This document shows positions 1 through 64,000 of a stretch of DNA of 64,000 nt, piece after piece. The notes under the pieces are model-generated. The model worked only from the letters and a program-made list of their open reading frames with translations. It was not told the DNA's origin and made no database searches. The stretch covers positions 4,397,418 through 4,461,417 of the forward strand of contig CAWHJR010000002.1 in the NCBI GenBank assembly GCA_963829805.1, written 5' to 3'. Within the stretch, counting starts at the first letter, position 1, and every line of letters starts with the position of its first letter. The position numbers and the translations under genes were made by a program. This DNA is from Euzebyaceae bacterium (GTDB lineage Bacteria > Actinomycetota > Nitriliruptoria > Euzebyales > Egibacteraceae).

Positions 1-860
1 TGCGCGGCCACGCCGAACGCGTCGCCGAGGACGTCCGCACCGCCGAGGGTCTGCCCTGGAACTGGCTGCGCGAGGCCCTGATCTCGCAACCCGAGCTCGT
101 GCGCTGGCGCCCCCAGATCGCCGCCGCGCTGCTGGAGCGCGAGCCCGGCATCGAGCTGGACCTGCCCGACGACCCCAGCGAGCGCTGGCTGGCTGAGGCT
201 GCCCGCGCCCGCGACGCCGGCCCCGTCCCGCCCGGGATCGACGCGTTGCTCGGCAAGCACGCGGACCGGTTGCCCGCGACCCTGCCGACGCTGCAGATGG
301 CCCAGGAGCAGTACCCGGAGCGCGTCCCCGCCCTGCTGGAGCGCGTGGACCTCGAGGCGCCGAACTTCCTGGCGATCCTCGCGTGGGCGCGCGACCACGG
401 CCACACCGGCCAGCTGCGCGACCGGGTGCAGGCCGACGTCGAGGCCGCCGCCGCCGACAACCGCGCTCAGGGCCTCGCGCGCTGGCGGTCCTGGATCGAC
501 CGCGGGGTCAAGGTCACGCTGCCGGAGGCCGTGAAGACGCACTCGCTGGAGGGGCTGGACCTCGGCCGCCCGGAGACCGCCGACCTCGTGGCCCAGCTCG
601 TCGCCGAGGGCGTCGAGCTGGCGCCCCAGGACGTCCTCGACCAGACCGCCCAGGGCAACCGCATGCTCGGCGAGAAGGCCTACGAGGCGTTCATCTGCGC
701 CGGGCTGGACGTCCACCTGCCGCTGGTGCTGGAGGGCAACCCGATGGTGCCGACCGGCACGCGCTGCCCCGCCTGCCAGGCCTGGACGTGGGTGCGGCCC
801 GGGCACGAGTCCCGCTGCCCGCGCCTCACGGAGCTGGCCGGGTCCGCCGTCGGCGCGTGA
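1..860 (+). CDS. hypothetical protein, 5' end upstream of window
   Basis: Forward frame 3 is open from base 3 to the TGA at 858-860; track ORF 99..860 is its tail. Third codon positions are almost all G/C. No family recognised. Cys cluster CPACQ...RCP near the C-terminus. Confidence 0.5.
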   Translation, partial: RGHAERVAEDVRTAEGLPWNWLREALISQPELVRWRPQIAAALLEREPGIELDLPDDPSERWLAEAARARDAGPVPPGIDALLGKHADRLPATLPTLQMAQEQYPERVPALLERVDLEAPNFLAILAWARDHGHTGQLRDRVQADVEAAAADNRAQGLARWRSWIDRGVKVTLPEAVKTHSLEGLDLGRPETADLVAQLVAEGVELAPQDVLDQTAQGNRMLGEKAYEAFICAGLDVHLPLVLEGNPMVPTGTRCPACQAWTWVRPGHESRCPRLTELAGSAVGA

Positions 861-2971
861 TCCAGCCCCAGCCCGGGGCTGCGACCTTCCCCCGCCGCCA
901 GGCGGTCACACGGCACTTCAGCCTGGGCCTGCCGCGGTCGTTCACGCCAACCCCCCAGCGGGTGTTGTTCCTGCGGTCGCTGGGTCCGGAGGACCCCGTC
1001 CTGTGCCTGTGGGCGCTGGAACGCGACAGCGGGCTGGAACGCCTGCTGGTCGACCCTCGCGAGGTGGACCCCGACGGCGACGGCGCGCTGCCGCCCGAGG
1101 AGCGCGCCCGGCGCGAGCGCGTGCGCGAGCACGGCGGCGGGATCGTTGCCTACGCCGCCGACGCGGCGGGCACGGTCGTGGCCTTCACGCTCGGCGGACG
1201 GCTGCTCGTCGCCGACGCCACGACCGGAACCACCGTGCAGCCCGCGGTCGAAGGCCCGATCGTCGATCCGCGACCCGACCCGACCGGCTCTCGGATCGCG
1301 TTCGTGCGCGACGGTGGGCTCTGGGTCGACCCGGGGCCGGCCGGCACCACGCGCCGACTGCTGCACGACGACGACCCCGACGTGACGTGGGGCCTCGCCG
1401 AGTTCGTCGCCGCCGAGGAGATGGACCGCACGCGCGGCTATTGGTGGTCCCCGGACGGTCAGCGCCTGGTCGCCGCGCGCGTCGACGTCTCCCCGGTTGC
1501 AACGTGGTGGATCGCCTCGCCGGTGGACCCGCACGTCGCCCCCGTCGCGACGCGCTACCCGGCCGCGGGCACCGCCAACGCGCACGTCTCGCTGGCGGTG
1601 GTCGACCTCGACGGGGCGACGACGCCGATCACCTGGGACCGCGAGGCGCTGCCCTACCTCGTCGACGTGAGCTGGGAGGCCGGCTGCCCGCTGGCGCTGC
1701 AGGTGCTGTCGCGCGACCAGCGCAGGGCCGCCGTGTTGACGGCCGACCCCGACACCGGCACGACCCGGGAGATCTGGGCCGACGAGGACCCCGTCTGGGT
1801 GGAGCCCTCCCCAGGCAGCCCGGCCTTCCTGCCCGGCACCGGCGCGCTGGCGGAGGGTGCGCGGATGGTGCACGTCGTGGTGGCCGACGACCGCCGTCGC
1901 GTCGCGGTGGACGGGCGGATCGTGTCCTCCGCGGCCCTGCACGTGCGCGCGCTCCTGGGTCTGGAGGGGGAGGCCGCGATCGTGCACGCCTCCGCCGAGG
2001 ACCCCATCGCCGATGCGGTCTGGCGCATCCCGCTGGACGGTGGGGAGCCCGAGGCGCTCACCGACCTCGACGGCATCGCCGACGGGATGGCCCAGGCCGG
2101 CACCGTGGTCACGATCGAGCGCTCGCTGCGCAGCGACAACCCTGTGGTGACGGTCCACGGTGTCGGCCGCGTCGCGGCGTCACCGGCGGCCCTGGGCCTG
2201 GACGTGCGGGTCGAGCACGCGGTCATCCACGGCGTGCGCACCGCGCTGGTGCTGCCGCTGGCGTGGACGCCGGAGGACGGGCCGCTGCCGGTGCTCGTGG
2301 ATCCCTATGGCGGACCCCACGGGCAGCGGGTCGCCAAGTCCCGCCGCGCGTACGCCGAGCCGCAGTGGTTCGCCGAGCAGGGCTATGCCGTGGTCGTCGC
2401 CGACGGCCGCGGCACGCCCGGGATCGGGCTGCGCTGGGAGCAGGCGGTGCACCGCGACCTCGCGGGACCGGTGCTGGACGACCAGGTGGCCGCCCTGGAG
2501 GGTGCCGCGGCGCGCTGGCCGGGTGCGCTCGACCTCGAACGCGTCGCGATCCGTGGATGGTCCTTCGGGGGCTACGTCGCCGGGCTGGCCGTCCTCGACC
2601 GGCCCGACCGCTTCCACGCCGCGATCGTGGGCGCGCCCGTGACCGACTGGCGGCTCTACGACACCCACTACACCGAGCGCTACCTGGGCGATCCGAGCGT
2701 CGACCCCGGGCCGTACGAGCGCGGCTCGCTGATCGCCCGAGCACCCGCGCTGGTGCGGCCGATGCTGCTGATCCATGGGCTGGCCGACGACAACGTCGTG
2801 GCCGCGCACACGCTGCGCCTGTCGCGCGCGCTGCTGGAGGCCGGCCGGGTGCACCGCGTGCTGCCGCTGTCGGGGGTCACGCACATGACGCCCCAGGAAG
2901 CGGTGGCCGAGAACCTCCTGCACCTGCAGTGCGACTTCCTCGCCCAGGCGCTTGCACCCTTGGGCTCATGA
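857..2971 (+). CDS. S9 family serine peptidase (dipeptidyl-peptidase IV / prolyl oligopeptidase type)
   Basis: Tail of track ORF 383..2971. GTG 857 overlaps the upstream stop (GTGA). Propeller-like N-terminal part, then a catalytic domain with GWSFGGY (Ser), GLADDNV (Asp) and GVTHM (His). The track N-terminal extension is Arg/Pro-rich off-frame read-through. Confidence 0.85.
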   Translation: MIQPQPGAATFPRRQAVTRHFSLGLPRSFTPTPQRVLFLRSLGPEDPVLCLWALERDSGLERLLVDPREVDPDGDGALPPEERARRERVREHGGGIVAYAADAAGTVVAFTLGGRLLVADATTGTTVQPAVEGPIVDPRPDPTGSRIAFVRDGGLWVDPGPAGTTRRLLHDDDPDVTWGLAEFVAAEEMDRTRGYWWSPDGQRLVAARVDVSPVATWWIASPVDPHVAPVATRYPAAGTANAHVSLAVVDLDGATTPITWDREALPYLVDVSWEAGCPLALQVLSRDQRRAAVLTADPDTGTTREIWADEDPVWVEPSPGSPAFLPGTGALAEGARMVHVVVADDRRRVAVDGRIVSSAALHVRALLGLEGEAAIVHASAEDPIADAVWRIPLDGGEPEALTDLDGIADGMAQAGTVVTIERSLRSDNPVVTVHGVGRVAASPAALGLDVRVEHAVIHGVRTALVLPLAWTPEDGPLPVLVDPYGGPHGQRVAKSRRAYAEPQWFAEQGYAVVVADGRGTPGIGLRWEQAVHRDLAGPVLDDQVAALEGAAARWPGALDLERVAIRGWSFGGYVAGLAVLDRPDRFHAAIVGAPVTDWRLYDTHYTERYLGDPSVDPGPYERGSLIARAPALVRPMLLIHGLADDNVVAAHTLRLSRALLEAGRVHRVLPLSGVTHMTPQEAVAENLLHLQCDFLAQALAPLGS

Positions 2972-4110
2972 AGCACCACGATGTGATCGTCCTCGGCCTG
3001 GGCGGAATGGGCAGCGCGGCGGCCGCGCACCTGGCCGAGCGCGGGCAGTCCGTCCTCGGGCTCGAACAGTTCCGGCGGGCGCACGACCTGGGCTCGTCGC
3101 ACGGCGGCTCGCGCATCATCCGCCAGGCGTACTTCGAGGGCGCCGACTACGTGCCGCTGCTGCTGCGCGCCTACGAGCTGTGGGACCGCCTCACCGCGTT
3201 CCACGGCAAGGTCCTGCGCCTGAGGACCGGCGCGCTCTACGTCGGGCCGCCGGGTTCGGACCTCGTGCTGGGGACGGTGGCCTCCGGCCGTGCCTACGAC
3301 CTGCCGGTCGAGGAGCTCGAGCCTGCGGAGGTCCGCACCCGCTTCCCGACCTTCGCGCTGCTCTCCGACGACCACATCGCCGCCTACGAGGCCGCGGCCG
3401 GCATCGTCTTCCCGGAGCTGAGCGTCACCACCCACTGCGTTGTCGCGGAGCGCCACGGGGCCACCCTGCACTTCGACGAGCCGGTGCTGGGCTGGGAGCC
3501 CAAGGGCGAGGGCGTCACGGTCACCACGGCGCGCGGCACGTACACGGCCGACCGCCTCGTGGTCACCGCCGGCGTCTGGGCCGGCAAGCTGCTGGCCGGG
3601 TTGGGGCTGCCGCTGCAGCCGGAGCGCGTCGTGCAGTTCTGGTTCGTGCCCGAGGATCGCCGCCCGTTCCTCGCCGACCGCCATCCGGTCTGGCTCTGGG
3701 AGACCGACGAGGGCAAGCGCCCCTACGGCTTCCCGATCTTCGACGGGTCTCCGAAGGCCACGAAGGTGGCGTTCTTCCGCGAGACCACTCCGGCGGACCC
3801 GCGCCGCGTCGACCGCGTCGTGCGCGACGCGGAGGTCGAGCAGATGCGCACGGCCTTGGCTCCGCGCCTGCCAGGCATCGCGGCGGGCGCGCTGCAGGAC
3901 GCCAAGGTCTGCCTGTACACGACCACCCCGGACGAGCACTTCGTGATCGGCCTGCACCCCGAGCTCCCGCAGGTCGCGATCGGCGCCGGCTTCTCGGGCC
4001 ACGGGTTCAAGTTCGTCCCGGTGGTCGGGGAGATCCTCGCCGACCTTGTGATCGACGGCGCCACGCCGCACCCGATCGAGCTGTTCGACCCGACGCGCTT
4101 CGGGGCCTGA
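2968..4110 (+). CDS. solA: monomeric sarcosine oxidase / N-methyl-L-tryptophan oxidase family FAD enzyme
   Basis: Tail of track ORF 1003..4110 from ATG 2968 (ATGA overlap with the peptidase stop). Starts MKHHDVIVLGLGGMGSAAA (Rossmann fold). GFSGHGFKF motif near the C-terminus is typical of the MSOX/MTOX family. Confidence 0.8.
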   Translation: MKHHDVIVLGLGGMGSAAAAHLAERGQSVLGLEQFRRAHDLGSSHGGSRIIRQAYFEGADYVPLLLRAYELWDRLTAFHGKVLRLRTGALYVGPPGSDLVLGTVASGRAYDLPVEELEPAEVRTRFPTFALLSDDHIAAYEAAAGIVFPELSVTTHCVVAERHGATLHFDEPVLGWEPKGEGVTVTTARGTYTADRLVVTAGVWAGKLLAGLGLPLQPERVVQFWFVPEDRRPFLADRHPVWLWETDEGKRPYGFPIFDGSPKATKVAFFRETTPADPRRVDRVVRDAEVEQMRTALAPRLPGIAAGALQDAKVCLYTTTPDEHFVIGLHPELPQVAIGAGFSGHGFKFVPVVGEILADLVIDGATPHPIELFDPTRFGA

Positions 4111-4457
4111 CGGCAGGCGTCCCGGGTCCCGCGGCGAATCCCAGGTCCTGCGCATCCGGTTCCTGGCAGTGGTCGTGGTCCTGGGCATCGTGGCTGCGCC
4201 GACGGCGGGGGCGGGGGCCGCGGGCCCGGGCGAGGAGTCTCCGGACGTAGGCATGGCCGGCACCTGCAAGGGGGCGGCTGCTACCGCATGGGGATGTTCC
4301 GCGCCACCGCGGACTCGCTGATGCACACCGTGGGCCTGGCGGACGGCGGCAACCCGTTCAACCTCCCCGGCCCGCGACGTCCGCTGGCTGGCCGACGGCG
4401 AGGAGCTCGTTGCGGCTCGCGATCCGACCGGCATGCTGGCGACATGGGCCCACGGAC

Positions 4458-5218
4458 GTGACGGCCACCGGGGTCGACGGGCGCGGCCTGGCGTCCCTGC
4501 GCGGCTGGAACCTCGGCCTCACGCTGCTGCACCTCGGACAGGCGGTGGCGGTGCTTGTGCTGGCGACGGACTTCGCCGTAACCGTGACCCGGTCGCTGCC
4601 CACCGGTCCTCCGGGCACACCGCCTGGCCCGCCGGAAGCGATGTTCGATCTCCCGATCGGCCCGGCCGTCGCGGTCTTCCTTGTGCTCGCGGCGCTTGAC
4701 CACCTGCTCACCGCGACGGCCTTCCGACGCACCTACGACGCCGACCTCCGTGTCGGGATCAACCGATTCCGATGGGTGGAGTACTCCTTCAGCGCAACGC
4801 TCATGGTGGTGCTGATCGCGCTGTACACCGGCATCGACGGGATCTCGGCGCTCATCGGCATCGCCGGCGCCAACGTGGCCATGATCCTGTTCGGCTGGCT
4901 TCAGGAGTCCGCCAACCCGCCGGGCGGGCAACCGTCACCATGAAGCCGTTCTGGTTCGGCTGCATCGCGGGCGTCGCGCCGTGGGTGGCGATTGGCTACA
5001 ACGTGGTCGCCGCCGAGGAGGTCCCAGGCTTCGTCGTCGGCATCTATGTGTCGCTGTTCCTGTTCTTCAGTAGTTTTGCGCTCAACCAATGGCTGCAGTA
5101 CCGCGAGGTCGGGCGGTGGCGCAGCTACGCGTTCGGCGAGCAGGCGTACCTGGTGCTCAGCCTTGTGGCGAAGTCGGCTCTCGCCTGGCAGATCTTCGCC
5201 GGGTCGTTGGTCTCGTAG
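4458..5218 (+). pseudogene. heliorhodopsin, interrupted by one apparent 1-nt frameshift near 4920-4940
   Basis: ORF 4410..4943 carries ...NRFRWVEYSFSATLMVVLIAL...ILFGWLQE. ORF 4772..5218, in another frame, continues KPFWFGCIAGVAPW...FFSSFALNQWLQY...YLVLSLVAKSALAWQIFAGSL. The two parts are colinear with heliorhodopsin 48C12 as I recall it. The counterion Glu (RWVEYS) and Schiff-base Lys (SLVAKSALAWQ) are both present. Start is GTG 4458, with TTG 4410 as the alternative. Confidence 0.8.
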
Positions 5219-5301
5219 ACCTGGGGTCGTGCAGTGGCGCGGGTCGCGAACGCGCTCCCGTCAGCTTTCTGATTGAGCACCTCCCGCCCCGCCAGTGCAG
5301 G

Positions 5302-5721
5302 ATGGGAGCGATGTACCGCGACGACCGCTGCGCCGTGTGCGGGGAGGCGCTGCCGCCGGACCACTTCTACTGCGCGACGCACGGGGCGGACGTGGACGAG
5401 CGGCTGCGGGCCTTGGGGGGCGCGCTGGGACGCCTGGTCGGGGAGCTCGGTGAGGCCGCCGCGCTGGCGCCGGGGATCGCGCAGGCGACGTGGGACTGGC
5501 TGGCCGGGGACGAGGACTGGCCGCCGGTCGCCGACGTCGAGCTGCTCGCCGACGCCGACGACGTGACGGTCGACGTCGCCGACCCGGGCACGGTCAAGGT
5601 GCGCGTGCGTGTCCCGCTGCCCGACCTGCTGACCGCGCTGCACGCGGCCCTGTCGCGCGACGACATCCACGGGCTCGGCAGCGTGCTCGTGTCCGCCGAG
5701 GGCGCCGATGCCACCCACTGA
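5302..5721 (+). CDS. hypothetical protein with N-terminal CxxC...C..H zinc-ribbon-like motif
   Basis: Tail of track ORF 5089..5721. ATG 5302 or 5311 (MYRDDRCAVCGEALPPDHFYCATHG). High GC3. The stop overlaps the pepF start by 14 nt. Confidence 0.55.
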   Translation: MGAMYRDDRCAVCGEALPPDHFYCATHGADVDERLRALGGALGRLVGELGEAAALAPGIAQATWDWLAGDEDWPPVADVELLADADDVTVDVADPGTVKVRVRVPLPDLLTALHAALSRDDIHGLGSVLVSAEGADATH

Positions 5722-7504
5722 GACCGAGACGCTCACCGCCGCCGAGGCCCCTACGTGGGATCTCGGCGACCTCTACACCGGCCCCGACGACGCGGCGCTG
5801 GAACGCGACCTCACCCAGCCGGTCGCCGACGCGCACGCCTACGAGGCGCGCTACCGGGGCCGGGTCGCGGAGCTCGACGCCGCGCAGCTGGCGCAGGCCG
5901 TCGCGGAGCAGGAGACCCTGCTCACGCCGCTGTACCGCGCGGGCGCCTACGCCAGCCTGCGCTTCGCGACCGACACCGCCGATCCCGGCCGCCGCGCGCT
6001 CTCCGGCCGGGCCCAGGAGCAGGGGGCGGTGGTGCGGTCACACCTGCTGTTCTTCGACCTCGAGTGGCTGGCCGTCGACGACGACCGCGCCGCCGCGCTG
6101 CTGGCCGACCCGGCGCTGGCCCCCTACCGCCACCACCTCCAGGGCGAGCGACGCTACAAGCCCCACACGCTGACCGAGCCCGAGGAGCAGGTCCTCACCA
6201 AGCTGTCACCGACTGGGCCGTCTGCCTGGCAGCGCCTCTTCACCACGCTGTCGAGCACGATCACGGTCGACCTGCCGGCCGGGGAGACCTCACTCACCGA
6301 GGCGCTCTCCGAGCTCCACGCGGCCGACCGCGAGGCCCGCGACACCGCGGCCGACGCGATCAGCGCCGCGCTGGAGCGCGATCTCGACGTGCGCGGACAA
6401 GTCTTCGACACCCTGCTGCACGACAAGGCGCTGCGCGACGACCTGCGCTCCTACCCGCACTGGATCGCCACGCGCAACCTCGCCAACGAGGCCTCCGACG
6501 AGCAGGTCGAGGCCCTCGTGCAGGCGGTCGTGCGGCGCTACGACCTCGTCGGCCGGTGGTACCGCCTCAAGGGGCGCCTGCTGGGCATCGACGACCTCGC
6601 TGACCACGACCGCTACGCGCCGCTCCCGGGCATGCCCGAGCACGTGGTCACGTGGCGCGAGGGCCGCGACCTCGTCCTCGACGCCTACGCAGACTTCTCG
6701 CCGCGCCTGGCCGACCTCGCGCGGGAGTACTACGACCGCGGGTGGATCGACGCCGCGCTCGCCCCGGCCAAGCGCTCCGGGGCGTTCTGCGCAGCGACCG
6801 TCCCGTCCGCGCACCCGTACGTGTTCGTCAACTGGACCGGCACCGCCCGCGACGTCATGACCGTCGCGCACGAGCTGGGCCACGGCGTCCACATGCGGCT
6901 GTCGCAGGAGCAGACCCTCTTCAACACGTCGACGCCGCTGACCACCGCCGAGACGGCGTCGATCTTCGGCGAGGCGGTCACGTTCCAGCGCCTCGCGCAG
7001 CAGGCCCCCGACGCCCGCGCGCGCCTCGCGCTCCTCGCCCACCGCATCGACCAGGCGATCGCCACGATCTTCCGCCAGGTCGCCATGAACCGCTACGAGG
7101 ACGCGGTGCACACCAGCCGCCGTGAGGGCGGCCAGCTGTCCGTCGACCGTCTCGGCGAGCTCTGGCTGGAGACCCAGGCCCCGATGTTCGACGGCGCCCT
7201 TGAGCTGCGTTCGCGCTACCGCAGCTGGTGGAGCTACGTCCCTCACTTCTTCTCCACGCCCGGCTACGTCTACGCCTACGCGTTCGGCAACCTGCTGTCG
7301 TTCGCGCTGCTGCGCCGCTGGGAGGACGACCCCGACGAGTTCATCACCGCCTACCTGGCGATGCTCTCCCGCGGGGGCTCGGCGTCCCCCCAGGACCTGG
7401 TGACCCCGCTGGGCGTCGACCTCTCCGACCCCGGCTTCTGGGACGCCGGCCTGGACGTCTTCGAGGGCCTCGTCGCCGAGGCCGAGGCCCTGGCCGAGCT
7501 GTAA
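5708..7504 (+). CDS. pepF: M3B family oligoendopeptidase F
   Basis: 598 aa with the HELGHGVH zinc motif and overall PepF-like layout. Confidence 0.88.
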   Translation: MPPTETETLTAAEAPTWDLGDLYTGPDDAALERDLTQPVADAHAYEARYRGRVAELDAAQLAQAVAEQETLLTPLYRAGAYASLRFATDTADPGRRALSGRAQEQGAVVRSHLLFFDLEWLAVDDDRAAALLADPALAPYRHHLQGERRYKPHTLTEPEEQVLTKLSPTGPSAWQRLFTTLSSTITVDLPAGETSLTEALSELHAADREARDTAADAISAALERDLDVRGQVFDTLLHDKALRDDLRSYPHWIATRNLANEASDEQVEALVQAVVRRYDLVGRWYRLKGRLLGIDDLADHDRYAPLPGMPEHVVTWREGRDLVLDAYADFSPRLADLAREYYDRGWIDAALAPAKRSGAFCAATVPSAHPYVFVNWTGTARDVMTVAHELGHGVHMRLSQEQTLFNTSTPLTTAETASIFGEAVTFQRLAQQAPDARARLALLAHRIDQAIATIFRQVAMNRYEDAVHTSRREGGQLSVDRLGELWLETQAPMFDGALELRSRYRSWWSYVPHFFSTPGYVYAYAFGNLLSFALLRRWEDDPDEFITAYLAMLSRGGSASPQDLVTPLGVDLSDPGFWDAGLDVFEGLVAEAEALAEL

Positions 7505-7525
7505 CGGCGCGCGTCAAGTAGGCCA

Positions 7526-8344
7526 TCACGACGAGCCGCGCGCCCAGCTCGCGAGGGCGCGGAGGGCCACGGCGGCACCGTCGTCGTCGACGGCGGGGAC
7601 CACCAGGTGGGCCGCCGCGCGGAGCGAGGCCGCGGCCTGGCCCATCGCGATCGCGGTGCCCGCGACCGCCAGCATCGACGCGTCGTTGTCGGCGTCGCCA
7701 AGGGCCGCCACCGCTTCCATGGGGACGCCCAGCAGGTCGGCCGCGTGGCGCAGCGCGACGCCCTTGTCGGCGTCGGGGCTGGTGACGTTGATGAGCGCGG
7801 CGCCGGGCATCGGCGGCCACACGGCCGGCCCGGGCGTCAGCCCGCGCTCCTCGAGCCCGCTGACGAGGAAGTCGCGCTCCGCGTCCCCGAACCCGACCAC
7901 CGTGCCCTTGATGATCGGCTGCGCGTCGAGGTCGACGTCGTCCGCGGTGCCCAGCGGCCAGCCCGTCACGACCTCCCAGTGCAGCCGGTAGCGCTCGTCC
8001 AGCCGCGTGACCCAGAACCCGTCGTCGACGTACAGCTCGGCGTAGAGGTCGTGCTCGCGACAGAACGCCAGCAGCGCGTGGCGCTCCGCCTCCGACAGCG
8101 GCCACGTGGCCAGCGCGCGGCCGTTGGACCGCAGCTGCGCGCCGTTGAGCACGATGTTCGGGCCGTCCAGGCCCAGCTGCTGCGCGACCCTGGCCACACC
8201 CGAGGGCAGCCGCCCGCTGGCCAGGGCCACGTGGATCCCGGCAGCCCGGGCGTCCCGGACCGCGGCCGCGACCACGGCCGTGGCCTCCAGCGCGTGGCTG
8301 AGCAGCGTCCCGTCGACGTCGAGCACGACGTAGCGCGCCGGCAC
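7526..8344 (-). CDS. Cof-type HAD-IIB family hydrolase
   Basis: Tail of track ORF 7526..8644. GTG 8344 gives VPARYVVLDVDGTLL (DxDGT motif I). Later GDADNDASML (motif IV). A longer start at GTG 8416 is possible. Confidence 0.8.
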   Translation of the reverse strand: MPARYVVLDVDGTLLSHALEATAVVAAAVRDARAAGIHVALASGRLPSGVARVAQQLGLDGPNIVLNGAQLRSNGRALATWPLSEAERHALLAFCREHDLYAELYVDDGFWVTRLDERYRLHWEVVTGWPLGTADDVDLDAQPIIKGTVVGFGDAERDFLVSGLEERGLTPGPAVWPPMPGAALINVTSPDADKGVALRHAADLLGVPMEAVAALGDADNDASMLAVAGTAIAMGQAAASLRAAAHLVVPAVDDDGAAVALRALASWARGSS

Positions 8345-8462
8345 CCGTGACCACGCGTCGAACCGGCCGCCGGGCAGGATGCCGTCGGGAAGCAGCCCAC
8401 CGTCAGGAAGCCTCACGCGGCCGGACTGTAGCCGCGGCCCCCGGACCCCTACCGTGGTGGGC

Positions 8463-8918
8463 ATGGAGCTCACGCAGCGCATCACGGCCGACCTCACCAC
8501 GGCGATGAAGGCCCGCGACGCCGAGACCACCGGCACGCTGCGCCTGGTCCTGGCCGCGATCAAGAACCTCAAGGTCGCCGAGGGCCGCGGCGGCGCCGAC
8601 CCGACCGACGCAGAGGTCACCGACCTGTTGAACCGCCAGGCCAAGCAGCGCCGCGAGTCCGCCGAGGTCTACCGCGCCGCCGACCGCCCCGAGCTCGCCG
8701 ACAAGGAGGACCGTGAGCTGGAGATCCTCCAGCGCTACCTCCCCCAGCAGCTGTCCGAGGACGAGGTCCGCACGATCGTCACCGAGGCGGTCGCCGAGAC
8801 CGGCGCCACAGGCCCCGGCGACCTCGGCCGCGTGATGAGCGCGGTGATGCCGAAGGTGAAGGGCCTCGCCGACGGCAAGCTCGTCAACCAGCTGGTGAGG
8901 GAAGCTCTGGCGGGCTGA
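8463..8918 (+). CDS. GatB/YqeY domain-containing protein
   Basis: From ATG 8463: MELTQRITADLTTAMKARD...LRLVLAAIKN...EILQRYLPQQLSEDE...GRVMSAVMPKVKGLADGKLVNQLV, the typical YqeY family pattern. Confidence 0.85.
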   Translation: MELTQRITADLTTAMKARDAETTGTLRLVLAAIKNLKVAEGRGGADPTDAEVTDLLNRQAKQRRESAEVYRAADRPELADKEDRELEILQRYLPQQLSEDEVRTIVTEAVAETGATGPGDLGRVMSAVMPKVKGLADGKLVNQLVREALAG

Positions 8919-8919
8919 G

Positions 8920-9771
8920 TCAGTCGCGGGGTCGGTCGCGGAGGTAGCGCTCGAAGGCGGCGGCGAGCTCCTCGCCGGAGACCATCTGGGAGGAGAGGGT
9001 GTCGTCGCGGTCGGTGCGGTCCTCCAGCTCGGTGACGTAGCTGGCGAGGTCGTCGTCCTCGGTGACGAGGCGGGCGATGTCCTCCTGCTGGTGCTCGGCG
9101 GCGTCCGCGAGGCCGTCCAGGGGGATGTCCAGGCCGGTGCCGCGGCACGCCATCGCGGCGAGGTCGTGGGAGGCCTGGAGGTAGGCGGTGCCCGCCAGGT
9201 AGTGGGGGACGCCGACCCACAGCGTGAGCGTCTCCAGGCCGGCCTCGGCGCAGCTGAGGGTCACCACGCCGGTGATCCCGGTGGGGCCCTCGTAGCGGCT
9301 CTGGGTCAGGCCCAGGTCCTCGGCCAGCGACGCCGGGTGCGACCAGCCGGTCAGCGCCAGCGGGCGCGTGTGCGGTTGATCGACCTGCAGCGCGCCCAGC
9401 GTCACCACGCGCCGCACGCCGGTCTGCTGGGCGACGTCGACGACGTGGCGAGCGAACGAGCGCCAGCGCAGGTTGGGCTCGCTGGACTCCAGCAGGATCA
9501 CGTCGCCGCCGTTCGTGGTGGCCCAGCGGAACCGCGGCTTGGGCCAGATGATGCGGCGGCGCTCCCCGTGGCCGCGGATCGTCGGGCGGCTGACCTGGAA
9601 GTCGAGGAACGACTCGGGGTCGAGGGTCGCGAGCGTGCGCGGCTCGAGGGACTCCGCCAGCGCGTCCAGCGCGCCCGAGGCGGCCTCCCCCGCATCGCTC
9701 CAGCCCTGGAATGCCGCGATCAGCACCGGTGACCTGAGAGCCGGCCGTTCACCGACCCAGTCGAGCTCCAT
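8920..9771 (-). CDS. PAC2 (proteasome assembly chaperone-like) family protein
   Basis: MELDWVGERPALRSPVLIAAFQGWSDAGEAAS... N-terminus and size are typical of actinobacterial PAC2 family proteins. Confidence 0.75.
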   Translation of the reverse strand: MELDWVGERPALRSPVLIAAFQGWSDAGEAASGALDALAESLEPRTLATLDPESFLDFQVSRPTIRGHGERRRIIWPKPRFRWATTNGGDVILLESSEPNLRWRSFARHVVDVAQQTGVRRVVTLGALQVDQPHTRPLALTGWSHPASLAEDLGLTQSRYEGPTGITGVVTLSCAEAGLETLTLWVGVPHYLAGTAYLQASHDLAAMACRGTGLDIPLDGLADAAEHQQEDIARLVTEDDDLASYVTELEDRTDRDDTLSSQMVSGEELAAAFERYLRDRPRD

Positions 9772-9811
9772 CGTGGTCCCTTCCCGCGTGCGAGGACGAT
9801 TCTCGCACGCG

Positions 9812-10525
9812 TCAACGCTCGTGGCGGCGCAGGAAGTCCACGAGTGCCGGCGTCACCACCCTGCCTCGGTTGATCTGGCAGTCGTGCCCCCCGGCGGGGA
9901 CCACAAACTCCTCCGACTGCGGCCAGACGCGGCGCAGATCCGCGTACTGCCCGGGTTCCACGACGGTGTCGCGGTCGCCGCGCACGAGCAGCACGGGGCA
10001 CGTCAGGCCCGCGAGCGCGTCCAGCGGCACGTCGACCGCCACGCCGCCCGAGTCGCGCCAGGCGACGTCGCGCCAGGCGTCCGGGCCGCCCAGCGCCGTG
10101 TGGATGCGCGACAGGGAACGCACCCACAGCGGGTACTCGGCGGCCAGCACGTCGGGCTCGAACTTCGCGCGCCACGCGGTCAGGCCCGGGTGGTCGCGGT
10201 AGCTCACCCCGATGAGCACGAGCGCGCCGAACAGCTCGGGTCGTCGCGCGGCCAGAGCCATCGCGGTGTGCCCGCCCATCGAGAACCCCATGACGGTGAC
10301 GGGGTCGGCGAACTGCTCGAGGTAGCGCTCGACCGCGGCGACCAGCACCGCGCGCGAGAGCTCCCCCTCCAGCGGCGTCCCGCCGTGGCCCGGGAGGTCG
10401 GGCAGGTGCACGCGGTGGTCCTCCGCGAACGCCTTGACCTGCTGCGACCAGTGGTACCGCCCCGTGCCGATCCCGCCGTGCAGCAGCACGAGGTCGCGCC
10501 CCTCGCCCACCACCTCCGCATGCAT
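9812..10525 (-). CDS. alpha/beta hydrolase
   Basis: LVLLHGGIG...LPGHGGT...GFSMGGH nucleophile elbow; 237 aa. Confidence 0.8.
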   Translation of the reverse strand: MHAEVVGEGRDLVLLHGGIGTGRYHWSQQVKAFAEDHRVHLPDLPGHGGTPLEGELSRAVLVAAVERYLEQFADPVTVMGFSMGGHTAMALAARRPELFGALVLIGVSYRDHPGLTAWRAKFEPDVLAAEYPLWVRSLSRIHTALGGPDAWRDVAWRDSGGVAVDVPLDALAGLTCPVLLVRGDRDTVVEPGQYADLRRVWPQSEEFVVPAGGHDCQINRGRVVTPALVDFLRRHER

Positions 10526-10553
10526 CGGCCGAGGCTATGTCACGCTGGCGCGC

Positions 10554-11711
10554 GTGCTGCCAGCGACCGCCGACGCCGTCGTGGTCGGCGCCGGCATCGC
10601 CGGGGCCGCCTGTGCGTGCTTCCTGCGCCGCGCCGGGCTGGCACCGCTGGTGCTGGAGGCGCTGCCGGTCGCGGCGGGCCTCACGACCGGCGCGGCGACC
10701 GGCGCGTTCCGCCTGCAGCGCGACAGCGCTGAGGACTTGACGCTGGCGCGCGAGTCGCTGGCCTGGCTGGAGCGCTTCGAGGACCTGACCGGCCAGGCCG
10801 AGCACCAGCCGCGCCTGCAGCCCCAGGGCTACCTGTGGGTCACCACCGAGCCCGCGCGCGCCGCCGAGCAGCAGGAGCTCGTGGGGGCGCAGCGCTGCTG
10901 GGGCGTCGACGGCGTGGAGCTGCTCGAGGGCCAGGCCGCGCAGGCGCGCTTCCCCTTCCTCGCGCCCGAGGTCCTGCAGGCGCGCTACCGCGCCGGCGAC
11001 GGCTTCCTCGACCCGCGCGAGGTCGTGCTCGGCCTGCTCGCCGGCACCCGGGTCGTCACCGACTGCCGGGTCACCGGGATCGAGGTCGACGGCGCCGGCG
11101 CCGCGGGCGTGCGCACGCCGAACGGGTCGGTCGCCACGCGCACGGTGGTCGTCGCCACGGGACCGTTCGCGGGTGCCGTCGCCGCGCTGGCCGGCGTGAG
11201 CCTGCCGCTGCAGCACGTCGCGCGGCACAAGGTGGTCGTGCCGGTCGCCCCCGAGATCCCGGCGGGCGCGCCGATGGTGATCGACGACGACACAGGCACC
11301 CACTGGCGACCGGCGCTGGCGGGAGCGGTCGCGCTCCACCTCGACGAGCAGGCACCGCCCGGCGACCCGGCGGAGGACGTCCCCGGGGACCGCCGCCTCG
11401 CCTGGCGGATCCTCGACCCGGCCAGCCCGATCGCGGCGGCCCGCACCGTTCCGCTGTGGCGGGAGGTCTGGACGCGCCGGCGGCCGTGGATGCAGCAGTC
11501 CGGGCAGTACACAACCGCGCCCGACGGGCGGCCGCTGCTGGGCGCGACCGCGGTACCCGGGCTGTGGGTCAGCGCGGGCTGGGGCGGGCACGGCGTCATG
11601 GACGGCCCGGCGGGCGGGCGCATCCTGGCCGACCTGGTCACCGGAGCGCTGGACGCCTCGCCGTACCCGGTTGACCGCCGGTTCGGGGCGCGCCTCGTGG
11701 GCCGGATCTGA
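10554..11711 (+). CDS. FAD-dependent oxidoreductase (DAO family)
   Basis: Tail of track ORF 10434..11711. GTG 10554 gives VLPATADAVVVGAGIAGAACA (dinucleotide-binding fold). Ends ...GWGGHGVMDGPAGG. Confidence 0.78.
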   Translation: MLPATADAVVVGAGIAGAACACFLRRAGLAPLVLEALPVAAGLTTGAATGAFRLQRDSAEDLTLARESLAWLERFEDLTGQAEHQPRLQPQGYLWVTTEPARAAEQQELVGAQRCWGVDGVELLEGQAAQARFPFLAPEVLQARYRAGDGFLDPREVVLGLLAGTRVVTDCRVTGIEVDGAGAAGVRTPNGSVATRTVVVATGPFAGAVAALAGVSLPLQHVARHKVVVPVAPEIPAGAPMVIDDDTGTHWRPALAGAVALHLDEQAPPGDPAEDVPGDRRLAWRILDPASPIAAARTVPLWREVWTRRRPWMQQSGQYTTAPDGRPLLGATAVPGLWVSAGWGGHGVMDGPAGGRILADLVTGALDASPYPVDRRFGARLVGRI

Positions 11712-11716
11712 GCGCG

Positions 11717-13141
11717 ATGGCACACCGCCTCGTCGCAGGAGTGGACTGCTCCACACAGGCCACCAAGGTCCTGCTCGTCGACGCCGCCACCGGCGCGGTC
11801 GTCGCCACGGGCCGAGCGCCCCACGAGGTGCACGGCTCCGACGGCGCCCGCGAGACGCACCCGCGGGTCTGGGAGCACGCGCTCAGGGACGCGCTCGCCT
11901 CGACGGGGCGGGCCGGGGATGTCGCAGCGATCGCGATCGGCGGGCAGCAGCACGGCCTGGTCGTACGCGACCGCGCGGGCGAACCCCTGCGCCCCGCCCT
12001 GCTCTGGAACGACGTGCGCAGCGCGCCGGACGCCGCCGCACTGGTCGAGGCCCTCGGCGCGGACGCCTGGGCCGAGCGCACGGGCAGCGTCCCGGTCGCG
12101 TCCTACACCGTGAGCAAGTGGGCCTGGCTGCGGCGTACCGAACCCGCGACGGCGGCGGCCACCGCCAGCGTGCGCCTGCCCCATGACCACCTCACCGAAC
12201 TGCTCTGCGGCGAGGCCGTCACCGACCGCGGCGACACCTCCGGCACATGCTGGTGGTCACCGGCGACCGGCGCCTACGACGACGCGATCCTGGGCCTGCA
12301 GGCCGTGCGGCTGGACCCGGCACTGCTGCCCAGGGTGCTCGGGCCGCGCGAGGCCGCAGGTCCCGTCACGTCCCTGGCCGAGAAGGCGTTCGGCCTCCCG
12401 AAGGGCGCGGTGGTCGCGCCCGGCACCGGGGACAACATGGCGGCCGCGCTGGGCCTGGGCCTGGGCCCCGGCACCCCCGTGCTGAGCCTGGGCACCTCCG
12501 GGGTGGTCTCCGCGGTGTCCCAGCGCCGCATCGCCGACCCCACCGGGATCGTGGCCGGGTTCGCCGACGCCACCGGGCGCTTCCTCCCGCTGGCCTGCAC
12601 GCTCAACTGCACGCTGGCTGTCGACCGCATCGCCGCCTGGCTGCACCTGGGCCGCGACGCCGTCACCCCCTCGACCGAGGTCGTCGTGCTGCCCTACCTG
12701 GACGGCGAGCGCACCCCGAACCTCCCCGACGCCACCGGCACGATCGTCGGCCTGCGCCACGACACCGAGCCGGGCGCGATCCTGCGCGCCGCCTACGAGG
12801 GCGCCGTCGCCTCGCTGCTGCAGGCGCTGGACCTGGTGGCCCAGCACTCCGGTGGCCTGCCCGACGACGCGCCACTCGTGCTCATCGGCGGCGGCGCAAA
12901 GGGCGCGGCGTGGCGCGACGTCGCCGGCGCGCTCTCCGGCCGCGCGCTGCAGGTCCCCGACGCCGAGGAGCTGGTCGCGATCGGCGCTGCCGTCCAGGCT
13001 GCCGCGGTCCTCGACGGCGAGGACCCGGTCGCGGTGGCCCGGCGCTGGAACACCCGCGCCGGCACCACCCTCGACCCCCGCCCGCGCGACGACGCCGCGC
13101 TGGCGCGCATCGCGAGGCTGCAGGAGATGCTGCCCCGCTAG
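11717..13141 (+). CDS. xylB: xylulokinase (FGGY family)
   Basis: MAHRLVAGVDCSTQATKVLLVD...IAIGGQQHGLVVRD...PALLWNDVRS...LPHDHLTELL matches actinobacterial XylB as I recall it. Confidence 0.85.
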   Translation: MAHRLVAGVDCSTQATKVLLVDAATGAVVATGRAPHEVHGSDGARETHPRVWEHALRDALASTGRAGDVAAIAIGGQQHGLVVRDRAGEPLRPALLWNDVRSAPDAAALVEALGADAWAERTGSVPVASYTVSKWAWLRRTEPATAAATASVRLPHDHLTELLCGEAVTDRGDTSGTCWWSPATGAYDDAILGLQAVRLDPALLPRVLGPREAAGPVTSLAEKAFGLPKGAVVAPGTGDNMAAALGLGLGPGTPVLSLGTSGVVSAVSQRRIADPTGIVAGFADATGRFLPLACTLNCTLAVDRIAAWLHLGRDAVTPSTEVVVLPYLDGERTPNLPDATGTIVGLRHDTEPGAILRAAYEGAVASLLQALDLVAQHSGGLPDDAPLVLIGGGAKGAAWRDVAGALSGRALQVPDAEELVAIGAAVQAAAVLDGEDPVAVARRWNTRAGTTLDPRPRDDAALARIARLQEMLPR

Positions 13142-13159
13142 AGCTCAGGCCGAGCGCCG

Positions 13160-13915
13160 TCAGTGCGTGGCCGTGTCGTGATGCTCGATCTCGACCGCGT
13201 GGCCGACGCCCAGGTAGCGCCTCTGCAGCTCGGGGTCCGCGAGGAGGGCGGACGCGGTGGTCTCGGCCTGGATGCGGCCGGTGACCATCACGAGCTGGCG
13301 CTCGCCGATCATCGTGGCCGCCCGCAGGTTCTGCTCGACCACGAGCACGGCGACCCCCTCGTCGACCAGGCGGTGGATCGCGTCGACCAGGGTGTCGACG
13401 ATCGTGGGGGCGAGGCCCTCCGACGGCTCGTCCATGAGCACCAGGGAACCGTTGAGCAGGAGCGCGCGCCCGACCGCCAGCATCTGCTGCTCGCCGCCGG
13501 ACAGCTGCGCGCCGCCGTTGCCGCGCCGGTCGGCGAGGCGCGGGAAGAGCTCGTAGACGGCGTCGGGCGTCCAGCGCTTGCCGCGCGTGCCCTTGGCCAG
13601 CATCCGCAGGTGCTCATCGACCGTCAGCGACGGGAAGAGCCGGCGGCCCTGCGGGACGTAGGAGATGCCCGCGCGCGCGATCGCCTCGGGCTGCTTCTTC
13701 GCCAGGTCGACGCCGTGGAACGAGATGGCGCCGCTGGTGGGGCGCACCAGGCCCATCAGCGTCGCGCACAGGGTGGTCTTGCCCATGCCGTTGCGGCCGA
13801 TGATGCAGACGGCCTCGACGCCCATCGAGAACGACACACCGTCGAGCACCTGCGACGCGCCGTACCCGGCGGTCAGGCCGGTGACCTCGAGGATCGGCTT
13901 GGCGTCCTCGGCCAT
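13160..13915 (-). CDS. ABC transporter ATP-binding protein, LivF-like
   Basis: From ATG 13915: MAEDAKPILEVTGLTAGYG...GRNGMGKTT (Walker A)...LSGGEQQML (signature)...LVLMDEPSEGL (Walker B). One-nt overlap with the upstream stop (TGATG). Confidence 0.9.
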   Translation of the reverse strand: MAEDAKPILEVTGLTAGYGASQVLDGVSFSMGVEAVCIIGRNGMGKTTLCATLMGLVRPTSGAISFHGVDLAKKQPEAIARAGISYVPQGRRLFPSLTVDEHLRMLAKGTRGKRWTPDAVYELFPRLADRRGNGGAQLSGGEQQMLAVGRALLLNGSLVLMDEPSEGLAPTIVDTLVDAIHRLVDEGVAVLVVEQNLRAATMIGERQLVMVTGRIQAETTASALLADPELQRRYLGVGHAVEIEHHDTATH

Positions 13916-14691
13916 CAGGCTGCCTCGCTGCCCAGGTAGATCTCGTGGACCTTCTCGTCGGCGCGGATCTCCTCTGGCGTGCCTGCCGCGACCGGGCGAC
14001 CGTCGGCCATCACGAAGACGCGCTCCCCCACCCGGAACGCGACGTCCATGTCGTGCTCGATCATCAGCAGGGTCTTGTCCGCGCCCAGCTCGTGCAGCAG
14101 CTCGATGAGACGCTCGCGCTCGCCGCGCGACAGGCCGGAGGCCGGCTCGTCCAGCAGCAGGATGTCGGGTTCGGTCACCACCGCCATCCCCAGCTCGAGC
14201 TGGCGCTTCTGCCCGTGGGAGAGGTCCGCGACGAGCGTGCCGAAGTGCTCGTGCAGCCAGACGGAGCGGGCGGCCTCGGCCGCGAGCTCGCGCCACGCGC
14301 GGTCGGTGGCGCCCAGCCGCAGGCGGCGGCCGCGCTTGCCCGCGACCGCCAGGTAGAGGTTGTCCTCCACGGTCAGCCCGGCGAACGAGCGCGCCTTCTG
14401 ATACGTGCGCGCCACGCCCATCCCGGGCCGCGTGCGTGACGGCTGACGGGTGACGTCCACGCCCTTGATCGTGACGCTGCCGACCGTGGGTTCCAGGTCG
14501 CCCGCGATCACGTTGAACAGCGTGGTCTTCCCGGCCCCGTTGGGGCCCAGGACGACCAGGCGGTCGCCTTGGGCGACATCGAGGTCGATGCCGCCCAAGG
14601 CGACCAGGCCGCCGAACCGCACGACGATGCCGCGCGCCTGCAGCACGAGGTCGCGCTGCGGCGGGGGCGTGACGGCGGGTTCGGCGGTCAT
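13915..14691 (-). CDS. ABC transporter ATP-binding protein, LivG-like
   Basis: From ATG 14691: MTAEPAV...GPNGAGKTTLFN...LSHGQKRQLE...LLLLDEPASGL. The rest of track ORF 13915..15321 is off-frame. Confidence 0.9.
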   Translation of the reverse strand: MTAEPAVTPPPQRDLVLQARGIVVRFGGLVALGGIDLDVAQGDRLVVLGPNGAGKTTLFNVIAGDLEPTVGSVTIKGVDVTRQPSRTRPGMGVARTYQKARSFAGLTVEDNLYLAVAGKRGRRLRLGATDRAWRELAAEAARSVWLHEHFGTLVADLSHGQKRQLELGMAVVTEPDILLLDEPASGLSRGERERLIELLHELGADKTLLMIEHDMDVAFRVGERVFVMADGRPVAAGTPEEIRADEKVHEIYLGSEAA

Positions 14692-14710
14692 GGTGTCGTC
14701 CTCGTCCCGG

Positions 14711-16320
14711 CTAGGTCTGCGGGACGCCGTCGACGACGGGGATCGCGTTGCCGTGCCACGGCAGCTCGGCCGTCGTGCACTCCGGGAAGTCGTGGCCCGG
14801 CGGCGGGGTGTCCTCGGTGAACACGCCACCGAACGACTGGTCCACCTCGGGGATGATGTAACGGGTCGTCTGCACGATCTCGCCGCTCTCGTCGTCCAGC
14901 ACGAGCTGCGCGACGAACGTGTCGACGATGCCGGAGCGGTTCTCGTCCAGCGTGATCTCGCCGTAGGGCAGGTCGAGCGTGAGCCCGGCCAGCGCCGGCT
15001 GCAGGACCTCCGGGCTGGCGTCGCCTCCGGTCTCCTCCAGGGCCTGCACGAGTGCGGTGGCCGCGGAGTAGTACCCGTAGAAGAACCCGAAGCCGGCGGC
15101 CACGGACGGCGGGCCGGCCTCGCCGCTGGCCAGGCCGCTGGGGAGGGTCTCCCACGCGGCGTCGGCGGACTCCAGGTACTCGGTGATCTCCGGGGTGACG
15201 ACGTCACCCGGCAGCGTCGCGAAGCCGCCGACGTAGGCGCCGTCGATGCCGGTTCCCAGGGCCTGCGCCAGGCCCGGGTTGAAGAAGAGGTTTCCGGCGT
15301 GCTGGGCGCCGGTGAGGTCACCCTTGGCGTTCACGAACGCCTCGAGCGCGGCCTGCGTGCCGGTGCCGCCGACGACCCAGAAGTAGCCGTCCACCTCGTC
15401 GGGGTCGGGCAGCTGGTCGATGAACGACGAGTAGTCGGTGGTGCCCAGCGGCGGGAAGACGCGGGAGACCACGTCACCGCCTGCGCCGCAGAAGTCGGCG
15501 ACGAAGCCGGCTGCCGAGGTCAGGCCGAAGCTGTAGTCGTCCGCGATCACCGCGGCGGTGTCCCAGCCGGCCTCGTTGTGGAGGATGTCGCCGATCCCGG
15601 CGTTCCAGACCGCGCCCTCGCCGTGGAAGCGGAAGTAGTTCGGGGCCTGGACCTCGAGGGTGGACTCCTGCGAGCCGGCGATGCCGGACAGGACCGTGAG
15701 CTGCGGGTTGTCGCGGGCGTACTCGGCGACCGCGATGGCCTCGTCGCCCGAGAGCGGGCCGATGATGATCTCGGCGCCGTCCTGCTCGACCAGCGTGCGG
15801 ATCTCGGTCAGGATCGTGTCGGCGGTGTCGTCACCGCAGCCGATGCCGACCAGCTCGATGGCCGTGCCGGCCACCTCTGCTCCCTCGAAGCCGTCCAGCG
15901 CACTGGTGGTCGAGACCGATGTCGCGCCTGCGTGGTTGATGAACCCGAGCGTTGCGCCGCCGACGGTGTCCTCGTGGAAGCCGCCGAAGGCGCCCTCGCA
16001 CTCGCCGAGGATCCCGAGCTGGATGACGCCGTCGTCGCCGCCGCCGGCCGCCGCGTCGGAGGCCGGGGCCTCGGTCGGGCATCGGTGGCGGCATCGGTGG
16101 CGGCATCGGTGGCGGCATCGGTGGCGGCATCGGTGGCGGCCTCGGTGGCTGCATCTGTCGCGGCATCGGTGGCAGCCTCGGTGGCGGCCTCGGTGGCGCC
16201 GGCCGCCTCGGTCTCGGTCGCGTCCTCGGTGTCGCCGCCGCCGCACGCGGCGGCGATCAGGCCCAGGACGGCGACCAGGCAGAGCCGCAGCCAGGTGGAT
16301 CGCGTGTGGATGGTCCTCAC
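14711..16320 (-). pseudogene. ABC transporter substrate-binding lipoprotein (Liv/Peripla_BP_6 type), apparent 1-nt frameshift at 16074-16078
   Basis: GTG 16320 (GTGA overlap with the permease stop) opens VRTIHTRSTWLRLCLVAVLGLIAAAC (signal peptide plus lipobox), followed by (ATDA/ATEA)n. The mature domain (GVIQLGILGECEG...) is in the frame of track ORF 14711..16246. The join needs one extra C in a CCC run. Confidence 0.8.
16079..16198 (-). repeat. 12-bp tandem repeat, 10 units (first 5 identical: gcatcggtggcg), encoding the (A-T-D/E-A)n linker of the lipoprotein
   Basis: Read directly: units at 16079, 16091, 16103, 16115 and 16127 are identical. Five further units carry 1-3 substitutions each. 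Confidence 0.9.
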
Positions 16321-17378
16321 TGAGTTGTTCCCTTCGTTTCCGTTGCGGGCGAAGGCTCGCCCGCGTCGATCCTGCGTTCTGACAGCGGGGTGGCGGCCCG
16401 TGACCGGCGCAGCCTGTTGCCGATCCCGGCCAGCCCGTCGGGGGACAAGACCATGATCAGCAGCACGAGCACCCCGATGAGGGTGTTGAAGCGGTCCGCG
16501 GTGAGGCCGATGCGGTCGATGAGCGGCAGGTCGCGGATGTAGAACTCCGCGACGACGTAGACCAGCGCTCCCACCCACGCGCCGGCGAACGACGAGATGC
16601 CGCCGATCACCGCGATGATGAGGAAGACGATCGCCGGCCCGATGCCGATCGTGTTCGGGGTGATCTGGCCGTTGGACCAGACGAACAGCAGACCGGCGAC
16701 CGCGGCCACGAACGCCCCTAGCGTGAAGGCCACCATGCGGTGCACCGCCACGTTGAAGCCGAGGGAGGCCATGCGCACCGGGTCGTCGCGCACGCCCTGG
16801 AGCGCCAGGCCGAAGTTCGTGCCCCGGATCGCGACGAAGGCGGCGTAGACCACCGCCGAGACCGCGAGCGCCCCGTAGTAGACCCGCAGCGGGGTCGCGA
16901 AGAGCGCGGGCGGGGTGATGCTGGTGATCCCGCTCTGGCCGGACAGGTCGATGATGTTGAAGAAGACCTGGAAGCCGATCACCGCGTAGACCAGGGTCAG
17001 CATCAGGAAGTAGATGCCGGTGGCGCGGCTGGCGACGGCGCCCAGCACCAGGCCCAGCAGGGTCGCGATGGCCAGCGCGAAGAGGACCGAGACCCACGGG
17101 CTCCAGCCGAGGTTCAGCCCGCGCGCCCCGGTCGAGCTGACCGCGTTGCCGTACATGAACCCCGCGACCCCGTAGAACAGGATCTGCCCCAGGGAGGTCA
17201 TCCCGCCGTACCGCGCGAGCATCACGATCGTGGCCGCGACGATGCCGAAGATCAGCGCTCGCGACAGCACCCGCAGGATGAAGAAGTCCAGTGCGTCCGG
17301 CCCGAACGGGAGCAGCGCGAGGACCACGACGACGACCGCCGGGATCCCGACCCGCAGGGCGCGCGCGCTGCCGGTCAC
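16317..17378 (-). CDS. branched-chain-type ABC transporter permease, LivM-like
   Basis: GTG 17378 (GTGA overlap with the upstream stop). Hydrophobic multi-TM protein ...MTSLGQILFYGVAGFMYG.... Confidence 0.85.
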   Translation of the reverse strand: MTGSARALRVGIPAVVVVVLALLPFGPDALDFFILRVLSRALIFGIVAATIVMLARYGGMTSLGQILFYGVAGFMYGNAVSSTGARGLNLGWSPWVSVLFALAIATLLGLVLGAVASRATGIYFLMLTLVYAVIGFQVFFNIIDLSGQSGITSITPPALFATPLRVYYGALAVSAVVYAAFVAIRGTNFGLALQGVRDDPVRMASLGFNVAVHRMVAFTLGAFVAAVAGLLFVWSNGQITPNTIGIGPAIVFLIIAVIGGISSFAGAWVGALVYVVAEFYIRDLPLIDRIGLTADRFNTLIGVLVLLIMVLSPDGLAGIGNRLRRSRAATPLSERRIDAGEPSPATETKGTTQ

Positions 17379-18367
17379 GCCGGCTTCCCGTACAGGCCGT
17401 AGGGCCGCACCGCCAGCACGATCGCCAGCAACACGAACGTGACGATGATCGCGTAGGAGGACAGGTGGGTGGGCAGGTAGGCGGGGGCCAGCGACTGCGC
17501 CAGTCCGAAGAGCAGCGCACCGGCGACCGCGCCCTTCACCGAGCCCATTCCGCCGACGATCACCACGATGAGCGAGTAGAGGAGCCACTCGCCGTCCTTA
17601 CCCGTGGCCGCACCGGCGAACGAGGCGCCCATCACGCCACCGACGCCGGCGAGGAACGCGCCGACGAAGAACGTGATCGCAAAGATCAGCGCGATGTTGA
17701 TCCCCAGGGCGCGCACCATCGTCTGGTCGTCGACGCCCGCGCGCACGACCATGCCCATGCGGGTCTTGGCGAGCCACAGCCACAGCAGCAGACCGACCAG
17801 CAGCGCCACCCCGAGCATGAACAGGCGGCTGACCGCGAAGCGCTCGCCCGCGATCTCGATGAACTGCGTCACCACGCCCGGCCAGGCCATGTCCTGCGCC
17901 AGGCCGCCGAAGCGGGCCAGCATCTGGTCGGCCATGATCACCGACACCGCGACGGTGATCAGGGCCTGGCGTAGCTCCTGCCCCTGGTTCCAGCGCAGCA
18001 GCACCTGGTGCATGACCAGGCCGATCACCCCGACCAGCAGCGAGCTGGCCAGGAGCGGCACGACCCAGTCGACCATGCCGACGTCGGCCGGCTCGATGTT
18101 GCGCTCCTTGCCCACCAGCTCCTGCTGCAGCTGCACGGCCGTGAACGCCGCCAGCAGGAAGAAGGAGCCGTGCGCCATGTTCACCGTGCGCATCAGGCCG
18201 AAGATGAGCGTGAACCCCGACGCCACCACGAAGAGCAGGCCCGAGAGGGTGAGGGCCTGCAGCAGCGTGACCAGGAAGCGGCCGGGCTCGCTGATCGCCG
18301 GGCCGGCGGGCGTCCCCCTCGCGAACACGAGGATCCACGACGCGACGGCCGCCACCACCAGCCACAT
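17375..18367 (-). CDS. branched-chain-type ABC transporter permease, LivH-like
   Basis: ATG 18367 gives MWLVVAAVASW...LIFGLMRTVNMAHGSFFLL..., a LivH-type permease. GTG 18373 is an alternative start. Confidence 0.85.
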   Translation of the reverse strand: MWLVVAAVASWILVFARGTPAGPAISEPGRFLVTLLQALTLSGLLFVVASGFTLIFGLMRTVNMAHGSFFLLAAFTAVQLQQELVGKERNIEPADVGMVDWVVPLLASSLLVGVIGLVMHQVLLRWNQGQELRQALITVAVSVIMADQMLARFGGLAQDMAWPGVVTQFIEIAGERFAVSRLFMLGVALLVGLLLWLWLAKTRMGMVVRAGVDDQTMVRALGINIALIFAITFFVGAFLAGVGGVMGASFAGAATGKDGEWLLYSLIVVIVGGMGSVKGAVAGALLFGLAQSLAPAYLPTHLSSYAIIVTFVLLAIVLAVRPYGLYGKPA

Positions 18368-18429
18368 GACCACGCGCAGGATCAGCCGCCCGGCCGGGAG
18401 CCGCGGGGCAGCGGGGACCGCGCCAGTGG

Positions 18430-19599
18430 TCAGGGCGTCTCCCACGTGCGGCTGGCGGAAGACCGCGCGACGGCGTCGAGCACGCGTTGCACCTGCAGCC
18501 CCTCGGCGAAGCTGGGGCTGGGGTCCGTGCCCTGGGCGATCGCGTCGACGAGGTCGCGGACCTCGTGGGTGAAGCTGTGCTCCCAGCCGATCAGGTGGCC
18601 GGGCGGCCACCACGCCGCCAGGTAGGGGTGCTCGGCCTCGGTGACGAGGATGCGCCGGAAGCCCTGGGTGCCGGCGGGGCCTTCGGCGAGGAAGAGCTCC
18701 AGCTCGTTGAGCCGCTCGAGGTCGAACACCAGGCTGCCCTTGGCGCCGTTGACCTCGATGCGCAGCCCGTTCTTGCGGCCGGTCGCGAACCGTGTGGCCT
18801 CGAACGTGCCGATCGCGCCGCCGGCGAAGCGCGCGAGCAGCAGCGCGGCGTCGTCGACGGTGACCTCACCGGTGCGGCCCTCGGCAGCGACGGCGGTGAG
18901 CCCTCCGCTGACGTCCTCCATCACCGGGCGCTGCTTGACGAAGGTCTCCAGCAGGCCGCTGACCTCCGTGAGCGTCTCCCCCAGAAGGAACTGGGCCAGG
19001 TCGATGATGTGGCCGCCGATGTCGCCCAGCGCCCCGGAGCCGGCCTCCTCCGCCTGCAGGCGCCACACCAGCGGAAAGTCGGGGTCCACGATCCAGTCCT
19101 GCAGGTAGACCGCGCGGACGTGGCGGATCTGGCCGAGGACGCCCTCGGCGATCAGCTGCCGGGCGTAGGCCGCGGCCGGCACGCGCCGGTAGTTGAAGGC
19201 CACCATGGAGCGCACGCCGGCCGCCGCGGCCTTGGCGGCGGCGTCCGCCATGGCCTCGGCCTCCGCGACGGTGTTCGCGAGCGGCTTCTCGACCAGCACG
19301 TGCTTGCCGGCCTCCAGCGCGGCGATCGCGATCTCGGCGTGGCTGGACCCGGGGGTGCAGATGTCGATGAGGTGGACGTCGTCGCGCTCCAGCAGCGCGC
19401 GCCAGTCGGTCTCGATCCCGGCCCAGCCCAGCTGGTCGGCGGCCTGCTGCGTGCGCTCCGCGTTGCGCCCGCAGATCACGTGCATGCGCGGCTGCAGCGG
19501 GAGGTCGAAGAAGCGCCCCACGGTCGCCCACGCCTGGGAGTGGGCGCGGCCCATGAAGCTGTAGCCGACCAGCCCGACGTTGAGGGCGGGGCCTGCCAT
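18430..19599 (-). CDS. Gfo/Idh/MocA family oxidoreductase
   Basis: ATG 19599 gives [24 protein letters not shown] (N-terminal Rossmann fold)...EKPLANT motif. One-nt overlap with the upstream stop (TGATG). Confidence 0.85.
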   Translation of the reverse strand: MAGPALNVGLVGYSFMGRAHSQAWATVGRFFDLPLQPRMHVICGRNAERTQQAADQLGWAGIETDWRALLERDDVHLIDICTPGSSHAEIAIAALEAGKHVLVEKPLANTVAEAEAMADAAAKAAAAGVRSMVAFNYRRVPAAAYARQLIAEGVLGQIRHVRAVYLQDWIVDPDFPLVWRLQAEEAGSGALGDIGGHIIDLAQFLLGETLTEVSGLLETFVKQRPVMEDVSGGLTAVAAEGRTGEVTVDDAALLLARFAGGAIGTFEATRFATGRKNGLRIEVNGAKGSLVFDLERLNELELFLAEGPAGTQGFRRILVTEAEHPYLAAWWPPGHLIGWEHSFTHEVRDLVDAIAQGTDPSPSFAEGLQVQRVLDAVARSSASRTWETP

Positions 19600-20603
19600 C
19601 ACTCGCTCGAGAACGCTGCGTCGAAGGAGCCGGTCGGCTTGTCCCAGTTCAGCTTCCGCAGGTACTGCAGGGCCTCGGGCGCGCCGACCAGGCGGTCCAT
19701 CCCTGCGTCCTCCCACTCCACCGAGATCGGGCCGTCGTAGCCGATGTCGTTGAGGGCGCGGATGCACTCCTCCCACGGCACGTCGCCGTGACCCACCGAC
19801 ACGAAGTCCCACCCGCGCCGCAGGTCGGCCCACGGCAGGTGGCTGCCCATGCGGCCACGCCGCCCGTCGGCCCTGGCGACCTTCGCGTCCTTGCAGTCCA
19901 CGTGATAGATGCGGTCGGCGAAGTCGAGGATGAAGTTCGCGGGGTCCAGGCCCTGCCACACCATGTGCGACGGGTCCCAGTTGAGGCCGAACGCGGGGCG
20001 GTGCCCGATGGCCTCGAGCGTGGCCTTGGTGGTCCAGTAGTCGTACGCGATCTCCGACGGGTGGACCTCGTGGGCGAAGCGCACGCCTACTTCGTCGAAC
20101 ACGTCGAGGATCGGGTTCCAGCGCTCGGCGAAGTCCTGGTAGCCCTTGGCGATCATGTCCTCCGACGCGGGCGGGAACATCGCCACCGTGTGCCAGATGC
20201 TGGAGCCGGTGAAGCCGATCACCGTCTTGACACCGAGTTTGGCGGCGGCCCGTGCGGTGTCCTTCATCTCCTCCGCGGCGCGCTGCCGCACGCCCTCGGC
20301 GTCGCCGTCACCCCAGATGCGCGGGGGCAGGATGCCCTTGTGGCGCTCGTCGATCGGGTGGTCGCAGACCGCCTGGCCGACGAGGTGGTTGGAGATCGCG
20401 TAGACCTCGAGCCCGAACTTGGCCAGCAGCTCCTTGCGCCCGTCGATGTAGTCGTCCTCGGCCAGCGCCCGGTCGACCTCGAAATGGTCGCCCCAGCACG
20501 CCAGCTCCAGGCCGTCGTAGCCCCACTGGGAGGCCAGCGCGGCCAGCTCCTCGAGCGGCAGGTCGGCCCACTGCCCCGTGAACAACGTGAACCGGTAGGT
20601 CAT
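19599..20603 (-). CDS. sugar phosphate isomerase/epimerase (xylose isomerase-like TIM barrel)
   Basis: [43 protein letters not shown]...; 334 aa, typical of the AP-endonuclease-2/TIM-barrel family. Confidence 0.8.
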
Positions 20604-20702
20604 GTCGTGCCTCGCTCCTGATCCCTGATCGTCCCGCGGGGCCCGCCGGTCGGGGGGCCGGGTGGTGCTCGTGCTTCTCGTACGCCTGTTGGACGGGCGC
20701 CT

Positions 20703-21860
20703 TCATGCTCCCAGCAGGTGCTCCATCGCGAGTTGGTCGAGGCGCTCGAAGTGGTAGCCGCGGGCGGCGGCCGCTTCCACGTCGAAGGCCTCGTTGCGAA
20801 GGTCGTCCAGCGACTCCCCCGGCGCCAGCGTCGGCACCGCGAGCTCCGGGACGCGCGACGCGGCCAGCGCCTCGGCCACGCGCGGGTCGGCACGGAAGGC
20901 CACAGCCCGCTCCTTGAGCAGCAGGTAGGTGCGCATGCACCCCGCCGCCGACTCCCACACCCCGTCGTAGTCCTCCGTGCGCGGCGGCTTGAAGTCGAAG
21001 TGGCGCGGCCCTTCGTAGCCCGCCGACTCCAGCAGGTCGACTAGGAAGAACGCGCCCTTGACGTTGCCCGCCCCGAAGCGCAGGTCCTGGTCGTACTTCG
21101 CGCCGTGCTGGCCGTTGAGATCGATGTGGAAGAGCTTCCCGCACCACAGCGCCTGGGCGATGCCGTGCACGAAGTTCAGGCCCGCCATCTCCTCGTGCCC
21201 CACCTCGGGGTTCAGCCCCACCATCTCGGGCTGCTCGAGGCGGTCGATGAACGCGATCGCGTGCCCGATCGTGGGCAGCAGGATGTCACCGCGCGGCTCG
21301 TTGGGCTTGGGCTCGATCGCGAAGCGGATGCCGTAGCCGCGCTCGTTGACGTAGCCGCAGAGCAGGTCCATGGCCTCGCGGTAGCGGTCCAGCGCGGCGC
21401 GCACGTCCTTGGCGGCATCGGACTCCGCGCCCTCACGCCCACCCCACAGCACATAGGTCTGCGCGCCCAGCTCGGCGGCCAGGTCGATGTTGCGCAGCAC
21501 CTTGCGGATCGCGAAGCGGCGCACGTCACGGTCGTTGGAGGTGAACCCGCCGTCCTTGAACACCGGGTGGGTGAAGAGGTTGGTCGTGGCCATCGGCACG
21601 ACCATCCCGGTCTCGTCCAGGGCCGCCCGGAAGCGCTTGATGTGCGACTCGCGCACGTGGGAGTCGGAGCCGAACGGGATCAGGTCGTCGTCGTGGAACG
21701 TCACCCCGTAGGCGCCCAGCTCCGCCAGGCGGTGCACCGCCTCCACCGGGTCCAGCGGGGCCCGCGTGGCCTCCCCGAACGGGTCACGCCCCAACCAGCC
21801 CACCGTCCACAACCCAAACGTGAAGCGGTCCGCAGGCGTCGGCCGATCGCCCTCGCTCAT
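20703..21860 (-). CDS. xylA: xylose isomerase (class I, actinobacterial type)
   Basis: [22 protein letters not shown]...[14 protein letters not shown]...[18 protein letters not shown]...; 385 aa. Confidence 0.92.
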
Positions 21861-21921
21861 GCCCTCAGTCCTGTCCCTCTACAGCAGTAGTTGTCTACCG
21901 CACGGCGCAACCGCCCACCTG

Positions 21922-21942
21922 CATACGGAGGTGGATACAGGA
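21922..21942 (-). promoter_or_regulatory. candidate operator, copy A (plus-strand catacggaggtggatacagga), 62-82 nt upstream of the xylA start
   Basis: 16 of 21 positions are identical to copy B at 24168-24188, including the exact 9-mer TGGATACAG. Both copies have the same orientation relative to the downstream minus-strand genes. Confidence 0.35.
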
Positions 21943-22041
21943 TGGAGTGCGGCGGCGGCTGTTGTCAATGCGGCGGGGGGCCGATCAGAAGGTGACGGCT
22001 CTGACATGGCGCTCGCGTCCGCGGCGCCGCCGACACGCGGT

Positions 22042-22869
22042 TCAGAACGTTACCGCCTTGAAGGCAGCCGTTTGGCTGGTCAGGGCCTGCTCGGTCGGGA
22101 GGCGCTCCATGCTCGACGCGCCGTAGAAGCCGTGGACGCCGGTGGTGCGCTGCAGCACGTAGGAGGCGTCCGCGGGCTCGGCGATCGGGCCGCCGTGGCA
22201 GAGCACGATGACGTCCGGGCGCACGCTGCGGGCCGCCGCCGCCAGGCGGTCGACGCGCTCCACCGCGTCGTCCAGCGTGAGCGCGGTCTCGGCGCCGATC
22301 GCGCCCCCGGTGGTCAGGCCCATGTGGCAGACGACCAGGTCGGCGCCGGCGTCGGTCATCGCCTCGGCCTCCTCGGGGATGAACACGTACGGCGTGGTGA
22401 GCAGGTCGAGCGTCGCGGCGTGACGGATCATCGCGACCTCGAGGCCGTAGCCCATCCCGGTCTCCTCGAGGTTCTGGCGGAACACCCCGTCGATGAGGCC
22501 GACCGTCGGGAAGTTCTGGACGCCCGCGAAGCCGAGGCGGGCCAGCTCCGGCAGGAAGACCTCGGGCAGGTAGAAGGGGTCGGTGCCGTTGACGCCGGCG
22601 AGCACCGGGGTGTGCTGCACGACGGGCAGCACCTCGCTGGCCATCTCGACCACGATTTGGTTGGCGTTGCCGTAGGCCAGCAGACCGGCCAGCGACCCGC
22701 GGCCCGCCATGCGGTAGCGGCCGGAGTTGTAGATCACGATGAGGTCGATCCCGCCGGCCTCCTCGCACTTGGCGGACAGGCCGGTGCCGGCGCCGCCGCC
22801 CACGATCGGCTGGCGGCGCTCGATCATCCCGCGGAAGCGCTCGAGGATCTCGGCGCGCCCCTGCCTCAC
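22042..22869 (-). CDS. phosphoenolpyruvate hydrolase-like family protein (TIM barrel; homologous to the Tm-1 C-terminal half)
   Basis: GTG 22869 (GTGA overlap with the upstream stop). [64 protein letters not shown]... matches this family as I recall it. Confidence 0.75.
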
Positions 22870-24065
22870 GAGGTCACCTCCGCGAGCGCGGCCAGGACGG
22901 CCTGGGCGAACTCCGGGGCGTTGACGTGGTGGGGGACGCGCAGGAGGCGCCGCTGCTCGGTCTGCTGCACCTGGTCCTCCAGCGCCGCGAAGAGCGCAGC
23001 GTCGGCGTCGGGGTCGTGGAACGGCTGGCCGGGGGCGTCGATCGCGGAGACGCCGCCCTCCGGCAGCAGGAAGCGCACGGGTCCCTCGCAGCGGTTCAGG
23101 CGCTCCGCGAGGAACGCCCCGAACGCCGCGTTCTCCTCGGGCGTGGTGCGCATCAGCGTGACCTGCGGGTTGTGGACGTGGAAGCGGCGGCCCGAGTAGC
23201 GCTCGGGCACTGTGTCGGGCGCGCCGAAGTTCGCCATGTCGAGCGCGCCACAGGACCCGACGTACGGGACGCCGGTGCGGATCACGGCGCCGAGCCGGTC
23301 CTCGGTCGCCGGGAACACGCCGCCGCAGAGCAGGTCTGCGACCTCGGTCGTGGTCATGTCCAGCATCGCGCCGACCATGCCGGAGTCCACCAGCTTCTCC
23401 AGCGACTGGCCACCGGTGCCGGTGGCGTGGAACACCAGCGGGTCCCAGGCCGCCTCCAGCGCGGCGACCAGCTGGGTCACGAGGGCGGTCGTGACCCCGA
23501 ACATCGTCAGCCCGACCACCGGCCGCGCGTCGGCCGGCGGGGTGACCGGGTGCGCGACCATCCCCGCGACCGCGTTGGCCGCGTTGCCGAGCACGACCCG
23601 CGAGATGCGGTTGAGCCCCGCGAGGTCGGTGACCGAGTAGAGCATCGCGATGTCGGCCGGCCCCACGTAGGGCGCCACGTTGCCCGACGCCACCGTGGAC
23701 ACCAGCACCTTCGGCACGCCGATGGGCAGCGCGCGCAGGGCCGGCGCGACGATCGCCGTCCCCCCCGACCCACCGATCCCGATCATCCCCGCGACGTCCG
23801 CGACGCGCGCGACCGCGAAGTGCTCCAGCGCCACGGCCATCGCTCCCACCGCGGCCCCGCGGTCGTCGGACACGACCGCGTCGGCGCCCGCCGGGTGGTG
23901 CGCCGCGACCTGAGCCGGCGTGATGTCCGCGGTCGAGGCGTGCCCCGTGGTCCCGACGTCGACCACCACGACGGGTAGCCCCTGCGAAGCGATCACCTCG
24001 CGCAGGTAGGCGAGCTCCCGCCCCTTGGTGTCGCCGGTCCCCACCACGTACACCGACCCCATCAC
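22866..24065 (-). CDS. Tm-1-like ATP-binding domain protein (UPF0261)
   Basis: [25 protein letters not shown]...[12 protein letters not shown]...[13 protein letters not shown].... Start is GTG 24065 or ATG 24062. Confidence 0.75.
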
Positions 24066-24167
24066 GTCCTCCCGGTCCGAGGGTCGGTCAGCCTAGGCGC
24101 GCGACCGTCGTCGGCGCGGACCTTGCGGCCGCTTGACACCCGCTCCGGCCCGTGCTCTCTTGCGCTG

Positions 24168-24188
24168 CGTACAGGGCTGGATACAGCA
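24168..24188 (-). promoter_or_regulatory. candidate operator, copy B (plus-strand cgtacagggctggatacagca) in the divergent spacer between the UPF0261 gene and the frameshifted operon
   Basis: See copy A. Lies 103-123 nt upstream of start 24065 (minus strand) and 23 nt upstream of ATG 24211 (plus strand). Confidence 0.35.
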
Positions 24189-24210
24189 ACGCGGAGAAAG
24201 GGGTGTGACG

Positions 24211-25689
24211 ATGTCGTCCCTGCAGGCCCGGCCGTACGTGCTCGGCCAGCTCGCGCGCGACCTCGCCGGCGTGGTGGGCGCGGAGCACGTGAGCACCGAT
24301 CCGAGGGCGACCTCGTCGCGCAGGCCGCGGACTGGTCCTGGATGTCGCAGTTCCTGCGCCTGCGCGACCTGCCGCTGCCGGTGGCCGACGTGGTGGTCCG
24401 GCCCGAGTCCACCGAGCAGGTCGAGGGCATCGTCCGCATCGCGTCGGAGTACCGCGTGCCGGTCGTGCCGCGTGGCGGCGGCTCCGGAACGCAGGGCGGC
24501 ACCTTCGCGCTCTACGGCGGGCATCGCCGTCGACCTGACGCGGCATGAACCGCATCGTCGAGGTCGACGAGTCGAGCCTGACGGTCACCGTGCAGGCCGG
24601 CATCGACGGGTCGGTGCTGGAGAAGGAGCTCAACGGGCTGGGGCTGACGCTGCCGCACTACCCGGGCTCGCACTTCTTCGGCGCGACGATCGGCGGCTGC
24701 CTGGCGGCCCGCGGCTCCGGCGTGGTGTCCACCAAGTACGGCAAGGCCGAGCAGACTGGCGCTGCAGGTCGAGGCGGTGGTCCCACCGGGGCGGCGCGAT
24801 CGTCGACGCTGCCGGTCCCCAACCACGCCGCCGGGCCCGACCTGCTGCAGACCCTCATCGGCTCCGAGGGCACGCTCGGCATCATCACCGAGGCGACGAT
24901 GCGGCTGGAGCCGCTCCCCGAGGGCCGGCGCGTTCCTGTCCTACCAGTTCCCCACCGTCGCAGGCCGGCCTCGAGACCGCGCGCCTGATCATGACGCGGC
25001 GCATCGTGCCGGCGGCGATGCGGCTCTACGACGAGGCCGACAGCGCCAAGCTGACCTCGATGCTGGGGCTCGACACGGCGGCGTGCTGCTGGTCGATCGT
25101 GCTGGACGGCTTCGAGGCCGTCGATGGCGCTCGAGCAGGCAGCGGATCGCGGCGATCGCGACGCGCAACGCCGGCGCACGACCTGGGCGCCGGGCCCGCG
25201 CAGACGCTGGTGGGACGGCAAGTACGAGCCGTTCGCGCAAGCACAACGCCCCGGCGCCGCCGACGATCTTCGGCACGACCGACACGTGCGCGCGCTTCGC
25301 GGACGCTGCCCGGCCTGTACGAGGCGAAGAAGCGCACGATCGAGGAGGGGTTCGCCGAGTACGGCGCCCGCTACACCGCGCACTTCTCGCACTGGTACCC
25401 GTGGGGCGGGATGATCTACGACCGCTTCTACGTCGACGACGCGCCGGAGGACCCGGACGAGGCGCTCGCCCTGCACGACCGGCTGTGGGACGCGGCCATC
25501 GCGACCTCGCTGGCCAACGGCGGCGTCATCAACGAGCACCACGGTGTCGGCCTCAAGCTCGGGCGCTTCATGCGCCCGCAGTACGGCGCGGCCTTCGACC
25601 TCATGCTCGCAGTGAAGGACGCCTGGGACCCGGACGGGATCATGAACCCGGGCAAGCTGGGGTTCGGAGCACCTCGGTCAGGCTGGTAA
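24211..25689 (+). pseudogene. FAD-linked oxidase (GlcD / FAD_binding_4 family), many apparent frameshifts
   Basis: Pieces spread over all three forward frames: MSSLQARPYVLGQLARDLAGVVGAEHVSTDP | GDLVAQAADWSWMS...VVPRGGGSGTQGG | GIAVDLTR | MNRIVEVDESSLTVTVQAG...GATIGGCLAARGSGVVSTKYGKAEQ | ...LIGSEGTLGIITEATMRLEP | ...YEAKKRTIEEGF...HHGVGLKLGRFM...DPDGIMNPGKL. I estimate about 15 frame changes. Confidence 0.75.
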
Positions 25690-25716
25690 CCGCACAACGA
25701 GCGAGGGAGCGACACG

Positions 25717-26605
25717 ATGCACCTGTCGATGCACAACTGGATGCGGGCCGAGCCGCTCGAGGTGACGCTCGCGCGGCTGGCCAAGTACGGCTACGAGAGC
25801 ATCGAGATCAGCGGCGAGCCGGAGCAGTACAAGCCGGACGACGTCAAGCCGCTGCTCGCGAAGTACGACCTGCGCTGCTGGGGCTCGGTCACGCTCATGC
25901 TCGGCGACCGCAACCTGGTCGCCGGCGACGAGGGCGCAGCGCGCGCGCGTCGGTGCAGTACACCAAGGACTGCATCGACCTGGTCGCCGCGCTGAACGGC
26001 ACCGAGATGACGATCGTGCCCGGCGACGGTCGGCAAGATCACGCCGGACGCCACCCCCGAGCAGGAGTGGGAGTGGGCGGTCGCGGGGCTCAAGGAGATC
26101 TACGAGCACGCGCAGCCGCTGGGCGTGCGGCTCGCGATCGAGCCGCTCAACCGCTTCGAGACCTACTTCATCAACCGCGGCGCGCAGGCCATGGCGCTGG
26201 CGGAGGCCGTGGGCGACGAGTGCGGCGTGTGCCTGGACGCCTTCCACATCAACATCGAGGAGGCGGACCTCTTCCAGGCGATCCTCGACTGCGGTCCGCG
26301 TCTGACAGACTTCCACGCCGCCGACAACAACCGCATGCCCGCCGGGCATGGGCGACTACGACTGGGCGAAGGTCGTCGACACGCTCAAGCAGGCCGGCTA
26401 CGACGGCGCGCTGACCGCCGAGTTCGTCGCCCCGCTGGACCGCACGCCGGCCAACCCGTTCCCGAACGCGCTGGAGACCGAGCCGGTCGACATCAGCGCC
26501 GAGCAGATGAAGTTCATCGAGGACCACGGCTCGACGACGCTCAGCGAGGAGTTCTACGACTGGCTGACCGAGGAGCACGCCGAGCACCTGCTGCCGCTGA
26601 TCTAG
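25717..26605 (+). pseudogene. sugar phosphate isomerase/epimerase (TIM barrel), at least 3 apparent frameshifts
   Basis: MHLSMHNWMRAEPLEVTLARLAKYGYESIEISGEP... | SVQYTKDCIDLVAALNGTEMTIVP | ...GVRLAIEPLNRFETYFINRG...LDAFHINIEEAD...FHAADNNRMPAG | MGDYDWAKVVDTLKQAGYDGALTAEF.... SD GAGGGAG lies before ATG 25717. Confidence 0.7.
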
Positions 26606-26629
26606 GCTGGAGGAGCGACATCAGGCGTC

Positions 26630-27891
26630 ATGACGCCTCTGAGCGCGATCGCGGTCCTGGCGACGCTGGACACCAAGGGCCCGGAGGCGGCGTACCTCCG
26701 GGACCGGCTGCGCGAGCACGGGCTGACGCGCTGCGTCATCGACTGCGGCATCCTCGGCGAGCCGCTGGACATCGTCCCCGACGTGACCAGCGACGACGTG
26801 GCACGGCACTCGGGCACCTCCATCGCGGAGCTGCGCGCGGCCGGGACCGCGGGGCCGCGCGGTCGCCGCGATGCGCACGATGCTGGCCGACTACGTCGAG
26901 CGACCTGCTACGCCCAGGGGCGCATCGCGGGCGGCATCGGCATCGGCGGGGCGGAGGGCGCGGTGATGACCGCCGCGGCGCTGATGCGGCTGCCCGCTCG
27001 GGGTGCCGAAGGTCGTCGTCTCGCCGATCGCGTCCGGCCGCCACGAGTTCGGTCCGCTGGTCGGCACCCGCGACATGATGGTCGTGCACTCGGTCGTCGA
27101 CATCCTCGGCCTCAACGAGATCGCCCGCACGGTCTTCGACAACGTCGTGGCCGCGGTGGCGGGCATGGTGAACACGACCGCTCCGACCGCGGACTCCGGC
27201 CCAGAGTCCACGGCAGCAGCGCACCGTGGCGGTCACGATGCTGGGCAACACCACCAGGGCCGTGATGGCGCTGCGCGACGAGCTGGCCGAGGCCGGCTCA
27301 CCAGGCGCTGGTCTTCCACTCCAACGGCGTCGGCGGGCCGGCGATGGAGGAGCTCGCCGCGCGAGGGCTACTTCCGCGGCGTCATCGACTTCACCACCAA
27401 CGAGGTCACCGACCCGCTGGTCGGCGGCATCCACGACGGCGGCCCCGACCGGCTGCGCGTGGTCGGCGAGCTCGGGCTGCCCCAGGTCGTGGTGCCCGGC
27501 TGCATCGACTTCGCGGTCTTCGAGCCGTCGCAGGTCCCGCCGGCGCTGGCCGACCGGCCCAGCTACGACCACAACCCGGAGTTCCGGCTGATCCGCACCT
27601 CGCGCGCAGGACATGCTGCACGATCGCCGGCATCTTCGCGCGAGCGGCTCGGCGCGGCGCAAGGGCCCGGTGCGCGTCGCCGTCCCGACCCGCGGGCTGT
27701 CCATCCCGAACGTCCCGGACGGCCCCTTCTGGGACCCGGAGGCCGACGCCGCGTTCCGCGACCGCGCTGCGCGAGCGAGCTGCGCGCCGACATCCCCGTC
27801 ACCACCCACGACCACCACGTCAACGACCCCGAGTTCGGCCGCGTGGTGGCCCGACTCGTTCCTCGACCTCATCCAGGAGGCCCCCGCATGA
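26630..27891 (+). pseudogene. Tm-1-like ATP-binding domain protein (UPF0261) paralog, about 10 apparent frameshifts
   Basis: MTPLSAIAVLATLDTKGPEAAYLRDRL... | GRIAGGIGIGGAEGAVMTAAAL | LGVPKVVVSPIASG...VVDILGLNEIARTV | VAVTMLGNTTRAVMALRDEL | LVFHSNGVGGPAMEEL | YFRGVIDFTTNEVTDPLVGGI...PGCIDFAVF | GPVRVAVPTRGLSIPNV... | ...FLDLIQEAPA. By eye, roughly one third of residues are identical to the intact copy at 22866-24065. Confidence 0.7.
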
Positions 27892-28815
27892 CCTCCAGCA
27901 TCTCCCGCAACGTCCCGCACCTCACCAGCGGCGACGAGCGAGTTCCGCGTCGAAGTTCCGGTCCTGGGCACTGGCCGACCTGTCCTACGTCGACATCCGC
28001 GAGTACCTGAAGACCAAGGACCTGGTGCTCGTGCCGATGGCGAGCACCGAGCAGCACGGCCCGCACCTGCCGCTCTACACCGACACCATCACCGCGCATC
28101 GAGGTGAGCGCGCGGGTCTCCGAGCACATCGGCGGTGCTGCACACGCCGCCGCTCTGGGCGGGCTACTCGCCGCAGCACATGCACGCGCCCGGGCGAGGG
28201 CCGCGGGCACGATCACCCTGCGCTCCAGCACGCTGCTCAACCTGATGTACGACGTCGCGCGCAGCCTCATCCACCACGGCTTCAACCGGATCGATCTTCA
28301 TCAACGGGCACGGCTCGAACACGAAGGTGGTCGACCCGGTGCTGCGCCGGCTGCGCTACGAGACCGGCGCCATGATCGGCTTCGTCAAGCCCTACATGGA
28401 GCGCTACGTCGGGATCCTCGAGGGCCTGATGGAGAACCCGCCCGAGGAGACCCCGGGCTGGCACTCCAGCGAGCTGGAGACCTCCCAGGACATGGCGTGG
28501 AACCCCGACCTCGTGCGCATGGAGCGGGCCGAGGACACGCGCGCCGCAGGTCCCGGACTTCCTGCCCGAGTCCTTCCGCAAGACCGACGGCGCCCCGGAT
28601 GTGGAGTTCGAGGGCTACAAGTACTTCAGCTTCCCGATGGACCACCACGAGTTCATCGACAGCGGCACCATCGGCAACCCGCATGCGCGCGACCAAGGAG
28701 AAGGGCGAGGAGGCGTTCCGCCGCTACTCCGAGCACGTGGCGCAAGGGCGTCCTCGAGCTGATGGACGTCCCGGTCAAGGTCCACGACCGGGAGTTCGTG
28801 GACAGGGTGATGTGA
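27888..28815 (+). pseudogene. creatininase (creatinine amidohydrolase) family protein, about 8 apparent frameshifts
   Basis: ATG 27888 (ATGA overlap, SD CAGGAGG). WALADLSYVDIREYLKTKDLVLVPMASTEQHGPHLPLYTD | EVSARVSEHIGG | VLHTPPLWAGYSPQHM | GTITLRSSTLLNLMYDVARSLIHHGFNRI | FINGHGSNTKVVDPVLRRLRYETG...GWHSSELETS | ...FEGYKYFSFPMDHHEF | MRATKEKGEEAFRRY | VLELMDVPVKVHDREFVDRVM. Confidence 0.7.
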
Positions 28816-28853
28816 TGGTCGACCAGCCCGGCAGCTGACGGCCCGTCGCGTCG

Positions 28854-29546
28854 ATGGTCGACGACGTCTACGCGTCGCTGCTGACGCCATCGTCGAGGCG
28901 CGGCTGCGGTGCGGGCACCCCGCTGTCGCAGAACAAGCTGGCCGCGCGCATGGGGGTCAGCCGCACCCCGGTGCGCGAGGCGCTGCTGCGCCTCGAGCGC
29001 GACGGGCCTGGTCCAGCGCCTGCCCGAAGCCGGGTTCGCGGTCGCCACCATCACGCCCGACGAGGTCGAGGAGGCCTGCGACCTGCTTGCGCTGCTGGAC
29101 ACCTACGTCTACGGACGCGGGCGGCCGGCGCACTGTCGCGCCGAGGAGCTGGAGCGAGCTGCTCGCGCTGGCCGCCGAGCCTGGTGGACCACGGCCGAGG
29201 CCGGCGACGCCGAGTGCGTGGCGGGTCGCCGACCGCGCGCTACCACGCGCTGGTGATGGCGGCGGCGCGGCAACCGCTTCGTGGCCCAGGACGCTGCAGC
29301 AGACGCGTCGGCGGGTGCAGCGGTTCTGGCTGCCGGACGCCGCACTTCGAAGGGCGGCTGCGGCTCTGCTCGCAGGACCACGTCGCGCTCGCGCAGGCGA
29401 TGGGCGACCACGACGAGGACGAGGTCGCGGCACGCGTCACCGCGCACATCGACCGGCTGCGCGCCAACGTGCTGGACCGGCTGGAGCGCGCCGCGCCCCT
29501 GCTGCCGCGGCCCAACCCGTTCGCGGAGGCGCGGTTGGCACCCTGA
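28854..29546 (+). pseudogene. GntR/FadR-type transcriptional regulator, several apparent frameshifts
   Basis: MVDDVYASLL... | PLSQNKLAARMGVSRTPVREALLRLERDG | LVQRLPEAGFAVATITPDEVEEACDLLALLDTYV | ... | HVALAQAMGDHDEDEVAARVTAHIDRLRANVLDRL. This gives a winged HTH plus an FCD-like C-terminal domain. Confidence 0.6.
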
Positions 29547-30311
29547 GTGGTCCTGGAGCTCTTCGACCTCACGGGACGGCTGGCGGTCGTCACCGGGTGT
29601 AGGCGTGGGATCGGGTTCGCGATGGCGACGGCCCTGGCGGAGGCCGGGGCGGACATCGTCGGGGTGAGCGCTCAGCTGGCGACGGGGGACGAGGTGGAGC
29701 AGGCCGTGCGGGCGCAGGGCCGGGCCTTCACCGGGCATCGTGCGGACCTGGCGTCGCGTGCGGAGCAGGACGCGTTGATCCAGGCGCTGGAAGCCGACGG
29801 GCGGCCCGTGGACATCCTGGTCAACAACGCGGGAACCGTGCGGCGCGCACCGTCCGAGGAGCACGGGGACGCCGACTGGGACCACGTGCTGGCGGTGAAC
29901 CTCGACGCACCGTTCCGGCTGGCGCGCGCGTTGGGGCGCGGGATGCTCGAGCGCGGCCGCGGCAAGGTGATCTTCACGGCGTCGGTGCTCAGCTACCAGG
30001 GCGGGTTCATGGTGCCGGGCTACGCCGCCAGCAAGCACGCGCTGGCCGGGGTGACGCAGGCCCTGGCCAACGAATGGGCGTCCCGCGGCGTCAACGTCAA
30101 CGCGATCGCGGCGGGCTACCTCGTCACGTCGGTGACGGACGCGCTGCGCGCCGACCCCGTGCGCTCGCGGCAGATCCTGGAGCGCATCCCGGCGGGCCGC
30201 TGGGGCGAGCCGCGCGACCTGGCGGGGGTCACCGTGTTCCTCGCCTCAGCGGCATCCGACTACGTGCACGGTGCGCTGGTGCCCGTCGACGGCGGCTGGC
30301 TGGGCCGCTAG
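29547..30311 (+). CDS. kduD: SDR family oxidoreductase, 2-dehydro-3-deoxy-D-gluconate 5-dehydrogenase-like
   Basis: GTG 29547 directly follows the upstream TGA. LFDLTGRLAVVTGCRRGIG...ILVNNAG...SYQGG...YAASKHALAGVT...NVNAIAAGY...RIPAGRWGEPRDL...VPVDGGWLGR is colinear with E. coli KduD as I recall it. Confidence 0.72.
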   Translation: MVLELFDLTGRLAVVTGCRRGIGFAMATALAEAGADIVGVSAQLATGDEVEQAVRAQGRAFTGHRADLASRAEQDALIQALEADGRPVDILVNNAGTVRRAPSEEHGDADWDHVLAVNLDAPFRLARALGRGMLERGRGKVIFTASVLSYQGGFMVPGYAASKHALAGVTQALANEWASRGVNVNAIAAGYLVTSVTDALRADPVRSRQILERIPAGRWGEPRDLAGVTVFLASAASDYVHGALVPVDGGWLGR

Positions 30312-30382
30312 ACCCCCTGGGCGCCGACGCGGACCTGCCTTTCTCCGCCCGTGCCGGCCTCCGGCGTGGCAGTCTCCCGGCG

Positions 30383-31606
30383 GTGGAGATCGGGCCCGGC
30401 GAGAACCGGGAGTCGCTGCGCCGGCGGAACCTCTCGACGGTGCTCGAGGCAGTGCACCGCGCGGGGCTGGTGTCGCGGGCCGCGCTCACGACCGCCACGG
30501 GGCTCAACCGCAGCACGGTCGCGGCACTGGTCGCCGACCTGTCCGAGCGCGGCCTGGTCGAGGAGGGCGAGGCCGTCAGCACCGGCACGGTCGGCCGCCC
30601 CTCGCCGGTCGTGCGACCGTCGACCCGGCACGTCGCGGTCCTCGCGGCCGACCTCGAGGTGGCGACCCTGACCGTGGCGGTCGCGGGGCTCGGCGGCCAC
30701 CTCCTGCGCCGGGTCCAGATCGACCGACCCGGGGAGCGTCGCACGGTGGAGGCGACGGTCGAGGACCTCGGCGAACAGGTCGACGCGGCCCTCGAGTGGC
30801 TGGGCGGCAGCCACCAGATCCTCGGCCTGTGCGTCTCGGTCCCGGGTGTCGTGCGCCACGAGGACGGTTTCGTCCACGTGGCGCCCAACGTCGACTGGGC
30901 GGACGTGCCGCTGGGCGACCTCATGCGCGCCCGCGTGGGCGGCGACATGCCGGTGACCTTGGGCAACGACGCCGACCTGGGCGCGCTGGCCGAGCACGTC
31001 CGCGGGGCCGGGGTGGGCGTTGATCACCTCGTCTACATCGCCAGCGAGATCGGCGTTGGCGGGGGCATCATCGTCGACGGGCGGCCGCTAGCCGGGGCAG
31101 CGGGCTACGCCGGCGAGATCGGCCACATCTGCGTGGACCGGTGGGGCGCGGAGTGCCACTGCGGCGCACGCGGCTGCCTGGAGGCCGAGACCGGCGAGTG
31201 GGCGCTGCTGCGCCTCATGGGACGCTCCGCCGAGCGCGAGCGCGAGGCCGCCGAGGAGGTCCTGCGCGAGGCCGCCGACGCGTCGGGCCAGGCGCTGGAC
31301 GCGCTCGACACGATCGGCGGGCACCTGGGCGTGGCGCTCGCCGACCTCATCAACGTGCTCAACCCTCACCGCGTGGTGCTGGGCGGGTTCTTCGCCCGCG
31401 CGTTCCCCTATCTCGAGGCCGCGGTCTGGCGCTACCTCAACGTCCACGCCCAGCGCCCCAGCCGGCAGCTGGTCTCGGTGGTGCCGGCGACGCTCGGCGA
31501 GGACTCGACGCTCCTCGGCGCGGTCGAGCTCGCCCTGGCGCCGCTGCTGGCCGACCCCACGATCGTCGCGCCCCTCGAGGAGGTGGACGGCCTCCCGACG
31601 CGGTGA
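30383..31606 (+). CDS. ROK family transcriptional regulator
   Basis: Tail of track ORF 30074..31606 from GTG 30383. N-terminal wHTH (NRESLRRRNLSTVLEAVHRAGLVSRAALTTATGLNRSTVAALVADL). ROK sugar-kinase-like domain with GHICVDRWGAECHCGARGCLE (Zn motif). Confidence 0.82.
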   Translation: MEIGPGENRESLRRRNLSTVLEAVHRAGLVSRAALTTATGLNRSTVAALVADLSERGLVEEGEAVSTGTVGRPSPVVRPSTRHVAVLAADLEVATLTVAVAGLGGHLLRRVQIDRPGERRTVEATVEDLGEQVDAALEWLGGSHQILGLCVSVPGVVRHEDGFVHVAPNVDWADVPLGDLMRARVGGDMPVTLGNDADLGALAEHVRGAGVGVDHLVYIASEIGVGGGIIVDGRPLAGAAGYAGEIGHICVDRWGAECHCGARGCLEAETGEWALLRLMGRSAEREREAAEEVLREAADASGQALDALDTIGGHLGVALADLINVLNPHRVVLGGFFARAFPYLEAAVWRYLNVHAQRPSRQLVSVVPATLGEDSTLLGAVELALAPLLADPTIVAPLEEVDGLPTR

Positions 31607-31627
31607 CGCTGCGGTGGGACGGTGGCC

Positions 31628-32074
31628 TCAGGCGTTGGTCACGCGGTCGAGCGCCTCAAGGAACGAACTCGGGCCGAGGGTCGTCGCCCCCAGCGCCTCG
31701 ACCCGCGTGCGGAGGTCGCGGTCTGCGGTCACCACGCGCATCCCGGCTCCGCCGCGCTCGGCGACCAGCTCGACGATGCGGTCGTCGGCCGCGTTGGGAC
31801 CGCGTCGTGGGGCGTAGCGGACGACGACGCCCTCGTCCTCGCCCTCGGGCAGGTCGGGGAGGGGGCGGCCGTCGATCACGACCGTGAGCGGCGAAGCGGA
31901 GGCGACCGCGTAGACGCGCAGCCGTTCCACGAGCGCGCGGATCGCCCCCTGCCGGTCGCGCCACCAGCCGTCGGGGCGCGAGCCGATGACGTTGAGCGCG
32001 TCGACGATCAGCCCGGCGGCCGTGGGATCAGGCGCGGCGGTGCTCCCACCCGTCGCGCTCGCGCACGGCGGCAA
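31628..32074 (-). CDS. NYN domain (YacP-like) protein
   Basis: LIVDALNVIGSRPDGWWRDRQGA...LTVVIDGRP...ADDRIVELV...VVTADRDLR. The start is uncertain; it overlaps the upstream small ORF by 47 nt. Confidence 0.7.
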   Translation of the reverse strand: MPPCASATGGSTAAPDPTAAGLIVDALNVIGSRPDGWWRDRQGAIRALVERLRVYAVASASPLTVVIDGRPLPDLPEGEDEGVVVRYAPRRGPNAADDRIVELVAERGGAGMRVVTADRDLRTRVEALGATTLGPSSFLEALDRVTNA

Positions 32075-32210
32075 CGTGGTGTTCCGGGCACGTGGCGGCC
32101 TGGGTGAGCACCACGCTGGCGTCAGCGGGGACGAGGAGGTCGAACGTGTGACCGGTCTCCAGGCACCGGAAGGTGCAGAGACTCGGGCCGGCGGCAGTGA
32201 CGTCGGTCAT
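32028..32210 (-). CDS. small Cys/His-containing hypothetical protein (60 aa)
   Basis: ATG 32210. CTFRC...CPEHH suggests a small metal-binding fold. No family recognised. Confidence 0.35.
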   Translation of the reverse strand: MTDVTAAGPSLCTFRCLETGHTFDLLVPADASVVLTQAATCPEHHVAAVRERDGWEHRRA

Positions 32211-32251
32211 GGTGGTGAGAGGGGGTGTGTCGGCGAAGCGTTCGCGTCCAA

Positions 32252-32282
32252 ATGATAGCCGATAAGTTGCCTGTCACGACAA
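32252..32282 (-). promoter_or_regulatory. possible sigma70-type promoter (-35 TTGTCG, 19 nt spacer, -10 TATCAT)
   Basis: Read on the minus strand in a locally AT-richer spacer, about 40 nt upstream of ATG 32210. The spacer is longer than optimal. Confidence 0.2.
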
Positions 32283-32455
32283 TCCTGGGCTCCTTCTAGG
32301 ATCGCACCTGCGGGCCGCAGACGGCCGGAGGCGCCGCGGTGGCTGTGGACGACCGCGCGCCGCCCGGAAAGCAACATCGCCGACCTCGACGCCGAAGCCC
32401 TCGCGGCCGCGGTCCACACCGTCTGGTCCCAATCCTGAAGCGACAGCCGTGTCGT

Positions 32456-32854
32456 TCAGGTGTGCACGACGTGCACGGTCGCCTCGATCGGCACCCGCAA
32501 CGCCTGCGAGACCGTGCAGCTGCGCTCCGCCAGGCGGACGATCGTGTCCGCGTCCTCCTGACCGACGGCGCCGTGCAGCGTGACGTCGAGGAAGATCCTT
32601 GAGATCACCCCCCGCGAGAACTGCAGCGTCCCCTCGATCACGATGCGCTCCACAGGTTTGCGCCGCTTCGCCGCGATCGCGTGCGCCGTGGTGATCTGAC
32701 AGGCCCCGAGCGCAGCCAGCAGCAGCTCGGTGGCCATCGGCGCGGTGTCCTCCCCCTTGGGCGCCGGCTTGTCCTGGGCGATCACATGCCCGCGCGCGAG
32801 CGCCCGCGTGGAGTGCTCCGTCACCGACTCGATCCGCACCCGCTCCTCGTCCAC
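32456..32854 (-). CDS. OsmC family peroxiredoxin-like protein
   Basis: Tail of track ORF 32456..33028 from GTG 32854. ...ELLLAALGACQITTAH...RLAERSCTVSQAL carries the two conserved OsmC Cys. Confidence 0.75.
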   Translation of the reverse strand: MDEERVRIESVTEHSTRALARGHVIAQDKPAPKGEDTAPMATELLLAALGACQITTAHAIAAKRRKPVERIVIEGTLQFSRGVISRIFLDVTLHGAVGQEDADTIVRLAERSCTVSQALRVPIEATVHVVHT

Positions 32855-32924
32855 ACCGGTGACGCTAGCGCTTGGCCGCCGTTGGGCCGGGCCGGCACCC
32901 CCGTTCGGTACTACAGTCCGTTTC

Positions 32925-34589
32925 GTGGATGGCCTCACGGCGACGACGCCGCTGATCGAGCGCATCCGCACGTCGGTGATCGGTGACGACGCGGCGGTCC
33001 CGGGCCCCTTCGGGCCGCGGCGCATCACCTACCTCGACACCACAGCCTCGGCACGGGCGCTGGGATTCATCGAGGACCGCATCCGCCAGGCGGTGCTGCC
33101 GACCTACGCCAACACCCACACGGAGTCCTCCGCGACGGGGCTGCAGACCATGCACCTGCGCGAGGAGGCCCGCGAGCTGATCCGCGCGGCGCTGGGCGCC
33201 GGTGACGAGCACGCCGTCGTGTTCGCGGGCTCGGGTGCCACAGGGGCCATCGACCGTCTCATCCGCGTCCTGGGCCTCAGCGTCCCGGCCGAGCTGGACG
33301 ACCGCTACGCGCTGACCGAGCGCATCCCCGCCGACGAGCGCCCCGTGGTCCTGGTCGGCCCCTACGAGCACCACAGCAACGAGCTCCCCTGGCGCGAGTC
33401 CATCGCCGAGGTCGTCGCCATCAGCGAGGACGGCGACGGCCGCATCGATCTCGCCGCGCTCAAGGACGCGCTGCAGGCCACCGCGGGACGCTCGCTGCGG
33501 ATCGGCGCGTTCTCCGCCGCGTCCAACGTCACCGGAATCGTGTCCGACGTCGCCGCCGTGTCGCGACTGGTGCACGAGCACGGCGGCCTGGTCTTCTGGG
33601 ACTGCGCCGCGGCCGGACCCCACGCGCCGCTCAGCCTGCGCCCCCCGCCGGGCGACCCGCTCGCCTACCCCGACGCCGTCTTCCTCTCACCCCACAAGTT
33701 CGTCGGCGGCCCGCAGACGCCCGGCGTCCTCGTCGCCCGCCGCGAGCTGTTCACCAACCGCGTCCCGGCAGTCCCCGGCGGCGGCACCGTGCGCTACGTC
33801 AGCAGCACCCACCACGACTACCTCGACGAGATCGAGGCGCGCGAGGAGGGCGGCACCCCGGCCATCGTCGAGTCCATCCGCGCCGGCCTCGTGTTCCAGC
33901 TCCGCGACCAGGTCGGCGTCCACCGCATCCACGCCCGCGAGCGCAACTTCGTCGCCCGCGCCATGGACGCCTTCGACCGTCACGACCACATCCGCATCCT
34001 CGGCAGCCGCACGGCCGAGCGCATCGCGATCGTGTCGTTCGTCGTGCTCCACGGCCAGCAGCGCCTGCACCACAACTTCGTGGTCGCGCTCCTCAACGAC
34101 CTGTTCGGGATCCAGGCGCGCGGCGGGTGCTCCTGCGCCGGCCCCTACGGCCACCGCCTGCTCGGCGTCGACGACGACCTGTCCCTCGCCTACGAGAGCG
34201 CCACGATGGACGGCTGGGAGGGCGTCAAGCCCGGCTGGGTGCGGGTGAGCTTCCCCTTCTACCTGTCCGAGGCGAGCTTCGCGTTCGCCCTGGAGGCGAT
34301 CACGCTCATCGCCGACGAGGGCTGGCGGCTGCTGCCCGCCTACCGCTTCGACCCGGCCACGGGCCTGTGGCGGCACCGCGACGCCGTGGCCGCACCGCTC
34401 TCGCTGGCCGACCTCGGCTGCGATCGCGAGCTGCCCGTGGTGCCCAGCGAACCCGAGGAGCGGCTGGCCGCCTACCTCGACGAGGCCCGCGGCGTGTTGA
34501 CCCGCCCGCAACCCGAGGCCGTGCCCGCCATCGCGTTTCCTCCCGCCGTCGAGCGCCTGCGCTGGTTCCCGCTCCCCACCGGCGCCTGA
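32925..34589 (+). CDS. aminotransferase class V-fold PLP-dependent enzyme (cysteine desulfurase-like)
   Basis: Tail of track ORF 32730..34589 from GTG 32925. ...ITYLDTTASARAL...YANTHTESS...FSAASNVTG...FLSPHKFVGGPQTPGVL (PLP Lys). Confidence 0.78.
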   Translation: MDGLTATTPLIERIRTSVIGDDAAVPGPFGPRRITYLDTTASARALGFIEDRIRQAVLPTYANTHTESSATGLQTMHLREEARELIRAALGAGDEHAVVFAGSGATGAIDRLIRVLGLSVPAELDDRYALTERIPADERPVVLVGPYEHHSNELPWRESIAEVVAISEDGDGRIDLAALKDALQATAGRSLRIGAFSAASNVTGIVSDVAAVSRLVHEHGGLVFWDCAAAGPHAPLSLRPPPGDPLAYPDAVFLSPHKFVGGPQTPGVLVARRELFTNRVPAVPGGGTVRYVSSTHHDYLDEIEAREEGGTPAIVESIRAGLVFQLRDQVGVHRIHARERNFVARAMDAFDRHDHIRILGSRTAERIAIVSFVVLHGQQRLHHNFVVALLNDLFGIQARGGCSCAGPYGHRLLGVDDDLSLAYESATMDGWEGVKPGWVRVSFPFYLSEASFAFALEAITLIADEGWRLLPAYRFDPATGLWRHRDAVAAPLSLADLGCDRELPVVPSEPEERLAAYLDEARGVLTRPQPEAVPAIAFPPAVERLRWFPLPTGA

Positions 34590-34599
34590 CTGCGGGGGC

Positions 34600-35349
34600 T
34601 CAGCTCCAGCCTGAGGGAGGCGGTTGCGCGCCGTACCCCGGCGGGGGCGGGGGCGTGCCGTACTGCGGCGGGGGCGGGGGCGTGCCGTACTGCGGCGGAG
34701 GCGGCGGCGCGCCGTACTGCGGCGCAGCTCCGTACGGCTCGGGCGGCGCGCCGTAGGGCGGCGGCCCACTGTACGGCGGCGGCGCGCCGTACCCGACTGG
34801 TGCCCGGCGGCGCCGGCTGCGAAGGATGATCGTGACGACCAGCACCACGATCGCCGCGATGCCGCAGAAGACCCCGAGCAGGATCCCCAGGACCCCGGCG
34901 CCGATCGTGCCGAAGCCCAGCGGCGGCCCGACGAACACCGTGTTGGCGAACTGCTCCGGGCAGGACACGGTGTAGGTCCCGGCCTGGTCGACCGTGAACT
35001 CCGTGTCGACGACGTAGGAGCGACCGTTGACGCTGAGCGTGCTGGTGGACGACGGGCGCGTGTGGCTCACCGCGCCGGGCCCGCTGATGTCGCACGCCGC
35101 GGTGGCCCCTGACGCGAACCCGCCGCTGACCCAGAGCGCCTGGGTCTCACCGACCTCGACCGCGACATCGAGCTCGCCGCCGACCAGCGGTTCGGGCTCG
35201 TCGAACGCGGCCGAGAACCCGCTGATCGCCCAGATGATCCCGCCGATCGCGATGAGGAACAGCACCCCGGCGACGATGTACCCGACAGGCTTGCCGGACT
35301 CCTGTCCCCCGTCGGCCAGCGGCGGCCCGCCCGTCGTGTACCCGCTCAT
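34600..35349 (-). CDS. membrane protein with C-terminal Pro/Tyr/Gly-rich repeats
   Basis: ATG 35349 (ATGA overlap with the upstream stop). Two predicted TM segments (GYIVAGVLFLIAIGGIIWAI; GAGVLGILLGVFCGIAAIVVLVVTIIL). Tail ...PPPPPQYGTPPPPPQYGTPPPPPGYG. Confidence 0.65.
   Translation of the reverse strand: MSGYTTGGPPLADGGQESGKPVGYIVAGVLFLIAIGGIIWAISGFSAAFDEPEPLVGGELDVAVEVGETQALWVSGGFASGATAACDISGPGAVSHTRPSSTSTLSVNGRSYVVDTEFTVDQAGTYTVSCPEQFANTVFVGPPLGFGTIGAGVLGILLGVFCGIAAIVVLVVTIILRSRRRRAPVGYGAPPPYSGPPPYGAPPEPYGAAPQYGAPPPPPQYGTPPPPPQYGTPPPPPGYGAQPPPSGWS
34641..34721 (-). repeat. 27-bp tandem repeat, 3 units (2 identical, 1 diverged), encoding PPPPPQYGT-type repeats
   Basis: gcgggggcgggggcgtgccgtactgcg occurs at 34641 and 34668. 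A diverged copy lies at 34695. Degenerate copies continue to about 34795. Confidence 0.85.
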
Positions 35350-35780
35350 GACGCCTCCTTGACGATGCCCCACGTCTCGGCGTCGACGCCCGAGCAGCGG
35401 TCCTCGACATAGTCGATCCCGGCCTCCTCCGCCAGCGCGCGAGCCTCGCCCGAGGTGATCCCCAGCTGCAGCCACACCCCCCGCGCCCCCCGCGCGATGG
35501 CCTGCCGCGTCACGTCCGCCGCCTCCGCCGACGGCCGGAAGACCACGACCAGATCCGGCTCCTCCGGCAGGTCCGCGAGCCGCCGGTACACCCGCTCCCC
35601 CAGGATCTCCTCGGCATGCGGGTTGACCGGCACGATCCGGTAGCCCATGTCCTGCAGCCACGCCGGCACGTGGTGCGAGGGCTTGTACGGATGCGTCGAG
35701 CACCCCACCACCGCCACCGTCACCGCCCGCTCCAGCACCGCCCGCGGGTCGCTCGCCACGCCGCCCTCTCCATCCGTCAC
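35346..35780 (-). CDS. CoA-binding domain protein
   Basis: GTG 35780; longer starts would overlap the tRNA. ...VAVVGCSTHPYKPSHHVPAWLQDMGYRIVPVNP...VVVFRP...GVWLQLG. Confidence 0.75.
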   Translation of the reverse strand: MTDGEGGVASDPRAVLERAVTVAVVGCSTHPYKPSHHVPAWLQDMGYRIVPVNPHAEEILGERVYRRLADLPEEPDLVVVFRPSAEAADVTRQAIARGARGVWLQLGITSGEARALAEEAGIDYVEDRCSGVDAETWGIVKEAS

Positions 35781-35812
35781 ACCCCCAGTCTGCGCTATCC
35801 TCGGCCGCTCCC

Positions 35813-35884
35813 GGGCGATTAGCTCAGGGGGAGAGCGCTTCCTTGACACGGAAGAGGTCGGAGGTTCAAATCCTCCATCGCCCA
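35813..35884 (+). tRNA. tRNA-Val (anticodon GAC)
   Basis: Hand-folded cloverleaf. Acceptor GGGCGAT/ATCGCCC, D arm GCTC-AGGGGGA-GAGC, anticodon arm CTTCC-TTGACAC-GGAAG, variable loop AGGTC, T arm GGAGG-TTCAAAT-CCTCC, discriminator A. CCA is not encoded. Confidence 0.9.
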
Positions 35885-36249
35885 CCGGGGTTTTCGCAGG
35901 TCATCCCTGAAGGAACGGGTGTTTCAAGCGCGGGTTTGGGTTGAAGTTCGGGGCGGGCGACATGCGGGACGCGCGCTCGGCTAGGGGCGGGGGCGCGTGC
36001 GAGCAAGGGATGTGGGGTGTTGGAGGGGGGAGGGCGAACCGGCGGTGATCCTGGTGTTGGACGGGGTGCGGTGGGGGCAGCTCCAGTGACGTGGTGTGCA
36101 AGGGGCAGGCCGTGGGGTTCGGTGCCGGTCATCCCTTCGCCGCGCGGGGCGGCATGGAGCTGATGCGGCAGCAGCCGGGACGGGCTCAAACAGACGCTCG
36201 GCCGCGCCTGGGTTGCCGTAGTCCTGGCGCGCCAGGCGCCGCCCAGGTC

Positions 36250-36630
36250 ATCGAGGTGCGCCAAGCTGCCGCGGTCTGCTTCGTCGGGCCCGTCGCTCAC
36301 GTAGGCGATTCGCAGGTCGCGGCGCGCATCGGCGGTTGTGCCCATGACGGCCTCGTGGTAGCGCAGCTCGCGGGCGGCGCTGACGCCGCCCTCGTAGAAC
36401 CTGCACGCCACTTCGAGGCTGTCGACCGCGAACTGCCAGTCCGCGCGCGGGGCGCATTCACCGAGCAGCGCGCCCGGCTTCTCGACGTGCTCCGCCCACT
36501 GGCGCCCCAGCACTGGGCGCGCGCGGCAACCGTGACCGGGGCGGGCAAGCCGCTCGTCCGCTCCGTGCACGGGTACGCGCAGTGACGCAACCCACGAGCG
36601 CCCGCACGTCAAGCAGATCGGCCGTGCCAT
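36250..36630 (-). CDS. hypothetical protein fragment, boundaries uncertain
   Basis: Part of track ORF 35866..36807. The segment ...QWAEHVEKPGALLGECAPRADWQFAVDSLEVACRFYEGGVSAARELRYHEAVMG...HLDDLGGAWRA has about 89% GC3 and normal composition. Downstream the composition degrades, and the frame stays open into the tRNA on the opposite strand. Confidence 0.25.
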
Positions 36631-36677
36631 GGAGCCGGTGCGGGGGTAGGACTGCACCGGACGAGAAGGAGGACCGC

Positions 36678-36803
36678 ATGGCCACAGACCCCACGCGAGA
36701 CGACGACCCCCTCGAAGACGAGGACCCTGAGGACGGGCAGGAGGACGAGCCCGTCGTGACCGGCGGCGTCGTCGGAGGCGAGCAGGACCCCGCCGACCTC
36801 TGA
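36678..36803 (+). CDS. small highly acidic protein (41 aa)
   Basis: ATG 36678 lies 5 nt after GAAGGAGGA. MATDPTRDDDPLEDEDPEDGQEDEPVVTGGVVGGEQDPADL; 36 of 41 codons end in G/C. Confidence 0.45.
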   Translation: MATDPTRDDDPLEDEDPEDGQEDEPVVTGGVVGGEQDPADL

Positions 36804-36829
36804 ACAATCCGCCGCGGCTCAGCGGCCAC

Positions 36830-37035
36830 GTCCTGGCTACCTGGGCGACGAGGGCGTCCCTGACAGAAGTCGCTGAGCTGCTGGCCGCCGGGCCCGGCCG
36901 GTCCGCGGGCTCGCGGACACGCTGCCGGTGAGCCGGCCGGCGGTGTCACAGCAGCTGAAGGTGACAACGGGCTGGTCGTGGACCAACCCGAGGGCACGCG
37001 CCGGATCCACCGTCAAACGGGTGGCAACCGCCACC
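36830..37035 (+). pseudogene. ArsR/SmtB-type HTH regulator remnant (broken frames, truncated)
   Basis: SLTEVAELLAAGP | VRGLADTLPVSRPAVSQQLKV | DNGLVVDQPEGTRRIHR lie in three different frames. There is no normal C-terminus, and the remnant runs into the hydrolase ORF. Confidence 0.45.
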
Positions 37036-37056
37036 GTGTCCTCTAGCGAGGTCGCT

Positions 37057-37767
37057 GTGACGGTGCCGCTGCTGCTGCTCCACGGGCTGGGCGCCAGCGC
37101 CGCGGTGTGGGACCCCCTCCTGGCCACGGGGTCCTGGGACGACGGTCCGGTGCTCGTGCGCGACCTGCCAGGCCACGGCGGCGCGGCCCACACGCCGCCG
37201 TACTCGTTCGGGTCGTTCGCCGCGGCGGCCGCGTCGGGGCTGGAGCCGGGTTCGCATCCCGTGGTGCTCGGCCACTCGCTCGGCGGGGTGATCGGCCTGG
37301 CGCTGGCGTCCGGCTGGTTCGGCGTGCAGCCGCGGCTGGTCGTCGCCGTGGGGGTCAAGGTCGCGTGGAGCCCCGAGGACCTCGCCGGAGCGCGCGCCCT
37401 CGGGGAGCGCCCACCGCGCGTGCTCCCCGACCGCGACGCCGCGCTCGCCTGGGCGTGCCGCCTCGCCGGCCTGTCACAGGCGCCGGAAGGTTTCGCCGGC
37501 ACCGCCGTCCAGGAGCTGCCGGACGGCACATGGACCGCCACGTGGGACCCCCGTACCGCCCTGGTGGGCGCGCCGCCGCTGCCGCACCTGCTCACGGCCG
37601 CCCGCTGCCGGGCGCTCCTAGCCTGCGGCGAGCACGACCACATGGTCGACGTCACCCAGCTGCGCGCGCTGCAACCGGAAGCCGTCTCGCTCACCGGTCT
37701 CCCTCACAACGCCCACGTCGAAGGACCGCGCGCGATCTGGGAGCTGCTCACCGCGGCGGGGCGCTGA
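37057..37767 (+). CDS. alpha/beta hydrolase
   Basis: Tail of track ORF 36928..37767 from GTG 37057. VTVPLLLLHGLGAS...LPGHGGA...VLGHSLGGVIGL...GEHDHMV...PHNAHVE. Confidence 0.75.
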   Translation: MTVPLLLLHGLGASAAVWDPLLATGSWDDGPVLVRDLPGHGGAAHTPPYSFGSFAAAAASGLEPGSHPVVLGHSLGGVIGLALASGWFGVQPRLVVAVGVKVAWSPEDLAGARALGERPPRVLPDRDAALAWACRLAGLSQAPEGFAGTAVQELPDGTWTATWDPRTALVGAPPLPHLLTAARCRALLACGEHDHMVDVTQLRALQPEAVSLTGLPHNAHVEGPRAIWELLTAAGR

Positions 37768-37977
37768 GCCCAAACGCGCACATTTGACAACCAGTTACCA
37801 ATCCATGCACCGTGTCACAGCTAAAGGGTATTAACAATTACAGCTGCCAAAGCGGTGACAGTGGTTCGCCTGCTTGGTTTGGGCCGTCCGGGCAAGCGGA
37901 GGGAATGGTCATATCTTGCGTCAGCGGGCGTACCGGGGTCGTCGACCGCCGCCGCTCTGCTTGCTGGCCAACGTCCC

Positions 37978-38004
37978 ATCCGGCCCCGCGAGGCGGGGCC
38001 GGAT
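37978..38004. terminator. perfect 12-bp GC-rich hairpin between convergent genes
   Basis: ATCCGGCCCCGC-gag-GCGGGGCCGGAT, 17 nt beyond the stop of the minus-strand gene at 38021. There is no clear U-tract, which is common in high-GC actinobacteria. Confidence 0.4.
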
Positions 38005-38020
38005 CGGGTTGGTGTCGCTG

Positions 38021-40816
38021 CTAGACGGTGGTGTCGGTGTCCAGGCGAACCTCGGTCGCCAGGGCCGTACGAACCACCTCGACGCTGCAGTTCGCGGTGG
38101 CAACCGTGGTGCAGATCATCAGATTCACCTCGAACGGTGTGAGCCCGACCTCCGTGCCGTCCACGAAGTAGCGGACCGGGCCACCGAACGTGCCCCCCGT
38201 GCCGTAGTCGAAGTCGTCGTAGATGACACCACCGGCGGGGTTGACCACGTCGAACGTGCCGGCCTGGCCCGGGTTGGAATCGTCTACCAAGTCGTCGGGG
38301 ATGCTGCACACCTCAGGATCACCTGCGGCGGCCGGCGAGCAGTTGTTGTTCAGCGTGTCGTTGACGAGCGTGAGGCGCTCGAGGGTGCCGGTCCCGGGGT
38401 CGCCCGCCTGGTAGGTGATGTCGTCACCGGCCGAGAGCGCAGCCTCGAACTCGGCCTCGGTCGCCAGCGCCCCGTCCACCACGAACACGGCGGACGCGGT
38501 GTAGGCGAGGTTGCTTTCCGAGTCGCTGTCCGCGAACATCAGCGTGGCCGTCCCCCCGGAGACCCCAGGTGCGGGGGGTACCCCGAACGGGTCGAACTCG
38601 TCGGTCAGGTCACCGGACCTCGGGAGATGAGCGACGTTGGTCAGGGCGAACACCCAGGCGCCGTCGTTGCGGGACACGCTGAGCGTGTCGCCTATGGTGA
38701 GTGCGGCCTCGAAGGCCGCAAGATCGGCGGCGGTGCCGTCCACGCTGTACGTGGTGGGCTCGGGGCCGGCGTACGGGTACCCGAAATCATTGGCGGCGCT
38801 GGCCGGATCGTCGCCGAGCCAGCCGATCTCGACTTCGCCAGCGAAGAAGCCGCCGCTGGCCACACCGGTTGTGGTCTGGTTGGTGAGTGCGAAGGTCGCG
38901 GGGGTCGCGCCCGCCGCGGGCGTGATCACGATGGTGTCGCCCTCGTGGAGGTCCGCCTCGAACCCTGACTCGGTGACGGGCGCACCGTCAGTGGTGTACA
39001 CGGCCCCTGTGTAGTCCACGTCGACACGCAGCTCGCTGCCGGTCACCGGATCGATGATGTCGAACTCGTTGTTGGCGATGTCGATGTTGCCGATCGTGCC
39101 CGAGTTGATGCTCTCGGGGTCGACGTTGGTGAGGGCGATCGTCTGCGTGCCGTCGGCGTTGACGGTCACGACGACCTGGTCTCCTGGGCTGCACCCGCTC
39201 GCAGGCGCCTCGAAGGCACCCAGCGTGGCCGGGTGGCCGTCGATGGTGAACGTGTCAGCGGCGAGGTAGTTCACAATCACCGACTCGGTCGCGTTGCTGA
39301 AGAGGAACCTGTCGCCCTCCGGGCGGCAGAGCGTGATGACACCCTGGTTGGCCGGGGGCAGCGTGACGGTGATCTCCTGGCTCTCGACCGCTTCACCGTT
39401 GACCGACACCGTCAGCGTGCAGGTCTCCTCGGCGTCGGTGCCGGGGGCGGGCACCGCGACGGCGACGACCACGTTGCCGTCCTCGTCGATGTCACCAGCC
39501 GCGACCGTCTGCTCGAAGTCGCCTTCCTCAAAGCCACAGCCGGTGACGGTGATCACGTCACCCTCGGCCAGGCCAGGGATGGTGATCGTGACCTCACCGC
39601 CAGCCTCCAGCGTGGTCGGGTCAAAGGTCACGCCACTGGGCGGACCCTCGACGTCGACCGGCAGCTCGACCTCCTCACCCACCAGCGCGCAGTCGTTGGC
39701 GCCCGGCAGACACACCACGTGGTCGTTGCTGTGATCGTTGAGCTCGAACTCAGCGCCAGGGTCCTGCGCGAACCCAGCCGGGGGCGCGTCGGCCTCGAAC
39801 GGCACCAGGAACTCGGCGGTCTCCGGCGGCAGCGAGTCCTCCGCGGAGTCGTCCAGCACGATCGGGCCCGGGGTCAGACCCGAAAGCGCAGCACCAGCGA
39901 AACCGTCGACCCAGGCGTCGCCGCCCTCGCCGTCGGCAACGATGGTCAGCTCAGGGTCGTTGGAGTCAGTCCAGCCACGCGCCTCGGCGATCAGCACCGC
40001 CGTGTGCGCACGGTTGGCGCCACCCACACGCTCGACGCTGTCGACCATCCCTTCCAGCTGGTCCTCGACCGCCTGGCTCACCGCAGCGGTGCCACCGATG
40101 ATGATCGCGTTGCTGAAGCCGCCCGCCTCGATCGCCGCGGCGGTCGACTCCGTGAGGGTCTCACCCAGCGCCGACTCGTCGATGTCGGGGGTGGCCGGGT
40201 CGTCCTCGCCCGGCGGGTAGGTGAACAGGATCGGCCAGCCCTGCTCGGCAGCCCAGCCGCCGGCGGCCAGCGCATCTACGAACGCCGACGTCGCGGGGTC
40301 AGCGAACGCCGGGTGCGAGCGCGCCAGCAAGAATGTGTCGCCGTTGACGAACTCGGCGATGTCGATCGCGGTCTCGGTGCGGGTCGCGCCCTCGAAACGC
40401 TCACCCACTGTGAAGCCGGCAGCCTCAATGTCGGCGGCCACGTCAGCCGACACGGCCTCCTCGCCACCCAGGATGTGCACCGTCGTCACACCCAGACGGT
40501 TGAGCTCGTCGACCACACGCTCGTCCAAAGCGTCCGCGGCCGTGAGCAGCAGCGGACGGCCGCCACCCTGCAGCGAGCCCGACGCCAAAGAATCCGCGAA
40601 CAAGTCGTCACGGCCGATCAGCGCCTCCGCGGCGCCGGCGAAGGTGTACTGGCTGATACGGATCGCGACGCCGACGTTGTCCTCGCCCTCAGCCACATCC
40701 AAGTCGACGACACGCTCGTCTTGCGCCGAAGCCGTCGCCAACGGCAGCAAGGCCGCCACCAGAAGGGCGAGCATCCCCACCAGCGTGGCGCGCCCCGCCA
40801 GAGAACTACCAGTCAT
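38021..40816 (-). CDS. secreted S-layer-like protein: signal peptide, CWB2 cell-wall-binding repeats, Ig-like region, novel C-terminal repeat modules
   Basis: ATG 40816 with SD AAGGAGG. MTGSSLAGRATLVGMLALLVAALLPLATASA|QDE. CWB2-type units end in GATRTETAIDIAEF and GANRAHTAVLIAEA. The C-terminal half carries five Y/F-x-V-DG...FEAAL..GD modules. Confidence 0.75.
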   Translation of the reverse strand: MTGSSLAGRATLVGMLALLVAALLPLATASAQDERVVDLDVAEGEDNVGVAIRISQYTFAGAAEALIGRDDLFADSLASGSLQGGGRPLLLTAADALDERVVDELNRLGVTTVHILGGEEAVSADVAADIEAAGFTVGERFEGATRTETAIDIAEFVNGDTFLLARSHPAFADPATSAFVDALAAGGWAAEQGWPILFTYPPGEDDPATPDIDESALGETLTESTAAAIEAGGFSNAIIIGGTAAVSQAVEDQLEGMVDSVERVGGANRAHTAVLIAEARGWTDSNDPELTIVADGEGGDAWVDGFAGAALSGLTPGPIVLDDSAEDSLPPETAEFLVPFEADAPPAGFAQDPGAEFELNDHSNDHVVCLPGANDCALVGEEVELPVDVEGPPSGVTFDPTTLEAGGEVTITIPGLAEGDVITVTGCGFEEGDFEQTVAAGDIDEDGNVVVAVAVPAPGTDAEETCTLTVSVNGEAVESQEITVTLPPANQGVITLCRPEGDRFLFSNATESVIVNYLAADTFTIDGHPATLGAFEAPASGCSPGDQVVVTVNADGTQTIALTNVDPESINSGTIGNIDIANNEFDIIDPVTGSELRVDVDYTGAVYTTDGAPVTESGFEADLHEGDTIVITPAAGATPATFALTNQTTTGVASGGFFAGEVEIGWLGDDPASAANDFGYPYAGPEPTTYSVDGTAADLAAFEAALTIGDTLSVSRNDGAWVFALTNVAHLPRSGDLTDEFDPFGVPPAPGVSGGTATLMFADSDSESNLAYTASAVFVVDGALATEAEFEAALSAGDDITYQAGDPGTGTLERLTLVNDTLNNNCSPAAAGDPEVCSIPDDLVDDSNPGQAGTFDVVNPAGGVIYDDFDYGTGGTFGGPVRYFVDGTEVGLTPFEVNLMICTTVATANCSVEVVRTALATEVRLDTDTTV

Positions 40817-41185
40817 GCAAGGCCTCCTTGGCCTGATGTTGTCGGGATCACCGCGCTCACAGGTGGTAAGCCAGCACCCACGAACCCTTCCGCCCGGCGT
40901 GTCCCACCATGTCTCAGACGCGGCCGGGCCTCGCGCCCTTACGTTGCCGCCAGAACCTCCGCTCTGCGCCGCCAGGCCCAGTCTAAGGCACAAAGAAGGG
41001 CTGAACCGCACCGCACCGGGTCTGGTGGAGGCTCGCGCGCACCTGGCTCGCGACAGGGCGTCAAGGGGCTGCCGGTCGGGCGGCTCGGCCGAACCTTGCG
41101 GGTGTCGGCCGGCGAAGGTGCCTCGGGCTCGCCTGTCCAACCTGTCCCGTGCACGCAGCCGCCCCTGACGCGTACGGTCGGGTGT

Positions 41186-42178
41186 ATGGACCGGACGCTC
41201 ATCTCCAGCGGCGAGCGCGCGCCGGACTTCGTGTTGCCGCGCGGCGACGGGGAACGTGCTCGTTTCTACGGCGGCGTGGGCGGGTCGCCGGCGCTGCTGG
41301 TGTTCAACGGCGCGCGCCCGTCAGACGACGTCGCGCCCCTGGCCGACGCGTGGCGCAGCGCGGTGCACGCCGACGCAGCGGTGTTCGTGGTCACCACGAC
41401 CGCGCCGGGCTCGGCGCCGGCCTCCTTCCACGACCCGGACGGCGCGACGCACCGGGCGTACGGCGTCGACCCGGATGGCGCACCGGTGGCCGTGGTGTTG
41501 GACGCCAACGTGCGCGTCGTCGACGCCTGGCAGGTCGGCGACGAGAGGGCCCTCGACCGGGCCGTGGCCTGGCTGGACTCGGAGCCGTCGGGCGCCGGCG
41601 CGCAGGGGCACGCGCCGGTCTTGTTCATCCCCCGCGTGCTCGACGCCCAGCAGTGTGACGAGCTCATCGCGGTGTGGCAGTCCGAGGGAGCCGTCGCCAC
41701 GGGGGTGGAGGCGTCGGTGGGCGCTGCTCGCGCCGAGGCCGCCGACCAGCGCCGCAAGCGCCGGCGCGACCACGTCGTCAGCGACCAGGCGCTGCTGCGC
41801 CGGCTGACCGCGCATCTCGGCCGGCGCGTGATGCCCGAGGTGCACAAGGCCTTCGCCTACCGCGCCAACCGCTTCGAGGGCTTCAAGCTCGGCTGCTATG
41901 AGGCCGACGACAGCGGCTTCTTCGAGCCGCACCGCGACAACCTCAGCCCGGCCACCGCCCACCGCCGCTTCGGGTTCACGCTCAACCTCAACGACGACTA
42001 CGACGGCGGCGAGCTGCGTTTCCCCGAGTACGGGCCGCGGTTGCACCGGCCGGCGGCCGGCGAGGCGCTGGTCTTCTCGGGCGCTCATCTCCACGAGGTC
42101 GTGCCCGTCACTCGCGGACGGCGCTTCGTGCTGCTTTCGTTCCTCTACGCCGGAGAGCAGCCAGCGCCGCGCGTGTGA
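41186..42178 (+). CDS. fusion of a Cys-less redoxin (AhpC/TSA-like) domain and a 2OG-Fe(II) oxygenase (prolyl 4-hydroxylase-like) domain
   Basis: Tail of track ORF 39233..42178 from ATG 41186. N-terminus ERAPDFVLPRGDGERARFYGG...ALLVF without any Cys. C-terminus FFEPHRDN (HxD)...GGELRFPE...GAHLHEV (His)...RGRRFVLLSF. Confidence 0.7.
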   Translation: MDRTLISSGERAPDFVLPRGDGERARFYGGVGGSPALLVFNGARPSDDVAPLADAWRSAVHADAAVFVVTTTAPGSAPASFHDPDGATHRAYGVDPDGAPVAVVLDANVRVVDAWQVGDERALDRAVAWLDSEPSGAGAQGHAPVLFIPRVLDAQQCDELIAVWQSEGAVATGVEASVGAARAEAADQRRKRRRDHVVSDQALLRRLTAHLGRRVMPEVHKAFAYRANRFEGFKLGCYEADDSGFFEPHRDNLSPATAHRRFGFTLNLNDDYDGGELRFPEYGPRLHRPAAGEALVFSGAHLHEVVPVTRGRRFVLLSFLYAGEQPAPRV

Positions 42179-42226
42179 CGTCAGTCAGTCACGAACGAAA
42201 CCGAGAGCGCCCGCGACCTGGAGGGA

Positions 42227-42607
42227 TCACTCGGACGTGGCTCTCCAGGGGGCCCGCCACTCGGGCGCCTCCCACTGCTGGGTGATGTAGATCGACTCGT
42301 GCGCGACCTTGTCCCCGCGGAACTCCAGGATGTTGACGGTGGGGTTCCAGTCCCCGCCGTCGTAGCTGATGGAGTTCTCCGCCACCCAGAAGTCGCCAGA
42401 CCCGCGGATACGCCGGATCTGGAACGCCAGGTCGGCGGGGTACGCGCGCCGCCATTCACGGAAGTTCTCGACGCCTTCGAACCGCTCACCTGACTGCGGG
42501 AACTCCAGCACGGCGTCGTCGTGGTAGATGTCGTGTGCGAGGTCCTGATCCGTCGCTGCGTACTCCCAGTGGCGCTCCAGCGCGGCCCTGATCTGCCCTT
42601 CGTCCAT
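42227..42607 (-). CDS. SnoaL-like / NTF2 superfamily protein
   Basis: 126 aa. MDEGQIRAALERHWEYAATDQDLAHDIYHDDAVLEFPQSGERFEG...NILEFRGDKVAHESIY. Confidence 0.7.
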   Translation of the reverse strand: MDEGQIRAALERHWEYAATDQDLAHDIYHDDAVLEFPQSGERFEGVENFREWRRAYPADLAFQIRRIRGSGDFWVAENSISYDGGDWNPTVNILEFRGDKVAHESIYITQQWEAPEWRAPWRATSE

Positions 42608-42640
42608 GGAGGTCGCATCGTGCCATGAAGCCCTGGGTCA

Positions 42641-45571
42641 GTGCGATGGTCGCCGCCACGTAACCGGGATACTCGCTCGGTGCGAGATTTCCTCTGCCCG
42701 TCGGTCATCGGACGGGACCGCGAGATCGCGGAGCTGACCGGGGCGCTGCACAGCGCTGCCGACTCGCGGGGATCTGCCTACTTCCTGGTCGGAGAGGCCG
42801 GCATCGGCAAGTCGCGACTCGTGCGGGAGCTGGTCGACACAGCTCGCGGGCTGCGGCTGCCGGTGCTGCTCGGGCGCGCCACCCAGTCGACCGGAACCGT
42901 CGCCTTCAGGCCGGTTTCCGAGGCGCTCTTCTCGTACTTCCGTGGCGCGGCCCTGCCGGACGTCGCGGAGCTGGAACCGTTCCGCGGCTCGCTCGCCCGT
43001 CTCGTTCCGCAGTGGCGTCAGGACGACGTGCCCGGTGCTGCCGACTCCGTGGTCATGCTCGCCGAGGCCATCCTGCGGCTGTTGCGCGCAGTGGCGGGAC
43101 AGACCGGCTGCCTGCTCGGCTTGGAGGACCTGCACTGGGCGGACCCGGAGACATTGGCCATCGTCGAGTACCTGAGCGAGAACCTCGCGTCCGAGCCGGT
43201 ACTGCTGCTGTGCTCGGTGCGATCAGAGCCCGGTCCGGCGCTGGACCTGGTGAGCTCGCTCGCCGCCCGCCGGACGGTCTCGGTCGCGAACCTCGTCCGG
43301 TTGGATCCCGCCGACACCGCTGCCATGGGGCGCGCCTGCCTGTCGGCCCCGGATCTGCCCGACCAGGTGCGCACGCTGCTCGAGGCGAACGCCGACGGCT
43401 TGCCGTTCTTCGTCGAGGAGCTGCTCGCCGGCGCGGTCGACGCGGGTGCTCTCGTGCGGCGCGACGATGGCTGGGCGGTGCAAGGGCAGGTCGAGCCACA
43501 GGTCCCCCACACCTTCGTCGCGAGCGTCGACCGCCGCCTCGCCTCACTGGGAGACGCCGCACAGATCCTGGTCACCGCCGCGGTGCTCGGCAGGCGGTTC
43601 GACTGGGCGGTGTTGTGCGAAGTGACCGGCCAGCCGCAGGCCGTCGTACTGGATGCGCTGCGCGCCGGCGTCGACGCCCAGCTGCTGGTTGCCGATCCGG
43701 CCGCGCCAGGGTCGATGGAGTTCCGGCACGCGCTCACGCGCGACGCGATCGTGGGGCGTTTGCTCGCGGTCGAGCTGGCCGAGGTTGCACGACGTGCGTT
43801 GGAGGCGATCCTGTCGGCTCACCCGGATGTCCCGGGTGAGTGGTGCGACCTGAGCGCCCGGCTTGCCGAGCGGGCTGGGGACTCTCGCGCAGCCTCCCTG
43901 CTGCTCGAGTCGGGGCGCAGGTCGCTGGCGCAGGGTGCCCTCGCCAGCGCCGAAGACGCGTTCCAACGCAGCAGGGACCTCGCCGTCGATCCCGCGGTCA
44001 CGGCCGACGCGACCGAGGCGCTGTGCGAGACCCTCGCTCTTGCCGGCAAGGTCGACGACGCACTCGATGTCGGTCGGGCACTCACCAGCGCGTTGAACGT
44101 CGTCGCGGCACCGCCGCAGCGGCTCGGCTTGGTGCATTCGCGGCTCGCGGGTGCGGCGGCCGCCGCGAGCCGGTGGGATGTCGCCCAGCGGCACCTCGAG
44201 CTCGCGCGACGTCACGCCCAGGAGGCCGGGGACCTGAGCCTCATCGCGCGCACGACCGTCATCGCCGCCCAGATCTCCTACAGCCAAGGCGACGCCGACC
44301 TGGCCGGCGAGCTGGCTCGATCGGTCCTGGCCGAGGTCGAGGACCGTGGGCCGTACGACGTGGCCTGCGAAGCGCTGCTCCTGATCGGCCACTGCGCGCG
44401 GGTGAGTGACGTGGACGGCGCCGAACAGGCCTACCTCGCAGCGGTCTCCGTCGCCGAACGAAACGGGCTGGAGCTGCTGCGCGGTCGCGCCCTGTTCGAG
44501 GTCGGCACGATCGACTTCATGACCCTCCGTCCGCCGACGTACCTCGAGGCCGCACGGGAAGTGGCCGTGTCCACGGGCGCACTCGCGACGGTGGCCCAGA
44601 TCGACATGCATCTCGGTGCGTGGTTCATCTACCACTTCGACAACGAGCGGGCGATCGAGGCGTGTCGTCGCTCGAGCGAGATCGCGCGTCGACTGCGGAT
44701 GCACGAGCTGCTGGCGATCAACCTGGTCGCCGAGGCGGGGGCGCTAGGCCGGCTCGGCGAGCCCGACCGGATGCAGCCACTGCTCGACGAGGCCACGGCT
44801 CTGGCCGGCGAGCACAGCGGCGTCGCCGGGCTCATGTGGGGGTTGTGCCGGGGAGAGCTGTCGCTGATCGCCGAGAACCGGCGGCGTGGACTCAGCGAGC
44901 TGGCCACGATGATGGATCTCCTGCGCACGAACGCGGTCAGCTCGCCGATCCCGCAGCGAGGCTTGTGGGCGCTCCTCCGGGCGGTCGAGAACGTCGACGG
45001 CGAGGCCGCCGTCGCCGAGGTGCGGGCCTCCGGAGCCACCGCCCAGCAGCTCAACTTGGGGTTCGTGCACTATGCCGACGCGGTCCTGGCCGGCCGCGCG
45101 CGTCGTGCCGACCATGCCGAGGCGTCCTTCGCTGCAGGCGCCGACGCCCTCGCCGGCCTGACCTGGTACCGCCACTTCGCTCACCGCCTGGTCGCAGAAG
45201 CTGCGATCGCTGACGGATGGGGGAGTCCCGTCGCGTGGCTGATGCCCGCTCTGGCCCACTTCGAGGAACACGGCCAGCACCGACTGGTCTCGGCCTGCCG
45301 CTCTCTGCTGGGAAAGGCCGGCGCCCCGATCCCGCGCCGCGGCAGCACCGGCCCCCTGGTGCCCCTCGCCCTGCGCGAGCGTGGCGTGACCGAGCGCGAG
45401 GCCGAGGTGCTCGCCCTGCTCGCCGACGGGATCAGCAACAAGGAGATCGCGAGCCGCCTGTTCCTGTCGCCGCGGACGGTGGAGCGCCACATCGCCAACC
45501 TGACGGTCAAGACGGACGTCAGCACGCGAACCGAGCTCGTCGCGTTCGCCGCCCGCGCCGGCCGGAGCTAG
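42641..45571 (+). CDS. LuxR family transcriptional regulator with N-terminal P-loop NTPase (LAL type)
   Basis: VIGRDREIAEL...GEAGIGKSRLVREL (Walker A)...LEDLHWADPETL...a long helical repeat region...C-terminal EREAEVLALLADGISNKEIASRLFLSPRTVERHIANL. Start is GTG 42641, with 42680 as the alternative. Confidence 0.85.
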   Translation: MRWSPPRNRDTRSVRDFLCPSVIGRDREIAELTGALHSAADSRGSAYFLVGEAGIGKSRLVRELVDTARGLRLPVLLGRATQSTGTVAFRPVSEALFSYFRGAALPDVAELEPFRGSLARLVPQWRQDDVPGAADSVVMLAEAILRLLRAVAGQTGCLLGLEDLHWADPETLAIVEYLSENLASEPVLLLCSVRSEPGPALDLVSSLAARRTVSVANLVRLDPADTAAMGRACLSAPDLPDQVRTLLEANADGLPFFVEELLAGAVDAGALVRRDDGWAVQGQVEPQVPHTFVASVDRRLASLGDAAQILVTAAVLGRRFDWAVLCEVTGQPQAVVLDALRAGVDAQLLVADPAAPGSMEFRHALTRDAIVGRLLAVELAEVARRALEAILSAHPDVPGEWCDLSARLAERAGDSRAASLLLESGRRSLAQGALASAEDAFQRSRDLAVDPAVTADATEALCETLALAGKVDDALDVGRALTSALNVVAAPPQRLGLVHSRLAGAAAAASRWDVAQRHLELARRHAQEAGDLSLIARTTVIAAQISYSQGDADLAGELARSVLAEVEDRGPYDVACEALLLIGHCARVSDVDGAEQAYLAAVSVAERNGLELLRGRALFEVGTIDFMTLRPPTYLEAAREVAVSTGALATVAQIDMHLGAWFIYHFDNERAIEACRRSSEIARRLRMHELLAINLVAEAGALGRLGEPDRMQPLLDEATALAGEHSGVAGLMWGLCRGELSLIAENRRRGLSELATMMDLLRTNAVSSPIPQRGLWALLRAVENVDGEAAVAEVRASGATAQQLNLGFVHYADAVLAGRARRADHAEASFAAGADALAGLTWYRHFAHRLVAEAAIADGWGSPVAWLMPALAHFEEHGQHRLVSACRSLLGKAGAPIPRRGSTGPLVPLALRERGVTEREAEVLALLADGISNKEIASRLFLSPRTVERHIANLTVKTDVSTRTELVAFAARAGRS

Positions 45572-45670
45572 TTGGGGGCGCCTGCCGCTTGAGTGTCGGC
45601 TCTCCCCCATGTCTCGGCAGCCCGCGGACGACAGGCTCCTTCTCAGTAGCCCACACACGAGGAGGACGTC

Positions 45671-46453
45671 ATGACGACATCGACCCAGGTCCGCATCGCC
45701 TACGACCGCATCGGGGACGGGGAACCGGCGCTGCTGATGCTGACCGGCTGGTGCGCAGACCGGACCTACTTCAACGACCTGATCGGACTCACCGGCCGGA
45801 ACCGCACCTCGGTCGCCCTCGACTGGCGCGGGCACGGCGGCTCGGAGCAGCCCGAGGACGACTTCGGCTCGACCGACCTCGTCGACGACGCCGTGTCGGT
45901 GATCGAACAGGCCGGCCTCGACCGCGTGGTGCCCGTCGCGGCCGCTCACGCCGGCTGGGTCGCCATCGAGCTGCGTCGTCGTCTCGGTCCCGAGCGGGTC
46001 CCCGGGTTCGTGTCGCTGAGCTGGATGGTGCTCGGCCCGCCGCCCCCGTTCCTTCCTGCGCTGGCGGCACTGCAGGACCCGGAGCACTGGGAGCAGGTCC
46101 GCGCCGGCCTCTTCGCGATGTGGACGACGGACGTCACCTCCCACGCCGTCCACGACTACGTGGCGCGCATGGGTGCCTACGGGTTCGACATGTGGGCGCG
46201 CGCCGGTCGTGAGATCGCCGGTGACTTCGAGGAGCACGGTGCGCCGGTCGCAGCCCTCGCCGAGACCCAGCTGCCGACGTTGCACATCTACGCGCAGCCG
46301 ACCGACGAAGCCTTCTTCGAGGCGCAGCAGGAGTTCGCCCGCAAGAACCCCTGGTTCCACGTCCAGCGGGTGCCGGGTCGCAGCCACTTCCCAGGCATCG
46401 AGGAGCCTGTGCACACCGCCTCCGCGATCGAGTCGTTCGTCAACGGACTGTGA
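45671..46453 (+). CDS. alpha/beta-hydrolase-fold protein lacking the canonical nucleophile Ser
   Basis: ATG 45671 after GAGGAGG. LDWRGHGGS is present, but the nucleophile elbow reads VAAAHAGWV instead of G-x-S-x-G. Confidence 0.7.
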   Translation: MTTSTQVRIAYDRIGDGEPALLMLTGWCADRTYFNDLIGLTGRNRTSVALDWRGHGGSEQPEDDFGSTDLVDDAVSVIEQAGLDRVVPVAAAHAGWVAIELRRRLGPERVPGFVSLSWMVLGPPPPFLPALAALQDPEHWEQVRAGLFAMWTTDVTSHAVHDYVARMGAYGFDMWARAGREIAGDFEEHGAPVAALAETQLPTLHIYAQPTDEAFFEAQQEFARKNPWFHVQRVPGRSHFPGIEEPVHTASAIESFVNGL

Positions 46454-46511
46454 AGGAGCCCGTCACGGTGGGCGCGGTATCGCGGGCTGGGAGCCCGGCG
46501 TTGCAAACCTC

Positions 46512-47834
46512 ATGGACCGCGCCACACGATCCCTCTCCAGCGGGCCCCCTTCGTCACCGCAGGCGCAGCAGATCCTGCGGACCTACGTCACGCTGACGCT
46601 CGTCTCGACGTTCGCCTCGTCGACCATCTGGGGGATCAACACCCTGTTCCTGCTCGATGCCGGGCTCAGCGTCACGGAGGCCTTCGCAGCCAACGCCTTC
46701 TACACCGCCGGCATGGTCGTCTTCGAGGTGCCGACCGGCGTCGTCGCCGACACGGTCGGGCGCCGCGCGTCGTACCTGCTCGGCTCGGCGACGCTGGTCG
46801 CGTCGACCCTGCTGTACCTGCTGCTGTGGCAGATGGAGGCGCCCTTCCTGGCGTGGGCCGCGGTCTCGATGCTGCTCGGGTTGGGCTTCACCTTCTTCAG
46901 CGGGGCGACCGAGGCGTGGCTCGTCGATGGCTTGAACGCCACCGGCTACCAGGGTTCGTTGGAGAGCGCCTTCGCCAGGGGCCAGGTCGCGATGGGCATC
47001 GCCATGCTGAGCGGGACGGTCGCCGGGGGCGTCCTCGCCCAGACCACCAACCTCGGAGTGCCCTACGTCGTGCGGGCCGTGCTGCTCGGGCTGTCGTTCA
47101 CCGTGGCGTGGCTGTCGATGCACGATGTCGGCTTCACGCCGAAGCGGGGCACCTCGGTCCGCGCGGAGGTGCGGAGCATCCTGCGATCGTCGGTGGACCA
47201 CGGCCTGCGCAACGCACCGGTGCGCTGGGTGATGCTCGCGGCACCGTTCAGCGCCGGCGTCGGCATCTACGGCTTCTACGCCCTCCAGCCGTACCTGCTC
47301 GAGCTCTACGGCAGCCCTGACTCCTACGCCATCGCCGGCGTCTCAGCCGCGCTGGTGGCCGGCACCCAGATCCTCGGAGGCTCGCTCGTGCCTGCTGTGC
47401 GCAGGATCTTCAGGCGCAGGACCTCGGTGCTGCTCATCGGCACGATCGCGACTGCGGCGATCCTGCTGCTCATCGGCCTGATCCCCAGCTTCTGGCTCGT
47501 GCTGATCCTGGTGGCGGTGTGGGGGACGATCTTCGCGGCGGTCGGCCCGGTGCGACAGGCGTTCCTCAACGGCCTGATCCCGTCCGCCCAGCGCGCGACG
47601 GTGCTGTCGACCGACAACCTCCTCAGCTCCAGTGGCGGCGTCGTCATCCAGCCCGCCCTCGGCAAGGTCGCCGATGTGTGGAGCTTCGGGACCTCCTACA
47701 TCGTCAGCGCCGGAATCGAGCTCCTCGCGCTGCCCTTCCTCGTCCTCGCCCGCCGCGAGCGGGCGGTGTCCGACCAGATCGAGCCGGACGCGGGGGTTGG
47801 CGATGCCATGGCTGATGTGGCGCCCTTGGTGTGA
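46512..47834 (+). CDS. MFS transporter
   Basis: Tail of track ORF 46173..47834 from ATG 46512. 12-TM-like hydrophobic profile and a VADTVGRR motif between TM2 and TM3. Confidence 0.8.
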   Translation: MDRATRSLSSGPPSSPQAQQILRTYVTLTLVSTFASSTIWGINTLFLLDAGLSVTEAFAANAFYTAGMVVFEVPTGVVADTVGRRASYLLGSATLVASTLLYLLLWQMEAPFLAWAAVSMLLGLGFTFFSGATEAWLVDGLNATGYQGSLESAFARGQVAMGIAMLSGTVAGGVLAQTTNLGVPYVVRAVLLGLSFTVAWLSMHDVGFTPKRGTSVRAEVRSILRSSVDHGLRNAPVRWVMLAAPFSAGVGIYGFYALQPYLLELYGSPDSYAIAGVSAALVAGTQILGGSLVPAVRRIFRRRTSVLLIGTIATAAILLLIGLIPSFWLVLILVAVWGTIFAAVGPVRQAFLNGLIPSAQRATVLSTDNLLSSSGGVVIQPALGKVADVWSFGTSYIVSAGIELLALPFLVLARRERAVSDQIEPDAGVGDAMADVAPLV

Positions 47835-47864
47835 CCGCATCGCCGAGGTGAAGGGAAGCGCATC

Positions 47865-48290
47865 ATGAGTGGCATGACCAGCGTGCAGACCGAGGGCATC
47901 GCGCAGGCGCTCGAACGGGCCTACGTGGAAGAGGATTGGGACCGGCTCGGCGAGGTGTACCGACCCGACGTGCTGCTCGACGTCAACGTCCCCCTCTGGC
48001 GGTTCCAGCTCAAGGGGGCCGACGCCGCCGTGACCTGGTTCAAGCAGACGTCGGGCCACTTCCGCGGCTACCGCGTGCCGTGGACCCGCGTCACGGCCTC
48101 CGACGAGCTCCTCGTGATCGAGTGGGAGCTGCGGACGGATGGCGACGACGGCGAGAACCTGTGCCGCGAGGTCGACCTGCTCCGCCTCGACGACGGGCAG
48201 GTCACCGAGCACGTGATCTTCTGCACCGGCATGTGGGACGCGGCCACCGTCGCGCGCCAGCGTGCGGAGGCGCCCATAATCCGCTGGTAG
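47865..48290 (+). CDS. SnoaL-like / NTF2 superfamily protein
   Basis: 141 aa. ...ALERAYVEEDWDRLGEVYRPDVLLDVNVPLWRFQLKG...DLLRLDDGQVTEHVIFCTG. Its stop abuts the next start. Confidence 0.6.
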   Translation: MSGMTSVQTEGIAQALERAYVEEDWDRLGEVYRPDVLLDVNVPLWRFQLKGADAAVTWFKQTSGHFRGYRVPWTRVTASDELLVIEWELRTDGDDGENLCREVDLLRLDDGQVTEHVIFCTGMWDAATVARQRAEAPIIRW

Positions 48291-51284
48291 GTGGGTGCAC
48301 GCCTGGTCGGCCGCGATCGCGAGCTGGAGCTGCTCGGCCAGGCGCTTGCCGACGCCGAGGCGGGGACGGGCCGCGCCGTCCTCGTCAGCGGGGAACCCGG
48401 CATCGGCAAGTCCGCACTGCTGGAGGCCTGGGCCCGGGAGGTCGGCGACCGTGCGCGGGTCGCCGTCGGCCGGTCCAGCTCGGTGGCAGCGCCTCCGTTC
48501 TGGACGTGGCGCCAGGTGCTGGGCGTGCTCGTGCCCGCAGTGGAGCCGCCGTGGACCGCCGCCGCCGCCGGTGCGAGGGAGGCCGTCTTCGCCGCAGTGG
48601 TCGACCTGCTGGCCCGTGCGGTCGAGGAGGGCCCGCCCGTCGTCGTGGTCGAGGACCTTCACTGGGCGGACGGCTCGTCCCTGGCGCTGCTGCGGTTCGT
48701 GATCGACGCGTTGCCCGGGCTGGCCGCCGTGGTGGTCATGACCGCCCGCGAGCCGCTGGAGCCAGGCGCGGCCACCGAGACCGTCGACGATCTTCCGGCG
48801 GCGGTCGTGCGGGTGCCGCTGTCCGGGCTCGACCAGAGCGCAACCGGCGCGATCGTGCGGCAGGTGCTGGGCCCCGCGGTCGACGACGGCACGATCGCGA
48901 CGATCCACGCGCGCACGGGCGGCAACCCCTTCTTCGTCGGCGAGGTGGCCCGCCTGCGGGCGCTGCAGGGCCGGCGGGCCTCGGACGTCGTACCACCCGG
49001 CGTGCGCCAGGTGCTGGGCCGGCGCCTGGCCCGCCTCCCGCAGCGGGTCGTGGGCGTGCTCACGATGGCGGCGGTGTGCGAGGACTTCGACACCGCCTTG
49101 CTGGCGCAGCTCACGGGGCACCCCCAGTCCGAGGTCGGCGAGCAGCTCGACCAGGCCGTCCGGGCCCAGCTCGTGCGCCGCGGCGCCGCGGGCCTGGAGC
49201 TCGCCCACGCCCTGGTCCGCGAGGTGCTGCTCGAGGACCTCGGTGGGCGCCTCGCCGGACTGCACCGCCAGGCCGCCCTCGCCTTGTCGGAGCGCGCCGG
49301 CCCACCGCCACATGCGGCCCTCGCGTTCCACTGGGCGCGCGCGGACGGCGACGACGCGAACGCCCAGGCGGCCGGGCACGGGCTCGCGGCGGCGCGCCAG
49401 GCGGTGCGGGAGACCGCCTACGAGCAGGCGCTGCCGCTCTACGAGCTCGCGCTGCGCGGCGCAGACCCCGCGAGCGACGCGTTGGCGGTCGGCGTGGAGG
49501 CGGGCGAGGCGCAGATCCTCGCCGGCGACCTTCCCGGAGGCCGGGACCGCCTGCGCGTCGCCGCGCGCGCGGCGCTCGAGGAGGACCAGCCCGACGTGGC
49601 CGGCCGCGCGGTGCTCGCGATGGGCGGCGGCCCGGGCGGCTTCGAGGTCGACCAGTCCGACACCGAGCAGGCGGCCCTGCTCCGGCGCGTGCTGGCGGCG
49701 CTGCCGGAAGCCGACCAGGACCTGCGGGCGGCCCTGCTCGCGCGCCTGTCGCTGGTCGCGGCCTGGTCGACCGACGTCGCGTCTCGGGTCGCGCTCACCA
49801 CCGAGGCCCTGGCGCTCTGCGGGGCGGCGACTCCCGCGACCGTACGGGTCGCGGTGCTGGCCGCCTACTGCGACGCGGTCGCCGGGCCGGACGGCGTCGC
49901 GGAGCGCCACGCCGCGGCCACGGAGATGCTGGGGCTCGCGGAGACCTCGGGCGACCTGCGCCTCGTCCTGCTCGCGCGGCGCCTGCGTGTGGTGGCCTGC
50001 CTCGAGCGGGGCGACCTCGCCGGCGCGGACGCGGACATCGCCGCGTACGAGCGCACGGCCCGCATGCTCGACGTGCCGCTCTACACCTGGCCGGTGCCGG
50101 TGTGGCGCGGCATGCGCGCACTGCTGGACGGGGACGTCGCGGCCGCGTTCGCCTGGATCGAGCGGGCAGAGGCCGTGCAGCTGCTGGCGCGCAGCGGGAA
50201 TGCGGACGCGATGGTCTTCACGCTGCGCCACGCGGCGCTGCGCGCCGCCGGCGACCACGCGGCGTCGCTGCCGGCGCTCGAGGAGCTGCTGCTCGCCTAT
50301 GCCGGCTATCGAGGGGTCGAGTGCTTCATGGCCGGCGCCTTCGCCGAGGCCGGCCGCCTCGACCGCGCGCGGGCGCTGCTGGACCGCCAGGTGGCCGCCG
50401 GCCTGGACACCCTCGACCGCGACTCGGAGTTCCTGGAGTTCGTGTGGCAGGCCGGCACCGCCGCGATCCTGCTGGGGGACCAGGCCGCGATGCGGTCGGC
50501 CTCCGAGGTGCTCGAACCGTACGCCGACCTCTGGGCTGTCGACGGCATCGGCGCGGCGGTGTTCGGCGTGGTCGCGCAGCAGCTGGGCGTGCTCGCCCGC
50601 CAACTCGGCGACCGCGCAGCAGCGCGGCGGTGGCTCGAGGCCGCGCTCGCACGCCACCGTGAGGCCGGCGCGCCGGCCCTGGTCGTCGCGACCGAGGCCG
50701 AGCTCGCCGCGATCGGCGCGCAGCGAGCCCCGAGCCCCGCGCCCGAGCCGGCCCGCTTCGTCCGCGAGGGCGCGGCCTGGCGCGTCGCCTGGCGGGGAGC
50801 CGAGGCGGTGGTGGCGGACTCCAAGGGCATGCACGACCTCGTCACGCTGCTCGTGCGGCCCGGCGTGGAGGTCGACGTCCTGGACCTGGTCGGACGCGAC
50901 CGCGCGGTCCGCGACGCGGGCGACGCCGGGCCCGTGCTCGACGCGGCCGCCAAGCGCGCCTACCGGCAGCGCCTTGCCGAGCTCGACGAGGACATCGCCG
51001 ACGCCGAGGCCGACGCCGACCTCGGCCGCCTCGCGGCCCGCCGGGAGGAGCGCGACCTGCTGTTTCACGAGCTCAGCGCGAGCCTGGGTCTGGGCGGCCG
51101 CTCGCGGCGGCTGGGCGACCAGCGCGAGCGGGCTCGCAAGGCTGTCGGCATGCGCCTGCGCACCGCCTTGGACGCGATCGCAGCCGCCCACCCGAGCCTG
51201 GGCCGCCACCTGCGCAACTCCATCAGCACCGGCGGCTTGTGCTCCTACCAGCCCGAGCAGCCCGTCACCTGGGCCACCTCGTAG
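48291..51284 (+). CDS. P-loop NTPase (AAA/STAND-like) with helical repeats and no recognisable HTH
   Basis: GTG 48291. LVGRDRELELL...GEPGIGKSALLEA...VEDLHWADGSSL is paralogous to the N-terminus of 42641..45571. The C-terminal ~230 aa (FVREGAAWRVAWRG...GMHDLVTLL...LGRHLRNSISTGGLCSYQP) is a module I recognise only as uncharacterised. Confidence 0.75.
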   Translation: MGARLVGRDRELELLGQALADAEAGTGRAVLVSGEPGIGKSALLEAWAREVGDRARVAVGRSSSVAAPPFWTWRQVLGVLVPAVEPPWTAAAAGAREAVFAAVVDLLARAVEEGPPVVVVEDLHWADGSSLALLRFVIDALPGLAAVVVMTAREPLEPGAATETVDDLPAAVVRVPLSGLDQSATGAIVRQVLGPAVDDGTIATIHARTGGNPFFVGEVARLRALQGRRASDVVPPGVRQVLGRRLARLPQRVVGVLTMAAVCEDFDTALLAQLTGHPQSEVGEQLDQAVRAQLVRRGAAGLELAHALVREVLLEDLGGRLAGLHRQAALALSERAGPPPHAALAFHWARADGDDANAQAAGHGLAAARQAVRETAYEQALPLYELALRGADPASDALAVGVEAGEAQILAGDLPGGRDRLRVAARAALEEDQPDVAGRAVLAMGGGPGGFEVDQSDTEQAALLRRVLAALPEADQDLRAALLARLSLVAAWSTDVASRVALTTEALALCGAATPATVRVAVLAAYCDAVAGPDGVAERHAAATEMLGLAETSGDLRLVLLARRLRVVACLERGDLAGADADIAAYERTARMLDVPLYTWPVPVWRGMRALLDGDVAAAFAWIERAEAVQLLARSGNADAMVFTLRHAALRAAGDHAASLPALEELLLAYAGYRGVECFMAGAFAEAGRLDRARALLDRQVAAGLDTLDRDSEFLEFVWQAGTAAILLGDQAAMRSASEVLEPYADLWAVDGIGAAVFGVVAQQLGVLARQLGDRAAARRWLEAALARHREAGAPALVVATEAELAAIGAQRAPSPAPEPARFVREGAAWRVAWRGAEAVVADSKGMHDLVTLLVRPGVEVDVLDLVGRDRAVRDAGDAGPVLDAAAKRAYRQRLAELDEDIADAEADADLGRLAARREERDLLFHELSASLGLGGRSRRLGDQRERARKAVGMRLRTALDAIAAAHPSLGRHLRNSISTGGLCSYQPEQPVTWATS

Positions 51285-51371
51285 CCGCCGGCTGGCATCG
51301 CCACGCCGGGGATGGCGCCCCTGGGTCGTGGACCGGGCACCCGGCCCGGACCAGCCTGGAGGAGGGCGACC

Positions 51372-52466
51372 ATGACCATGACCGAGATCGACACCAACGC
51401 GGCCGAGGCCGTCAGCGGACGGCTGTTCGGCGACGCGCTCGGCGGCTTCCACCTGCTGTGCGTGCACCTCGGGCACGAGCTGGGCCTGTTCCGCGAGCTG
51501 GACGACGCCGGCCCGCTGACGGCCGCCGAGCTGGCCGCACGCCGCGGGCTGGACACCTGGTACGTGCGCGAGTGGCTCCAGGCCGAGCGCGTCGCCGGCC
51601 TCGTCCAGACCGACGGCGACACCGTCGACACGGGGGCCTTCGCCCTCGCCCCGGGCGTGCGCGAGGCGCTCGTCGACCCGGTCAGCCCCTTCAACGTGGC
51701 CGGCCTGGCATCGGCGATCGGCGCGATCGGCATGGTCACCCCGCGGCTGCTGTCCGCATTCGGCTCCGGCGACGGCGTGGCCTACGAGGCGTACGGATCC
51801 GTCGGCGTCGCGACCATCTCGGCCCTGAACCGCCCGGCGTACGCCAACAGCCTCGTCCCCGAGTGGCTCCCGGCTGTGCCCGACCTCCTCGCCCGGCTCA
51901 GCGACACCACGGCGCCCGCGGTCGTCGCCGACATCGGCTGCGGCGCGGGCTGGGCCGCGATCGAGCTGGCTGCCGCCTTCCCGCACCTGCGGCTCGTCGG
52001 GTACGACAGCGACGAGCAGTCCATCGCCGGCGCTCGAGCCAACGCCGCCGCGCGCGGCGTCACCGACCGCGTCGACTTCGAGGTGCGCGACGTCTCCCGC
52101 GCCTACCCCTCGGAGGCCCGGTTCGACGTCGTGGTCTTCTTCGAGTGCCTGCACGACCTCGGCCATCCCGCCGAGGCCCTCGCGGCTGCCCGCGACGCGC
52201 TGGCGCCGGGCGGTTTCGTGCTGGTGATGGAGGAGAACGTCAGCGAGGAGATGGCCCCGGCTGGTGACGCGCTGGAGACGTTCTTCGCCACGGTCAGCGT
52301 CCTGTGGTGCCTGCCTCAGGGCCGGGTCGAGCCCGGCGCGACCCCTGTCGGGACCGTGATCCGCCCCTCGACCGTCGCGGCGCTCGCCGCCAAGGCCGGG
52401 TTCGCCGGCGTCGAGGACCTGCCGATCGAGCACCCCTTCTTCCGCTTCTACCGGCTGGTCGCCTGA
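51372..52466 (+). CDS. class I SAM-dependent methyltransferase (Rv2258c-like, N-terminal winged-helix)
   Basis: ATG 51372 after GGAGGAGGG. ...LGLFRELDDAGPLTAAELAARRGLDTWYVREWLQAE...VADIGCGAGWAAIELA (motif I)...VVFFECLHDL. Confidence 0.8.
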   Translation: MTMTEIDTNAAEAVSGRLFGDALGGFHLLCVHLGHELGLFRELDDAGPLTAAELAARRGLDTWYVREWLQAERVAGLVQTDGDTVDTGAFALAPGVREALVDPVSPFNVAGLASAIGAIGMVTPRLLSAFGSGDGVAYEAYGSVGVATISALNRPAYANSLVPEWLPAVPDLLARLSDTTAPAVVADIGCGAGWAAIELAAAFPHLRLVGYDSDEQSIAGARANAAARGVTDRVDFEVRDVSRAYPSEARFDVVVFFECLHDLGHPAEALAAARDALAPGGFVLVMEENVSEEMAPAGDALETFFATVSVLWCLPQGRVEPGATPVGTVIRPSTVAALAAKAGFAGVEDLPIEHPFFRFYRLVA

Positions 52467-52504
52467 CGACGCCGGGCTGCCAAGGGGGACTGTCGTTCGG
52501 TGCG

Positions 52505-53971
52505 TCAGGGGCGCCAGACCGCGCCGTCGGCGTGGTAGCGCTCGATGTTGGTCGGCGGCTCGACGGTCCGGTCACCGGTGGGGCTGGCGCCGCCCCACAC
52601 GAAGACCGCCGTGTCGCCGACCACGGCCACGGCGCGGCCGCGGCGGGTTGGGGTGTCGGCGTCGGGCAGCGGTTGCCAGTCGCCGCCGGGGGCGCGGACG
52701 AGGCCGCCCAGCGGCATGACCTCGCCGGGAGGGCCGCCGTCGGCGATGCGCACCGTGAGATCCCCGACGCTGACCTGCTCCCACAGCCACGGCGACTCGA
52801 TGGCGGGGTCTTCGACACCGATCCACGTCGCGGTCTCGGCGTCGTAGACGGCCGCACCCGAACCGGTGTACGCGACCAGCCAACCGCCATCCGCGAGCAC
52901 GTCGTGCGTGCCGGCCGGCGGCGCCGGGAGCGCTTGCCAGGCGCCGGCCGCGACGTCGTAGCGCGCCGCGCGCCGACCGTCGCTGACGAGGAACCCGCCG
53001 TCGTCGACGGTCGCGGTCACGTGGTCCCCAGACGACAGCGGCGCATCTGCGAGCCGCGTCCACGTGTCGCTCGCCGGGTCGTAGAGGCCACCCTCGCCCG
53101 CCCAGGCCAGGAGCCGGCCGTCAAGGTCGGCCAGCACTGCGGCCCCCGACGGGGTGAAGGGCGCTGCCGCCATCGGCGTCCAGCCCGACCCCGGCGTCCA
53201 CACCGCGCCGTCCGCCGCACCGCCTCCGCCCCAGACGACCAGCTGGTCGGCGACCCAGGCGACGCCCGCCTCGACGCGGGGACTGAGCGGCGCTTCACCG
53301 GTGGCGGTCCACTCCCCGGTCGCGGCGTCGAAGAGGGCCGCGGCGAACAGGTCGGGGCCGCCGGCCCACATGCGCCAGGCCAGCGCGCGCCCATCGCCGG
53401 CGGGAATCGCCGCCAGGTGCTGCGACCCGCCCGGGGCCAGGTCGATCGGGACGTCGGAGAGCGCGGTCCAGGCGCGTGCGGCCAGGTCGTAGCGCGCGGA
53501 CTGGGGGTAGGCCGTCATGGCGCTCGCGCCGGGCGCTGCGCCCCCCACGACCAGCACGGTGCCGTCCCCGAGGTCGATCGCGCTGGCGTACTCCACGGGC
53601 TGCAGCGGCGCGTCGGGCACGCTCTCCCAGCTGCCGATCGCGTCCTGCCCGGTCTGGCCCGATGACGCGTCGGGCGCGGCGTCCGTCGCAGGCCCGGACG
53701 GCAGCGCGACGGGTGGCAGCTCCTCGGACGGGAGCTCCGGGACTTGCAGCCCTGCAGGGGCCGGGCCCAGGGTGACCGCCCGCTGGTCCCCCGGCAGCAA
53801 GGTCAGCCCCGCGGTCCCGAGCAGCGCCAGCGCGGCCAAGCCCGCGGCCGCCTGGGTCGCCAGCACGCGCACGCGCCGGCTGCGGCCCGCGCGGATCACG
53901 AGGTCGACGTCGAGGTCGGCGACGCGGCCGTCCGCGGCGCGCGACAGGACGGTGCGGAGATCAGTGGGCAT
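52505..53971 (-). CDS. single-pass membrane protein with extracytoplasmic Kelch-like beta-propeller (candidate anti-sigma factor)
   Basis: ATG 53971 overlaps the sigma gene stop by 11 nt. TM segment ATQAAAGLAALALLGTAGLTLL. Repeated ...VVGG..., ...VVWGGGG..., ...FVWGGAS... plus Trp-containing blades. Confidence 0.55.
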   Translation of the reverse strand: MPTDLRTVLSRAADGRVADLDVDLVIRAGRSRRVRVLATQAAAGLAALALLGTAGLTLLPGDQRAVTLGPAPAGLQVPELPSEELPPVALPSGPATDAAPDASSGQTGQDAIGSWESVPDAPLQPVEYASAIDLGDGTVLVVGGAAPGASAMTAYPQSARYDLAARAWTALSDVPIDLAPGGSQHLAAIPAGDGRALAWRMWAGGPDLFAAALFDAATGEWTATGEAPLSPRVEAGVAWVADQLVVWGGGGAADGAVWTPGSGWTPMAAAPFTPSGAAVLADLDGRLLAWAGEGGLYDPASDTWTRLADAPLSSGDHVTATVDDGGFLVSDGRRAARYDVAAGAWQALPAPPAGTHDVLADGGWLVAYTGSGAAVYDAETATWIGVEDPAIESPWLWEQVSVGDLTVRIADGGPPGEVMPLGGLVRAPGGDWQPLPDADTPTRRGRAVAVVGDTAVFVWGGASPTGDRTVEPPTNIERYHADGAVWRP

Positions 53972-54467
53972 CTGCGAGCTCCTCGAGCAGTCCGCCGCTC
54001 CGGCGGAGGCTGACGATGGCCTGGTGGGTGAGGGCGCGCACCGTGCCTTCGGTGCAGCCCATGAGCGCGGCGACCTCGGCCGCGGGCAGGTCGGCGTAGT
54101 AGCGCAGCACCAGCGCCGTGCGCTGCCGATCGGGCAGCGCGCGGACGGCGGCGCGGACGGCGAGCCGGTCGGCATCGTCGGCGGGGCCGGCCGCCAGCGG
54201 CGCCCCGTGCCGCTGGCGGGCCCGACGCTCCGCCGCCATGCGGCGCAGCGTCGACCGCGCGAGGTTCAGCGCCACCGTCGTGACCCACGCCTGCGGGGAC
54301 GCGGCCCGCGACACGGTCCGCCAGTGCTGGCACGCCCGGATCAGCGCCTCCTGCGCCAGCTCCTCGGCGACGCCGCGGTCACCGACCTGCAGCGTGAGGA
54401 CCCCGAGAAGTCGCGGGTGCTGCGCGCGGCAGAACGCGGCCATCGCGGCGTCGTCCTCACCCTTCAC
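53961..54467 (-). CDS. ECF-type sigma-70 family RNA polymerase sigma factor
   Basis: GTG 54467 after GGAAGGAG. Region 2 (EELAQEALIRACQHW...WVTTVALNLARS) and region 4 (LPDRQRTALVLRYYADLPAAEVAALMGCTEGTVRALTHQA). Confidence 0.85.
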   Translation of the reverse strand: MKGEDDAAMAAFCRAQHPRLLGVLTLQVGDRGVAEELAQEALIRACQHWRTVSRAASPQAWVTTVALNLARSTLRRMAAERRARQRHGAPLAAGPADDADRLAVRAAVRALPDRQRTALVLRYYADLPAAEVAALMGCTEGTVRALTHQAIVSLRRSGGLLEELADAH

Positions 54468-54655
54468 GCACCGGCTCCTTCCCTCGGCCTGCACCCCTAG
54501 GACGCACGAAGGGCCCGTGCCGTGTAGGCCCTACCTCGCCCAGGACGCACCCGGGCCTACTCTCCGGCGTCACATGGGACGGGGCGGCTCGTTACTCCAG
54601 GTGCAGCCGGCAGCGTTGGACGCCGGTACGCACAACCGCACAGGGGTAGCGCGCC

Positions 54656-54896
54656 ATGGACGACGTGAACCGGGTGACGGACAGCCGAGGCCACCCAGGT
54701 CGCGTACGGGCTCTTCCTGCTGGTCGGCCCGAACGAGGCGGCCGAGCACCTCATCGCCATCTACGGGTGGGACCGCGCCTTTCAGACGTTGAACGCGATG
54801 ACCGACGACGAGGCCGCCGCCGCCGCGTGGGCGGCCGTCACCTCGCTGCGCGGCGACGACGGCGCGCGGGATCGGGGCACCGACCGCTGGCGCTGA
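54656..54896 (+). pseudogene. small hypothetical ORF with apparent +1 frame change near 54680-54700
   Basis: ATG 54656 opens MDDVNRVT. From 54678 to the TGA at 54894 a different frame shows near-perfect GC3 (...VAYGLFLLVGPNEAAEHLIAIYGWDRAFQTLNAMTDDEAAAAAWAAVTSLRGDDG...) but has no start codon of its own. Confidence 0.3.
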
Positions 54897-57154
54897 GCGT
54901 CCTCGCGGCGCTCTTCACCGGGCTGGCTCTCGCAGCCGGGACCGTCACCGCCGACGTCAGCGACACCACGACGGTCGGCGGGTCGACGACGGCCGAGGTC
55001 GCACTCTCGCTCTCCCGCACCTCGCCGGTGAGCCATGCCGACGCGGTCGTGATCGCGCGCGACGACGCGTTCCCCGACGCGCTCAGCTCCGGCGTCCTCC
55101 AGGCCGACTCCCCGCTGCTGCTGGTGCCCTCCCAGGGCCCGGTGCCCCCAGGTGTCGCGAACGAGCTCGTCAGACTGGGCGCCACCCACGCCACGATCCT
55201 GGGCGGCACCGCCGCCGTCAGCGCGGAGGTCGAGGCCGAGCTCGTGGCGCTGGGCCTCACCGTCGCGCGCCTCGCCGGCGCGGACCGCTTCGCCACCGCG
55301 GTCGCGGTCGCGCAGGCCAGCCCCGTCGAGGCCGACACCGCCCTCCTCGTCCGCGGCAACGCCGACGCGGCCGACCCCACCCAGGCGTTCGCCGACTCCC
55401 TCCCGGCCGGCGGCGTCGCGGCGCGCACCGGCTGGCCCGTCCTGCTGACCAGCGCCGACGCGCTGACCGAGACCACGGCCGCCTTCCTGCGCGAGACCTC
55501 CATCGACCACGTCGTGATCGTGGGTGGCACCGCCGCGGTGTCGGAAGCCGTCGAGGTGGACCTCAACCGGCTCGGCGTCACCACGCAGCGCGTCGCCGGC
55601 GCCGATCGCTTCGCGACTGCCGCCGCGCTGGCGACCGCGGTGGACGGCGCGACGAGCGCCGCCCAGCTGCCCCACGTGATCCTCGCCGAGGCGACGACGC
55701 CCGAGGCCTGGGCCGGGGGCTTCGCCGCGGCGAACCGGGCCGCCGTCCTGCATGCGCCGATCCTCACCACGAGCGCCGACCACCTGGCCGACGCGACCCG
55801 CTCCTTCCTGACCGCGCCCGACCCGGCCGCCGGCGCGCTCGACCCCACCGCCGGCCCGGTGCTGACCTGCGTGCAGCTCGCCGCCGCCTGCGAGGAGGCC
55901 CGCGTCGCGGCCAGCCTCCCGCCGGCGCCTGTCGTCACGGTGGACGTGCCCGAGCACGCCGACCTCGCCGCGGGCCAGCTCGTCCACGTCACGGTGACGG
56001 GCCTGCCGCAGGGCCGTGCCGACCTCGCCGGCACCTGCATCCACCCGCAGGGCGCCGACGTCGTCGACGGCGCCGTCATCGCGGCCACGGTCGTGCCCGG
56101 GCCCGTCCCGCGCCCCTGCGCGGTCAGCACCACGATCGCGCTGGGCCCGGGAAGCACGCAGACCACCACCTGGACGTTCAACGACCGCCTGCGGACGTTC
56201 ACGCTGGCCGCCACCGGCGACATCCTCATCCACGAGGACGTCACCGCCCACGCCCGCCAGCCCGACGGGCGCCTGGACTTCGGCGTGCTCCTCGGCGAGG
56301 TCGCACCCTTGATCAGCGCCGCCGACGTCGGCCTCTGCCACCTCGAGGTGCCGCTCACGACCGACCACGGCGACCTCCAGGGCTATCCCACGTTCAACGC
56401 GCCGGCCGAGGTCGCCGCCGGCATCGCCGCCACCGGCTGGGACGTCTGCTCGACCGCCTCCAACCACAGCCTGGACCAGGGCTTCAACGGTCTCGCGCGG
56501 ACGCTCGACATCCTCGACGCCAACGGCGTCCCGCAGCACGACGGCACCGCGCGCACCCCCGAAGAGGCCATCGCGCCGGTGCTCCGCGACGTCGCCGGGG
56601 TCCGGGTCGGCTTCGTGTCCGCCACCTACGGCACGAACGGCATCCCGCTCCCCTCCGGCCGCGCATGGTCCGTGAACCTCATCGACGACGCCGCGATCGC
56701 CGCCGACGCGCAGCGCGCCCGCGACGCCGGCGCCGAGGTCGTGGTCGTCAGCCTGCACTGGGGCAACGAGTACAGCCACGACCCCAGCGTCTACCAGGCC
56801 CGCCACTCCGAGGCGATCACGGCCACCGGCCTCGTCGATCTCATCGTCGGCCACCACGCCCACGTCATCCAGCCCGTCGTCTCAGTCAACGACGTCCCGG
56901 TCGCCTTCGGCATGGGCAACTTCCTCTCCGGCCAGTTCCAGTCCCCCGACCGCAGCGACGGCGTGGTCCTGCAAGCGACGTTCACCGAGACCGCACCCCG
57001 CGTCTTCTCGGTCGCGATCGACTGGACCCCGACCCGCGTCGACCCGTCGACGTACCACGTCAGGCCGCTGAGCGACCCCCAGACCGCCGCCGACCAGGCC
57101 TCCGCTGCGCGCACCGACTCCTACCTCACCTGGGACGGCCGGCGCCTACCCTGA
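54827..57154 (+). CDS. secreted CWB2 cell-wall-binding repeat protein fused to a CapA (poly-gamma-glutamate capsule synthesis, metallophosphatase-like) domain
   Basis: Frame of track ORF 54656..57154. GTG 54827 gives a basic n-region (RRRRR) plus LALSVLAALFTGLALAAGTVTA|D. CWB2 units end in GADRFATAVAVAQA and GADRFATAAALATA. The C-terminus ...LCHLEVPLT...CSTASNHSLDQG...VSLHWGNEY...VGHHAHVIQP is CapA-like. The start is uncertain. Confidence 0.72.
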   Translation: MGGRHLAARRRRRAGSGHRPLALSVLAALFTGLALAAGTVTADVSDTTTVGGSTTAEVALSLSRTSPVSHADAVVIARDDAFPDALSSGVLQADSPLLLVPSQGPVPPGVANELVRLGATHATILGGTAAVSAEVEAELVALGLTVARLAGADRFATAVAVAQASPVEADTALLVRGNADAADPTQAFADSLPAGGVAARTGWPVLLTSADALTETTAAFLRETSIDHVVIVGGTAAVSEAVEVDLNRLGVTTQRVAGADRFATAAALATAVDGATSAAQLPHVILAEATTPEAWAGGFAAANRAAVLHAPILTTSADHLADATRSFLTAPDPAAGALDPTAGPVLTCVQLAAACEEARVAASLPPAPVVTVDVPEHADLAAGQLVHVTVTGLPQGRADLAGTCIHPQGADVVDGAVIAATVVPGPVPRPCAVSTTIALGPGSTQTTTWTFNDRLRTFTLAATGDILIHEDVTAHARQPDGRLDFGVLLGEVAPLISAADVGLCHLEVPLTTDHGDLQGYPTFNAPAEVAAGIAATGWDVCSTASNHSLDQGFNGLARTLDILDANGVPQHDGTARTPEEAIAPVLRDVAGVRVGFVSATYGTNGIPLPSGRAWSVNLIDDAAIAADAQRARDAGAEVVVVSLHWGNEYSHDPSVYQARHSEAITATGLVDLIVGHHAHVIQPVVSVNDVPVAFGMGNFLSGQFQSPDRSDGVVLQATFTETAPRVFSVAIDWTPTRVDPSTYHVRPLSDPQTAADQASAARTDSYLTWDGRRLP

Positions 57155-58375
57155 CCGCACCTCGGCGCGGGGCAGGCGCACGCAGAACCGCGAGCCGGTC
57201 GGCACCGCCGGCTCGTACCAGACCTCGCCGTCCTGCGCCTCGACCAGCAGGGCGACGATCGCGAGTCCCAGGCCGCTGCCCTCCGCCGAGCGCGATGCCC
57301 CGACGCTGGCCTGGCTGAAGCGGTCGAAGAGGTGCGGGACGAACTCCGGCGGCACACCCTCGCCGGCGTCGGTGACGCTGAGCAGCAGGTGGTCGCCGTC
57401 CTCGCGCACAGCTACGCGCACGGGCGGCGCCCCGTACTTGCGCGCGTTGGACAGCAGGTTCTCGACCACCTGAAGCAGCCGCACGGGGTCGGCGCGCACC
57501 ACGAGGTCCACCGGCCCGTCCACCTCTGCCTCGTCGTCGCCGGCGACCGCCTCGGACAACAGGGGCCCGAGGGCGACCGGCACCGCCGTGACGTTCAGGC
57601 CGCGGGCGTTTGCCGCGGAGATCGTCAGCAGGTCCTCGACCAACGCGTTGAGCCGCTCCGCCTGTGACAGGATGCGGCTCACCGCGTCCAGGCGGGCGGG
57701 CGGCTCCAGAGCGTCCCAGCGCCGCTGCAGCATCGTCGCGTACCCGACGATCGCGGTGAGCGGCGTGCGCAGCTCGTGGTTGGTCATGGCGAGGAAGTCG
57801 TCTTGCACCTGGGTGGCGGCGATCACCTGCTCGCGCTCGGCGGAGAGGTCGCGCGCCAGCACGCCCGCGACCACCGCGATCAGGAAGCCGATGCCCATCC
57901 GGAACGAGATCGACTGCGGCAGGAACGGCAGGTCGTAGACGAAGAAGCCATAGACCTCCCGGGCGGCGTAGGCCGCGGCCGCGACGGCCATGGTCGCTAC
58001 GGCGCCGCGCATCTGGAAGAGCACCGCGCCCTCCAGCGGCAGCAGGTAGATGAGGGCGAAGATCGCCACGTTGGGGTCGAACGTGTAGGTCGTGACCAGG
58101 CCGACGACCACCGTCGTGTCGAGGGTCAGCGACGCGAGTGCCAGCCGGCGCGCCCTCGGCAGATCCAGCTCGGGCCGCGACCCCAGCACGAGCGCGACGT
58201 TGCCCAGCCCGAGCAGCACCACCAGCGCCACCGACCACGCCAGCACCCCGGGCGGGAACGGCAGGTAGTAGGTCGCCACGTGCACCGCGGCGAAGGCGGC
58301 CGCGACCCAGCGCACGCGCGCGAGCGTGCGGATAGACCTCCGGAGGCGTTCTGCAGCTGCCACGGCGTCGGGCAT
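57146..58375 (-). CDS. membrane sensor histidine kinase (no cognate response regulator in window)
   Basis: Multi-TM N-terminus. H box FLAMTNHELRTPLTAI, N box VENLLSNARKYG, G box GSGLGLAIV. The 3' end overlaps the convergent CapA-fusion gene by 9 nt. Confidence 0.85.
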   Translation of the reverse strand: MPDAVAAAERLRRSIRTLARVRWVAAAFAAVHVATYYLPFPPGVLAWSVALVVLLGLGNVALVLGSRPELDLPRARRLALASLTLDTTVVVGLVTTYTFDPNVAIFALIYLLPLEGAVLFQMRGAVATMAVAAAAYAAREVYGFFVYDLPFLPQSISFRMGIGFLIAVVAGVLARDLSAEREQVIAATQVQDDFLAMTNHELRTPLTAIVGYATMLQRRWDALEPPARLDAVSRILSQAERLNALVEDLLTISAANARGLNVTAVPVALGPLLSEAVAGDDEAEVDGPVDLVVRADPVRLLQVVENLLSNARKYGAPPVRVAVREDGDHLLLSVTDAGEGVPPEFVPHLFDRFSQASVGASRSAEGSGLGLAIVALLVEAQDGEVWYEPAVPTGSRFCVRLPRAEVRSG

Positions 58376-58430
58376 CGTTGCACGCGTGCCGGGCAGGTCG
58401 AGGCAGGAACCGACAGCCTCGCGTGACGGG

Positions 58431-61160
<2,730 letters not shown>

Positions 61161-61262
61161 GTGCCGATTCTCGCGGTTGCCTCGTGAGACCGCGACCTCA
61201 AACACGCCGCGCGCGACCTCAGATCCGGCGGCCGCCCACCTCAGGGCGCGGCCGCGGGGTCC

Positions 61263-62225
61263 TCAGCGGGTCACCAGCGCGGTGAGGGCGGCGAGGTCCT
61301 CGGCGATCGCGCGCTGCGCGGCGGGGATCGACACCATGCCGAGGTAGCCGTGCACCAGCCCCGGGTGGGGCAGGTGGCGGACCTCCACGCCGGCGTCCGC
61401 GAGCGCGCGGGCGTAGGCGTCGCCCTCGTCGCGCAGGGGGTCGAACTCGGCGGTGGTCACCACGGCGGGCGGGAGGCCGGCGAGGTCGGTGCACGCCAGC
61501 GGTGACGCGTCGGGGTCGGCGGCCGTGCCGCCGTGGTGGCCCAGGAACCACGCCATGGTGGCGGCGCTGAGCCCGTAGCCTTCGGCGTGCTCGGCGTACG
61601 ACGGCTGGCTCATCCCGCAGTCGCACACGGGGTAGACCAGCAGCTGGGCCGCCAGCGCCGGCCCTCCTGCGTCCCGCGCGCGCCGCGCGACCACCGCGGC
61701 GAGGTTGCCGCCCGCGCTGTCGCCCGCCACCCCGAGGCGCGCCCGGTCGCCGCCGAGCTCCTCCGCGTTTGCGGCGACCCAGCGCGTCGCCGTCCAGCAG
61801 TCGTCGATCGGCGCGGGGTGGCGGTGCTCGGGAGAACGGCGGTAGTCCACGCTCACGACCACCGCGCCGGCGCCGTTGGCGAGCGCGCGGCCGATGCCGT
61901 CGTGGGACTCCAGGTCGCCGATCACGAACCCGCCGCCGTGGAAGAACACCACGACCGGCGCAGGCTGCTGCTCCCCCGGCGTGCGCGCCAGCGGTGTGTA
62001 GACCCGCACCGGCACCCCGTCCGCCGAGCGGTCCTCGACCGCGGCCACCGGCTCCTCGACGTACCCCGGGCCGCGCCGCAGCGCCACGATCTGCAGGTAC
62101 TGCGCGCGTGCCGACGGCGGGTCGAGGTCCTCGTACGGGCCGTAGCCCAGCGCGACGGACTCCTGCGAGATAGCGGGCGACGTCAGGGTCCAGCGCCAGC
62201 GGCTGGAGGCGTATCGTCGCTCCAT
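61263..62225 (-). CDS. alpha/beta hydrolase, hormone-sensitive-lipase-like esterase
   Basis: VVFFHGGGF (oxyanion), GDSAGGNLA (Ser), DPLRDEG, HGY. ATG 62225 shares the tetranucleotide CATG with the divergent add start. Confidence 0.8.
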
Positions 62226-63309
62226 GCTGGACCTCGACACGATCCGCCTGGCGCCCAAGGTGCTGCTGCACGACCACCTCGACGGCGGCCTGCGCCCCCA
62301 GACCGTGATCGAGCTGGCCGACCAGTTCGGCTACGCGGGCCTGCCGACGACCGACGCCGCGGAGTTGCAGCGCGCGTTCACCGCAGGCGCCTCGCGAGGG
62401 TCGCTGGAGCTCTACCTCGAGGGGTTCGCGCACACGGTCGGGGTCCTGCAGACCCCCGAGGCGCTGGAGCGCGTGGCCGCGGAGTGCGCCGAGGACCTGG
62501 CCGCCGACGGCGTGGTGTACGCCGAGGTGCGCTTCGCCCCGGAGCTGCACACCGAGAGCGGGATGTCCCTCGACGACGTCATGGAGGCCGTGCTGGCCGG
62601 GTTCCGGCGGGGCTCGAAGGACCGCGGCATCAAGGTCGGGTGCTTGGTCACGGCGATGCGCACCGCGGCGCTGTCGCACGAGATCGCGCAGCTGGCGGTG
62701 CGCTGGCGCGACGCCGGGACCGTCGGCTTCGACATCGCGGGCGCGGAGTCGGGGTACCCGCCGACGCCGCCATCTCGACGCCTTCCACTACATCCAGCGT
62801 GAGAACTTCCACATCACGATCCACGCCGGCGAGTCGTTCGGGCTGCCCTCGATCTGGGAGGCGATCCAGTTCTGCGGGGCGGAGCGCCTGGGGCACGGCG
62901 TGCGCATCGTCGACGACATCGACACCTCGGTGAACCCGCCCAAGCTGGGGCGCCTCGCGCAGTTCGTCCGCGACCGCCGCATCCCGCTGGAGATGTGCCC
63001 GACCTCCAACGTCCACACCAGGGCTGCGGCATCGCTCGAGGAGCACCCCTTCGACCTCCTGCGCCGCCTGCGCTTCCGGGTGACGCTCAACACCGACAAC
63101 CGGCTGATGAGCGACGTCACGCTGTCGTCGGAGATGCAGGCCGTGTCGAAGGCCTTCGAGCTGGGCCTGGACGACCTCGAGTGGCTCACGCTCAACGGGA
63201 TGAAGAGCGCGTTCTGGCCCTTCGAGGACCGCCTCGCGCTCATCAACTACGTGATCAAGCCGGGCTACGCGGCGCTGCGCGCCCGCCTGCACGACCAGAC
63301 GGCGCTCGC

Positions 63310-63313
<4 letters not shown>
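62224..63313 (+). pseudogene. add: adenosine deaminase, apparent 1-nt insertion near 62764-62772
   Basis: ORF 62224..62802 ([25 protein letters not shown]...[14 protein letters not shown]) continues in the next frame: [24 protein letters not shown]...[15 protein letters not shown]...EMCPTSN...[10 protein letters not shown] (ORF 62900..63313). Confidence 0.85.

Positions 63314-64000
<687 letters not shown>

Follow-up and report, generated by a model that had tools for sequence, protein, structure and literature searches.

An ordinary heliorhodopsin gene very probably split by a one-base consensus error in an indel-rich Euzebyaceae genome assembly

We analysed 64,000 nucleotides of contig CAWHJR010000002.1 from a Euzebyaceae bacterium assembly (GCA_963829805.1; hereafter, the window), in which a heliorhodopsin (HeR) gene is deposited as two open reading frames, and conclude with high confidence that the split is a one-base consensus error, one G having been dropped from a GGGG run, and that the gene is intact in the cells and, judged by homology, normal and functional. 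In the public record, the gene appears as one protein of 161 aa and another of 92 aa, a listing that would then be a consequence of the artefactual split. The original prediction, made from the window's sequence, had described a copy that was either freshly inactivated or merely mis-sequenced; the second option is strongly favoured by an intact GGGG in a sibling assembly and by the indel-ridden essential genes of this genome, and fresh inactivation is correspondingly disfavoured. By its sequence, the locus is a standard heliorhodopsin of an already known family, and the gene is one more ordinary representative of an actinobacterial heliorhodopsin clade that is very large and strongly conserved. 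The coordinates of the gene, its two halves and its neighbours are given in Table 1.

Table 1 The heliorhodopsin gene and its neighbours, in positions of the window
Feature	Position	Strand	Remarks
N-methyl-L-tryptophan oxidase (solA-like), FAD-dependent, intact, upstream	2968..4110	+	NF008425, 435 bits versus a cut-off of 257
Heliorhodopsin (HeR) gene	4458..5218	+	253 aa if read through the one-base gap; PF18761 positions 1-242 covered by both halves
Frame-A ORF, 161 aa, helices A-E, with H25, H82 and counterion E108	4458..4943	+	GTG at 4458; out-of-frame TGA at 4941-4943
Frame-B ORF, 92 aa, helices F-G, with S235xxxK239 Schiff-base motif	4940..5218	+	ATG at 4940; TAG at 5216-5218
CxxC (zinc-ribbon-like) protein, 136 aa, downstream	5311..5721	+	Also called in contig_15518 of the sibling assembly
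PepF / M3 oligoendopeptidase, 598 aa, full-length versus homologues	5708..7504	+	Frame-broken in the sibling assembly

Each half of the gene was recognizable as heliorhodopsin in profile searches. Against Pfam family PF18761 (Heliorhodopsin; cut-off, 26.7 bits), the frame-A product matched profile positions 1-146 (E = 3.8e-49, 167.7 bits) and the frame-B product matched positions 147-242 (E = 8.5e-43, 146.9 bits). Against NCBIfam NF038020 ('heliorhodopsin HeR'; cut-off, 100 bits), the halves scored 128 and 129 bits, each above the cut-off alone, while the intact copy from the sibling assembly scored 273 bits. Together with matches to structures of heliorhodopsin 48C12 (E = 1e-69), these scores bear out the family assignment first made from the letters alone, and the ORFs and their colinear profile matches place both halves at the predicted coordinates and in the predicted order. 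A six-frame search of the whole genome returned this single HeR locus, its two pieces meeting at profile position 147, without a second HeR copy.

Comparison with 48C12 (PDB 6SU3, 6SU4, 6UH3 and 9LJJ) aligned residues 11-252 of the read-through protein, and the match to NF038020 was likewise colinear and full length (profile positions 1-244 of 244). The two proteins share the GWLQE and PFWFGC motifs that flank the E-F loop, although this loop is two residues longer here than in 48C12, the extracellular loop that follows helix F is shorter by five residues and, unlike in 48C12, the deposited ORF is interrupted by the one-base gap. In the 6SU3 alignment, K239 (in SLVAKS, codon 5171-5173) corresponds to the Schiff-base Lys K241 and E108 (in RWVEYS, codon 4779-4781) to the counterion E107 of 48C12, which are the roles that the original prediction had given to these residues, and the His pair H25/H82 corresponds to H23/H80 of 6SU3. 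The motif S235-L-V-A-K239 coincides with S237...K241 of 6SU3 and has the SxxxK form used as a criterion by Bulzu et al. 2021 (PMC8612252).

From the gap-poor alignment over 48C12 residues 9-254, we infer seven helices in an inverted topology, with the N-terminus in the cytoplasm. Heliorhodopsins reportedly have such an inverted topology, a seconds-long photocycle and no ion pumping, as is said to have emerged from the work of Pushkarev et al. 2018, Shihoya et al. 2019 and Kovalev et al. 2020. By homology to 48C12, retinal would be bound to Lys239 of helix G, with the protonated Schiff base balanced by Glu108, and the His25/His82 pair would line a cavity on the cytoplasmic side. The expected role would then be that of a light sensor or regulator with a slow cycle, and not that of an ion pump. 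As a member of this family, the protein would also bind all-trans retinal and absorb near 550 nm. Heliorhodopsins have been described as restricted to monoderms and common in Actinobacteriota, with a sensory or regulatory role argued for them (Bulzu et al. 2021, PMC8612252), and a 2024 paper (PMC11109279) describes an ABC transporter that is modulated by light via an actinobacterial HeR.

More than 7,000 homologues of the protein were found at E <= 1e-20. The best 120 of these were 83-90% identical and 253-276 aa long, and included proteins named 'heliorhodopsin HeR' by NCBI from Nocardioides, Kribbella, Phycicoccus and Intrasporangium. For example, the HeRs of the cultured Actinomycetes Nocardioides mesophilus, N. 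sediminis, Kribbella sp. NBC_00889, Phycicoccus sp. SLBN-51 and Intrasporangium sp. were 85-87% identical over 100% of the length; like the HeR here, they are 253-258 aa long, carry the loop NPPGR(A/S)xVTMKPFWFGC and are encoded by stand-alone genes without conserved neighbours. Unlike these genera, the host here appears to belong to a much more distant actinobacterial lineage. The HeR gene is nevertheless 85-90% identical in amino acids (86-88% in DNA) to its counterparts in Nocardioides, Kribbella and Phycicoccus, whereas the adjacent PepF has its best named relative at 58% (an Egibacteraceae MAG), and a search for loci related to PepF returned distant relatives only, at 46% and 38%. HeR was present in 1 of 24 same-family genomes and in 10 of the 40 relatives searched. 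This HeR is much closer to those of Nocardioides and Kribbella than other genes of the host come to named relatives. Together with the distant PepF and the scarcity of HeR in the family, this points to a gene acquired horizontally or to a HeR clade that is exceptionally conserved.

DNA alignments located the lesion precisely, as one G missing from the G-run at 4922-4924, within the Gly codon of a Pro-Gly-Arg in the E-F loop. At this site, the window reads CCGCC-GGGCGGGC and the sibling assembly reads CCGCCGGGGCGGGC, with GGGG or GGGA in the orthologues; in the nucleotide alignment, CCGCC-GGGCGG of the window stands opposite CCGCCGGGGCGG or CCGCCGGGACGG of the orthologues. The true reading of the junction is NPPGRATVTMKPFWF, and close homologues all read ...GWLQESANPPGR(A/S)xVTMKPFWFGC... 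across it. The break had been predicted in the E-F loop, which holds, but the shift comes one codon sooner than proposed, the second G of '...NPPGG' being already out of frame. A codon-position hidden Markov model (HMM) trained on this genome called a deletion-type switch at 4930/4931. Relative to the three closest intact orthologue genes (86-88% nucleotide identity), the one-base gap was the sole internal gap, and there were no stops and no lost residues, hence no decay.

An independent assembly of the same population contains the same gene in one piece. A search with the neighbouring PepF led, through a 99%-identical PepF protein, to contig_15518 (91 kb) of the ENA assembly ERZ25039494, which is colinear with window positions 1-17534 and encodes, in order, an S9 peptidase, a DAO/solA-like protein, a heliorhodopsin of 253 aa, a 136-aa protein and PepF. 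Over the first 15 kb, the two sequences differed by about 67 mismatches (~99.5% identity) and a handful of indels. Within the 761 bp of 4458-5218, we found no mismatches and one indel, GGGG in contig_15518 versus GGG in the window. The uninterrupted ORF that is absent from the deposited sequence is thus present in an otherwise identical copy, whose single 253-aa product is identical to the read-through protein. According to the original prediction, reads with one extra base restoring a single ORF would speak against a pseudogene; such an extra G was found at the level of the assembly, in ERZ25039494.

The two assemblies also carry breaks in opposite directions. The pepF gene is intact in the window and frameshifted in contig_15518 by 3+1 extra bases (window 5731-5744), and in a gene for an ABC substrate-binding protein (SBP) at 15.1-15.8 kb (15169-15819), contig_15518 alone has five one-base indels, at places that are unbroken in the window. 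Such reciprocal private breaks are the pattern expected from random consensus errors, and different genes broken in two assemblies of one population indicate consensus noise and not biology. The assemblies differ by real-looking single-nucleotide polymorphisms (SNPs; ~0.5%) and so do not represent the same molecules. Overall, one independent intact copy was present in the collections searched, and exact-pattern scans of metagenome and genome contigs returned no match to the junction in either its GGG or its GGGG form.

Frame breaks are not peculiar to HeR in this genome, which comprises 3 contigs (4.94 Mb, 73% GC) with a marker completeness of just 62%. The essential gene rpoB (contig C2, 1404900-1412430, outside the window and accompanied by rpoC) is broken into at least 8 frame pieces. 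Three same-family relatives have rpoB intact, as one ORF of ~1240 aa (80-86% nucleotide identity); compared with these, the copy here has 17 one-base insertions and no deletions. Many of the insertions fall outside homopolymers, at variable positions or third codon positions, a pattern that looks like a consensus error in which both variants were written side by side. Likewise, rpoC is in at least 6 pieces with in-frame stops, and ilvB (acetolactate synthase large subunit; C2, 1918296-1920357) consists of two adjacent ORFs with a garbled junction.

We estimated the frequency of such breaks in two ways. In the first, we took 183 ORFs as tblastn probes from 400 kb of G022, a complete genome of the same family; 72 had a homologue, and 13 of these 72 conserved genes were frame-broken, with at least 20 breaks in 68 kb, or at least 0.29 per kb as a lower bound. 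In the second, a homology-free count, same-strand direct frame switches occurred at 0.95 per kb here versus 0.41 per kb in G022 (2.3 times denser), and the excess was made up of insertion-type switches at ~0.37 per kb and deletion-type switches at ~0.16 per kb. At these rates, the chance that a gene of 761 bp is broken by artefact is roughly 10-30%, and about a fifth of the genes are split in this way. A frame break in this genome by itself says nothing about biology.

Several features resemble consensus errors of long-read metagenomes, including the one-base error in homopolymer length, the low completeness despite only 3 contigs, the frameshifted essential genes and the different breaks in two assemblies of one population. 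In Nanopore assemblies, indels in homopolymer regions have required short-read polishing (PMC9262707). Unlike errors of the homopolymer type, however, most of those elsewhere in this assembly insert one base outside homopolymers, and the errors may therefore stem from two processes. One-base insertions dominate in the worst regions (17 of 17 in rpoB and 15 of 20 junctions), which places the HeR deletion in the rarer class, a point against a consensus error.

The strongest alternative is a genuine and very recent frameshift by which this strain really lost one G and had its HeR inactivated, the sibling population remaining intact. The deposited sequence does read GGG, the ~0.5% SNPs mark the two assemblies as distinct populations, short G-runs are natural sites of slippage and HeR is dispensable in most relatives, given its presence in 10 of 40. 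We nonetheless consider this explanation improbable. The 761 bp contain no other difference and no secondary decay, the essential rpoB and rpoC are 'broken' in the same manner, the sibling assembly has private breaks of its own, and the rate of artefactual breaks, at 10-30% per gene, exceeds any plausible rate of fresh pseudogenes by at least an order of magnitude. A pseudogene is very unlikely because of the combination of an intact sibling copy, broken essential genes and the genome-wide density of frame switches, and we infer that the base was lost in the consensus rather than in the strain.

A second group of explanations grants that the break exists in the cell and lets the gene work in spite of it. 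One is a real split gene, in which a five-helix polypeptide (A-E) and a two-helix polypeptide (F-G, with the Lys) are translated from ATGA-coupled ORFs and reassemble in the membrane. Proteolytic fragments of bacteriorhodopsin can reassemble in vitro. The cut here lies in a loop and not in a helix, and the frame-A stop (TGA, 4941-4943) overlaps the in-frame ATG of the second half (4940-4942). This ATG, however, encodes an ancestral Met (the orthologues read TVTMKPFWF, and ATGAAG is present in all of them), so that any -1 shift just upstream yields the overlap and its 'coupled' look is accidental. In addition, no other split HeR occurred among the matches listed (thousands of homologues, 253-276 aa), and the gene is unsplit in the sibling assembly. 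We therefore give a split gene very little credence. A programmed ribosomal +1 frameshift at CCG-GGC-GGG that produces full-length HeR is the least credible explanation of all. Its one point in favour is that the break falls in a G/C-rich, slippery-looking stretch, whereas in the orthologues (86-90% identity) and the sibling copy these residues come from one continuous frame and the shifted arrangement is not conserved. Even considered together, a functional split gene and a programmed frameshift are highly improbable.

The most unusual outcome would be that the G is really missing and that both ATGA-coupled ORFs are translated into a natural split HeR whose parts come together around retinal or, more modestly, that a knock-out strain lives beside intact siblings; we rate this as a long shot, on a par with the split gene and the programmed frameshift combined. 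If true, comparing such a knock-out with its intact siblings could help to find the purpose of HeR.

As originally predicted, the window contains no genes for carotenoid or retinal synthesis, and the carotenoid genes that we found lie elsewhere in the genome. A whole-genome scan, of the kind the original prediction had proposed for blh and crt genes, recovered a crtI-like desaturase and crtB adjoining each other (cluster at C2, 1911683-1915865), two lycopene-cyclase domains of the crtYc/Yd type 1.1 kb beyond crtI-crtB and, separate from this cluster, an RPE65-family carotenoid cleavage oxygenase (C2, 3572012-3573163). Blh/Brp (PF15461) was not found in a six-frame search of the genome, although the same search matched four relatives; among 10 HeR-bearing relatives, blh was present in 3 and absent, as here, from 7. 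Given a crt cluster and an RPE65-family oxygenase in a genome without blh, retinal could come from that oxygenase, as a candidate alternative source, or from the environment. A search of the genome for type-1 rhodopsins (PF01036) gave no match, a weak negative because no control genome gave a match either.

The amine oxidase (NF008425), CxxC protein and PepF that had been predicted beside HeR were all found there. None of the solA-like oxidase, the zinc-ribbon protein and PepF is indicated as a partner of HeR, because the three closest HeR orthologues have entirely different and unrelated neighbours; we therefore ruled out this candidate role, and HeR appears as a stand-alone gene without conserved neighbours. 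The 136-aa CxxC protein had no family match in profile searches, and a promoter and terminator scan of 4050-5400 returned nothing usable. In the 347-nt spacer that separates HeR from the solA-like gene (4111-4457), the GC signal at third positions flickers in a coding-like manner in two frames. Neither assembly has a gene call there, and the spacer is identical to that of contig_15518, with no indels, save for at most 2 single-base mismatches somewhere in the 4-5 kb bin.

Other irregularities were observed further along the window. The codon-position HMM revealed a 58-nt out-of-frame excursion, possibly two compensating indels, in an ORF of the xylA region (20653-20710), and a frame switch at the 5' end of a CapA-domain gene (54684-54885), both of which are probably further consensus indels. 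An SBP lipoprotein gene (ABC substrate-binding) on the minus strand, 11 kb from HeR, has a deletion-type break in a C-run at 16074-16081; it is similar in character to the HeR break and lies in a low-complexity linker of tandem (A/E)ATDA that directly follows the lipobox. Past window position 16000, the two assemblies diverge abruptly, with 71 indels and 183 mismatches per kb, which points to a linker that is hypervariable, to a change of strain or to one assembly being mis-joined.

Follow-up and report, generated by a model that had tools for sequence, protein, structure and literature searches.

Single-base frame disruption of a five-gene cassette in a Euzebyaceae metagenome contig: a probable consensus chimera of divergent haplotypes

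In reductive genomes, e.g., that of Mycobacterium leprae, pseudogenised operons present a whole transcription unit that can no longer be read between intact neighbours; real decay leaves stop codons and inherited lesions, with dN/dS relaxed and deletions varying in length. Homopolymer indel errors of Nanopore sequencing give a second route to disrupted reading frames, single-base indels leading to frameshifts. A third is strain collapse: Flye collapses conspecific strains into consensus contigs (PMC8302730), and frameshifts have been documented to arise mainly from indels (PMC9262707); the errors so described in long-read metagenome assemblies are local mosaics and gene-truncating 1-nt indels, confined to microdiverse regions (PMC8302730; PMC9262707). 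The locus described here shares the unreadable unit and intact neighbours with Mycobacterium leprae-type decay, without any of its hallmarks. It resembles the collapsed-strain errors in the features listed, but is an extreme case with sharp limits (~45 frameshifts in 5.3 kb vs. 0 in 7.7 kb of flank), its indels are mostly explicit tandem alleles rather than homopolymer changes, and part of the admixed signal resembles the cassette of another organism.

The window, i.e., the whole stretch of 64,000 nucleotides that was analysed, belongs to a Euzebyaceae contig of 4,699,500 bp (CAWHJR010000002.1); sister contigs carry names of the form contig_N (Flye-style). Over five plus-strand genes, from 24.2 to 29.5 kb, coding phase switches ~35–45 times, and the neighbouring genes each keep a single phase. 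A GC3 frame plot with 6-state Viterbi segmentation resolved ~35 phase segments in 24157–29339 and a phase constant for 1–6 kb in the flanking genes. Frameshift-aware alignment of intact orthologous proteins to the DNA required ~45 frame corrections (~1 per 118 nt), ~39 of them for one extra base, and none in an intact Microbacterium control; this purpose-written, zero-frameshift-controlled alignment replaced plain tblastn against orthologues, which bridged short compensated shifts and gave too low a frameshift count. By both methods the frame switching reported in the first-pass annotation is present at its coordinates, far above chance; the two extra bases placed there at 24520–24545 were located at 24522 and 24544, and the frame change near 24303 was seen at ~24300–24303.

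Compared with L001 and L002, independent metagenome contigs from the same organism with flanks 98–99.9% identical to the window, substitutions and 1-nt indels are raised over 24252..29501 (plus strand), the limits being the first and last excess differences. Judged from sequence, we put at roughly 0.88 the probability that this block is a consensus or polishing chimera of at least two divergent haplotypes, limited to a conserved mobile cassette. Two origins had been proposed initially, a mis-polished assembly patch and a silenced, decaying operon; the former stands, with merged haplotypes rather than generic low quality as its probable cause, and the latter is not supported, given the private indels, the reversal of the insertion/deletion bias, the dS values, and the stop codon count reported below.

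Between the UPF0261 gene (minus strand) and the FAD oxidase gene (plus strand), the divergent intergenic/promoter region (24066..24210) is conserved and unaffected, with only 1–4 differences among the window, L001, and L002; GGAGAAAGGGG stands upstream of the ATG at 24211. The FAD-linked oxidase gene (GlcD-like; 24211..25689, plus strand) needed 10 frame corrections; its repaired product matches PF01565 and PF02913 (FAD_binding_4 and FAD-oxidase_C) over their full length at 115.8 and 85.6 bits, above the gathering score. GlcD itself was rejected, the Microbacterium orthologue scoring under the GlcD equivalog cut-offs. The xylose-isomerase-like TIM-barrel gene (AP_endonuc_2; 25717..26605, plus strand) needed 3 corrections and gave 144.8 bits over profile positions 1–234 of 249, above the gathering score; NCBIfam similarity to IolO and D-psicose 3-epimerase stayed below threshold, at 131–134 bits vs. 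an equivalog cut-off of 300. For the UPF0261 gene (Tm-1/MarK-type ATP-binding; 26630..27891, plus strand), one of the 10 corrections was merely the natural stop/start overlap at 27888, leaving ~9 real ones; PF06792 and PF23189 matched full-length (166.5 and 209.6 bits), so that both the N- and the C-terminal domain are there. Kinase activity in this family is known for MarK only (PMC12624787), and the kinase-likeness of the window protein is a prediction.

The UPF0261 stop, TGA at 27889–27891, overlaps the ATG of the creatininase-family gene (PF02633; 27888..28815, plus strand), which ends with a stop at 28813–28815 and needed 9–10 corrections, each for one extra base. Its repaired product (305 aa; PF02633 202.6 bits) aligns gap-free to intact alleles, with 92% identity to L002 and 93% to P0001; it is a PF02633 member and neither the creatinine amidohydrolase of TIGR04448 (134 vs. 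a cut-off of 235) nor IolN (102 vs. 245). The GntR/FCD regulator gene (28815..29546, plus strand) needed 12 corrections. Its natural ATG at 28815 overlaps the creatininase-family stop, its longest open ORF begins at 28854, and a 21-nt insertion at ~28825 is private to the window; once repaired, the protein has an N-terminal GntR wHTH and a C-terminal FCD domain (71.1 and 62.8 bits).

All five repaired proteins are thus full-length family members by Pfam, with 0–1 stop codons in ~1,740 codons. Earlier statements on the preserved features of the operon held: the gene identities agree with Pfam; the motifs GGGSGTQGG, EQHGPHLPL, INGHGSN, IGIGGAEG, and RTPVREALLRLERDG were each found in the repaired proteins; the ATGA at 27888–27891 and the TGA/ATG junction at 28813–28817 are both there; and the flanking genes 22866–24065 (minus strand) and 29547–30311 (plus strand) are intact. 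The left flank (22042..24065, minus strand) consists of UPF0261 (22866–24065) and a PEP-hydrolase-like TIM barrel (22042–22869), a split Tm-1-like pair, in a single phase, with full-length Pfam matches and nearly identical in L001. In the right flank, the short-chain dehydrogenase (29547..30311, plus strand) has the same protein sequence as its counterparts in two short-read contigs and in both L001 and L002 (dS 0.005–0.015). A scan of metagenome contigs with this invariant SDR gave no match above 70% identity, and a scan of genome contigs with the flanking UPF0261, for an outgroup to the window, gave as best match a 75%-identical Euzebyaceae MAG with no synteny.

The cassette is intact in Microbacterium (L049/L050), and a complete intact version, here called B-type, is present in short-read k141_ contigs (L132–L135); conservation is ~80–93% across phyla. 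These copies match the window in their five genes, the gene order, and the overlapping junctions, and encode proteins of 491–494 (FAD oxidase, intact in L050/L133), 294–297 (TIM barrel, intact), 411–414, 305, and 232–248 aa. The four repaired enzymes of the window are 58–83% identical to those of Microbacterium, the GntR regulator 41%. Unlike the window, the Microbacterium and L132–L135 copies have no frameshifts, and they lie near ABC transporter, GFO/IDH/MocA, or LutABC-like genes. The cassette occurs in unrelated contexts, among them a plasmid, and is clearly horizontally exchanged. With intact orthologues, assignment to Pfam families, and NCBIfam scores below cut-offs, its initial description as an uncharacterised catabolic module, once repaired, is fair; no literature link of UPF0261 with creatininase-family genes was found.

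Both L001 and L002 carry the same operon, disrupted at positions that differ from those of the window. Pairwise mismatch in the block is 8–12%, with private indels in addition, vs. 0–2% in the flanks. Private indels in the block (insertions/deletions; nearly all 1 nt) number 37/7 in the window, 24/16 in L001, and 5/21 in L002, and in 7.7 kb of flank the window has none; the insertion/deletion bias is thus reversed from assembly to assembly. Some 40 of the 45 window frameshifts are private; of the few that recur in another assembly, some coincide with L001 and others with L002, a pattern that fits no tree. A three-way majority consensus of the window, L001, and L002 yields long clean ORF stretches, the whole GntR gene included, and two short-read Logan contigs carry the exact intact 232-aa GntR allele, as do L001 and L002. 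Programmed frameshifting or recoding was rejected on the differing shift positions in the three assemblies and on the orthologues without shifts.

Block dS is 0.17–0.21, vs. ~0.01 in the flanks, with dN/dS of 0.26–0.37. Block substitutions are biased to third positions and synonymous changes, with a C<->G spectrum of real divergence; the synonymous share is 50–70% in most segments, except in the GntR gene, where window-private substitutions are 28 non-synonymous vs. 12 synonymous. This excess may reflect misalignment around the 12 insertions, an explanation that is incomplete. Basecalling error induced by DNA modification was rejected, as was targeted hypermutation, on the synonymous bias of the substitutions, their agreement with known alleles, and their differences from one assembly to another.

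These data bear on genuine pseudogenisation, in which a silenced operon would decay mainly through small indels, acquired separately by each lineage. Disruption of all five genes between intact flanks, its presence in L001 and L002 as well, and the handful of frame changes common to assemblies would agree with it. We nevertheless regard it as highly improbable: a flank dS of ~0.01 leaves too short a time for 8–12% divergence and 30–45 private indels per lineage, shared events conflict (window with L001 vs. window with L002), lineages of the same species show no single indel spectrum, substitutions are synonymous-biased, and short-read contigs from the same population carry an intact allele. 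For pseudogenes, relatives had been expected to share the indels and to show in-frame stops and raised dN/dS; the private frameshifts, the near absence of stops after repair, and the dN/dS values are contrary to this.

The composition of the insertions adds to the case against decay and bears on a second alternative. In an independent five-way alignment including a foreign allele, 26 of 32 isolated 1-nt window insertions (81%) consist of two known alleles side by side (13.6% expected by chance; P = 1.1e-17), which no mutational process yields; in the three-way alignment, 16 of 31 window insertions pair the base of L001 with that of L002 (5.7% expected by chance; P = 1.6e-12). Tandem alleles account for 9 of 21 L001 insertions (P = 6e-4), and 8 of 19 L002 deletions fall on polymorphic columns (P = 7e-5). 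A simple low-coverage or unpolished patch, i.e., raw long-read error, mainly homopolymer indels, free of haplotype mixing, would likewise be local and consist mostly of 1-nt indels, and at least one isolated frameshift does occur elsewhere in the assembly, in a heliorhodopsin gene. It is very unlikely on four counts: the tabulation of indels against homopolymer context that had been suggested shows only 8 of 31 window insertions to lengthen a same-base neighbour, in contrast to Nanopore homopolymer errors; indels coincide with polymorphic sites much more often than chance would give; synonymous-biased substitutions matching known alleles are unlike random read error; and three independent assemblies are affected in exactly the same 5.3 kb.

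A mosaic is also evident in the substitutions. At the 44 sites of the repaired creatininase where alleles A (L002) and B (P0243) differ, the window has A at 20 and B at 22, with 18–20 switches between the two and 0 private residues. Among private substitutions, the B-type base makes up 59% in the window, 43% in L001, and 15% in L002, and the frameshift load tracks this B-likeness (45, 34, and 11). Splits are conflicting (104/115/41). The mosaic and runs analysis was made on sites where two assemblies agree, L002 alone as resident allele being confounded by L002-private changes; B-calls are scattered rather than in tracts (66 runs, 46 of them singletons), and somewhat clustered (z = -6.4). Natural fine-scale recombination, i.e., a real mosaic from many gene-conversion events with diverged donors together with real indels, would draw on that clustering, on alleles shared with a foreign cassette, and on the horizontal exchange of the cassette; it would call for ~66 distinct tracts within 5.2 kb, the majority spanning a single informative site, and tandem alleles cannot arise in this way, which leaves it extremely improbable as an account of the block. 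A few short genuine recombination tracts may be present within it.

Merged haplotypes would account for these patterns as follows. Reads of at least two divergent versions of one cassette, a putative set of FAD oxidase, TIM-barrel isomerase/epimerase, UPF0261 kinase-like protein, creatininase-family hydrolase, and GntR/FCD regulator, may have piled up at the same position of a single 4.7-Mb contig in what was probably a long-read metagenome assembly; the consensus itself suggests such a pile-up. The extra versions would come from co-occurring strains and/or from other organisms with the cassette. The presumed polisher would then have picked bases site by site, giving a fine-grained chimera; at many polymorphic sites both alleles would have been retained adjacently, adding one base and shifting the frame, and in L002 the more frequent outcome would have been that both alleles were dropped, with one base lost. 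Only over the cassette would the haplotypes be close enough for foreign reads to be drawn in, and damage would therefore begin ~40 nt inside the first gene and stop ~45 nt short of the end of the last, as the block does. The initial remark that the damage coincides with one transcription unit is correct, the block being bounded by one cassette, and that exact coincidence would arise because divergent haplotypes merged there.

The same artefact could have arisen from a diverged paralogous cassette in the organism's own genome or on a plasmid, with reads cross-mapping in polishing. Noise bounded by the coding limits of the cassette, and the mobility of the cassette between unrelated contexts, plasmid included, would suit such a source. 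It is unlikely, as a second copy sought within the 64-kb window gave only the distant UPF0261 paralogue at 22866–24065, the 4.7-Mb contig contributed no creatininase match among the best 120 relatives, and more than two alleles are needed: 29 columns show three states in the alignment of the window, L001, and L002, and ~40% of window-private substitutions have no counterpart among the compared alleles. As for merged haplotypes in general, the B-type contig is only 78–83% identical to the window at the DNA level; it would thus be a relative of the contaminating haplotype, not that haplotype itself.

A tentative further reading, which we hold to be somewhat improbable, is that several cassette alleles (~10–20% apart, dS ~0.2) occupy the same chromosomal slot of an otherwise near-clonal population (flank dS ~0.01), with replacement boundaries at the cassette ends; if true, alleles of the whole cassette would have been replaced repeatedly, or a metabolic module would be held in balanced polymorphism. 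The biological weight of the locus is otherwise small, this being an ordinary conserved, horizontally mobile catabolic cassette whose five genes the cells almost certainly carry intact. The practical warning is that a public 4.7-Mb contig contains a 5.3-kb patch, probably chimeric, that mimics a decaying operon, and that gene fragments from it are already in protein databases, e.g., P0241 (window 29400–29546), the 48-aa GntR piece that is all the gene caller of the source record kept of the regulator. The tandem-allele test distinguishes haplotype-merging artefacts from true pseudogenes with one or two related assemblies and without reads, and could be used on other "frameshift-rich islands" in long-read MAGs. 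The isolated frameshift in the heliorhodopsin gene, which is split at ~4931 in a GGGCGGGC context, fits the homopolymer type.

Because the G+C content of the window is about 72%, coding phase was tracked by third-position G+C, and the whole 64 kb was segmented with a GC3 frame plot and a six-state Viterbi path. Nearly all of it falls into single-phase segments of 1–6 kb each; at 24157–29339 the Viterbi path gives about 35 phase segments, on the plus strand throughout. Brief GC3 phase changes at 45575–45644 and 16176–16354, in or between genes that otherwise keep one phase, may reflect compensated indels, small genes, or noise. Frame corrections were counted by frameshift-aware protein-to-DNA alignment against the intact orthologues of all five genes from a Microbacterium genome (L050). 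About 45 are needed, about 39 of them for one extra base: 10 in the FAD oxidase, three in the TIM barrel, 10 in UPF0261 (one merely the natural stop/start overlap), 9–10 in the creatininase-family gene, and 12 in the GntR/FCD regulator, all plus-strand genes; the intact control needs none under the same procedure. The first-pass annotation, which described five genes broken by dozens of frame switches between two intact flanking genes, with diagnostic motifs and gene junctions preserved, is borne out in each respect: all listed motifs are present in the repaired proteins, and the junctions persist (ATGA at 27888–27891; TGA/ATG at 28813–28817). After repair, 0–1 stop codons remain in about 1,740 codons, and the proteins match their profiles over full profile length (FAD_binding_4 and FAD-oxidase_C; AP_endonuc_2; UPF0261 N and C; Creatininase; GntR and FCD). 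The frameshifts are thus real in the file; they are not a biological feature.

Two metagenome contigs of the same organism, L001 (ERZ25039494 contig_23992) and L002 (ERZ25039550 contig_39787), cover the same locus. In a three-way alignment, the flanks of the window, L001, and L002 differ by 0–2%, and the SDR of the right flank (29547–30311) has an identical protein on L001, L002, and two short-read Logan contigs; the block (24250–29500) differs by 8–12% in every pair. Each of the three sequences carries its own 1-nt indels within the block (private insertions and deletions: window, 37 and 7; L001, 24 and 16; L002, 5 and 21), and the 7.7 kb of flank in the same alignment contained no window-private indels. 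Restoring the frame takes about 34 corrections in L001 and about 11 in L002, at positions that differ from those in the window. The few coincident frame changes, some common to the window and L001, others to the window and L002, fit no tree, and a majority consensus of the three brings back long, uninterrupted reading frames, the complete GntR/FCD protein among them. Private positions, tree-conflicting coincidences, and the clean consensus together identify the lesions as independent additions to an intact underlying sequence.

The first-pass annotation had also considered a silenced operon decaying mainly by indels, and this is contradicted by the substitutions. Between assemblies, dS is 0.005–0.015 in the SDR and 0.17–0.21 in the block, where dN/dS is 0.26–0.37; neutral decay would have to run 15–30 times faster than adjacent synonymous sites, which is not possible. 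Block substitutions favor third codon positions, with 50–70% synonymous in most segments, and their C<->G-rich spectrum, also that of the true flank divergence of L002, is the one expected of true divergence when a genome is GC-rich. The window and L001 have more insertions than deletions and L002 the reverse, a switch that indicates a technical cause and not a mutational one.

At many window-private insertions, a single base in the relatives corresponds to two in the window, and this pair is made up exactly of the two alleles found in the relatives: GC at 24522 (L001, G; L002, C), CT at 26908 (relatives, T and C), and CG at 27640 (relatives, C and G). Such tandem alleles occupy 16 of 31 isolated insertions in the three-way alignment (expected 5.7%; P = 1.6e-12) and 26 of 32 in an independent five-way alignment including a foreign allele (expected 13.6%; P = 1.1e-17); only eight of the 31 extend a same-base neighbor. 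The 26 also include the sites 28096, 28133, 28682, and 29004. L001 shows the same signature at nine of 21 insertions (P = 6e-4), and eight of 19 deletions in L002 fall on polymorphic columns (P = 7e-5). No mutational process known to us places the two alleles of a polymorphism next to each other; a consensus caller faced with a mixed-haplotype pile-up can. At the creatininase/GntR junction (28813–28861), two copies of GATGGTCGAC, 38 nt apart, bracket a 21-nt insertion private to the window; translation from the natural GntR start (ATG 28815) meets a stop after seven codons, and a second start lies at 28854. Two N-terminal variants of unequal length appear to have been retained in tandem, a tandem-allele error on a larger scale.

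The repaired creatininase-family protein, which aligns without gaps to its 305-aa family, stands midway between two real alleles, A (that of L002) and B (a foreign type, represented by P0243/P0001). A and B differ at 44 sites; the repaired protein agrees with A at 20 of these and with B at 22, switches between them 18–20 times, and has no private residues. Short-read (k141_) contigs L132–L135 carry the B-type cassette complete and undamaged in a different genomic context, which assigns it to another organism. At the DNA level, the B base accounts for 59% of private substitutions in the window, 43% in L001, and 15% in L002, and the splits among private substitutions are strongly conflicting. 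Where two assemblies share a base that is not the B base, the B-calls of the window form 66 runs, 46 of them single-site, which are not conversion tracts. B-call frequencies of 15.6% (window) and 16.9% (L001) are over twice the homoplasy baseline of 6.8% seen in L002, and the frameshift load follows B similarity (window, 45; L001, 34; L002, 11). More than two alleles are needed, since 29 columns have three states and about 40% of the private bases in the window match no allele in the comparison.

Reads of at least two divergent versions of the cassette would have been stacked at one contig position. A consensus picking bases site by site would yield a chimera, and at variant sites an allele aligned as an insertion rather than a mismatch would leave a base duplicated or dropped. 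Foreign reads would be recruited by the cassette alone, no other stretch being similar enough between haplotypes or organisms; excess differences begin at 24252, which is 41 nt inside the first gene, and end at 29501, and the promoter region (24066–24210) and both flanks are clean. Platform, polisher, and read composition are those we infer for this account. The extra haplotypes may be other alleles of this locus within the species, copies of the cassette carried by other members of the community, or a paralogous copy at another site in the genome; a search for a second copy within the 64-kb window found none. That several 10–20% divergent alleles truly share one chromosomal slot in a near-clonal population is possible but rather doubtful; if true, it would be of modest interest.

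The source record in NCBI/ENA is a contig of 4,699,500 bp. Such a length for an organism not in culture, and the Flye-style naming of the sister contigs, suggest assembly from long reads. The Flye assembler collapses conspecific strains into consensus contigs (PMC8302730), and indels are the main cause of frameshifted ORFs (PMC9262707). Microbacterium and the short-read B-type contigs both carry the whole cassette in intact form, and the exact 232-aa GntR allele of L001 and L002 lies on two short-read Logan contigs, adjoining the identical SDR. From the GntR gene, the source annotation recovered only P0241, a 48-aa fragment corresponding to window 29400–29546, which now sits in a public protein collection clustered with the intact 232-aa allele, an example of an assembly chimera seeding databases with fragment proteins. 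A heliorhodopsin gene (PF18761; 4410–5218, plus strand) is split by a single frameshift near 4921–4943 into two ORFs (4410–4943, profile positions 1–146; 4772–5218, positions 146–242); given its CCGGGCGGGC context, the break probably reflects an isolated indel error of the ordinary kind in this assembly.

The five genes are a conserved, mobile module, encoding a GlcD-like FAD-linked oxidase, a xylose-isomerase-like TIM-barrel enzyme (similarity to IolO and D-psicose 3-epimerase sub-threshold), a UPF0261 protein, a creatininase-family hydrolase (scoring below the cut-offs for creatininase proper and IolN), and a GntR/FCD regulator. The only characterized UPF0261 member is MarK, an ATP-dependent aromatic-ketone kinase (PMC12624787). 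A pathway of oxidation, phosphorylation, ring or amide hydrolysis, and isomerization acting on a cyclic polyol- or lactam-like substrate is plausible from these assignments. The creatininase-family protein is unusually conserved (about 80–93% identity across phyla, namely Actinomycetota, Chloroflexota, and a verrucomicrobial plasmid; always 305 aa, gapless), whereas the adjacent GntR regulator shows only 41–69% identity (67–69% for relatives from Euzebyales and Egibacteraceae). A UPF0261 relative in a Euzebyaceae MAG has 75% identity; with the GntR relatives from Euzebyales and Egibacteraceae, it puts the organism close to Nitriliruptoria. Partners vary: branched-chain-type ABC transporter and GFO/IDH/MocA genes in Microbacterium; LutABC-like CCG/LUD genes and further FAD oxidases on the B-type contigs; here, a UPF0261/PEP-hydrolase pair with GFO/IDH/MocA and TIM-barrel genes on the left, and the SDR and a ROK protein on the right. 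This variation, with the contrast between hydrolase and regulator, suggests a mobile module with a strongly constrained putative hydrolase step.

The left-hand UPF0261 and PEP-hydrolase-like TIM-barrel genes (22042–24065, minus strand) overlap by 4 nt and form a split counterpart of the plant Tm-1-like fusion. A 1-nt insertion in L001 (2452–4551) joins them into a single 699-aa ORF, and in L002 the pair is broken into four pieces, so scattered indel errors occur outside the block in the sister assemblies too. The strains also differ in structure: L001 carries an extra 1.2 kb with a beta-lactamase-family gene (12822–14030, against window 32369–32371) and about 1 kb in place of window 35.9–41.2 kb; past about 16400, L002 encodes a CW_binding_2 surface protein and a group II intron maturase. 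Divergence is 4–5%, with a few indels, in patches at 32.5–33.0 and 34.5–35.5 kb.
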